This document shows positions 1 to 64,000 of a stretch of DNA of 64,000 nt, piece after piece. The DNA comes from Hydrolagus colliei (Eukaryota). Numbering within the stretch: the first letter of the stretch is position 1; each line of letters starts with the position of its first letter. Under the pieces are notes generated by a model, which was given only the letters and a program-made list of their open reading frames with translations, was not told where the DNA came from and searched no databases. A program made the position numbers and the translations under genes. Location of the stretch: assembly GCA_035084275.1 (NCBI GenBank), contig CM068759.1, forward strand, positions 7,874,001 to 7,938,000, written 5' to 3'.

Positions 1-1748
1 TCCATAGTCCACCTCGGTGACCTCCTTGAATTATACTGACCTGGCCACTCCATTCGCTCAGCCGGCATCATATGCCCTGCATGAATATTGCTCTCCTGGA
101 ACACCACCGCTCCGACTTGCTCCCTCACCTCATTCAGTCTGCCTTGAGACCTATCTTACTAATAGCACTTGCGGTCATCTTACCCCTCGCAGCCCCCTCG
201 GATGCAAAGCCAAGATTGTCAAGCGCATTGGCAAGTCCTGCCTCCTGTGTAAATGTAAAATTGTATTTAAGTAAGAATAACCACTTGGTTGAAGGTGACA
301 GTGGGACTGTTTCTCAGCACAAGTGCAGTTTTCAGGAGAGGGGAGAGAACAGTAATCTCAGGATCTAACATTGGTTTCTACTCTGGAGAGGCCGCTGTAT
401 ATTCTGGGTAAAGTACAGCAATTACCCAGTGTAATTTTGCAGCAGTAAACCCACCCGTTCAGCAGCAAGGTGACCCTGTGCTTTTGTTTCAGGTACAAGA
501 GGCGGTGAAGTGAGACGAGGGATTTAATGCAACCATATCCGGAGGTGAATAACACAACTCGCTAATGCCAAGAGGCAATTTCAATCCTTTATCTTCCCCT
601 TTTCACAAATGGGCGTGTAGTGTTTTGGTGGATTTGATTTTTGTCCAGCAATGAACAAAGCTGGCACCCGGAGACATCATCCCTGCCCTCAGCTCCACAA
701 GTAAGATGGCGACAGGTCAGGGTACCCCCTCCATGTACACAATGTTCACAAAGTCCTCTTACCTCCCCCACCCCCGGTTACAACAGTGATACAAGCTGAA
801 ACGCCTTGTTACTCTTATCTGTGCTACAGAAGATATGGTACTGAACATTGCATCAGATCATTATCAGCTGTGAAAATGAAATGTGCGCACACTCATTGAT
901 CCTCTGGAGTCTAAATTGTTAAACACTTGTACTGATTACAATGAAGTTTCATTTGTTGGGTCAGTGCACTGTAGGAAAAAACACATGGAGTAAAAGGACT
1001 TTGTGAACACTCTGTACCTCCAGCTTTTGTTGTGGTTTCAGGCTCCTGATAGATTGGGATGTCAACAGAGAGGATGCCGATATGTAAGGTCTCTTACCTC
1101 AAGTGTAAAGCCTGTTATTTGCTGATTGCTTTCCAAGATGTTTCTGTCATCTATTTTTTATCAATGCAAATGGGTATTGTCTGAACAGTATTGATGCCAT
1201 TGTATAAAACTGACTGTTAACCCACCTTCAGTGAATTAACAAATAAATAATTTGACTAGATTTTATATCTACCATTTGAACAATAGATTTTTTTTCATGT
1301 GTGTTTATAACAGCACAGCCTGACAACAACAAATTCTAAACTTACTTATTTTGTAATTGGGAAGATAATATAGCTATTCCCGTAGAGCTATATTTCATTG
1401 ACTGCCATGTTCACCTGCAAAATACATTTTACATTAAATCCCATGAAACATTTGGAGACAGTCCCCCGACACAATAGTGTCACAGGCCTTGCTCATTGAT
1501 TCCCTTCAGAATGAATTCCAGGCTTGTGTATTCAAGGCAGATTAAACCACTCATTAGGCCCTGCCGCTGCACAAGGAAGAACTTTGTGTTGTGTCAATGA
1601 AGTGAAATACCATCAACAATGTGGAATCTGATGTCGATGGTGGTGTGACTCAACTTGCAATTCTAAGTTAAATTATAGCCAGAAGATTTTTCAGCCACTT
1701 GCACGAATGCCACAAAAAATAATTACTTTCCATTTTTAACCAAAACAT

Positions 1749-1754
1749 TTTAAT
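1749..1754 (-). terminator. Candidate SNRPB polyadenylation signal (ATTAAA)
   Basis: ATTAAA about 210 nt after the stop codon, followed by a U/GU-rich stretch. A second ATTAAA lies at 1784-1789. Confidence 0.4.
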
Positions 1755-1965
1755 AAAAATCTCAAAATATTACAACCAGTTTTTTTAATTAAAAAAAAAC
1801 TAAATTCTTCTGATACAGCCTCCCCTCCAATAGATCTCCTGGTATTTAAGCTCCAGCCATCGCAATAGCACTACGCAGAAAGTCTGTGTTGGATTCAATC
1901 CCATCAATATGGCTACATCCGCGGACATTGTAAGTATCCAGCCCAGATAGCTCGCTGCTTCATTC

Positions 1966-7404
<5,439 letters not shown>

Positions 7405-7774
7405 GGTTGCGGGCGGGATGGGCTCACGACCCGATGGATTCGCAAAGACCAAAAAGGCCCAAAAATATTCCCGCGGCGCCGGCAAGCCAGAGCTGCGCAG
7501 GGGATGCTGGGAGAGTGAAGGTCTGTAACGCGAGGGACGCCGGGACAGAGAAGGTCGGTTACGCGAGGGACGCCGGGACAGAGAAGGTCGCCCCCCCTCC
7601 CCTTCCTTTGGTGCATTCAATACACTGTATCAGATGCCCTGGCTGGGGAGGAATGGGTGTGTGTATCTGACACACACTATGTCTATGGGGGTGTTACTGG
7701 AATCGTTTGACAAGCAGCTTGATGCTGTGATGGGGGGAGGGCGATAGGGTCTGTGTTTTGGAAGGATGATGATA

Positions 7775-8152
7775 CTAATAATTATCCTTACATTTGATAC
7801 AGAGCCTTATCACATCTTCGAGTCGTCTCCAAGCGCTTTGCAGAATATACTGTAAAGTGCATTGACTGTATGTTTTGTGGGCAAAACACGGCAGCCAATT
7901 GCGCACAGCAAGAGTCCCACAAACAGTCGTGGATTGAGTTACCAAATTCTTCGAATTTTTTTTACATATAGGCATTATTACCGTAAAAGTTATCCCGCCA
8001 ATTGACTAATAATCAGGTTCCTACTTACTCCTAGGTAAACAGAGGCTTGTGGAGTAGGGAAACATGCCCATCGTTTCGCCCTGCCGGGGAATCGAACCCT
8101 CAAACCTCTTGCTTGCTAGCCGAGTGCTCTAACCACACAACTACAGGACTCC
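7775..8152 (-). mobile_element. tRNA-derived SINE copy (long linker variant)
   Basis: Same head, body and tail plus a CCTAGGAGTAAGTAGGAACC linker. Confidence 0.8.
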
Positions 8153-10333
8153 ACGATGATCCAAAGGACCTTCTGAACCGATCTTTCGAGAGAAGGGAAC
8201 CAGTTTCAATGAAGACAATCTGACCACCATCTCTTAGAATTAATATTCAATCAGTTTTATTGTCAGAAGTTATTTAAAAGCCACAATTTTCCACACTTGT
8301 TTCCAAGGAGGGCCCTGCTGCTAAAGTACAGTGACAACAGTAATTTGGACAGTCAAATGTGCACAGAGAGGGATACTGTCCTACCACAATGCACTTAATT
8401 AAGCAACATATTATAATGGCCAACTTTCTCCTCATGGAAGATCTAACCTGTTCATCTAACTCACTCACGTTAGCACGTGGGTGTAGTTTGTACGAGAATT
8501 CAACCAGTATAATCAGCGATAAGCTGTCCTATAATTGCAAATATAAAACATTTGTTTCACAATAAATTGCCATGTGCGCTACAGAAAATCTTCAATGGGA
8601 TTATGATTGCCTCTCTCTCCCAAAGCACAAATTCCCATCCACTCAAATTGTCACTTCGCATCCGCCTCCAGCGTCAATCTGGACACTCACTGATTGTGGG
8701 ATGACCCTTGTGTCATTGTCAGTGCAGACACCATAAATCTCCCAACACAACATTCTTATATTCAGGCAACAGTGAATGAGTAAGCATGCATTGATCACTC
8801 ATTCGATTTGCCATGAATCAAAGCCCTGTTTATTACAGCACATTAAAGATCCTTGCCTTTATTTTTGCAATGAGCATTCTACATTAACCCAAATGGACTA
8901 AGGCAACGGGACAATGGTCTGAAGCGGAGCTGAATCAAGTGGTCAACAGTGAGACAGACAGGGTTCTCGGTTTAACTTCTCAACCTCTCACTCTATAATA
9001 ACCATTTATAAATTGTGATGAGTCAAGTCAGGGATTTGATTTGGGCAAGAGTTTGGCAACAAAATAGCTTCCAATTTCCAATGACAAATAATTCTTAGCC
9101 CCCCAATAAACATAGAGAGGAAATTGTCAGATCTGTTTCCATCCACAAGCCTCTTATGTTTAACCATTGATGATAGAGGTTAAAGGTTAGCTCAGATACA
9201 GTAACACTGGGCCCTCCAATAGCACAGCTCAAAAGCACAGGACAGGGTTTATTGGCTATTACTGTTCAAATTGTTCAGTAAAGTACCGGTTTAAATCAGT
9301 GCGTGTATTCGATTCCATTCATGCACCCTTTTCATTCAATCTTGATCAGCAGGGTAATATAGAACCTGCTTAATTCAGTGCCTGTGATTCAGCTCATTCA
9401 CGTATCGGTTTACTTCAGTGTCCTCGTCTGGGCCAGGCACTGAAGTGAGTCTTTAACTCAATCCAGTACAGCACTCACTGAACTGAACTGAATGCCCGAG
9501 TCTCAAAACCGTCTAAAAGCACAGGGAGCTACTGCAAAGTTGAGACAGTGAGGGGACAAACAGAGCTCAATTGGAGTGTACCTACAATTAGTGCTGCTGA
9601 ATAGGATTGGTACCTACATGTTGGTGGAGCCTATAAATTACAGATAAAAATGGTAGAATCTTGGGAGCAAGTTACAATTCTTTGAACCTGACAAGGAGTT
9701 CAGGGGAATGTATAACCCCGGTATGATTGTGAATGACGTTTGAAACCTAGAGTTCAACTCATTAAACTCATTCATCCCCAAGTCTCCGCTGTCTCATTTT
9801 TATACAGTACATTACTTTTTTCTGGAAGCCCACACCCGCCAGAAATTACAATACAATTGGTTATACAGTACAAAAGTTGTACAATAGAGGAACATCGGGT
9901 TTCGATAGCATTAGAGGAAGGACTATTGTTTGTATGCAGCAAAAAAAAAGGTCCGTTTTTAAAAATACAAAGTACAGATCCACTAATAAATTATGAACCG
10001 TTATCATACAAACTTCACTTTACATAATCACCATGATCGAGCAAATTCTTAAAAACATGTCTAAGAAATAAACACAGATTTTTTTTGCTTAAAAGGCCCA
10101 GATTTGGACTGAGCCCTCCCAAGTAGATCAGAGTAACATCACAGCAAGCAAATGTGCCCTTTTGTCCCCTGTAACACTGCCTCGCTGCAGCCTTACAGGG
10201 CTTTGCATGCTTCTTAATGGAGACTTGTTCTCTGATCGTCGGTTAAACGGTGGATTGATTTTCTTTTGCTGACTTGATCTCGCTGCGCGTTTCCTTACGT
10301 TGCTGTGTGCTGCGAGGACTGTCGCCTGGCGGA

Positions 10334-10534
10334 TCACCCATAATGATACACAAAGTCATAACTGCTGGGCTCCTTGGGGATGGGGGGAGGTGCCTCGGGG
10401 ATCTGGATGTTCTCCAGGTCCAACAGACGCAACTTCATCTCCATGCTGAGCAGAGTGTCCAGGTCGTTCTTGGTCAGCTCACTGCCCATCTCCTTCCCCA
10501 GCAAAGCGTTTAGTCCATCGGTCCAGATACAGTA
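10334..10534 (-). CDS. ELMO2: ELMO2 last coding exon
   Basis: CAG|[69 protein letters not shown]. Confidence 0.97.
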
Positions 10535-13500
10535 CTGCACAGGAACAGAATGGGAATTTTTAAAAACACAAGTATGGGATGGAGCAGGGTAATACAGTTT
10601 AGATCCACAGAGGTCCTTGGTCCCATCCTCTTCAATATCTACATGCTCCCTCTTGGTTACATCATCCGCAGCCCCTGTCCTCTCTTGCGCCAGGCTCCAT
10701 GACCCTATCACTCCCATTGTCGCTCGACTCACTGGCTTCCCATCACACAGAGGATACAGTTCAAGATCCTGATCCCCACCTGCAAAGCACTCCATGGCCT
10801 AACTCTGTGACCCCCTAACCCCCCAGTAACTTGCCCACTCCCTCCTCCACTCAGTAGACTGGCCTACTTCACATCCCCTGCCTTACCCACCCCACCATAA
10901 ATGGGCAGGTCTTTCGCCACTCTGCTACCACCTTCTGGAATGCCACCCCACAGTCCGTCCACCTCGCCCCCTCCCTTGCCTCTTTCAAGACCTGTCTCAA
11001 GACCCTCCTCTTCAACCGTGCCTTCGATCACCCTCCATCCCTCCCCTGCCTACACCCTCATTGATCCTGAAACCCAGTTCGGGTCCAAAACACTGACTGT
11101 TCAGTGCCTTGAGACATCTTCCTGATGTGAAAGACGCTATACAAATCTAATTTTGTCATTGATGTTCACAAATTCCTGTTGTATTTTGCTGTAGCACCAT
11201 ATCATATCATCAAGATGTCTGAAAGCATAAATTATGTTGTATTTTATGTCTGAAACACAGCAGCCAATTGCTCACAGCAGTGTCTCACAAACAGCCATGA
11301 AATGAATGACCAATTTCATTTCGGGGATTGTCGGCCAACAAACACAGACTAACTGTGATTTTAAAACACTGATTCAGTTTCCTCCTTTTCTCCCTATTTG
11401 GTCTTTTCAATGAGAATAGGGAATCATGATCCACTCTGTTAGCTTATTAACTTTCATTTTCAGAACTCTCTCTCTCTGTCGCCAAATAACCCTTACTGAG
11501 TACCATGCTCCCATTCCAGTCTCCTAACATACCATGTTTGACTTGGCAGTTGGTGCCATACATTTGTGAGAATGCTTAGATTACACTTTATATTTCTCGA
11601 TATTAAACATGTACCATTCCGTTGCCCATTTGCTAAGTGCCTGAATTGCTTGCAAAACACCACTTAGCACCTTGGATCCTCTTTCCACATGACTTGGGTA
11701 TTCTACTTACAGTGGCTTCCTCCAGAAGATCATTAATAAACATGATAAACAGCAGGAGTGCTGTTCGCCTAACCGTCTGTCTAACCAGTCACTGAACCAA
11801 TTATCCCTTAGCCATTTCACCACCTCAGGATACTGCCGGTTGCTCAAATAGTTCCACTTCTGTCATTCCACCTTAGAATCACTAAACTGCATGAAACAGA
11901 ATCATACAACTATAGAAATGTACAACACAGAAGGAGTCCATGCAGACTATCGAGTTTGCCCTGGCTCTCAGAGCAAGCTGTGCATTCAAACGGACTGCCC
12001 CTGCCTTATCCCTATATTCTTCTTTCCTACATCTATCAATGCTTCACCCAAAAGATTTTCAAGACTCCTTGGATTGATGTTTGTTAGGTCAGGTTATCAA
12101 GGAATATGGGGGAAGTGGGGGTAATTTAAAAGAGAGGTAAACATTTATTTGGGGAGGACAGGTTTGTGAAGTTATGGGGACAGAACTGGGGAGTGGGATT
12201 AAATTGCTCTTTTTAAAGAGCCAGCACAGACTTGATGGGCCGAATGGCCTCCTTTTGTGCCGTAAGATTCTATGAATTGGAGTTGAGGTACAGGTCAGCC
12301 ATGATCTTATGAATTGGGATTGAATGACCTACTCCTGTTTCTATGGTAGGAACAAAGATGAGTTGAAGGAAAATTTTTAAGAAGGTGGTGGGGAAAGGGG
12401 TGGGGACTGTGCCAGTTCAGAAGAACTGAACAGCGGGACTAAAATTCACACTTGCCTCATATTTGTTGGGAGCGATGAAGTTCAGAGCCTCGTCGGGATC
12501 ATGTAGAACAGAGAAGGCTAACTCCAGGACATCCTGTGGTGGAAAGAGAACAGCAGAAACTAAACGAGAGAACGCTAGCAGATTAAAGCACTAATCCTGT
12601 TTCTCAAATAAGCATCTCCACTAATAAGCTTGTGGTTTATAACACTCACCCACTCTCTCCACGAGCTCCATATCCCACAGAGCCGTAACCACACTGGCAC
12701 AACACTTCAACCAGAAATACATTATTCAGAATGTATTCAACAAATTATTGTGAAATCTCTGGCGAGGCCTAGGCCTACCACTCAAATGCATTTCTCACCA
12801 TAAGTGGCTAAGGTCACAATAACAGCTTGCATCTATCTCTACAGCCCACTTCACTCTGGGTGCTGACTTCAAAGCACTCATTTTCTTGGGTTTTAACCAT
12901 ACACTGGGGAGGAATTTGCCACTTTTGATGAGCAAATTATCACATTACGAACCGGATAATTTAACTCGAGTGATTGTAAACCGTCATTCGACTGTTTCTC
13001 GGTTGAAAACGTACAGTGGATACAATACAATACAGTGCAAGACAGGTCAACAGCATCAGAGAAAACAGCCACATTAGCCAATACATGTTTTGTGGGGCCA
13101 GCCGGGTGGCACCATGCTGAAGGGTGGCCAAATCAAGCGGAATCATTTCCGTGCATCCCACCTGAACGTGGAAATCCCAGAGATAGATTGTTGTACCTTG
13201 GGAAGTCCTCCCGCCGTGAAAGGCACTCTAGAAATGCAATTTTGTGGTTGTTTTTGTTGGAAAGGAATGCGCACTCTCCCTGGAGGGACACATGCTGCTT
13301 ACCTAAGTACTGTATTACGTGCAAGTTGATGCCGCCTGTGACAGTTGGGATAACTGCTGGAGTCTTACCAACTAAAAACCTCATTGATACAGCGCTGACT
13401 GACAAACTATCCCGATGCTTGTCCGAATGTTTATTGGACACCGCTGTGCACAATCGGCTGCCATGTTTTGCCCACAAAATAAATTCACAGTCAATCCATT

Positions 13501-16500
13501 TTACAGTATGTTCTGCGGAGCAATTTATGAGGTCTTGATTCTGGAAAGTATTAGGCGCAGGTTGGCAAGAGCCAAGGCTTGGTGGGGGGGGGGCAGGGTG
13601 TTTGTTGGGGTAACTGCTGGAGTCTGACCAGCTCACATGATGTTGCCCAGGTTTAATATCTCACGGACACATGCCTTTAGGAACTTTTTGACTAACTTTC
13701 CGATAAAGCTCCACATCTTTAGTTTCTGTGTCATTTCTGTGTCATTGAAACGTTCTTCTTTCCATTTAAGACAGTGACTCACCCCAGGGCACAGAGCCAC
13801 AGACATCTGCAATGCTTCCCCCTCAACTAACCATTGCTCAGTTGGAAGGCTGCATAGTGAGCGTTGGCGGGGTAGCCTGTTAAAATAATATAAATAATCC
13901 TTCCATTTGATACAGTGCCTTATCACGTTGTTGAGACATCTCAAAGCGCTTCATGGGATATACCGTAAAGTGGAGTGACTGTGTATTTTGTGGGCGAAAC
14001 GCAGCAGCAAAATGCGGCTATCCAACTGTGCACAGCAGCGCCCCAGAAACAACCATGGGATGAGCGATCAAATTTATTTGGGTGCATTGTTGGCCAGACA
14101 CCGGCAGAGAGACTCTCCCTTCTCGTTTCGAATAGTCAACATTAACATCCACCTGAACAGGCAGATGGGACCTCAGTTAAACATCTTGTCTGAAGATCAC
14201 ACCTCTGACAATGTGGTCTGAGAAGCACTGTATTGGAGTGTCAGCTTCTTAGACAATGTAACAATCTTAACACTGTATACATACAGCACACACTCACACA
14301 CACACCACTGCAGGAAAGTCACCAGTTGTACCTTGTTTTGTTTGGTAGCGCTCTTCTCTCTCATGTGGGGACAGTCCTTCCCGGTCACCACAGCTTTAAT
14401 ATTCACAACGGGAACTGGAGAAAGTTAGAAACACCAGTGACCAACACCGTCAATGCATTGCAGCCAGCGAATGAATAACCGACCGGCTGCTGACCGGCAG
14501 TGTACAGCACTGCAGGGTTCACCTCAAAGCAATATCCATTGCGTGCACCATTTGGCAAGGACCATTGTGTGCAGAATTGGTTGTCAGACACAACTATTCT
14601 TATATTTGATATTGCGTCTTCTCACGCTGTTGAAATGGCATAAAGGGCTTCACAGCATCTACCATAAAGTGCCCTGACTGTGGGTTTGGTCGATGAAACC
14701 ACAGCAGCCAATTGCACACAGCTACGTCCCACAAACAGTTATGAAGTTAGTAACCAATTTTATTTAGAGGATTGTTGGCCAGGACACTGGGAGAGACAAA
14801 CCTCCTCTTCTCTTTTCAAATAGAGCCGCAGGAATCTTTAACAACACAAAATTACATTTATAGAGCTCCTTACTCGTCGGGAGGATGTCCCAAGGCGCTG
14901 AAACGTTCACCTGAACAGATTGACAGGATCTCGGTCTAACGTGTCACCTGAAGGCGCCACCTCTGACCATCAGAACTCCACTGGTGCCTCAGCCTAGACT
15001 ATGTGAGCTGACATGGGGCTTCAACCCAAAACGTTTGTATTCAGTGGCAAGAGTATTACCGACTGACCCAGGCTAACAATGTACAGAGACAGAGGGAAAG
15101 GGCAAGAGACTTACTTTTTTCCTGCAGAGACTCAAAGGCCACTTCTCCCTGTGGGTTCTCATCCAAGTCTCCATAATGCAACACTTTATGATTCAATGAG
15201 AGTCTGCAGTACCAGAACTTATCTGTGGAGCAGCAAGGCAATGGGTGATCAGACTGCATTTCTGAAACCGTGAACGCACACAGTCCAGCGCCATGAATCT
15301 CTTCCCCCCCACCCCCCACCCTAAATGACGGGCGGTCATCCAAAAGGGTTTGCCCCCGAGTTGGGATCAGGCGGGATGGAGGGTGGGGAGGTGGGGGTAG
15401 GGGTTGCAAACCCCCGCCTCTACGCAGGATGTAGAAAAGGCCAGAAAAACACACATAAAAAGGCTTGAGACGAGCCTTTGAAGGAGGTAAGGGAGGGAGA
15501 CTGATTGAGTTTCGGTGTAACCAGTGAGCACACATTGGCCAGGTCCCACACAGTGCCATACCTTGCCGCCTGCGGCTGACTTTCCGGAAGCTGGTGCCCT
15601 CACACAGGCGGTTCAGCCGTTGCTGTTTGATCAGCTCCATGATCTCAGGCTGAATCTTCTCCCGCAGTTCACTGCAAACAACCAACCAACAACAACAATA
15701 CATTGACACAGCACCTTTCACATCGGGAGGACGTCCCAAGCAGGTGGGCAGTCAATGATGTGCACCCGAGCTGCAGGTCTGGATCAGGGAAGGTTGGGAG
15801 CAGGGAAGGTAGGCGTAGGAAGGTGACCGAAGGCACGTCCAAAGAGGAGGGTCTTGAAAGAGGCAAGGGAGGGGCTCAGGGATGGTGTTCCAAAGGGTTG
15901 GGGCAGACGCCAATGGTGGGGTGGACTGGGTGGGAGATGTGGAGGAGGCTGGAGTTCGCTGAGCGCAGGGAGCAGATAGGTTGATATGAATATGGTCAGC
16001 GCACATCACCCACATGACAGACCCACGCTCCAGAGAAACAGGGTCTGTGTATAGGAAGGATGGAGCAGGCAGAAGTAATTCTCTTGTCTCATCTCCTACC
16101 CCGCACCTCCCCACTCCGGTCTCTCCCTCCTGTAGCCGAACACATAGTCTCCTCCCACAGGACGCAGAAAGGGCCAGAGAAACACAACAAGAGGCCGATT
16201 CCCTGGGGAATTCCTCCACAACATTGCAAGGTCGGTTGTTCGTCGATTGACGGGATAGTAAACCCTTCAAGGTAATTATAATAATAATAATTTGGTCACT
16301 CAATCCACGACTGTAGTGTGGGACACCGCTGTGTACAATTTGCCACCGCGTTTCGCCCACAAAATAAACAGTCAATTGACTTCACAGTATATTCTGTGAA
16401 GCGTTTTGAGACGTCTCAATGACATGATAAGGTGCTGTATCAAATGCAAGGCTTAATATTACTATTATTATTAATAAAGACAGTCAAGCGAACTCTAAGA

Positions 16501-18464
16501 GAGGACCACAGCACCACCACTAGACTCCATCCAAAAGCTATTGCCTAGGACGAGTGGTGAGGAGTCCACTGATTGGGGCTTTTGATCGAAGCTGGGACAG
16601 ATGAGGCGTTGACCTACACGATTGGTGGGGACTGGAAGTCATCCTGGCTCATCCTCTCAGACTGTCGCAGTCTCAGGATCTCCGAGTAGCTCAGGCAGCG
16701 CAGTTTGCTCTTGAACTGATCCAGCGAATTCGGCTTCGTGCTCAGCGTCCTCGTAATCTGCTCACGGACAACCTGCATCACCTACACGCATGAGAGGGAG
16801 AGAGGCAGGGAGAGAGGGAGAGAGAGAGAGAAGTAAATCTCAGCACCTTCAGCCATCAGGGAATGAATAGAAACACTTCTGGAGCCCCATAGCAGAGTGG
16901 TTAGTGATGCAGTGAGGTTCACAACAATCAGAAACATGTGGAGTGCCAGTTATTAGTCGATTGGCGGATCAGTTTCTGGGAGTTATAATCCCTCCCAAAA
17001 AAACGTTGGTGATGAGACATTAAACCGAGGTCCCGTCTGTCTGTACAGGTCGACAATAAAGATTTCTGTGGACTATTTGAAAAGAGAAGGGAGTTTCTCT
17101 CGGTTTCCTGTACAACAATAGAATTGGTGTTCACTTTAAGGGCTGTTGGTGGAATATTATTACTGTGCGCAAATTGGCTGCCACATTAGCTTCCAAAATA
17201 CACAGTCACCACACTTTATAGTAAATCCTGTGAAGAGTTTTGAGACATCCTTTTGACGGGAAATGCAAGTCGGCTATGCCAAATGCAAAGATTTTAAAAA
17301 AAAAATAATCCTGTCCCCCAGCCCACACCCACCCAGCTCAAGATGAAAGTTAACGCCATGGTTTCTGTTGCAAGATTTCAGCCCCTGAGGGGTTCTTGGC
17401 AGGGTTGGCTGTGTGTGTGGGCGTTTGCGGGCTGTCTCAGGCTCTCTCTGTGCCAGTCACAGTTAGTGTAACTGCGGGGGTGATGTTACTGCTCCTCGGA
17501 GAACAGTCATCTTGGGAACAGGTGCAGAGCTAAGGTTCAGAGCAACCAGACCCTGATTAGAGCGCTCGACTCGCAGGCAAGAGGACCCAGGTTTGATTCC
17601 TGGGCAGGGCAAAATCTGACGAGTCTCCTACTCGTCAGATTTACCGAGCAGTCAGTAGGAACCTGGTTGTTAGTCGACTGCATATTTGTTTTCCAGGGAT
17701 AATAATTTCTCCCCCAAATAAATAATTTTTTTAAAAATGAATAATTTGGTCATTCAATCCACAACTGTTTGTGAAAACTGCTGTATATAATTGGCTGCTG
17801 CTTTTCGCCCACAAAGTATATAGTCAATTTACTTTACATTATATTCTGTGGAGCCTTTTACGAGATATCTCAATGACGTGATAAATCGCTATATCAAATG
17901 CAAGGATTATTATCAGTATTATTACTTTTATTATACTCCAAACCAGTGAGAAATCGCTGGCAGCGTGGACAACATGGATTCTGGTGTTGGTCACGGAGTC
18001 CATCCAGCGTGAGTTGCAAGCAGAGCACAGCTCCCTCTCCTATGATCCAAGTAACAACCCAACTAATAGTAATAATAATCCCAGTCACTGGTGGGAATCT
18101 CCTCTCCAGGTTATATGGAAAGGTTCTTCTTTTATTCTACATATTTCTGACACTCGGATACATTCCATTCTCTCAGATTCCGAACACACGTATTTACACT
18201 CCCTGCTCTTGGATTACTAACACTCGATATATCCTCTCTGCTCTGCAATTTCAGACACACATAAACTTATAAACTCCCTGCTCCCAGATTCCCGACACTT
18301 GATTTCGCTCAGTGGATAAGACGAGAGGCGAATATGGGAACTCGATCGTCCGCAACAACTAAAGTCCTTAAATCCGCAGAAGTGACAGACCTTTCAAGAC
18401 CGAGACCAAGTGAGAGAGAGATACACACACAGGAGTGGGAGACAGACAGTGGGAATACAGAGAA

Positions 18465-18501
<37 letters not shown>

Positions 18502-21500
18502 CACACACAAACACATTTCATAAATAATGACTGCCAGCGATAAATAAGGGAAAACCCAAGAATTAAATGAGAGATGACTTCAATAGAAAGGATGACACAG
18601 AAAGAGGCTGGTTTGAAAGAACAACAGGACGCCAAACACCTCAATGCGAATAAAAACACACACCAGGAGCCGGTCAGAGCAGCGGCCAGCCACACTCACC
18701 GACACGGTCAGAAACCATCCCCGGTACAGGCAGCTGGCAATCGGTGCCTCTCAACTGGTGCCTCTTTTTGCCAAACACAAAGGGAATGAGCACCGCACAC
18801 TCTGACACAGCTCACTGTGCTGACATGCACAGTTCTGGCAAATGTCACTCCATCTCCGCCCCTTTCTCATTAACTCTAACCAAACTGGCTCCTCCAGCTC
18901 CAAACCCTGCAAAGTCCTGCGCCGTGTTGGTTAGAGCGCTCGCCTCGCCAGCGAGAGGACCCGATCTCGATTCCCGGACAAGGTGAAACCTTAGGTAGGT
19001 TTGCTTACTCCACACGCCTGTCTACCTAGCAGTAAATAGGAACCCAGTTGTCAGTCGATTGGCGGATCGCTCTCCGGGGGCTATGTTAGGTGGTAAACAC
19101 AGCATCCAATCCATAGCAGTGACATCCGACAACAACAACAATTTGCAATTGATATAGAGTCCATCACAGTATATCTTCAGAACACTTCATAAAATGAGGC
19201 AGGAAGGGGGGGGTGGGGGGACGGGGATGGGCAGACAGAACACTGACCCAACACTAGAAGTGCGGTTGAAGAGATAGATTTTTAGGTGGGATTTTAAAGA
19301 CAGACAAAAGGGGGTGAGAGCAGGGTAAAGGGGATCAGTTCCGGAGGTTGGGGGCTGTAGGAACTGGGGGAACACAGCAAATCACATTTACACAGCGTCT
19401 TTCATGTCGGGAGGACATCCCAAGGCACTGGACTGTCAGGGAGAACGAAGGTGCAGTTGAAAGAGGTAGGTCTTTGGAAAGTACTTGCTGGAGGCAATAG
19501 AGGGAGTGAGGCAGAGGGACTGTTGGGATGGAGTTCCAGTAGGTGAGGACAGAAAGGCTGCAGACACGACTACTGATGGTGGGGCAGGGCAGGGTGAGAG
19601 ATATGGAACAGGCTGGAGCCTGCTGAGCAAAGGGAGCCATTTGTTGGTAAACAAGAGAGGAACATTGGCCAGACTACCAGGCAGCTTCCTTCTCCTCGGA
19701 CAATCAGTACAGGAGAATACACTGAGGTCAGTCACTCCACTGTGGGTGACTCTGCCATTGGCAACAAGACTGAAAAGCTTGGAAATTAAGAAAATAATAG
19801 CAAGAGTGACTGCTTGACTAAGTAATAGATAAATACCCCTCTGTCTTGTCACCGCTTGTTATTCACGGCTAATTTATTGCAGAAAAAAATCCCTTCCCCA
19901 AATCAAGTGCATGTAACTGTTGCTGTATTGGGAATGCTCACGTCTTCTCTGTGAGAGATGTGACCTGGACACACAGTGTGGTGCCTTGTGGGGGAGGCTT
20001 CCTGTGCAGAGCAGATGTTTAGCTGCTGGGGAGCGGGGGGTTGGGGGGAGGGGGGAATAATCTATCAATCTGTGATCTCTGAAACCAGGGATTTTTTTTT
20101 TTTTTTTAAACAGGGGATAAATATATACAGTATTCATACAATAATAATTCTTGCATATGGTACAGTGCCTTTCACTTCAGGACAACAACTCAAAGCGCTT
20201 CACAGGATACACTGTAAAGTGCAGTGACTGTGCACTTTGCGGGCGAGATGCAGCACTCAGTTGCTCACAGCAGTGACCCATGAGCAGCTATGAAGTGAGT
20301 GAGTGATCAGTTTTATTTGGAGGATTGTTGGCCAGGACACAAGGAGAGAGAAACTCACCCTCGCTTTGTGAATAGCGCCACGGGATCTTTAATGTCCACC
20401 TGAACAGGCAGCCGGGAGCTCGGTGTAATGTCTTATCCAAAGGACGGCACCTCCGACAATGCAGGGAAGCGACAGCTTGTGTGGGACCCAGAAAAGTGTG
20501 GAGTCCTGTAGCTCAGTGGTGAGAGCACTCGCCTTACACACGTGAGACCTTTGTTCAAGTCTAGGCTAGGGAACGGCGATATGGGAATTTTCCGGATATG
20601 GATATATCGGTTGGCTCCTATCGAGATATACCGAAATATCGGTATATTCCATTTTTTCATACTGCACATGCGCGCGCATCGGAGTGCGCCCGCATTCCGG
20701 GTGCGCGCGCATTCGGGGCCGATTTTCTCAGGAGGTAAATATCTTTCTCTCTCTGTGTCTCTCACTCTCGCCATCTCTGTGTTTTTCTGTCTGTGTCTCT
20801 CTATGTCTCTCTCCCTCTCTCCTCTCTCACATCCCCCACCATCTCTATCTATCTGTATATTATCACATCCACCCCGTCTCTCCCCCCCCCCCCCCCCCCC
20901 CACCGCCGTCCCTCTCTCGCACCCCCCACCCCCGTCGTCTCTCTCCCCCACCACCCCCCCCAGCCGTCTCTCTCCCCCTCCCCCCAGCCGTCTCTCTCCC
21001 CCTCTCCTCCCCCCCGCCGCCGTCTCTCTCCCTCTCCCCCCACCGTCCCTCGCTCTCTCCCTCCCCCCAGCCGTCACTCTCCCCCTCTCCTCCCCCCCCC
21101 CGGGTCTCTCTCCCTCCCCCCCCAGCCGTCTCTCTCTCCCTCCCCCCAGCCGTCTCTCTCCCCCTCTCCTCCCCCCCCCCCGCCGTCTCTCTCTCCCCCC
21201 CCCAGCCGTCTCTCTCCCCCTCCCCCCAGCCGTCTCTCTCCCCCTCTCCTCCCCCCCCCAGCCATCTCTCCCCCTCTCCCCCCCACCAGCCGTCTCTCTC
21301 CCCTCTCCCCCCCCCAGCCATCTCTCTCCCCCTCTCCCCCCCCAGCCGTCTATCTGCCCCTCCCCCCAGCCGTCTCTCTTCCCCTCTCCTCCCCCCAGCC
21401 GTCTATCTCCCCCTCTCCCCCCCCAGCCGTCTATCTCCCCCTCCCCCCAGCCGTCTCTCTCCCCCACAACCCCCCCCAGCCGTCTCTCTCCCCCTCACCT

Positions 21501-24500
21501 CCCCCCAGCAGTCTCTCTCCCCCTCACCCCCCACCCCCAGCAGTCTCTCTCCGCCTCACCCCACCCACCCACAGCCGTCTCTCTCACCCCACCCCTTGCA
21601 TACCTGTATTATGTATTCGAGGACTATGAATACAAGATGGCGGCTTTGCACCTCGGTCTGTGCATTGTGTATAAAGATCAGCATTCTGGGTCTTGTAGTT
21701 GATTGTGCTCGCATCCCGATTTTTTACCTCGATATATCATTTTTCGATATATCGGTATTTTTAAAATGTCTATATCGGCATACCGATATGAAAGTCATAT
21801 CGGGTTTTACCGATATATCGCCGTTCCCTAGTCTAGGCACATCAGAGCGAAACCTTGGGCAAGTTTCCTTACTCCACACGCCTAATGATAATCCGTCCAA
21901 AAAGGAACCACAATGATAAAATTGGTCATTTTCAATCCACAACTGTTTGTGGGACACTCCCGTGCACAATTGGCTGCCGGGTTTCGCCCATAAATGTAAC
22001 AGTCAATTGACTTTACAATATATTCTGTGAAACGCTTTGAGGTGTCCAGAAGACGTGAAAAAGCGCTAGATCAAAAAATGCAAGGATTATTTAAAACCTC
22101 AAAGACAACAGATAAAGCGGGTGCTAGAGGGTCATGGACTGGAGTGATGGCCGGCGACGAAGACATAAATGAAATCGATGAAACGCAGCCTCTCTGTGAG
22201 AACGGACAAAGATCGACTCTCACTGGGAGCCTCGTAATTATCCCTCACTCTGTGATCTCAGTTGCCAAGGAAGCCGTACGCAACAGTAACAGAGGGTCAT
22301 CAAGTATTAACCCTCACTCAATGCTCCCACCTAAACATACAATCCCTGACACACTATCCTGGGCCCAGTTCAACTCACACATGCACACACACACACACAC
22401 GCACACGCGCACACTCATACACTGTCCTGGCATAGTGAGAGTTTACACACACTAGCACGCTGTACAACAACAGCTATACGGGTTGCTCTTATAGTATTGA
22501 TGACACTAACACAGAGGGTTTATATAATAATATTAATAATCCTTGCATTCGATATAGCACCGTATCGCATCTTGGCGATGTCTCAAAGCACTTTGCATAA
22601 TATACTGTAAAGTGAAAATTGCCTGTACATTTTGTTGGCGAAACACGGCAGCCAATTGCGCACAGCAGTGACCCACAAACAGTCATGGATTGAATGACCA
22701 AATTATTATCCTTATTTTTTATAAGACAATCATTTTTGAAGGGATTATTACCCTGGAAAATCGCCAATCGAACTGTGTTCCTACTTACTGCTAGGTAAAC
22801 AGAAGAGTGTGGAGTAAGGAAACTTGCCCAACATGTTGCCCTGCTGGGAACTGAACTCAGGTCCCCTCATCTTGCAAGGTGAATGCTCTAACCACTGAGC
22901 TTCAGACTCCACAGTGCTCTACAGGAGTACCAACAGCAACTTGCACTCCACACATTGCTCTTTCTCAAGAGCGCTTTACGGTAACAAAGCCTGACTCCGA
23001 GCTGGGGATGGAGGAAGGTGAGGAAGTGACCGTAAGCACTCATTTGTTATGTGACAGTACAGGCCATGAAAGGCATTGAATCCCCCCCTCCAACAACCCA
23101 CCCCCGGGTACCTTGTTAAAGTCCTCAGATGTGGCCCTCATCTCTTTCCAGGTCTTGTTCAATAACTGGATACAGATGTAGAAGAATTCCTCAAAAGCTC
23201 TCTCGTGGGTGAAGAACATCGGATGATACTCGTTACAGCCCTCGTTAGCTGCCAACACAAGACACCGGCCTTTACTAGTGAGACCGTGGCTTTACCAGCA
23301 CCACCACCACCACCACGTTTAACCAGAGACCATGGTTCACCAGTGCCTTTCAAGAAGCTACAGCAACAGAGAGCTTATGGAGCAAAGGAGGGTAATTGGA
23401 GTTGAGGTACAGATCAGCTAGGATCTTGTAGAACGGTTGAAAATCCTTTACAGGTAGAATGTAACGCTGGGCTGCCGTGTTTCGCCCACAAATATACAGT
23501 CGGCTTTCCTGCTCTCCTTCCCCCTACCTCCCTACACCCCTACCCCGACTCCTCCCCATCTTTCCCCCCTTTTGTCCCCAAATCCCACTTTGATGACTGT
23601 TTGTGGGACACTGCTGTGTGCCATTTGGCTGCCGCGTTTCGCCCACAAATATTCAGTCAATTTTCTTGCTCTCCTTCACCCTACCCCGACCCCTCCCCAC
23701 CTGCTTTTGTCCCTAGCTAACTGTACAGCGCCTTGGGACGTCTTCTCGACGTGAAAGGCGCTATATAAATGTAAGTTTTGATTGATATGATTGATTGAAT
23801 GGCCCACTCCTGTCCCTATCCCCTTCCCCATCGCTACTCCCACATTAGTCCTCAAGGGTTTAAAGCCACACCCACCCTCCCACCGCCGAGAGCGAGACTC
23901 CCGAGTCTGTGGTGTTTGGGAGTGTTTGGTGGAAGGAGACTTACGCAGCTCTCCGACCTGCAGGATCTCACACAGCATCCTGGTCAGCTCAATGCTACTG
24001 CGCCCAAACGGACATTCGTGTTTGTCCTCCCGGCTGCTGTTCTCCAAGACAACCTGCAGGTGACGCAATGTGCAATCAATAAGAATAATAATGATCATAG
24101 TAATCCTTGCATTTGATACAGCATCTTATCACATCGTTTAGATGTCTCCAGAATATCCTGTAAAGTGAGCTGACACTATTTTGTGGGTGAAATGCGGCAC
24201 CCAACTGCGCACAGGAAAAACAACAGTCCGGAGTGAGTGACCAATTTTTGACTGACCATCCGATTAGCATCCGGGTTCCTACTTACTGCTAGATAAACAG
24301 AGGCGTGTGGAGAAGACAACTTTCCTAAGCTTTAGTCCTGCCTAGGAATTGAAACGTCTTTCCCGTTTGCGAGACGTGAGCTTTAAACAATATGTTACCG
24401 GATTTCACAATTACATTTGTATAGCGTCTTTCAGGAGGAGGATGTCTCAACGCATCGGATAGTCGAGAATTTGCACCCGAGAAGTGGGTTGGATGAGGAG

Positions 24501-27500
24501 GGCTGGGGCATCAGGCCAGGAGGATGACTGAAGGCACATTCGAATAGGAGGATGTTGAGACACGCCTTGAAGGAAGCAATGGATAGGGCGAGGTCAACTG
24601 AGGGATGGAGTTCCAATGGGGGTGGGTCGGCCTAAAGGCTGAAGTCCCAATTGCCAATGGTGGGCTGGGCCGGGTGGTGAGGGAGCATGGAGCAGGAGTG
24701 CGCCCACTAAACGGAAGGGTAGAGACAGGGTCTCAGCGCCCTCAAGCATTTCATGGGGCACATCCATACAAAATCACATGGGCAGGGTAATGGGTCTCGC
24801 TGGTTACCCTGATGTATGTGTCCTGGTGAAGTTTGGCGAGGTACAGCATGTTATCCAATGCCAGCATCCCGGGCGGAGTCTGGGTGAAATCCACAGCTGG
24901 GTTCACGTGGTTCTGTAAAGAGACAGACGGGGACATGAGAGCACGACAGTGAGGCCCATTGTGTGTGTATTTGCATTTTTAAAATATAGCTCATCAACGA
25001 TAGGAGGTCTCCTAAACAATATGCCCATGACACTCTGGCTTGCCTTTCCAATTAGGTATAAATCATGTCTCTACGTCAATTAGTTGTTGCGTTATTGGTT
25101 GTTGCGTTATTGACGGAGACACAAACACTTTGCCTTTCTTAGCATAGATATGTATGTTTGTAAATCATAGGATCACACAGCACAGAAGGAGGCCATTTGG
25201 CCCATCATGTCTGTGCCGATTCTTTGAAAAGAGCTGTCCAAATCAATCCCACTCCACTGCTTTCTCCCCAAAGCCCTGCAAACTTGTCCCCCCAAAATAA
25301 TTAGCCACTTCTTTCTTAAAAGGTGTTATTAAATCGGCTTCCACCACCTATGCAGGCAATGCATTCATGATCCTAACAACTCACTGTGGGAAAAAGTATT
25401 TGACTCTGTCTCTTTTAACAACTATTTTAAATTGGTGTGTACGCATGTATATATGTGCATGTGTGCTTGTATTCCCTGCATACGCGCGACTCTTGTGTGT
25501 GTGTGTGTGTGTGCGTGCGTGCGTGTGTGTGCGTGCGTGCGTGTGCGCGCAGCGCGCGCGCCCATGTTGTGTGGATGGGGTTAGGAAGACCATGCTAACA
25601 TACCGTGAAGCCCAACATTTTGTAATCCCGAGTGTACATGGCTTTACGCTTCTCCACGTTGCTGTTGTTTGGGTCCGATTCGGCATCGAACGCGATCCTT
25701 CGCAGTTCAAATATGATGTCCCTCTGGGCCTGGGGGAGAGCGGGAACGCATCAACAACAACAAATTACATTTGTAAAGCACCTTTCACATCAGGAGGATG
25801 TCCCAAGGCATTGGCGCTTTTTCATTTCCTAGCCCTTCACTTTTCCAAAACACACACACACATATACACAGAGCACTGCCCAATCCAACCAACCACAAGC
25901 ACAACACAGCATAGCCAGAGAGATCCATGCCAATGGGACTTTGGCTCCCAGGATTTAGGTCTCGACTACACTATCACATCTCACTGCTGAGCAGGCGGGC
26001 TGGTCAACAGTTGACAATGAGACCTAGCTGTGCCTTAATGGGCAGTGACAGAGTAGAATTCCCACCAGTGACATGTTTCTACTGACCCCCCCCCATCCCA
26101 AGACAATCACTCCCATCCTCTGCTCTGCAGGTTCTGGCCTGCTCCACGTGCCCTCGCCCTGCACGCTCCACCATTAGCGGTCAGGCCTTTAGCCTTTCCG
26201 CCCCCAACCGCTGGAACTCTAACCCCCACCTCCACCTCGCCCCCACCCTCCCTCGCGTTCCCCGTGCTGACCATCCTCTGGGTGGAAGCTGGAGGCTGAC
26301 CTGATCTTGAGGGTCCATCTTGGTCATCATTCTCTCCTCCAGAAGGTTAAAGGTCAGCACCTGGAGCACATACAGCTGATGGGCCATCTCGGTTTTGATT
26401 GGCCGGTTCCCACGGATGATGTGCTGGGTGTAGACGCCATATGTTACTCATAATAATCCTCGCATTCCATAGAGCGCCTCGCGGAGACGCCTCAAAGCGC
26501 TTCGCAGGATTTGCTGTAAAGCCGTGGGTTGACTGTACATTTTGTGGGCAAAACCCAGGAGCCAATTGCGCTCAGCCGTGTCCCACAAAACAGTCGTACA
26601 TTGAGTGACCAAATCATTATTAATCTCTTTTCATTCATTCTTTGGAGGGATTATTACCCCCGGAAAGTGATCTGCCAATCCACTTAAATAAATAAGGGTT
26701 CCTACTTACTAATAAACAGTGGAATAAGGAAGTTTGGCTAAGATTTTACCCCAATCGGGAATTGAACCCAGTCCTCTCACTTGTGAGGCAAGCTCACTGA
26801 CCACAACGCTACGGGAATGCACTTCTGGATACAATAGAGTTTCACTGACTGCAAAACACTCAAACTGTCCATTGGGCCCATTTAGTCCAGTTAGTTTTAT
26901 ACTTCAAACGAGTCACCAATCACCCTAAAAGCCACAGAGTGAGTGACCAACTTTTTATTTGTAGGAGGTTGTAGGCCAGGACAGCGGGAGAGAGAAAAAG
27001 TCTCTTCCCTTTGCGAGTAGTGCCATGGGATCTTTAACGTCCACCTAAACAGGCAGATTGGACCTCGGTTAAAGGTCTCATCTGAAGGATGGCAACTCCA
27101 ACCCCCAGTGCTGCAATGGAGTGTTAGCTGCTAGGTGACGGAGTCTGGTTTGAACTCACACGATTTTGACTCGAAGAGAGTGCCATCACTGTGCCAGGCT
27201 GTGGAGAGCAGAGCCTGGGGAATTACATCTCACTGTCTTACTCACGTTTAATATGATGGTTCTCAGGTGCTTCTGGGCTAAGGCACTGGACATCTCCTGT
27301 GGGGACACAGCAAGGACTTGAGAGAAACATTGAGCGGAGGCAATGGGCCCATCACACTGACTGTACAGTGAATGAGACTCTCCGCACAATGATACAGCAC
27401 AGAAAGAGGCCATTCAGCCCAACAGGGTCCCAGCCATTTAACCCCCTCCTCCCCTCTCGCTCTCCCTCGTTGCAGAGACACATCGTACAGGCACAGGGAA

Positions 27501-30500
27501 CCATGTACATTTACGCAACAATTGTAGACAATTCAGCCCATCATTGCGCCTGTACTGCCACTCGAAAATAGTTTTTCTCTGGTTAGAGTTATTCTCCTCG
27601 CTTCACACAAACACACAATAATAATGGTAGTAATTGTATTCGAGAATAACTTGTGTGGGTTTATGGACGGAGTTTTGAGCCGAGAATAAAATAGTTACCT
27701 GATACACCTGAGGCGTGAGAATCATTACGAGTACCAAGGGGTGTTTAAACATCCACCTGAATCCAGTGGACTTACTTTAACCTTTCATCCGAAGGACAGC
27801 ACCTCCACCAACCTGGCACTGCACTAAAGTCAGCCTAGCCCGTGAGCTCAATGTCCAAAAATCGTGGTATTATAAGGCACAGAAGGAGGCCATTTGGCAC
27901 CATCGTGTGTGTGTGCTGCCTCGTTGAAAAGAGCTGTCCAAATCAATCCCACTCCCCAGCGCTTTCCCCATAGCCCTGCAAACGAATCCTCACCAAATCA
28001 TTATCTAACCATCTCCCCACTGAGTCAGGCTGATTGCCTGGGCTGACACTCAGGCAGCAGCGGGGTTAAGGGTCTGGTGAGTATTGGGCGCTGAGATTAA
28101 AAGATCTGATAAACTGTGACACAGACTGAATGCGCTGCTTTCCCCTTTTCATTGCTCCATTACAACAACAAGAAAATGGACATTTTTATAGAGCCTTTCA
28201 CGTCGGGAGGCCGTCCCAAGGAGCTGGACGGTCAGTGTTTCAGACCCGAGCTGGGGCCGGGTTCGGGGAGGGTGGAGGGAAAGGAGGGGAAGCGGGGTGA
28301 CCGATGGCACATCTCATTCACGCCGGTTCCACCTGACTGTGTGCCGAGACCCTGAGTTGACATTCCTAAGAGGACAGTTTGCTCGGAATTAACAGTCAGG
28401 AACAAGAGGTGGGAACAACATTAACCCATTAACCCACGGCAACAACTTTCCTCTCTCCCCCCCCCCCCCCCCGCCCCCCCCTCCCACTCCCGTCTCACTT
28501 TCTCAGCGTCTGCGCTGGTGCTAGTTCTCTGCTCTAATCCCATTCCCTGCTCTCTCGGGTGTATTTCCAAATCCCTCTAACATGGGTGTTACGGACTTGT
28601 CGTGATCAGATGCTTGACGCTGACTGTGTAAGTGACTGTGGTTTAAACACTACGGCGTGAACTCCGAGAGAAGCACAGGGGGGGCAAGTCAGTCACTACT
28701 TACTGTCAGAGGCAGGTGCAGAGCAGGCTCCTGCCCTCCTGAGGGGGAGCAGACAGACTGGAGGTGACGGGGAAGAGAGAGAGCGAGCGAGCACCAAAGC
28801 ACAGCAACCAACCAACCATGTCCATAAAGCATGCGGCAGAACAGCAACAGAGAGCAGCGTTAGTGACAGAGGGGGGGGGGGCAAAACACACCCGGGGGAG
28901 CGGCAAACTCAGACAGACAAGTTGGGCTAGAACTGTCTCGCGCACACACACACGCATACATATGCAAGCAAACACACACACACAAATGCATGCATACACA
29001 CACATACACACACGCGCGCACAAAGATACATACGTTCACATACAATCTCACACACACACACACAATGCACACACACAAATACAAACACGCACTCATATAC
29101 ACGCACACATAAGCAGAGGCACAGACTTAAATGTATACACACCCACACGCACACACTGAACAAAGTGAGACGGAGAGAAGCTGACCTGTCTCCGGTCCTC
29201 TGGAGCTTTCAGGAACAATGCGTTGATGAGCGCGATGGCGTACGTCTGAATCTCTTGGTTTGAGCTGTAAACAGAGCGACACCTTCACAATCAGTCCCCA
29301 AGCTCACAACAGTAACAATTCCGAGACCTTTACACACCAGGCATAGTGAGGGTTAACTAACTGACAACAACTTGCATTTATCTAATTATATAGTTCAAGC
29401 GTTTTGGGGCGTAGTGGCTGAAAGTACGACCTCCAATGGCGGGGCGGAGGGTGTGAGGGGTAACAGGAAGGCCCATGCTAGCGACATCTAGCCACAGAAC
29501 CTTGATTTGGTCTCACAAGTTGCAGTAATAATAATCCTTGCAAATGATAACCTTGTTACTGCAAAACCTGGAGGCTATCTATGTTGCACATGGGATTCTG
29601 AATAGATTCCTAGAGTCAGGAGCGTATCTGAGCTTTCCCTCATTCTCACAAGTTCTTGAGTTCATCCAAGTGCCTGAAAATCGACTAACTTCCCTTTTCC
29701 AAATTGCAGAAGTATCATTTTTGTTAGAAGATTTCTAGTCTGTGTGAACACAACAGTGACTCATTATCTCTCGAAGTTCTGTAAATCAGTACGTTCTGTG
29801 GATTCCGCCCGTGTACTTCTGTTTTTCCTCTGTATCCTTCAATTAAGTTACTTGTTTGCGGAGCCGATAAAACGGTATTTCAGCCTCCCCCATGCTGAGA
29901 CTCAGACGCTGTAAAATCATTCTCATTCCTCTGAATCTTGTTCACATCAATCGATATCTTTCGCCGGGGACAGGCAAAAGGACTGTGTCGCCTCTGGGTT
30001 CAGTTTCCTGCTTGGAGAGACCGTCTGAAGTACAGTCGTCTAAAACCATTCTAAAAACAGTGCTGGCCAAGCTTTTACGATCGGCCAACAAAATAAAAGT
30101 TCTGGATCGAATTTCTCTTGATTTATTCCATGAATCAGTCAAGAAAAACCTGAAATGTTGTTGGCTGCAGCCATGGACCATGCGGGAAGTGGGGGGGGGG
30201 GGGTGGGGGGGGGAGGGCAAGGCAGAGGGATTGAGGGAAGAGTGTTCCAGAGTTTGGGGGCATAGTGGCTGAAAGCGCGACCTTCGATGGTAAGGCGGAG
30301 GGTGGGGTGAGGGACCAGTAGGACTTCCGTCGTGCAGTAAGTTTGCACTCATCCAGTCCCTCATGTCTGCCAGACAAGCTGATAAAAACATCAGCGAATC
30401 TAGAGTCGATTGCTGGAGGAGGCGAAGTAGATTTGTGTGTCCATCCCAATACGTGTGGACGTTTACCCCGCATCTAACTAAACGAAACTAACTTAAGTGA

Positions 30501-31692
30501 GCTTATAACATGGGTAACTATGTTCCCGTGTCGACTATCTAAGTTACGTCGACAAAGTTACTAACTTATTGACTGCGGCGGCTTCTAAGGGGGATCCATT
30601 CTCTCTCCGGAGAAGGCAGAGGATGGCGACTGCAGGACTGAGCCGTGGCCAGCAGAGGGTGGTGTCTCCCTGCATCTCCACCGTGGCCCCGCAGCCCACA
30701 CGCAACATTTCTGGAGCACAAACGTTAGACCCCCGGGGGTAACTGCTGGAGGCTAAACAGCTAAAGCCGCATAGCTTATTATTGATATTGCCATCTGGAA
30801 AGCATTCCTGCTGCCTGTCCTCCCACCCAAGGACCACCCCACCCGTTCGCTTTTGACGGGTTTGGCCTCTCTCTCCCTGTGCAATGGAAGTGTTTCCATC
30901 CCTTTAAAAACGTCCGTCATCGCTCCCATCCTTAAAAGACCCTCCCTGGACCCATCGCTGCTCTCAAATTACCGCCCCCGTCTCCAACCTCCCTTTCCTT
31001 TCCAAGATCCTGGAACGGGTCATTGTTTCCCGGCTTCGCTCCTTCCTCGCCCACCATTCCCATCACAAACCCCCCCCACCCACCACCCACCCACCCCAAT
31101 CAGGTTTCCCACAGCACAGAAGCAGCTTCGGTCAAAGTGACGAATGACATTTAGTCCATCTATGATGAGCAGGCTGCATGTGTGTGTGTGTGTGTGGGTG
31201 AGAGGGTGTGTGTGTGTGTGTGAGTGAGCAGGCTGTGTATGTGTGTGTGTGGGTGAGTGGGCTGTGTGTGTGTGTGTGTGGGTGAGAGGGTGTGTGTGTG
31301 TGTGTGAGTGAGCAGGCTGTGTATGTGTGTGTGTGGGTGAGTGGGCTGTGTGTGTGAGGGTGGGAGTGAGTGGGCTGTGTGTGTGGGGGTGTGTGGGTTG
31401 GCGAGATGTGTGTGTGCATGTTTGTGGGGGTGGGGGGGGGCTGTGTGTAGCCCCCCCCACCCCCACACCCCCTGGTGGGATACTCACACCTGCAGGTGAG
31501 CGATGAGCTGCCCCACAGTGATCTCCTGGGCCACCCGTTGATACAGGCTCTGGCTGTTGAGCACCATACTCTCCAGAATAGCGAGAGAGCGCTGCAGCAG
31601 AGAGGCGTCCACACTGGGCAGGTTCACATAGCCCGCAATCTGCCAGGGAGAGACAGAGCGAGAGTGGGTACCAACACAGAGAGACAGAGTAT

Positions 31693-31729
<37 letters not shown>

Positions 31730-32429
31730 GGGGGGGGGGGGGGACAGAGGGAGAGGGTGTCAGCGGGGAGAGAACGTGATTGAGAGAGTGCGAGAGAATT
31801 CATAAAAATAGTCATCCTTGCATTTGATATAGTGTCTTTGACGTTTTCTAGACGTCTCAAAGCGCTTTAGAGAATATACTGTAAAGTGAATTGACTGTAT
31901 ATTTGTGGGCGAAACACAGCGGCCAATTGCGCACAGCAGTGTCCCACACACAGCCGTGCATTGAAAATAACCTATTTATTATGGCGTGTTTTTTTGGACA
32001 CATTGTTAGCTCAGAAATTAGCAAAGAAAGAGAGGGGCGGGTGTGGAGGGTATCAGCACAGAGAGAGAGTATTGGGCAGAGGGAGACTGTGGAATAAACC
32101 CCTTCCATAACACAAGTGAACCCACAGAGAGCGAGGGAGTCAGTGAAGCGGGGAGTGAGTGGGAGAGAATCAGTGTAGGTTGGCAGCCAGGGGGAGAGAG
32201 GGAGGGAGGGAGGGAGGGAGGGACTGCTGTGGGAACGGATCTCGGCTAAAGCTGCCTCTGCAGTTTCCCACGGGATGCTGAGCCTGAAATCTGGAATTAC
32301 TTCCCAGCTCCTAACCTCAGTGTCGGGGGCACATGGAAAGCTTGCAGACTGAGCAGAACATTCCAGAACCGCCGAGGAGGCCGCTCTCCCCTCCCCCAGC
32401 TGTAAATACCCAATCTCCCACTCAGACCC

Positions 32430-32465
<36 letters not shown>

Positions 32466-35400
32466 CACAGACTTCAGCCTCATCTTTCAACTGATTACAA
32501 TGAGCTTTATTTACTCCCAGACTCCACAGCCACACGCGCTTATTGCCTTTAATCTCCTTTGTGCGGCAACAACATTGAACCACAGTCTACGTTCACACAG
32601 CGCCCTTGCTGTGGGAGAGCTTGAGAGTGGCCAAGACTGATGCAGAGGTCAGGGGTGAGGGGGGGGGGGGGGGCGGTGGGGGGCGACCGGAAACTCTGTC
32701 GAGCCTGTATTGTGAGACGCTGGGAGACGCTACCCTACGTGAAGGCCGCTATATAAAAACGCAAGTTATTGTTGTTATGGTGGTGGTCTGAAAGCGGGGA
32801 AGGAGGGGGCGAGGCAGAGGGATTGAGGGGGAGTGCTCCAGGGTTTCGGGGCGTATTGGCTGAAAGCGCAGCCGCCGACGGTGGAGCGGAGGGGTGAAGG
32901 ACAAGCCACACGAACGGCGCTCTCTCTCTCTCTCTCTCTCCCCCCCCACCCTCCGGTTACCTGTTTGATGAAGGCGGTGGAGATCATGTCCCAGGACACG
33001 ATACCGTGGTCCATCAGCTCCAGGAACGCTGTCAGGGTAAACGCCAGCGTCTCCCCAAAACTGTAACACACGCAGCATCAGCAACACACAGCCACAGGTT
33101 ACAATGTGCACTGAACATCAGGAAGAAACTATACAGGCCCAGAGAAAGGGGTGGGGGGGGGGAGGGGAGGGGGAACAATAGACAGTGAAAGAGTTTGTGG
33201 GCAGCAGTGTCCTACAAACAGCCATGGAGTGAGAGACCAATTGTTTTACTTGGGGGATTGTTGGTTGAGAAGTGGTGGGTGTGGGGAGGGTTGAGTAGGG
33301 GGGTGGCAGAGAGAGGTGGGTAGAGAGGGAAGGGTGGGGGGGAGGAGGGGGAGGGAGCAACGGAGGGACGGACGGAGGGACGGACAGGCGTGATGTGTAC
33401 GAAGCAGTGACTGACTTGGTGCCGCTCTCCACTAGTAGGGTGAGGATGTAGATACCCTCCAGGTTGATGAACTCGGTGGCGAAGGTGGCGTCAGCCGACA
33501 GCTTGGCAAGTTCCTTCAGGGCCTCCAACCGCGAGTCAGTGCCGGGAGCCTGGACTCTCTCCAGCAACTGCCGGGCAGCGCGATACTGCGGGGAGAGATC
33601 GAGAGAGATCAAGAGGGAGATAGAGCATCAGCGAGACAACAATAACACTATCAACAACAACCACAACAACTTTCATTTACACAGAGCACTTCACATCTAG
33701 TAGTGTCTCGGAATGTTTAACTATGACAGAGCCTGACGCCAGGCCGGGTGGGAGGTGACTGTTGGAGAGGATGGTCTCCAGGAGAGATCTGAAAATGGGG
33801 ATGGAGGGGGCAAGGCGGAGGGATTGAGGGAGAGAGTTCCAAAGTTTGGGGGCGTAGCGGCTGGAAGCACGGCCGGTGATGGTGAAATGGAGGCAATGAG
33901 GCAGCAGAGTGGAAATAGCGGGTTGTAGGGAGTAAGCAGTTTGGAGAGATAGGGGGAGGTACCAGGGCTTGGAAGGGATTTGTAGGTGAGTGTGAGGATC
34001 ATGAGGTTGATCCATTCTGAAACAGGGAGCCAGTGGACCCTAGTGAGGACTTGTGCGATGGGGGTACAGTATAGGGGCTACAAGCGGATACTCTTGGGGA
34101 ATATAACACCCGCTCTTTTACGAGGGGTCTGGATAGAGAGCTCAGAGAAGCACATCTCAGCTACAAGCAACTAGTAACTGTCTGGTGGGGTGGGTGAGGG
34201 GGTAGGGGGGGGTGGGAGAGGGCTGGGGCTTCAATTTTCTCAGTATTTTTCACCCCCTTGTCCTAGCAGTGGACAAGCAGTGGGAAAGCTTGCCAGGCTG
34301 CGCTTTCAATGGCAAGCTACGCGTGTTTAGCTGGTTAGACGCCAGAAATTACTCCAACACTCACACTAAGATCCACCCCACCCAGCCCCTCCCCAAGCCT
34401 TGGCTCTCACCAACCTTCGCCTGAGGCTCTCTGGAATTACATCAGCGGTGTGCGTCCCATTCCAGACACAGGGAGATTTCTGGGAATGTGAGGAATTCTC
34501 TGTGTCTAGACTCAACGGGTCTATTTCCTGCTCTGTTTTTTTTGTTAAAATTAAATTAGTTGTTTTTTAAATCCCTTCCCATAGAATCATAGAGGCTTGC
34601 AGCTCAGAAACAGCCCACCAGATCTATGGGTGAAGTGCCTAGTCTAATACCAGCCACACTCCTGATCACCCCCCACCAAAACTCTATAAGCATCTCTCTC
34701 TGTTTCAGACATGGTCCCAACCTCCCACTTTACAATAATACCCCGAGTTTGGGCCTCGAACAAACAATTCCACATTCCAGTCACGCTCTGTGTAAAGAAT
34801 GTGGCTAAACTTCCCCTTTCATTCCTTTCACACTTTATCCTCTTTTCCCTCCAGTCACTGAGCAATGAGAATAACTCACTGATGGGATAACCAGTGATCC
34901 AGACACCGGAAGAGGGGCAGCCAGCGGTCTGGACAGTGGAGGTGGAGTAGGGAGGGGTGGGGCTCGGGGGGGAGGTGGGAGGGGAGGTTGAGGGGGTGGG
35001 AGAGGAGAAAAGGGGGATAGAAGGGGAGGGAAGAACTAGTGAACCAGATTGTGGGTGTTCACAAAAATACCAGACGACATTTCCTCTGGACCAGGCCTGG
35101 GACAGGGCAGGCTGGGGTGAGCTGGGAATAGCACCAATACCTACGGGAGAGATGGCCAGCCGCAGTATGGTGCCATTTTTGATCTCACTGCGAGTCTAGA
35201 AGGAATCAGGAGAGACAAACAGTGAAACATTTACAAATGAATAGACTCACTCTCCTCGAGTTTGATTCCTTGCTCCCCTCCGCCCCACTTCCAATGGGCC
35301 AGTCCCCACGGTTACCTCTCCCATGCGGCCCTTATTCATAATAATAACTCTGCGCTGCAATAATAACGCATCTGATACAGCTGGTTATAACAGCATTGAC

Positions 35401-37262
35401 ACATTTTGAAACGCTTCACGGGACACACTGTAAGGTGGAGTGATCCTGTATTTTGTTGGTGGAAGGCGATTTGCGCACAGCCGTGTCCCGCAAACAGTCA
35501 TGGAGTGAGGCGAGCGGGGGATTGTTGGCCAGGACACCGAGAGACACGAAACATTGCCAGGCAAATCAAAGGGGAACGAGAATGTAGGTTAGTGAGAGCT
35601 TTATAGCTGGAGATTAAAAGAGCGCAAGATGTGTTTAATGGTTTGATCCACGGGCCGTGCTCAAGAAGTCACCGCTGAACAGTGCCACCAGCACTGACCT
35701 GACAGGCAAGGTCTCCTCTCGAGATGGGAGTCCGGCTTACTGCAGGGAGGGGAGGGGAGCATGTGGGCCTAGTACGTGTGTGATTACATCTGTGACTTAA
35801 TTATTCTAACAACCGGTGTAAGGCAACACAGACGGCGTTAACTCCCTCACTGCCTCCCCAGTCATACACGGGCGTATAGATACGCACACGCTCGTGACAC
35901 ACATGCACGCTCACACAGCACACACACGCACATACACTTGTACACGCACACACACACACACACACAGATACACACAGTGGAGTTTAGGATGAGAGGAGCC
36001 TGACCTTCTCAGTGATGTAGAGCTGCGTCCCGTCAGCATAGCGCAGTGTGTAGTGTTCGGGGTTTGACAGTGTCCACCTGACAAAACAGCGATAAACAGC
36101 AGCAGTCAGTCAGTCAGTCAGTCAGTCAAGCCCCAGGCCCCCGTCACCCCACACCCCCAACTTCCCACAAACCCAGCTCCCAGCCCGGCCACGCATTGCA
36201 TATCGGGCTGACTCAGCGACTTACCCATCACAAACCTCCCTGATGATCGCAGTCAGCGGTTTCTTCTGTAAGAGGGAGAAAGTAACAACGAACAAACTGA
36301 TCATCGAGATCCTCATCACCGCGAGCAGAGCTCCCCCTCCCCCACCCCACCCCACCCCCAGAACACTAAACGTGGAACATTTCAGAACGAATGGGAAACC
36401 ACACAGCGGTCAACCATTCATTCACAGCCTTTCATTCACTGCAAAGTAAACTTTTCTTCGCAACTGGAAGCTTTTTAGCTTAGATCATCACAGCCTCGCA
36501 TGAGATCACAAGGTTCGTTTGGATGAAGGTCCGTTGGTCCTTCAGCCCAACCGATCTCATCCCTCCAGAGCACCAGGCCTACCATTCCCCTCATCGCCCA
36601 CAAAATATACAGTCAATTAACTTTACAGTATATTCTGTGAAGCGCTTTGAGAATGTCGATAAGATGTAAAAAGTGTTATACCAAATGCAAGGATTATTAT
36701 TTTTATCATTATTATCACAGCATCAATGTCAATGGCTTCAAACTGGCTTCCGGGCAAAGGCTCGGCACAAAACAACTTGTCTATGTGTGTGTGTGTGTGT
36801 GTTTGTGTGAGAGACAGTGTGTGAGAGTGAGTGAGTGTGTGTGACAATGTGTGTGTGTGACAATGTGTGCGTGTTTGCAAAATTGCATCTGGGAGAGTGG
36901 GATTGTCTGCATGTGTGTGTGTGTGAGAGTGAGGGTGTGTGTGTGAGAGAACATGTGTGTGAATGAACGTGTGTGTGTAATAATAAAATAATAATCCTTG
37001 CATTTGATATCACGCTTTTCACACCGAATCGACGTCTCAAAGAGCTTCACAGAATATACTGTAAAGTTAATTGATGTCACTTGATGCGTGTGAATTGATG
37101 TGTATGAAAGTGTGCAACAGTGAGTGAGTGTGCTTCCTTCCCCTTCCTCCCCCCACCCCCACCCCCCACTCCCCCAGTTCTCACCTGGTCGATTTCGATC
37201 AGCTGGGCGTTGGCTCCAGGCCACTCGATAGCGACCTTCACGATGTCAGACGGAGGGGGCAT
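10334..37262 (-). CDS. ELMO2: Engulfment and cell motility protein 2, whole gene CDS (20 constitutive coding exons, 2139 nt, 712 aa)
   Basis: N-terminus [20 protein letters not shown] and C-terminus [22 protein letters not shown] are ELMO2-type. RBD, ARM/EID, ELMO, PH and EAD/PxxP regions are present in order, and all exon phases join in frame. Confidence 0.96.
10690..11160 (+). mobile_element. L2-clade LINE 3' fragment
   Basis: Degenerate HWLPI/FKILI segment and 3' tail ...GTGAAAGACGCTATACAAAT. Confidence 0.7.
11480..12350. mobile_element. CR1-type LINE remnants (RT fragment on minus ~11480-11900; 3' tails on plus ~12070-12350)
   Basis: Degenerate KW..W.MFN.EK.KV-like motif on minus; tail GGGCCGAATGGCCTCCT...ATTCTATG. 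Confidence 0.6.
12456..12533 (-). CDS. ELMO2: ELMO2 coding exon 19 (GC donor)
   Basis: CAG|[26 protein letters not shown]|GCAAGT, 78 nt. Confidence 0.94.
13890..14250 (-). mobile_element. Deu-domain (AmnSINE/SacSINE-like) SINE copy; similar copies at ~14610-15050, 17000-17290, 20140-20470, 61010-61350
   Basis: Shared 3' body plus a Deu-like segment (CAGGTGGATGTTAA...CTATTCGAAA.GAGAAGGGAG...GGCCAACAAT); family assignment from memory. Confidence 0.65.
14332..14414 (-). CDS. ELMO2: ELMO2 coding exon 18
   Basis: CAG|[28 protein letters not shown]|GTACAA, 83 nt. Confidence 0.95.
15115..15222 (-). CDS. ELMO2: ELMO2 coding exon 17 (PH domain)
   Basis: CAG|[36 protein letters not shown]|GTAAGT, 108 nt. 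Confidence 0.96.
15562..15671 (-). CDS. ELMO2: ELMO2 coding exon 16
   Basis: CAG|[36 protein letters not shown]|GTATGG, 110 nt. Confidence 0.96.
16618..16781 (-). CDS. ELMO2: ELMO2 coding exon 15
   Basis: TAG|[55 protein letters not shown]|GTAGGT, 164 nt (not in ORF track). Confidence 0.96.
17550..17920 (+). mobile_element. tRNA-derived SINE copy
   Basis: Head remnant, linker, body and TTA tail. Confidence 0.75.
20567..21830. mobile_element. hAT-superfamily non-autonomous DNA transposon (MITE-like, 1264 bp)
   Basis: Perfect 16-bp TIR TAGGGAACGGCGATAT, 8-bp TSD GTCTAGGC (20559-20566 and 21831-21838), subterminal ATCGG/CCGAT repeats; interrupts a SINE. Confidence 0.9.
20880..21590. repeat. 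C-rich degenerate tandem repeat (core CCCCCCAGCCGTCTCTCTCCCC) inside the hAT element
   Basis: Repeated core visible directly; source of the spurious Pro-rich/Gly-rich ORFs. Confidence 0.85.
22530..22912 (-). mobile_element. tRNA-derived SINE copy
   Basis: Tail, body, linker and head on the minus strand. Confidence 0.8.
23112..23248 (-). CDS. ELMO2: ELMO2 coding exon 14
   Basis: CAG|[46 protein letters not shown]|GTACCC, 137 nt. Confidence 0.96.
23945..24053 (-). CDS. ELMO2: ELMO2 coding exon 13
   Basis: CAG|[36 protein letters not shown]|GTAAGT, 109 nt. Confidence 0.96.
24808..24912 (-). CDS. ELMO2: ELMO2 coding exon 12
   Basis: CAG|[35 protein letters not shown]|GTAACC, 105 nt. Confidence 0.96.
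25604..25729 (-). CDS. ELMO2: ELMO2 coding exon 11
   Basis: CAG|[42 protein letters not shown]|GTATGT, 126 nt. Confidence 0.96.
26301..26423 (-). CDS. ELMO2: ELMO2 coding exon 10
   Basis: CAG|[41 protein letters not shown]|GTCAGC, 123 nt. Confidence 0.96.
26449..26816 (-). mobile_element. tRNA-derived SINE copy ending ~23 nt from ELMO2 exon 10 acceptor
   Basis: Tail, body, linker and head on the minus strand. Confidence 0.78.
27246..27296 (-). CDS. ELMO2: ELMO2 coding exon 9
   Basis: CAG|[17 protein letters not shown]|GTGAGT, 51 nt. Confidence 0.95.
28704..28738 (-). CDS. ELMO2: ELMO2 alternative microexon candidate (35 nt as given; 27 nt from internal AG)
   Basis: Pyrimidine tract ...TCTGCTCCCCCTCAG, strong donor ACA|GTAAGT. 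The 3' reading frame gives EPALHLPLT, resembling the recalled mouse 12-aa insert DKHLNPLDLPVT at the same junction. Confidence 0.65.
29186..29264 (-). CDS. ELMO2: ELMO2 coding exon 8
   Basis: CAG|[26 protein letters not shown]|GTCAGC, 79 nt. Confidence 0.95.
29478..30150. repeat. Unclassified ~650-bp dispersed repeat, copy 1
   Basis: Near-identical to 53493-54135, same orientation, offset 24002 bp over the core. Confidence 0.85.
30330..31170. mobile_element. L2 reverse-transcriptase remnants (minus ~30330-30450; plus ~30860-31170)
   Basis: [17 protein letters not shown] on minus; [24 protein letters not shown] on plus. Confidence 0.7.
31168..31450. repeat. (TG)n compound microsatellite with an 84-bp higher-order duplication
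   Basis: 28-aa periodicity in the ORF track; other (CA)n tracts at ~18465, 25495, 28940, 35890, 36785, 38260. Confidence 0.85.
31488..31639 (-). CDS. ELMO2: ELMO2 coding exon 7
   Basis: CAG|[51 protein letters not shown]|GTGAGT, 152 nt. Confidence 0.95.
32961..33060 (-). CDS. ELMO2: ELMO2 coding exon 6
   Basis: CAG|[33 protein letters not shown]|GTAACC, 100 nt. Confidence 0.95.
33416..33585 (-). CDS. ELMO2: ELMO2 coding exon 5
   Basis: CAG|[56 protein letters not shown]|GTCAGT, 170 nt (donor position slightly uncertain). Confidence 0.9.
33655..34060 (-). mobile_element. L2-clade LINE 3' fragment
   Basis: [34 protein letters not shown] plus TTG tail. Confidence 0.8.
35145..35195 (-). CDS. 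ELMO2: ELMO2 coding exon 4
   Basis: TAG|[17 protein letters not shown]|GTAGGT, 51 nt. Confidence 0.95.
36005..36077 (-). CDS. ELMO2: ELMO2 coding exon 3
   Basis: CAG|[24 protein letters not shown]|GTCAGG, 73 nt. Confidence 0.95.
36225..36265 (-). CDS. ELMO2: ELMO2 coding exon 2
   Basis: CAG|[14 protein letters not shown]|GTAAGT, 41 nt. Confidence 0.94.
37185..37262 (-). CDS. ELMO2: ELMO2 coding exon 1 (exon begins in UTR at 37325)
   Basis: [26 protein letters not shown]|GTGAGA; upstream acceptor TTTCACTGCAG ending at 37326. Confidence 0.96.
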
Positions 37263-37380
37263 GGTGCTGAGATTCCAGGGGATGGAGAGAGCTTTGGTGA
37301 TTCAGAACATCACCTCACGTCAAACCTGCAGTGAAACAACACAGAGGGCAAGTTCAGGGCATTCATCACACAACAGTCAC

Positions 37381-37685
37381 GATAATAATAATGATCCTTG
37401 CATTAGATATAGCGCTTTTCACTTCCAGATGTCTCAAAGCGCTTCACAGAATATACTGCAAAGTGAATTGACTGGATCTACGAGGGCGAAACGCAGCAGC
37501 CAATTGTGCACGGTGGTGTCCCACAAACAGTCGTGGATTGAAATGACCAGTTAATAAAAAATTCAGGGATTATTATCAGGCGTGGTGGAGAAAGGAAACT
37601 TGCCCAAGGTTTCGCCCTGCAGGGGATCAAACCCGGGTCTCTCGCTTGTAAGACGAGTGCTTTACCCACTGAGCTACAGGACAGG
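37381..37685 (-). mobile_element. tRNA-derived SINE copy
   Basis: Tail, body and head on the minus strand, just upstream of ELMO2 coding exon 1. Confidence 0.8.
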
Positions 37686-39520
37686 CCGCCCCCCCCCCAC
37701 CCCCCCACCACACTTCCCAGCCTGTACCATCCCACCAACCCACCCATATCATATTATACATTAATATATAATTATTATTATTATTATAATAATCCTTGCA
37801 TTTGAGATTGTGCCTTATTACGTCATCAAGACGTCACAAATCGCTCCGTAGAATATACTGTAAAATGAATTGACTGTGAATTTATTTTGTGGGCAAAACA
37901 TGGCAGCCGATTGTGCACAGTGGTGTCCCACAAACATTCGGACAAGCATCGGGAATGTTTGTCAGTCAGCGCCGTATCATTGGGGTTTTAGCTGGTAATA
38001 CTCCAGCAGTTACCCCAAGTATCATAGGCAGCGTCAAGCTGCACCTAATACTCAGGTAAGCAGTAATCGTCCCTCCAGGGAGAGAGAGCTCATTCCATTA
38101 CAACAACCCATCTCTGGGATTTCCATGTGGAAGTGGGAATCTCAGCTCTCAGAGAAAGAGAACGGGTGTCAACAGCTGAGCAGTTATCAGCAGCGCAGTT
38201 ATAGCACAAAATGTTATTGCAGCTTCCAATCAGCCTCATACTGACAGGGGTACAGTGCCACACACATACACACACACAGGGTTGTCTGCCGGACACAGAC
38301 GCACACATACACACACATACACGCAGAGTGCCCCGCGCACATGCACACACACAGTGTCGCGCGCACATGCACATACACACACACACACACACGAGTGCCC
38401 TGCGCACACACACAGTGCCATGCGCACAGATGCATACATCCAATGCCAGATGCACGCAATGCCATGCATGCACACACACGCACAAACACACGCACGAACA
38501 CACACACACACACCTCTTGGAGCCTCCAAAATGTTTGATATCAAACAACCGACAGCTTCTCATGTAAGGACATTGCTTTCTTCAACACCCCCCCCCCCAC
38601 CTCAACAACCCTGATCCCACACACACAGTAACTCACTGATAGATCAGCAATACTGAAGAGCCATCTGTTTTTATTGTTGTTGTATTTAATCACTGAGCCA
38701 TCAGCCTGATCCCATCAGCCACTGTTACTTACAGACCCGTCTCTTCCCTCCCGTCTCTCTCTCTCTCCTCCCCTCTCTCCCTTTCCCTCTTTTTTCTGCA
38801 GCGTTTCTCTCCTTCTCTCCGTCCGTCTCTTTCCCTTTCTCTCGGCTGAGCTCAGCTGGCCTCATACGGCTGCTTTTCATTCATTTCGCCTCCACAAAGC
38901 TCTCGTGTCTCTACAATTTCCTCCCTTGTGCAACTCTTGAGAGGCTGCGGTTCTGGATGGCTGACGCTGGTGGTGTATACGTAAAGCAGCTTGTATTTGG
39001 CGCGATGAGCGCACACTTCCTCAGCCCGTCTCACCACTTCCCATTCCCCCCTCCCTCCCTCCCCCCCCCCTCCCTCCCTCCCCCTCTCTCTCTGTGTACA
39101 GGCTCAGGCTGCCTGTGTGTGGGCAGGTAAGGCAAACACACACACACACACACACAGAGGACAACAGTATATGATCACTGGACGCGCAATCTGTCACCAC
39201 TCACTGCTCAGGAAATTCTTCTGGAACGCTGTGCCAGACAGTGGGAAAAGGGGGGAATAGAAACTGGAGGGAGGAATAGTGACGACGATGATGATAACCT
39301 TGCAGTTGATATGGCACCTTATCACGTCGGAAGGACGTCTGGATGAGCTTCACAGAATTTATTGTCGAAGGGAGGGACTGCCTATGGGTAGGCAATCGCA
39401 ACAGCACAATTGCTCACGGCAATGTCCCACAAACAGCTGTGAAACGAGTGCCCGCTGGATTCCAGGGCACTGTTGACGACACCCGACCCCAGCCTGACTC
39501 ATCGGCAGGTCTTACAAGGG

Positions 39521-40103
39521 CAGACCGGTCACTGGGTGGGGGGTGGGGGGGGCAGACCGGTCACTGGGTGGGGGGTGGGGGGGCAGACCGGTCACTGGGT
39601 GGGGGGTGGGGGGGCAGACCGGTCACTGGGTGGGGGGTGGGGGGTGGGGGGGCAGACCGGTCACTGGGTGGGGGGTGGGGGGGCAGACCGGTCACTGGGT
39701 GGGGGGGTGGGGGGGCAGACCGGTCACTGGGTGGGGGGTGGGGGGGCAGACCGGTCACTGGGTGGGGGGTGGGGGGGCAGACCGGTCACTGGGTGGGGGG
39801 GCAGACCGGTCACTGGGTGGGGGGTGGGGGGGCAGACCGGTCACTGGGTGGGGGGTGGGGGGGCAGACCGGTCACTGGGTGGGGGGTGGGGGGGCAGACC
39901 GGTCACTGGGTGGGGGGTGGGGGGGCAGACCGGTCACTGGGTGGGGGGTGGGGGGGCAGACCGGTCACTGGGTGGGGGGTGGGGGGGCAGACCGGTCACT
40001 GGGTGGGGGGTGGGGGGGCAGACCGGTCACTGGGGGGGGGGGGGGGCAGACCGGTCACTGGGTGGGGGGGGGGCAGACCGGTCACTGGGTGGGGGGGGGG
40101 CAG
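39521..40103 (+). repeat. G-rich minisatellite, ~19 units, mostly 31 bp (CAGACCGGTCACTGGGTGGGGGGTGGGGGGG)
   Basis: Direct count of CAGACCGGTCACT cores. Confidence 0.95.
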
Positions 40104-42549
40104 GGATTCTTCCCATTCAGCTCCTGGTTAACCCTGCAAGCCAAAACCCCGAGCAGCCGGGCGAGCAGCGGGAAGCTCGCCACGCAGCGCTTTCAATGGA
40201 AAACTCTCCACGACCTGTGACCGAGTCTATCCGGAATTGGGTAGAGACTATCCACGTGTTCAACTCTCACACTGATCGAGGGAACTGGGGCTGTCCTCAC
40301 GCATAAAGTCAGACAGACAGACAGGCAGACACGGGCATGTGCCATTAATATCCTACTGTTTTCATATCTACAAAAGGGCCAGCCCTAATCAGTGCATATT
40401 TCTGCAGTGTAATTCAAACTGAACCAGTGACCATTGATTTGGTGTGAGCCTGAGGGTATGTGTGGCAATATATTCCCAGTGAACAATAAGCTTGTTTATC
40501 GACAGGACGGTTCCCCATTCAGCCAGCGAGGTCGATAGTCGTTTAAATTCAGGAAATGAGAGAGGGGATGACACGGGCGCTGTGTTTATATAGAAAACTG
40601 AACACCGAGCAGCAGTGTTCTCCGAGGAGATTCCGAGATAAAACGACTTCCTGAATTCCTTTCGAAAACCCGTCTCGTTTTGGTTTGCTCAAGAGCGAAA
40701 CCTCACCACACACACGCTGCACAACTTGTCCACTAAGCCATTCAAATCCATTCAAATCTCTGTGTTAAAGTCTATCTGCTGCATTCGCAGATCACTTGTG
40801 CTCCATTTGAAAGACCCCCCCCCCTCCCCTCCCATCCCACCCAGTTACAAATTCTCATTCGGATGAGACGATAAACAGAAGTCTGCCTACCTATTGAGGT
40901 GGACTTTAAAGATCCCACTGCACTACTCAAAAAGAGAAGGGAGTTTCTCTCACGCCGTGACTTCCTCTGAGCCTGTTAGATCATGGCTGATTTGTACCTC
41001 AACTCCATTAACCCTGCTTTGCTCCATATCCCTTGACACCCTTGCCTAACGCAAACGGGGAACACTTGGAACTATTTTCCTCAGGAGAGCTGCAGTATGT
41101 GCTTTGCTGGACGCAAGGTCGATAGTCACTGTCCACGTGAAGGACCACGTGTTTTGCGAACCGTGGAGTCATCCCCAGACATTAGCTATTTCCTTTGGGA
41201 GACAAACTGAACATGCATGTGTTCTGGAATACAGCAAAGGAAAAGAAACAAACCTCAGTTCACACAGGGGCCACATTCCCTCATGTCTGTGGCACTGATA
41301 AGTTCTCTCTCCTCCATCTCCCCCTCCCCTTTCTGCTTCCCATAACCGCTCAGATGTTTATCCAGCTGTTTTTCTTCAATGATTCAATTGATCTGGTCTC
41401 AATATCAGTTGTGTGGGAACGAATTCCAAACGAAACCCTAACGACCCTCTCAAGCGAAGAAATTCATCTCATCTTCTCCCCTGCTAAGTAAGTCTCTCCA
41501 ACGAAAGATAATAGACTCATCCTCCCACCCCACTCCGCATCCACCATCTACCGTTTTGAGACATCTCCAAGTGCTTCACAGAATATACTGTAAAATAAAC
41601 TGACTACACGTTTTGTGTCAAAACACAGCAGGCAATTGCGCGCAGCATAAAGCTTGAACCCACAACCCTCTGACTCAGAGGTGCGAATGCTATCGCAGAG
41701 CAAAACTGATGCACATAAGATAACATTTCTGTAGACATGGTCGGTGGTGCTCCTCCATCAGTGATGGATTGGGCAAGACTGCGAGAGAGAGAGGCCTGGG
41801 ATCTTTTTCCACATCCTGGATACCAATCGCACAATCTCCAAACGATGAGATAACTTCAACCAAGCCCCGATTCTGTGCACTGGCAGGCAATCCAGTCAAG
41901 TTTTGTTGAAGTGACAATAGCTGTGACTGCGCCACAGCAGAGAATGCACTCAGGACGTCTGGGGTTACAATGCGTTCCGTTCAGTGCAGTTGCCGCGAGC
42001 TCGCTGATGTTAACATCGAGCAGCTTGACAACGATGCTGAGAGTAGAACCACAGCAGGAAACGGGATGAGACTTGTGGTTTACCAAGAAGACACGAATAC
42101 GACAAAAAGTGTGCGCTTTATCAAAGCCTCTTTTTGTCGGATTGCAGAGTGGGTCATTTGCAGCTCAGGGTGGCTTTTTTGAAAGGTCTGGCCTGGTCTC
42201 GAAGGCAATAACTGACAGACCTGGTAATAAATAACATGCACACGAGGATGTGGGCCATTGACTTGTATGGAAACGAGAGTAAAATGGCAAAGGGTGTAAT
42301 TGTGGTCAAAACCTGAGATGAGATTTGGTCATTTTTTCATCGTAAATAATCCTTGCATTTGATACTGCGCCTTTTCACGCGACTGAAAAGCATTAGAGAG
42401 CACGTTGTAGCATTAGTGGCAGGTGCAGTGACTGTATTTTGTAGGCAAACGCGGCAGACATTTCACGCTCAGCCGTGTTTTGAGGCTCTAAATAAGGGAC
42501 CGTCTCAACACAGCCATCACTCGCACAAGTGAAACTCTCTCCAGCTACT

Positions 42550-42930
42550 CGCTGTAGCCGAGCGGTCAGAGCCCTCGCCTCACACAGCAAGAGGACCCGG
42601 TTTCGATGCCTACGCTGGGGCCAAACCTCGGGCAAGTTTCGTCACTCCACACGCTTTGTTTACCCAGTCGTAAGTAGCAACCCGGTGGTGAGTCTGCCGG
42701 CGGATCACTTTTCGGGAGAAATAATCCTTCCAAACATAGACGAAATAAATAATAAATTGTGTCACTCAATCCAGGGCTGTTTGTGGGACACCGCTGTGGA
42801 CAAATTGGTTGTCCCACAGAACGCACAGCCAATCCACTTTACAGCTTATTGTGTGTGAAGTGCTTGGAGACGTCTCAGCGACATGATAATGCTCTGTATC
42901 AAATGCAAGGATTATAATAATAATAATGAT
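42550..42930 (+). mobile_element. tRNA-derived SINE copy
   Basis: Head, linker, body and tail. Confidence 0.75.
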
Positions 42931-43882
42931 TGTGATTATAGCTGCCTCTTGCGCTGAGAAGCAGTACACGCTTGATATCAGGCACTCTGGACCAGAGCCA
43001 TCGCCAGCAGCACAATAGCCTGACCCAGCTTTCATTTCGAACGCCGATTGACTTGCTGTGAGCGTCAGCAGTTCCAGCCCCTGCACATTTTTCGGTTGTT
43101 TTCTGCGGGAGGAACAATAAACTACAGAGCGGAGAGCCGAGTTCGACAAACTCCCTGCGTTTGGCGCCCAGACAGCCAAAGTGTCAGAGGCAGCCAACGA
43201 TTGGAAGGCGAGCCACGGAAAGCAAGCCGTGAAGAGCAACAGATTTCCTCTGACGGAAATGGAGGCGCTCTTCTGCGAGCTTTTGAGGAACAGCTGGGCA
43301 CAAAACAATACAGTACTGAGAATAGACCGGCATCAAACATTCCTCGAAGACAAGGTTTGGAAGAAACGGACACCAACACCGTTTCAGAGAAACCACAATC
43401 AACAGGACTAAATAAACAATCATAATACGGGTTAAACCCCCCCCCCCCCCACAGAAATACAGGAGAAAAAAAATATGAAAGGAAACAATAAAGAAATGAC
43501 AGTTTCTTGGAAGAAGATCAGTACTCGGAATCTGTACAGAGAATGGGAAGCTAAGTCTCTCCCAGCGCCTCGAGATACGAGCGGAAGTAAATCATAATAA
43601 TCCTTGCATTTGATACAGCGCCTTATCCTGTCGTTCACACTCTCAAAGCGCTTTGCAGTATCTGCTGTAAAGTGAATTGACTGTGAATTTTGTGGGCAAA
43701 ACACGGCCGCCAATTGCGCACAGCAGTGTCCCCCAAACAGTTGCAGATTGAGGGAACAATATTTTTTTTACCTCTAGGTGAACAGAGAGAGTAAGGAAAC
43801 CTGCCTAGGGTTTTGCCTCACCTGGGCATCGGAACCGGGTCCTATCGCTTGCCAGGCTAGTGGACCACACGACAGGATTCTG

Positions 43883-44405
43883 AACAACAACAACAGCTTT
43901 GATTTATATAGCGCCCTCCACACCGGACGGCGTCTTAGAGCACTCTAAGCTTTGCTTCCCAATTACCCCAATCCTTGCCAGACTTCACTGGCTCCCTATC
44001 CCAGAGAGGATCGACTTCAAGATCCTCACCGTTGTTTTCAAATCCCTCCACTCCTCTGCTCCCTCCTATCTCTCTGATCTCCTCTCCCCACAACCCAGCA
44101 CCCGCTGCCTTCCCTCCTCTGGGTCTGGCCTCCTCCATGTCCCCCGAATCCTCCGCTCCACCCTCGGCGGCCGTGCCTTCAGCCACCACGCCCCGAGGCT
44201 CTGGAACTCCCTCCCTCACTCCCTTCGCCTTGCCCCCTCTCTTCCCAGTTTCAGGTCCCAGCTGAAGACCTTTCTCTTCGACCGGGCTTTTGGTCACCTC
44301 TCTGCCCCTGCCCCTGGCTCGGTCACGGGATCCGCTATTGTGAAGCGCTCCGAGACGCCGTCCGGCGTGGAGGGGACTATATAAATCAAAGTTGTTGTTG
44401 TTGTT
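43883..44405 (+). mobile_element. Young L2 3' fragment with an inverted second copy of its tail at the 5' junction
   Basis: Uninterrupted PITPILARLHWLPIPERIDFKIL...LWNSLPHSLRLAPSLPSFRSQLKTFLF; ~60-bp inverted repeats 43883-43944 and 44344-44405. Confidence 0.85.
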
Positions 44406-44801
44406 AAATATTAGCAGATTGACAAGAGCCGATGGCTTGAGGATCTCAGACTGGTAATTGAGGTAACTGGCCATGTTTAACTACCTGCTATTGAGAACAC
44501 TGTCTGGCGAGCTTTCCCGCTGCTTGTTCAGCTAGGAACCACAAGAGCTGAGCTGGAAGAATCCCTTCACCCAGTCACCAGCCATTGAATTAATTGCAAA
44601 CATTGAATGAGATCTCGGCTTTTGTCGTGTCCCCGGATGTTTGAAGTTTTATTTGAGCAAAAGCCGCATAATGCAGGATAAACGGGGCTAAAGGATCGAG
44701 AGAAACTCGGCTTTGTTGAACAGGAAATTAATCCCGAGCGTGCAGGGAGCCTGGGACTGGAGCCGGCAAATGAAAGGGTTCCGCGGAGAGAAAGCGAGAG
44801 G

Positions 44802-44841
<40 letters not shown>

Positions 44842-45200
44842 AAAACGCATGGACAAACAGCTAATGAGGAGCAGTGAAAGGGCTCAGTGTCCCAGAGAGA
44901 CCAGCCACTCAACTCCAGAGAGAGAGAGAGAGAGAGAGTCTCGGCAACGGATTCCCAGAGACGCAGTCTGCAGCCTTATCACTCTCAGCGTCTCCGAGGA
45001 ATACACAAACAGCCCCCAAAAGGGATGCGAGCACGATAGACTCTGCAAGGAATTAATATATTTTTATTAATAAATATTGTATTACTAGCAATAATGGGTA
45101 ATTGGAGTTAACGTACTGATTAGCCATGATGTGGTAGAATGGAATAGGCTTGCGTGGCTGAATGGTCGACTCCTGTTCTTATATATGTTGTGGAGCAATT

Positions 45201-45512
45201 GTGGAGTCCTGTAGCTCAATGGTTAGAGCACTCGCCTTGCAAGCGAGAGACCTGCGTTCGATTCCAGGCAGGGCAAAACCTTGGGCAACTTTCCTCACTC
45301 CAGAAGCATGATAATAATCCCTCTAACAAACAAAAACAATAATCAATTGGTCGTTTCAATCCACAACTGTTTGCGGGGATGCTGCTGTGCGCAATTGGCT
45401 GCCGCGTTTCCCCCACAAATATACAGTCATTTCACTTAATAGTATATTCTGTGAAGCACTTTTAGACATCTAGAAGATGTGAAAACAGCTATATCAAACG
45501 CAAGACTTATTA
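45201..45512 (+). mobile_element. Full-length tRNA-derived SINE (tRNA-Ala-like head, DeuSINE/SacSINE-like 3' body, TTA tail); representative copy
   Basis: Head GTCCTGTAGCTCAATGGTTAGAGC...GTTCGATTCC (A/B boxes), body GCTGTGCGCAATTGGCTGCCGCGTTTC, tail ...TATCAAACGCAAGACTTATTAT. Confidence 0.85.
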
Positions 45513-45900
45513 TCATGCTCCTAATGTGTGTGTTTTGTTGAGAGTGGGTTGACACTGAGAGATGTGAAAATCCGCTATGTAAAAAACATATCATTTTCCA
45601 GTTTGTCACTAAAGATTGTCTGCGTGATTTTAACCCCTTCAGAGCCTGACCATCACAATGATTTTAACATAACAGAATTATTACCCCAGCATCCCCCCCT
45701 CCCCCACCCACAAATCCCTCAAAAACCCAGTCTGACATGTAATCAGAGAAGGCAGGTAGGGGAACAAATTAATGCACCCCCCAAAAAATCTAGAAATAAT
45801 TAACAATAAAAAGAGGCAATTCACTTTACAATATATCCTGTGAAGCGCTTTGAGACGTTGCAATGACGTGATCAAATGGAGGGATTATATTAGTACTGTA

Positions 45901-46108
45901 CAGTAAAAGCCCGTTTATCTGGCACCCGATCACCCATAACTTCCATATAACCGGCACCTCAAGAAAAGTTCGCATTTGATTAATCGGAATTTATTCGGAA
46001 AAATGCATTTTTTAAAAGGAAAAAGTGTGTTTTCGGCCGAATATCCGGCATGGGCTTTAACCAGCATTGGCCGGGTCTCAACGGTGCCAGATAAACGGGC
46101 TTTTACTG
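45901..46108. mobile_element. Tc1/mariner-pogo (Tigger/MER2-like) MITE, 208 bp
   Basis: Perfect 26-bp TIR CAGTAAAAGCCCGTTTATCTGGCACC with TA on both flanks. Confidence 0.88.
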
Positions 46109-47044
46109 TATATGATATTGGTTACACCAGCCATGATAACTGCTTGCTAATAAAATAGCTAAACATCTGATTCACGAAGCCAGGCCAGCTTATCGTTAGC
46201 AGAGGTGGACTGACTGAGAAACAGGTCTCAGCTCTGCATAGATGCTCTGTTGACAGCCCGAGCATTTGATGTGAGACTTCCTGAGCCTGGTCTCTGGGTT
46301 ATCAGTAGGAGATCTGAGTGAGAGAAAGCCCATACATCAGAGATGCCTGTGGTGCTTGTGGTTCAGCAATCCTGCCAGGCAATCAACCAGCAGTCTCTCC
46401 CCCTCTCTGTGAGTGTCACGCACTAGCCTATCTATCTGAGCCCTCCGGATTCTGCTGTGACATTTCAGCATAGTGAAAGGTCAGGGTGTCTAATCTTCCA
46501 TCAACCTCTCACACACACTCTTTCACAACTCAACACTGTGGTACAGTCGAAAGTTTCAATCCCTAGTTTGGGGCCACGATTGTCTGTCTGACCCTCTGTC
46601 AGTCTGTCCCTCTGTCTATCTGTCCCTCTGTTTGTCTCTCTCTCTCTGTCTGTCTGACTGTCCATCTGTCTGTCCCTCTGTCTGGAATGAGCAAATTTCT
46701 TCAGGGTGGAAATGAATGAGGCTGACCCTCAAACAAACCACCAAAAAACTCAGAACATAGGGCTGAATGTCCTCCAGGTCTTACAGTAAGACCATTCCCC
46801 CCGACATATTGTGTGGAATTCTTAAATTCAGTCTCAATTTGCAAGCCATCTTTCCAGGGCTCTTCTTTAAGAACCAGCTTCCTGTAAACAAAAGTAATAA
46901 TTATCTGTGCATTTATTGACTAAGGCAATATTCCAAAATTCTGCACGATCTTAAAACTTTTGAGTCTATTGTGTCATTCTTTTCCTCTAGCTTGCTGTCT
47001 CTTGTTGTCGCTCTCTTGTTCAATCTCCTCTTTCGTTATATTAT

Positions 47045-47345
47045 TATAATAATAATCCTTGCATTTGATATAGCGCCTTTTCACAGCGCTTCACAGAGTA
47101 TACTGTAAAGTGAATTGACTGTATATTTGTGTGAGAAACGCGGCTGCCAATTGCGCACAGCAGCGTCCCACAAACAGTCGTGGACCAATTTTATCATAGG
47201 TTTTGTTCAGAGGGATTATTATTAGGCATGTGGAGTAAGGAAACTTGCCTAAGGTTTTGCCCTCGACCTGACCTACCGGGGTTTGAACACAGGTCTCGTG
47301 CTTGTAAGGCGAATGCTCTCACCACTGAGCCACAGCACTCCACAC
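47045..47345 (-). mobile_element. tRNA-derived SINE copy
   Basis: Tail, body and head on the minus strand. Confidence 0.8.
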
Positions 47346-50300
47346 AAGATATTTTTGGCCTCCTCTGATCTGACTTGCCACTTGCAATAACACTGTTTCT
47401 TGTTCATCCCATCAGTTCTAAACATCTTGCCTTGAATTCTTTTTTGTGGAGTATCTTAAAACTGTGTTCTCTACCATGCATTTGCATTTTGTTTTGATAC
47501 AATGCCTTATCACATTGCTGAGATGCCTCGAGGCACTCCACGGAATACTGTATACTGTAAAGTTCAGTAACTATAGTTTGTGGGCAAATGGTGACTCATC
47601 TCACACACGGAATGCTTCTTAGTTAAATTTCCTCTGAAAGTGAGCAATTTTGCACTGAAAGGAAACAAAAGAGCACACACAAAAAGAGAGAACAAGAGAG
47701 AAAGGGAGTGAACATAAGAGAGGACAGAATGCACGCGAGTGAGAGAACGTGACAGAGCGACAATGTCAGAGGGAGCGTGAGGGAGAACACGAGAGAGAAT
47801 GAGGACGAGAGAGAAAGAGTGAGAACAAGAGAGGAGGAGATTGGAAACGCGAGAGAAAGAGAGGAGAGGAGTGGGAGTAACAGAGAGAGAGAGAGAGAGA
47901 GCAAGCAAGAGAGATGAAATAACTTCCTTTAGCTGGTAGAGAAAGTATGTAGGAAGCAGAAGGACCCTGAGGAGTATGTGTGCAGTTACCATGGAAATTG
48001 CTGGAGCCTGCAGCACAAAAGCTATACTGGATCAGCTGAGATATTTATTGGACCTGTTTGAAATCAAAAACCTGGGGGTCAGACAAAAAAAGTATGACCC
48101 TCACAAACAGCTAAACATGACAAACACTACCACTCTGATTGTGTGAGTTGAGCTGATAACAACAACATCAACAACAAAATTACATTTGTATAGCGCCTTT
48201 CACGATTAGGAGGACATCTCAAGGCGCTGGACAGTTACTGCTTCAGACCCGAGCTGAGGATGTGGGGTGGGGAGGGAAGGTGGGGAGGGGGAATAAGGAG
48301 TTGCTGATTAAACAACAACAACGATGGCAAATGATATCGCCACCAAGCTTTTCACATCGAGAGGACATCCCAAAGTGCCAAACCCTCTCCCGCACAGTAC
48401 ACGTGAAGGGGCTTTGAGATAATATCGATGGTGTAATAAGGCACTTTGAGACGTCTCAACGATGTGATGAAGCGCTAAATCAATTTCGAGGATTATTATT
48501 ATCGACTCCGGGGACATCAGCAATGACTGCTCCCTGTCCTCTCAACACCATCAGACCTTCCCTATTTGGCATTCTATCGTCCTATCCCATTTCCCTGCTC
48601 TTTCTTTACTGTGTCTGCTCTGGTACCAGCTCCCAACAGAAGCTAACAAATTCTAATCCCATTCCCCATCCGATCTCCTGCTTCAGAGCCAACTCCTCTA
48701 ATCCCATTTCCCCGAAGGTCATTCAGACGAGGCGTAGAAACAAACATTGAAGCAAATGGCAGACGTATTGCCTAAAGGCTGATTGACGGTGAGAGCTGTT
48801 ACAGTGCTCTCGGCTCAGGGTCACCCAGTGCAGTTTTTTTGAGTTAAGTAAATGACTTTTGTGTTAAATCAAAGACTTTGGGGAAAAGAGGCATTTGATT
48901 GGGGGAAATGGTTTGGGGAGTTTGTACCCAGAGGTGAAGGGAAGGTTCCTAGGTTGAGGTGGACAGATTTTTGTTAGGTCAGGGTATCAAGTGATCTGTA
49001 GATCACAGCCAAGCAATTGGAGTTGAGGTACAGATCAGCCACAATCTAATTGATTGGCACAACAGGGTCGAGGGGCTGAATGGCTGACTCCTGTTCCTAT
49101 GGGAGCCCTTCTTTCTGATCTGGAGTTTGGCAGTAAAGTGCAGGTATACTCCTGTAGAACATGGTCAGGTGGGTCCAATGGCTCAATGGTTTCCTTACTT
49201 CACGTCTGACAATAATCCCTCAAAAAAAATCAGTCACTTCAATCAACAACTGTTTGTGGGGCATCACTGTGCGCTGTGTTTCACCCACAAATATAGAGGC
49301 AATTCACTTTCACTTCTGTGAAACGCTTTGAGACGTCTAGAAGACATGAAAAGCGCTATTTCAAATGCAAGGATTATTATTATTAATAATAATATTATAA
49401 TAATACATCAGGTCCTGTGTGCTACATTTTTCTGTGGTGGATGCAGAAGATCCCTGCTGACGTGAAGCTAGTGTAACCAGCAAAGCTTCCTGCGCAGAAA
49501 ATGGCATCAGCTGCAACGCAGAAGTCAACAATTATTAAAGTGCAGGAGGGAAACCCAGCTCATCAGGTACTTGAAGATGGATGTACACAAGGCAGCACAA
49601 TAGGGAGCTATAATGGGATTACCTTGCATGTGTTCAATTGTGTATTTCACTGTCCAAGACAGTGTTTGTTATGTGCCTCAGTGTGGAATATAACTACAGG
49701 AACATGTGGACACCAGGGATTTATCTCACACTTGCAAACACAAATACACTCACACACACACATATATAAAGTGAGAGAAACAAACACACACAGAGTGAGA
49801 GGAACACATCCAAGGAGTGGGAGAGAGAGAAACACACATTTTTTGTGGCCGGCCGGGCGTCTGTCACAAACGGAAACCCAGCACCGTGCTGAAGAGTATC
49901 CAAACCAAACTAAGAATTCCATGCATCCCACCTCCACATGGAAATCCCAGAGGTAGACTGTTGGAATGGAACGCTTACCTAATTCCAGAACATAATTAGG
50001 ACCAGGTTGGCAACTGCCAAGGCTTTGCGTCTCCAGAGTGTGGGAAACTGTTGGAGGTAACCAGCTAAAACCACATACCCTGACATTGATATTGCTGTCT
50101 GGCAAGCTTTCCCGCTGTATGTCCAGCTAGGACCACCCCATCCATTGACTAGGGCTTTGGTTTGCAGGGTTAACAGGAGCAGAGTGGTGACTCCCCATGA
50201 CAGACAAAGACACAGACACACGCACGCACACACAGACAGACACACACACAGTGAAAGAAACACATTGAGAGTGCGTGCGTGCGTGCGTGCGTGCACATAC

Positions 50301-50382
50301 CCACACACAATGAGAAAAACACACCAAGTGCAATCTCCCTCAGTTACAAGTATTACTCAGAGCCTGATGTGCTGCCAATTAC

Positions 50383-50582
50383 CTTGGCAACCTCACAAAC
50401 CCAGCGAGTGTCAGTGAAGTCGGAGCCGGCTGCGGGGAGCCGTGCCGGGGAAGGAAGGGCAGCGAATGGCTGGCATTCAGCAGCTGCTGAACAGTACGTG
50501 GGAGGTGTTCAGGCGAATGAATAAAGCAGCAGATTAAATGAAGGATCTCTTCGACGAGGTCTGTGCCGTGTGGTTGGTCCAC
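50383..50582 (-). other. ELMO2: Candidate ELMO2 5' UTR exon (200 nt) with short uORF
   Basis: Non-repetitive GC-rich block bounded by TGTTTGGTGATGCAG| and AAG|GTAATT. Confidence 0.45.
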
Positions 50583-53492
50583 CTGCATCACCAAACACAG
50601 TGCGGTCCTCACAAGTCAAATTAAAATGCAAGTTGGGACGCACAGAGGAGGGTGAATTCTGTCCAAACGCTTTTCGGGTTACAGTAGCTCACTTTTGTTC
50701 CTCACCTGGGAATCGGGAGGACGTGTCACTGCACTCCCAAGGATTCTTATGGCAATTTTTTATTGTAACTGCTTAATTTGGATGTCAGCCTGGCTGAGTT
50801 AGCAGCCTCTGGGTTAAGGTTGTGGGGATGAAGTCCCATGTCGGGGGCTTTGAGCTCACTGTCAAAAGTTGGCCCGCCAGTGCAGTGCTGGGGGGAGGGA
50901 ATTGACGGAGGTGGAGTCCTTTGGACGACATGTTAAATCAAGGTTTTGTAAAAGAGAACTGCGGCAAAACAGCTTCTTGATTATGGATGAGCTCAGCAAA
51001 ACGTTGCGCAATCTTGTACCATGTTAATCAGCTTTTCGCTCACAAAATTCATCACTTTGAAACTTCGACGAAGTGATGGGGCATTATATCAAATGCTACG
51101 ATTGTTATTTGCATTTTAAAGCAACGATCTTAAGGCCAAGACCTGGAGATATTTTAGACCTTTCCCTTCAATAGCAGAAGTTAACGGCACAGAAGAAGGC
51201 CATCTGACCCCTTGTGTCTGCTCTAGTTCTGTGAGAGGGGAATCCATTCAGTCCTTGCTCCTGTTGACTTGTGTTTTCCCCGCTTATTTTACATTTAATT
51301 TTTATTTTGTGTTGCAGTTGAATCAAGCGTCACAATGTCTGACACCAGTTACTTCCTCCTCCTTCCATCCTAGTTACAGAAGATTTGGCACCGAACATGG
51401 TGATAGATCATTATCCGCCATGAAAATGATGGCGTTCACACACACACACACACACAACGATCATCTGGATGTCTAAATACAGTTAAACTCTTGCACTGAA
51501 TACAATCAATTACTTTTAAATACAGTTATCATCATTCTTCCACATATTTCTGTTGCTGGTCAGTGTACTGTGTGAAAAAATAACTATTGGTGGTAACAAG
51601 GCTTTGTGGATGCCCTGTATATTGGCCACTCACTTGGCTGTTTGGAGGATATGCCTGCTCTGTTTGCCTCTAAATACACAGTCGCTCACCATAACAATGA
51701 CTGTTCTGAGTTGTTCTGTGAGAAAGTTTTTAAAAAAAAACAACATTCCAGAGAGAGCGAGAGACAGGAGGTTCCTGGAGGTTTATGGTAATTTGACATA
51801 CCTTAAACTGTGTCAAGAATGCAGGAAATTGGATTCCTGCAAAAAAAAAGGAGGTCAGTTCGCGATTGCTAGTTACAGTCTGTGCAGTTAAGTCCGAGAG
51901 CAGATGCAAAACAGCTCTCCAGATTGTAGGGTCTCAGAGAATAATAATAATAATAATAATCTGTGCATTTAATATTGTTGAAACGTCCCAAAGCCCTTCA
52001 CAAGATATACTGTAAAGGGCAGTCACTGTGTATTCTGTGGGTGAAACACACAGCAGCTAATTGCGCACAGCAGTGTCCCACAGTCATTCACTGAGTGAGT
52101 GACCAATATTTGGAATTGGTCGCCAGGGACATAGAGAGAATAGTGCACAGGATCTTTAAGATCCACCTGAGCAGGCAGATAGGGCCTCTTTTAACAACTC
52201 ATTCAAAGGACGAACCTCCAATAATGCAACACCTCCGCCAATTCAGCAGAGTAACCTTTGCGTATCCTTGCTATATGTCTGATGGACGTGGGCTGTGTCT
52301 TGAGAACAATCTGTCTGTGAGGTGCTCTCTAACACCAGCAAGAGACATTCACAATGCTGCAATGTCTCTTAAAAGGATACACACTCCTCTCATTTGAAGA
52401 GCTGTTTATTATTCATATTGCAAGATAATGCCGGATATTCTGGTACTTAACTGGTTAACCTCCCCCACATCTATAAGATTGTTTGAGGTTAGCGCTGATT
52501 GGCAGTGGCTGAATAAAACAGACAGCATTGAATTCAAGAGAGGAAAGAGTAAGGAACACAAAAACACATCCAGAATCTGAGGCCAGTTCTAAACCAGTGT
52601 TCTGCTCTTTCTATACAAATCAATACAAAGCAGCTATCAGTCACCAATCTCATTCCCAGAGTACAGTAATGTAATATTGTTGTTGTTGTACAGTACACAG
52701 CAAGCATCGCAGTGCCTCAATAATTCCCTTCTCTCTCTTACCAGAACAGCTTGAATGAGTCCTTGAGGCCTTAAATTCTACTTGGTGTTAGCCTTAAGAA
52801 CAGTTTCGTAAAACTTAAGTTTGGTGCAGAATCAATGTTATGCATAAAAAGGCAATTCGACCTTCAGCAAAACAGTCCTGACCAAACTTAATGCTGATGC
52901 AGACATAAAGGGTGTTTGTTACCCCAAAGTACCTTGCACAACAACTTGTGTTTATACAGCGCCCTTCACGCAGAGTAATGTCTACAAGATTCCCAGGAAT
53001 GATGAGGGACATAGAGCCAGGGGGCGGGGAGGAAGGGGAAGCTGATCATAGTTATAGTTGTATCAGTGTTAACACTGTCCTGGAATTCATACACACTTTG
53101 GTCTCTTCCTAAGCTGCAGTCAGAGGCCCGCTGGGGCCCGCCTCTCACTATTCACCCCTGATACGAGCCCTATTCTTAGCAGAGAGCCTCCTGATGGAAT
53201 GTTCTATGGCATCTGGCCCATGAACTACTTGACCTGGCAGCACACGCTGTTGACACTGGCTCCCAAAGGCAGAAAAGCATATTTTCCTCAGAAGAGAATC
53301 CTTTGCCTCCACTGAGCACCTAAAAACTAGCGCAGTGAGACCGCCCGATACTCATGGCCTCATCAACAATTACATCCAGACTTTAGTAACTTGACGATAG
53401 GCTTACAATGGGCAGTTGAGTTGCTAAAGCCCTAATCTTCCACTAGATGTCAGCAGTACACTTGCAAAATACATCACATTCATAATGCACAT

Positions 53493-54135
53493 TAGTGACA
53501 CCTAGGAACAGAACCTTGTTACTGCAATGATTTGCTCTCCACGTCGTAGTAACTTTGTTACTACAAAACATGGAGGCTATTTATGTTGCACATGGGATTC
53601 TGAATAGATTCCTAGAGTCAGGAGTGTATCTGAGCTTTCCCTCATTCTCACAAGTTCTTGAGTTCATCCAAGTGCCTGAAAATCGACTAACTTCCCTTTT
53701 CCAAATTGCAGAAGTATCATTTTTGTTAGAAGATTTCTAGTCTGTGTGAACACAACAGTGACTCATTATCTCTCGAAGTTCTGTAAATCAGTACGTTCTA
53801 TGGATTCCGCCCGTGTACTTCTGTTTTTCTTCTGTATCCTTCAATTAAGTTACTTGTTTGCTGAGCTGATAAAGCGGTATTTCAGCCTCCCCCATGCTGA
53901 GACTCAGATGCTGTAAAATCATTCTCATTCCTCTGAATCTTGTTCACATCAATCGATATGTTTTGGTGGGGTCAGGCAAAAGGACTGTGTCGCCTCTGGG
54001 TTCAGTTTCCTGCTGGAGAGTGTCTGAAACCATTCTGACTAGGACAGTGGCGGCCAACCTTTTGCCGTCTTGACTACGAGTTCTTGACTGAATCTCTCTT
54101 GATTTACACAATGAATCAATCAAAGAAAAGCTGAA
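53493..54135. repeat. Unclassified ~650-bp dispersed repeat, copy 2
   Basis: Near-identical to 29478-30150. Confidence 0.85.
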
Positions 54136-55559
54136 TATACACAACCAATCGAACCTGGACTCTTTCCAAGCTACTTACACTGTTCCTGGGGGGCAAGGTG
54201 AACTGTCTGCTTTTAAAAGACCCCGTTTTCAAAGCTCTTCACTGCTCTGTGCTTCAATACATCTCAACAACGTAATTAGGCGCTATATGAAATGCAAGGA
54301 TTACTATTATTAAAAGGGGGGGTGGGGGTGGGGGGGAATATAAATGCAGACCTATCAATTCAAAGTGTTTTGCCCACAACATACAATCAACGCACTGTGA
54401 AGTGCTTTGAGACGTCTCGATGCGATTAAGCGGTTTATCAAACGCAATTTTTTTTTCACAATTCAGTTATTCCATTCAGGCAGTTGCTAACCTACTGAGG
54501 CACAGGGAACAGGGGGCAGAGAGAAAAGGAAGAGTTGTCCTTGAGCTACTGTCCCTTGCCTGTGGGATGTGGTTAGAATGCGCTCACTGGCCTGCCAGCC
54601 TGTCCCCCGCCATCTGCAGGCACGGCATGGTCCCAGGTGTCCAAGGAGACTGGAGAAAATAGAGGTATTCATTGCCTGACAAAGATTCTCGACAACAAAT
54701 GAAGCTGTGGCCACGGAATCAAATTACATCAGTCGGGAACACTGCCAAAGTGCAGGCACACAGCTCCCTGGAAATCCTATTAACATTTTTCACAATGAAT
54801 TGTGAATAAACGCTCCTGTCCAAATAAGGAATTCCGATCAACCATTCATCCCGGTTGTAAAGAAACCCTGTTTTTTGTTTTCCGCAGTGAAGGGGAAGCG
54901 GGCGGCTTCTGTGACCAGCGTGCCTGATAGGATTTCTGTTGGAAGTGAAAATGGCACAAATGTGCATTAAAGGGAGACTCACACACACATACTGTCGATT
55001 CACTTTACGGTATATCCTGTGAAGCGCTTTGAGGCGCCTCAATGAGGTGATAAAGTAGTACACGCCTAATAATAATCCATCCAAAAAAAACCACAATAAT
55101 AAAAATGGGTCATTTCAATCCACGACTGTTTATGTGACACTGCTGTGTGCAATTGGCTGCCAAATTTCACCCACAAATATACAGTCAATTCACTTTACAG
55201 TAGATTCAGGGAAGTACTTTGAGACATTGATAAGATGTGAAAATGCTACATCAAATGCAAGGATTATTATTATTATTATTTATTAACTCAGTGAAGAAAG
55301 TCAGAGGATCGATCAGTATCTATAAACAGCTTAGAGTAGACCATAAGGTCCCAGTTTTCAGGGACAGGCCCTATAGGAGGGAGGTATTGTGCCCCAGGGA
55401 ATTTGCGCTGTCTTAAGTTCAGCAACAAACTGAGCAAGAACTATAACATTCTAAAAACAGAGACCTTCATTCAGATATAGAAACACAGCCATTAATCCAA
55501 AACACTTCACCATTACTGCCAGCATCATCAATTGCGGTGAGTTAAATTGTTATATATAA

Positions 55560-55866
55560 TGGTAATCCTTACATTTTGATACAGCGTTTTTCACATCTTA
55601 TCGACATCTCAAAGCGCTTCACAGAATATACTGTAAAGTGTATATTTGTGGACGAAACGCGGCAGCCAATTGCACACAGCAGTGTCCCACAAACAGTCAT
55701 GGATTGAAATGACCAATTTTATTACAGTATTGTGGTTTTATTGGAGGGTTTATTATTAGGCATGTGGAGCAAGGAACCTTGCCCAAGGTTTCGCCCTAAT
55801 CTGCCTGGATTCGAACACAGGTCTCATGCTTGTAAGGCGAATGCTCTAACCACTGAGCTACAGGAG
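55560..55866 (-). mobile_element. tRNA-derived SINE copy
   Basis: Tail, body and head on the minus strand. Confidence 0.8.
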
Positions 55867-58276
55867 CTTTACAAACACACACATACACACACACGTGCAT
55901 GTGTGTCCGGATTTAGTTTTCAAAATATGATCACCCTAATTTACAGCCACTTACATAAAAACGTGCTATTTGAGCACAAGAGGCTGTTGACTGAAGGGTC
56001 TAACAGGAGAAGCAGATGACTTGCCAGGAGCGTTAACCACATAATGGCTGAAAGGTTCACAGGGGTTGGGGGGGGATGGGGAGAAAAACATCAGTGATGA
56101 CAAACGAGGAGCTAGGTCGTAACCACACCAAGGCAATGGTCTGATTTCCCAAAGGAGCGACCGAAACTACCCATTAGCCATTATATGTCACACTGAAAAA
56201 GTATGTATTAAAATTACAGCACAGCCTGAGGCTGCGGTAGCACAGAGCAGCTCAGCGGATGACCTGAGATTCAGTACGGGCTGTGACCTTTCGGCTCAGA
56301 CGCGATGACCGGACAGGACTGCCATGCCATAGAGTGCACAAGAGATGACAGTCTCTGTGTTACTACAGTACACCTCAACACGAGTCAAGATGAGGTGTTG
56401 TGTGTGTGTGTGTGTATGTGTGTGTGCAAGTGCGTGAAGAGTTCACCACAAGCTCTATGGTAACAGTGACTCACATCCTCTGTGCACCTTCACCGAAATC
56501 TGTGGGCAGCAGACAGCGTATCCTCATTACTGACTGCTCTCTAACATCAAATGTGCAGTGCAGGGTTTGCGCTGTTTGCCCTTGCTTTTGGGAACAGGGA
56601 ATCTTCCCATTCAGCTCCCGCTAACCCTGCAGCCAAAGCCTTAACGGGGTAGGAACAGGGATTCGCCAGAAGAAACTGACAAGCTACGCGGTTTTAGCTG
56701 GTTAGACTCCAGCAGTTACCCCCAAAACCAAAGCAGACTCTGGGAACCCCCAAGCCTTGGCTCTTGCCACCCTAATATTGCCTAATATGCCTAACATTAT
56801 CAGGAATTGGGTGAGCAGAGAGAGCGCGCGCATTCCATTCCAATACATGGGAATTTCCATATGTGGGTGACATACATGAAGATCTCACTATTTGACTGGA
56901 TTAAAACATACCGTTTGAGGTACTGCGCTCGTCCCACATTTGTGCCCGGCCTCACTCGTGTTTCTCTTCCATTTGTCTTCCTGCTCCTCGTCCCCTGAAG
57001 ATGTGTTCGGTCTTTTCCTTCTTCGGAGGTTGCAGCTGCACAGACAACCACCAACTACCCTCCGGCTCCCCACTCAGCTGCCCACTCTTTACAACAACAA
57101 AATTGCACGAGTGTAGCGCCTTTCACGTCAGAAGGACGTCCCAAGGCGCTTATATTGTCCACCGCAGCTGAGCCCGATTCCTGATCTCTCCCAATGTCCG
57201 CCCTCCTGCCCGCCACCCAACCACCCACACTTTTTCCAGTGACGGTCTTTGTTACTGCAACGACTTGCATTTACATTTAAAAATTGGTCACTGACTTCAT
57301 GGCTGTTTGTGGGGCATAATTCCTGTGCATTATTGGCCGCTGCTTTTATTTTACTCAGAAACAAACAGTCAATTCACCTTACAGTCTTTCCTGTGACGTC
57401 CTTCGAGACGCCTCACGGAATATATGTAAAGTGTGGTGACCGTATGTATTTTGTGGGCGAAACTCGGCTGCCAACTGCGCACAGCAGTGTCGTACAAACA
57501 GTCGTGGACCGAAGCGTTCAAATTTATTGGGGGGCTGTTTCTTTGAGTGATTATTCCTGATGGGAATCAAAATACTGTACACACATTAATACATTACACA
57601 AATACATACTGGCGGAGTTCACTCTCGTTGCCTTGGTACACACAGGCTGCTGACACACACACACACACACACACACACTGATGTTTCGCTTCACCTCAGA
57701 ACAACGTCCTCCCGACGTGAAAGGCGCTCTATAAATGTAAATTGTTGTTGTTGTTGTTACATGGGTGATCTTTCATAATTGGTCTCCCATGTGGCTAAGG
57801 CAGCTCATTGCCTTCCCTTCTGCAGATATGAATCATTCCCATGTCCCGGTGTTATAACACTTGCAAGACAGGGTGTTTTCCCCTCTAATTAACGACATTC
57901 CCTCTGCGCGTCTCTGGTCTTTGTATTGATATCTCCGTCCCAAAGCCACCGCCAAACGCCTCCCTCCAGGCCGGGCTGCTTTTTTTTAATTAAAATAAAC
58001 TTTATCGGATAAGAAGCCGCGCGGCGGGTTGTTCGGCTGTTATTGAATGCCTTTGAGCTGCTTGCACACCCGAGGCGTTTCGCACACAAAGTACACACAG
58101 TCACTACACTTTGCAGTGTGCTCCGTGAAGCGCTTTGAGACGTCTCAACAAAGTGATGAAGTGCTGTATCAAATGCAAGGATTGTAGTAATAATAGTTAT
58201 TAATATTCTCTGGTGCGTTCAATTCAATCACCACTGTGCAGGCGGCCAGGTTGCTGGAGCCAGAGTGTGCAAGAGT

Positions 58277-58767
58277 CACAGTGAGCTCTGGGTGTGTAAC
58301 AGACACAGTGAGCTCTGGGTGTGTAACAGACACAGTGAGCTCTGGGTGTGTAACAGACACAGTGAGCTCTGGGTGTGTAACAGACACAGTGAGCTCTGGG
58401 TGTGTAACAGACACAGTGAGCTCTGGGTGTGTAACAGACACAGTGAGCTCTGGGTGTGTAACAGACACAGTGAGCTCTGGGTGTGTAACAGACACAGTGA
58501 GCTCTGGGTGTGTAACAGACACAGTGAGCTCTGGGTGTGTAACAGACACAGTGAGCTCTGGGTGTGTAACAGACACAGTGAGCTCTGGGTGTGTAACAGA
58601 CACAGTGAGCTCTGGGTGTGTAACAGACACAGTGAGCTCTGGGTGTGTAACAGACACAGTGAGCTCTGGGTGTGTAACAGACACAGTGAGCTCTGGGTGT
58701 GTAACAGACACAGTGAGCTCTGGGTGTGTAACAGACACAGTGAGCTCTGGGTGTGTAACAGACACAG
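58277..58767. repeat. Perfect minisatellite, 18 x 27 bp (CACAGTGAGCTCTGGGTGTGTAACAGA)
   Basis: Direct reading; 9-aa periodicity in the ORF track. Confidence 0.97.
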
Positions 58768-58834
58768 AGCTGGAGCTGGGGTATGACGGACTGACTGACC
58801 CCAGGAAAGCCGCCGCTCTGACCGCCTTCCTTAC

Positions 58835-58900
58835 CTGTGCTCAGGCTCCCGGCTGCTCGTTCTCACTGCCCCCACTGCACGTCTCTCGGTGTCTCCGGTG
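58835..58900 (-). other. ELMO2: Candidate ELMO2 first (non-coding) exon, 3' part
   Basis: Strong donor GCACAG|GTAAGG in a CpG-containing island-like patch; 5' end undefined. Confidence 0.45.
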
Positions 58901-59915
58901 TGTGTGTGTGTGTGAAAGTCTCTCCTGTATATCTGTGTGTGTGTGTGTGTAAATCACCTGTATAGATATATATATATGCGTGTGTCTCTCCTGCCTGTGT
59001 GTATATGTCTCTATCCCGTGTGTATCTCTCTCACGTGTATGTCTCTGAGTTAATCCTAACCCTGTGTGTACGTATATACCTGTCTCTATTACACCCCTGT
59101 GCGTCTGTGAGTTTGTGTCTCCTCTGTGTGTTTCTGCATGTGTCTTTTATCCCCTATGTGTGTGGTCTCTTTCGCTCTGTGTGTGTGCGTGTGTGTGCCT
59201 TTCTCCCCCTCTGTATGTTGGGGTCTGATTATCTGTCCCTCCCCCACCGAGGTCTCTCTGCATGTGTGTGTGTGTCTGCCCTGTGTGTCTCCCTCTGCCC
59301 TGTGTCTGTATCTCTCTACCCTGTGTGTGTCCCTCTATATCCCGTACCTCTCTGCCCTGTGTATGTGTGTGTCTCTGCCTTGTGTGTCTGTGTCTCTCTG
59401 CCCTATGTGTATGTGTGTCTCTATACCCTATGTCTCTCTCTGCCCTGTGTGTGTATGTCTCTCTGCCCTGTGTGTGTATGTCTCTGTATGTCTCTGCCCC
59501 GTGTGTGTGTATCTCTCTGTATGTATCTCTCTGTCCTCTGTGTGTGTGTGTGTGTGTGTGTGTTTATCTACCCTATGTGTCTGTGTCTCTCTGCCCTGTG
59601 TGTGTGTATCTCTCTGTATGTATTTCTGCCCTGTGTGTGTATGTCTCTCTGCCCTGTGTATGTGTATGTCTCTGCCCTGTGTGTGTGTATCTCTCTGTAT
59701 GTATTTCTGCCCTGTGTGTGTATGTCTCTCTGCCCTGTGTATGTGTGTGTCTCTGCCCTGTGTGTGTGTGTATGTCTCTCTGCCCTATGTGTGTGTATGT
59801 CTCTCTGTCCTGTGTGTATGTCTGTGTATGTGTCTTTCCGCCCTGTGTGTGTGTGCCTCTTTGCCCTGTGTGTATGTATCTCTCTGTATGTATCTGTGTG
59901 TGTGTATCTGTGTCT
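58898..59915. repeat. TG/TC-rich compound microsatellite (core TCTCTGCCCTGTGTGTG)
   Basis: Low-complexity sequence; source of Cys/Val-rich spurious ORFs. Confidence 0.9.
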
Positions 59916-59929
59916 GGCTGCGTGGTTCG

Positions 59930-60070
59930 CTCCCCACTGAGTGGGCGGGAATGGACACCAACCCGGCGCCTCCGATTGGCTGCTCTAGTTAGAGGGGGGC
60001 GTGTCGGGAGCTGTTCCCGGCGCGGTGATTGGGCTGCGCTGCTGTCAGTCCCCGAGCCGCCGAGCTCTCA
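59930..60070 (-). promoter_or_regulatory. CCAAT/GC-box promoter candidate (probably ELMO2)
   Basis: ATTGG at 59975-59979 and 60028-60032 (CCAAT on minus), GC boxes at 59943-59949 and ~59995-60003, high CpG. Confidence 0.55.
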
Positions 60071-63000
60071 TGTCAACACTGATGAAAGGGGGCAGCCACC
60101 CACATCACAGGGCACAGACACACACACCACACTGTCAGCCACGCCGACTGAGTGTCGGCCACGCCGACTGCGAGTGTCAGAAATGTACCCCCCCCCAAAA
60201 AATAAATAAAATTGGTAGTTTCAATCCACGACTGTTTGCGCGAACGGCTGCCCGCGTTTCGCCCACAAATACACAGTCAATTCACTTTACGGTGTATCCC
60301 GTGAAGCGCTTTGAGACGCCCAGAAGACGTGAAAAGGCGCTGTATCAAATGCAGGGATTCTGATTATTAACGACAACAACAACAGCTCGCGTTGAATGCA
60401 GCACCCCCCACCCCCACCCCACCCCCCCACCCTCATGCAGGTTGGCGTCCACACGGCTTGACAGTGACGCGGCAACAGATTGCATTCGCGCAGCGCCTTT
60501 TACATTCGGAAAGGCGTCCCAAGGCGCTGGACAGGGAAGGATCTGGCGGATCCAGGATAAGAGATCCCTGAGAGACCCTCAGTCAGCTGGCATCTGCAGA
60601 CAACACAACCTCACACAACACACCCAACTGCTGATTCTCTGACCACAATCACTCACTCCACCCTCTGCAGGGCGTGAATTTGAGACATTTGAACAAAGCT
60701 ATATATACTGTGCATCAAACGCAAGGATGAGTATTATTAACGCTCCAGCCGGGCAGCAGTGAGGTACCGTGTGTTTCTTTCCTATGATGATGGAATAATA
60801 ATAATTGTAACTTGTTATGAAACAGTTGGTATTTAATATCAGACACACTGACAACTTTTACATTGTTTGTAGGGCTGCGTTTAGGTTTGGCCACAAGCCG
60901 GGCAATGGCCAGAGCAATCTGCTTTAGGTGACTTTTCTCCTCCACCTGTTCTTGAGCTTGTTTAACCTTGCACTGTGATGTCCACAACTCAGCCCCCTCA
61001 CCAAAATAATACTAATCCTTGCATTCCGATAGAGCGCCTTATCAAGTCAACAAGATGTCACAAAATGCTCCACAGGATATACTGGAAAGTGGATTCACTC
61101 TGTATTTTCTGGGCGAAACACGGCAGCCAGTTTGCGCACAGCAACGTCCCACAAACAGCTGTGGAACGAGTGACTCGTTTTTTTTTATTTGGAGAAATGT
61201 TGGCCGAGAAAGAAACTCCCTTCTCTTTCCGAATAGTGCCATGGAATCTTTTACATCCATCTGAACAGGCAGGAGGGATATCGATTTATTATCTCATCTG
61301 AAGAATAGCACCTACGACAATTCCCCAGCACTGCACTGGAGTTGTCAGCTTGGACAATGCGACACAAGCAGCCACTTTACGTTTGACATACTGAGCCTCA
61401 ATATGAATGTTGTCAGACTATTTCACATCACTGTCCTGTCCTCACCAACTGTGCCACTTCTGGTGGAGGAGATCTGGATAGCAACCAGAAACAGAAACCT
61501 TGCTGATTTTCTCAACAGTGTTCCTGCGTTTGTTTACAAATACAGTCTTTCCATTTCGCAGTAAATCCTGTGAAGCATTTTGTGATGTCCTTCTGATGTG
61601 ATAAGGCTCTATACAAAAACTTGTATTTATATAGTGCTCCTCATGCAAGGCACCATCCCTGAGAGCTTGTCAGTGGCAGAGAAAATTTATACCAAATGCC
61701 AGGATTATTAGTTCCATCTTTCTACAGTACGATTTAGTTAAACATTAATGGTGTCTGTATGAATTATCAACGGAGCCAAGCTCACATATTCAGTATCAGT
61801 ACAGCAGCAGAAAAGTAATATTATGCTATTGTAACAGGGATGTGAGCTGAATGTACCTACCTAGTGATATACGGTTAGATTTCATGTTTTATTTTCACAG
61901 AATTACCGGTACTTGGAACTATAGTACATTCTTTTTTAAAAAAAATGTCATATTGGTTTTCTAGTGAAATATCCCTACCTAGTGGATTTTCTGGGAACTG
62001 GTCAAATTTGTTTTGCATGCAAGGGCTACAATTTTAACAGTTTTGGCTACTTTTATGTACACAAGGTCAGTGCTCAGAAGAGTTTATGTTTTAGGCATCT
62101 TGCCAAGATTCTCGGGTTGACTGATAAATTGCACTGCCCTTGGCTGCCTTAGTTTCTCCTGTTATGAGCTGACACTGTCAAGGTCAGTGGATTTACCTTC
62201 CAGTACAGAATAAGAAGTGCTCGCCCACCAAAGTCAATACATGTTATTGCAGAATTTCCTTGACGCTCAGTGTTAGCACCAAACACTCCCGGTTCAGGTA
62301 CAAGTACTTATGTTTTTCTGAAAAATACAGTCACTACACTTCACTGTAAATAATAATCCTTGCATTTGATGTAGTGCCTTATCACGTCATTGAGACGTCC
62401 CAAAGCACTTCACAATATACACTGTAAATTGTATGAACTGTGTACTTTGAGGGCAAAACACAGCAGGCAATGTCCAACAAACAGGCGTGGTTTGAGTTAG
62501 AATTTCGGTTTAATGTCTCATTGGAATTATGGCACATCTGATACAGTACTTCCCCCAGCACTGTGTCAGCCTAAACTGTGAATTCACAGTCTCTGATGTG
62601 GAGCTTGAACCCACAACCTCAGAGAAAAGTGTTAACAACTGAGCCCGTTTGAGACCCAATTATTCATTGATTAATGAATTCAGTACCTCTGAATTATCTT
62701 AAGTACACCCATCTTAGTGATTAATTTGCAGACTAAGATCCTGGGAATTTCATCTCTGGCAGTATTACAGAATTTAATAATAATTATTATTATTATTACT
62801 AGAGAACCTTCCCTTTAATGCCAGAAAGTCTGCAGTTCTTTTTAAGAGTTTTAGCAGAGCAGGTTTTCTAGCTGATCAAGAAGTTTCTAAAATAAAACTT
62901 TCCTCGCTCTGTAACTCAGAATAACTCATCGTTCCAAAGCAGCAAAGAATGAGCAGATGTCACACTAAATATTAAACTGGATTATCCTATTTGCTGTGAC

Positions 63001-63432
63001 TGTACAAAAATGTAATTAAGAAAATTCATATGGTTGCAGACATATTATAGCAGTCAGCTGGGCTCAATCTTGAATCGAGAATTAAACAGGATATAATAAA
63101 TATTAAATATGATGAATTAGTTATAATTAATTCTATTACAAATTATATATTAAATATCCTTCTTCTCCCTGCGTGTTCAATGCATTGGAATTAAATTTAT
63201 CATATTGTCTCCTTCCTCAGACTTCCCATCCCTACGACTGAATCAAAAAAGCTTTCAAAACTCATTCGGCATTCTCCAACCTTACCCCTATTTTGCCTAA
63301 AGCCCGGTCAATAATGGGCATTGGCCATTATTGGTCACTCACTCCATGACTGTGTGTGGGACACTGCTGAGGGCAAACTGGCTGCTGCGTTTTGCCCAAA
63401 AAATACTGAAGTCAATCCACTTTACAGTATAT

Positions 63433-63688
63433 CAACAACTTATATAGCGCCCTCCACTCAAGGTAGTATCTCAAGAGTGCTCAGCAGTGACAGAGCCTGA
63501 CTCTGAACCGGGGGAAGCGGGAAGTGGTGATGAGCATAAGAACGCAAGCGGCAGAGTTCTGAATTAGTTGGATCTTTTGAACAGTAGAGCTGGGGAGCAT
63601 GCAGTGCGTTTGAGTATTCCAGATGGGAGGTGACAAACATATGCATGAGGGTTTCGGTGGTATTTGGAATAAGGTATGATCGGAGGCT
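63433..63688 (-). mobile_element. L2 fragment nested in a plus-strand SINE
   Basis: LRSYLIPNTTETLMHMFVTSHLEYSNAL resembles the L2 ETLVHAFVTSRLDYCNSL segment; SINE halves lie on both sides. Confidence 0.7.
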
Positions 63689-64000
63689 GTAAAGCGCTTT
63701 GAGATATCTCAATAACTTGATTAGGGGCTATCAAATGCAAAGATTATTATTATTATTTCAGAAACAGTTGTAATCTGAAGGTGGTACTATTTTGATAAGG
63801 TGAGACTGAATGTAAAAAAGAGTCAATGCTTTCCCAAGGATGTCCTAAAGTGTCAGTTAATATTATGAGCTCAAGTTTGGAATTGTAACCCACGAGATGA
63901 AAATGAAAGCCCATCTGATCTCATCCTTCCAGAATACCCACCCTACCACCAAGTCATCACAGCATCAAGCTTGAAGGGCTGAATGGCCCACTCTGGTTCC

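Follow-up and report, generated by a model that had tools for sequence, protein, structure and literature searches.

A candidate optional exon of 54 nt, in frame between coding exons 8 and 9, in ELMO2 of the holocephalan Hydrolagus colliei

The stretch at 28757–28704 on the minus strand, which is bounded by AG and GTAAGT, preserves the reading frame and matches an insert of shark and ray ELMO2 proteins. Judging from its sequence, it is very probably an optional exon that would add a loop beside the predicted BAI-receptor-binding groove. Positions are those of the window, i.e., the whole 64,000-nt stretch of DNA that was analysed. The gene at this locus is ELMO2 of the holocephalan Hydrolagus colliei, for which 20 coding exons were mapped; ELMO1 and a third ELMO paralogue are on other contigs of the genome. 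The form that skips the cassette has 712 aa, of which 707 are identical to the C. milii protein P0001. Coding exons 8 and 9 meet in phase 0, and inclusion of the 54 nt leaves an open ELMO2 frame of 730 aa, which speaks against the frameshifted main product proposed in the first-pass annotation. The gene parts concerned are the following.

10334..37262, minus strand: ELMO2 coding span with 20 constitutive coding exons (exon mapping)
29186..29264, minus strand: ELMO2 coding exon 8, whose last residues are the equivalents of the BAI1-contacting L244, E248, and R251
27246..27296, minus strand: ELMO2 coding exon 9 (exon mapping)
28704..28757, minus strand: candidate 54-nt in-frame cassette exon encoding 18 aa between coding exons 8 and 9 (translation and peptide match)

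Some observations were also made elsewhere in and around the gene. The intron after coding exon 19 begins with GC (12455–12454, minus strand) and is thus a GC-AG intron. At the junction that corresponds to the intron after coding exon 5 (33415–33061), many shark/ray ELMO2 entries carry a 7-aa insert, and ELMO1 carries a 12-aa insert; a match to either insert was sought in this intron of the window, and no candidate was found. Downstream of ELMO2 (approximately 3300–2460, minus strand), there are exons with PPPMGRG and PPPGMR repeats, which we take to resemble the SNRPB tail.

The first-pass annotation had already placed a short exon between exons 8 and 9, and the bases that it quoted were all verified on the minus strand: an internal AG at 28740–28739, a run of three Gs at 28736–28734, and GTAAGT after 28704. 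Its exon of 35 nt, one base short, could not be confirmed, since the CAG at 28760–28758, which gives 54 nt in frame, had been missed; the frameshift arose because the internal AG was chosen as the acceptor. The splice signals of the longer exon are as follows (contigs X5, X6, X7, and X13 are described below, and L010 is a genomic copy of the 36-nt bony-vertebrate exon).

28758..28760, minus strand: CAG acceptor of the 54-nt exon, 19 nt upstream of the acceptor in the first-pass annotation, with a long pyrimidine tract before it
28698..28703, minus strand: GTAAGT donor, with no listed change in X5, X6, X7, and X13
28859..28865, minus strand: CACTAAC, a distal branch-point-like motif whose A (28860) precedes the exon by 103 nt
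28830..28834, minus strand: GCATG, an RBFOX-type core; L010 has a GCATG about as far from its donor

Two features of the upstream intron bear on the choice of the acceptor. One is that no AG occurs in the 148 nt preceding the upstream CAG; this AG-free zone exceeds the zones of 18 of the gene's 19 other acceptors; the zone of L010 is 144 nt. Another is that the CTAAC is the sole motif of its type within the 200 nt upstream of the 54-nt exon. Acceptor scanning favours the first AG downstream of the branch point. On a crude acceptor matrix built from just 19 sites, i.e., the gene's other acceptors, the upstream CAG scored 6.9, and the median of those 19 acceptors is 5.4. From these sequence features, we are strongly confident that the cassette would be included via the CAG at 28760–28758, the first AG after the distal branch point. 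It was also observed that 78 nt of the upstream intron (28871–28794), which hold both the CTAAC and the GCATG, have no listed change in X5, X6, X7, and X13, and this segment is likely to be a splicing control element. The distance from GCATG to the donor is 131 nt in the window versus 142 nt in L010. CACTAAC presumably fits both a QKI motif and a branch point, and GCATG presumably fits the RBFOX core.

The identity of the cassette was examined at the protein level using a shark/ray set of 57 entries (P0007–P0063; 3 assigned by similarity), whose isoforms are database models. An 18–19-aa insert starting with SVL occurs at the exon 8/9 junction in 14 of the 57 entries, representing 8 species, while 42 entries have no insert and one does not contain the region.

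Shark/ray entries with the insert: P0007, P0016, P0018, P0024, P0025, P0028, P0029, P0040, P0042, P0047, P0048, P0050, P0051, P0056

An example of this insert is SVLPSSEGEDSDLHLPLT (P0047, P0050, and P0051). The chimaera peptide is identical to the 18-aa shark/ray inserts at 8–11 of 18 positions, and its first six residues, which are encoded upstream of the acceptor in the first-pass annotation, match at 3–4 of six. Against the shark/ray inserts, its BLOSUM score is 50, and the next best is 19 (252 stop-free AG-54nt-GT/GC stretches on the minus strand of the window). The score on the first six residues was equalled by only 5 of the 8536 AG-following 18-mers in the window; these residues are of low complexity, and 109 of 7381 pyrimidine-rich 18-mers score equally, which makes this part of the match weaker by itself. 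The match of the cassette's peptide to the shark/ray inserts is more than chance.

A shorter insert of 12 aa with the same end was found in 83 of the 209 retrieved ELMO2 proteins, a set that was enriched by the query and in which 66 proteins are without the insert, 30 are unmatched by the pattern, and 30 have other lengths. The mammalian version of this insert is DKHLNPLDLPVT (P0138, P0140, and P0335), and by sequence the cassette is its homologue. The homology of the short exon to the mammalian 12-aa insert, as first noted, is thereby upheld (the set has no mouse entry), and the occurrence of shark/ray and bony-vertebrate inserts at the same junction bears out the earlier view that the cassette is ancient in jawed vertebrates. 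In birds and reptiles, ELMO2 inserts lengthened by Q or QQ were observed (P0144, P0149, P0151, P0340, P0342, P0190, and P0192), as would be expected if this exon had tandem NAG acceptors. The insert was present in none of the 10 C. milii ELMO2 entries examined, and a degenerate-pattern search for the shark/ray genomic exon in metagenome contigs gave 0 matches. On the whole, the sequences point to the cassette as a real, conserved, in-frame exon candidate whose counterparts in sharks, rays, and bony vertebrates have been annotated before. In our literature search, neither the insert nor its length shift or ELMO1 paralogy was found to be described; VastDB and other supplements may list it.

The conservation of this exon was examined in DNA contigs from 5 of 14 listed sequencing runs, none of the 14 being an RNA run. 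X1 (28495–28935) and X5 (28595–28935) come from the same species (organism A; two samples from two studies), and either may be the source of the assembly; both show 0 substitutions and 0 gaps over the exon. The related samples are X6 (organism B), X7, and X13 (organism C), for which no substitution or indel is listed between 28680 and 28770, with 9 of the 12 X13 substitutions placed and 3 unplaced. When the variable sites were pooled, none of the 18 sites in 269 nt fell within the 54-nt exon (p 0.018). The X13 flanks differ at 70 of 516 bases (13.6%), and no difference is listed in the exon (p about 4e-4). Zero change in the acceptor-side 19 nt alone is non-significant (p 0.06); the entire exon, including the third positions, has no listed change (p 0.07 among the contigs compared).

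These contigs bear directly on two other explanations. The first-pass annotation had suggested that a fourth G is missing from the assembly and that the true exon has 36 nt. The length of the bony-vertebrate exon is all that speaks for such an error. When the Gs were counted, there was no gap in X1 and X5 and no indel listed in the exon for X6, X7, and X13, and a fourth G would destroy the 54-nt frame; the run of three Gs is thus real, and the chance of an assembly error is practically negligible. The other explanation is that the cassette is a decaying relic whose splicing has been lost in chimaeras, as might be read from the 10 C. milii entries without the insert. The exon, donor, and acceptor nevertheless have no listed change, against the above divergence in the X13 flanks, and we consider such decay very improbable.

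The conserved exon also contains two internal acceptor candidates.

28739..28741, minus strand: internal CAG, the acceptor in the first-pass annotation, formed by Ser-Gly codons 6–7; crude score 7.7, use predicted only
28731..28733, minus strand: second internal CAG for a 27-nt in-frame form; weak (crude score 0.3), with an open 721-aa product

The translations agreed with the first-pass annotation on both: an early stop in the 35-nt reading and an intact frame in the 27-nt one. Its idea of a shifted acceptor holds for the shift itself; the direction is upstream, giving 54 nt, and the downstream 27-nt option does not stand. That form was rejected, as its acceptor is weak in comparison with the gene's median (0.3 vs 5.4) and no 9-aa insert of such type was found among the 209 proteins.

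The internal CAG of the 35-nt form needs closer consideration. On the crude 19-site matrix, it slightly outscores the upstream acceptor (7.7 vs 6.9). Among the gene's 19 other exons, there is no case of an internal AG within 25 nt that equals the real acceptor in strength. Its use would cause a frameshift with a stop at residue 259, 1196 nt before the last junction, a distance that satisfies the > 50-nt rule for NMD. It is therefore conceivable that the exon has dual acceptors, i.e., a 54-nt coding form and a regulated internal CAG (28741–28739) whose 35-nt NMD form lowers the ELMO2 output. Besides the position of the stop, such use would fit the internal site's own pyrimidine tract and its above-median score, such an internal site being present in no other exon of the gene, the lack of any listed change at this site in X5, X6, X7, and X13, and the resemblance between TAGGAGG at the L010 acceptor and CAGGAGG here, one base displaced. 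However, the upstream CAG is the one that first follows the sole CTAAC-type motif, and because the whole exon is unchanged, the conservation of the internal AG needs no cause of its own. In addition, the shark/ray Glu located 12 residues from the insert end lines up with the residue that opens the bony insert, so that no lost base is required. We regard dual acceptor use as unlikely.

A stronger claim is that the 35-nt form predominates and that the exon has turned into a poison exon in the chimaera lineage. In its favour are the internal acceptor, which scores well locally, and the lack of the insert in all 10 holocephalan entries examined; against it, the match of the six upstream codons to the shark/ray insert persists, the distance to the donor has stayed at exactly 54 nt, and every related sample compared retains the open frame. 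We find this claim scarcely credible. Of the on/off poison switch proposed in the first-pass annotation, the surprising conversion of a conserved microexon to a poison exon is not sustained; what is left is minor use of the internal acceptor, to which we give a low probability. A fuller scenario, in which an ancient pre-duplication exon swallowed its own pyrimidine tract in cartilaginous fishes and the old acceptor inside, one base out of frame, became a regulated NMD switch, appears quite unlikely. If it were true, one exon would have three outcomes: skipping, a loop that tunes receptor binding, or degradation of the transcript.

The preferred reading, an in-frame 54-nt cassette, gains depth from the paralogues. 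In the Hydrolagus genome (G000), the ELMO1 intron between coding exons 8 and 9 contains a 45-nt in-frame stretch.

L008:293-249 (G000:C2), minus strand: ELMO1 45-nt exon candidate, LDLEDNVDIFDCPLT; its splice signals include TACTAAC and several UGC, and the donor is GTAAGT

At this junction, 15-aa ELMO1 inserts occur in carpet sharks, sturgeon, frog, and mammals, and 13-aa inserts occur in osteoglossomorphs; the Hydrolagus stretch matches the 15-aa inserts of sturgeon, sharks, and mammals; the other cassette of ELMO1 encodes 12 aa. The ELMO1 insert was absent from the 10 C. milii ELMO1 entries searched. In the third-paralogue locus L009 (G000:C23), the search for a counterpart of the cassette gave weak candidates at best, and exon 9 was unlocated by tblastn. 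Given the 12-aa bony ELMO2 version and the 15-aa ELMO1 paralogue, the exon is therefore read as ancient, with an acceptor that moved in 3-base steps. By sequence, the cassette predates the ELMO1/ELMO2 split, retains its donor end, and varies at the acceptor by whole codons. One exon has been kept since before the split, with lengths of 12, 13, 15, 18, and 19 aa, and the annotation of holocephalans would gain ELMO2 and ELMO1 exons that are missing from the C. milii entries examined.

How the cartilaginous ELMO2 exon came to be six codons longer than the bony one can be considered from its 5′ part.

28740..28757, minus strand: first 18 nt of the exon at its 5′ end, pyrimidines making up 15 of 18 bases (base composition)

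In the gene's other 19 exons, the first 18 nt contain 5–11 pyrimidines, so that the 5′ 18 nt of the cassette are likely to be an exonised former polypyrimidine tract. When the exons are anchored at the donor, these extra 18 nt align in register with the stretch of L010 that serves its teleost-type 36-nt exon as pyrimidine tract and AG. ACCTCC, which immediately precedes the chimaera acceptor, is in exact register with L010, and 753 of 20000 shuffles were as good. The overall intron similarity to L010 was non-significant (318 of 2000 shuffles; control acceptors 16–23 vs 24). The shark Glu mentioned above corresponds to the first residue of most fish inserts. Cartilaginous fishes may thus have lengthened a 36-nt exon: an AG would have been gained 18 nt upstream and the old one lost by substitution, the old pyrimidine tract would have become six codons, and the internal AG would be a by-product of the Ser-Gly codons. 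We incline slightly toward this simplest path, for which one distant sequence was compared.

Alternative histories, which together have an appreciable but lesser probability, are that the long exon is ancestral and was trimmed by a downstream AG in bony vertebrates, or that a 36-nt exon lost a single base and an upstream AG rescued the frame. The ELMO1 version, being intermediate (15 aa), leaves the direction of the length change unfixed, and the rescue would fit the fact that the L010 acceptor and the internal AG are offset by one base. Conversely, the pyrimidine-rich 5′ 18 nt, which are also unlike the first residues of the ELMO1 insert, favour the exonised tract, and the shark Glu in register favours a history without an indel. 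Taken singly, trimming in bony vertebrates seems doubtful and the rescue of a lost base decidedly doubtful.

The position of the insert suggests a possible function. In the report on the BAI1/ELMO2 structure (PMC6318265), L244, E248, and R251 contact BAI1. Sixteen residue numbers given in that report agree with skip isoforms of 720 aa (P0099 and P0106); therefore, the crystallised form is without the insert, and the insertion point lies after residue 252 (Q252). The aligned solved ELMO1 chain is also without the insert. Based on this numbering, the insert would adjoin the BAI1-contacting residues, and an unstructured loop of 12–18 aa there could alter receptor binding. We tentatively propose that the insert after Q252 tunes the binding of BAI-type adhesion GPCRs and hence Rac activation through DOCK. 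In the AlphaFold model of P0050, the mean pLDDT is 54.6 and the values are < 50 across 251–328; the coil at the insert was therefore given no weight. The solved ELMO1/ELMO2 chains without the insert, together with the neighbourhood of the BAI1 contacts, raise the question of whether splicing tunes the signalling from adhesion GPCRs to ELMO/DOCK/Rac.

As to regulation, the ELMO1 exon provides an analogy. According to the PMC9303857 supplement, human ELMO1 HsaEX0022145 (45 nt) has a PSI of 63.5 in retina, 13.9 in neural tissues, and 1.9 in other tissues, and in the same source its responses to SRRM3/4 overexpression are small (3.7 and 12.7). For zebrafish elmo1 DreEX0029709 (42 nt), the PMC12626424 supplement gives a neural dPSI of 65 and a dPSI of −29.65 in the srrm3/4 eMIC mutant. 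Both exons likely correspond to the ELMO1 insert at this junction, being matched by length and domain, not by sequence. ELMO2 was not found in the neural/retina exon supplements searched, namely PMC4317164 (5 files, excluding file 1), PMC12626424 (12 files), PMC7935315 (12 of 19 files), and PMC9303857 (12 of 18 files); therefore, neural specificity is borrowed here from ELMO1. By this analogy, we lean moderately toward tissue-restricted inclusion of the ELMO2 cassette, probably neural or retinal.

The cassette can finally be compared with known systems. Poison (AS-NMD) exons bring a premature stop upon inclusion, and the 35-nt reading would likewise stop far upstream of the last junction. In contrast, the comparatively supported 54-nt form is in frame and open; only the 35-nt reading stops, and the use of its site is predicted only.

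SRRM3/4-dependent neural microexons (3–27 nt) carry a UGC close upstream of the acceptor. The cassette resembles them in being short, frame-preserving, conserved, and located in a GTPase-pathway gene, but differs from them in its length of 54 nt and in lacking a UGC that is both conserved and close to the acceptor: the first one upstream, at −36, is altered in X6, X7, and X13. The UGC at 28751, on which the first-pass annotation based its SRRM3/4 argument, sits inside the exon at +6, and that argument does not extend to the 54-nt acceptor. The length also exceeds the size classes of 27 nt and 51 nt given in PMC12626424.

The ELMO1 exon is similar in its 15-aa insert ending with D-x-P-L-T at the same junction and in the same ARM-like domain (PF11841). 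It differs in gene and length, in that neural/retina regulation is reported for ELMO1 only, and in that several UGC lie no more than 30 nt from the acceptor of the Hydrolagus ELMO1 copy, unlike in the ELMO2 exon. Closer to the cassette is the 12-aa (36-nt) bony insert (P0075, P0103, P0135, P0138, and P0335; genomic copy L010), which shares the junction and the donor end and, in L010, the long AG-free zone and the upstream GCATG, but which is six residues shorter N-terminally, its acceptor lying 18 nt nearer the donor than that of the chimaera. The closest counterpart is the 18–19-aa shark/ray ELMO2 insert; although the middle six residues match at just 1–2 of six, it agrees with the chimaera cassette in gene, junction, phase, length (18 aa), SV start, and L-x-L-P-L-T end.
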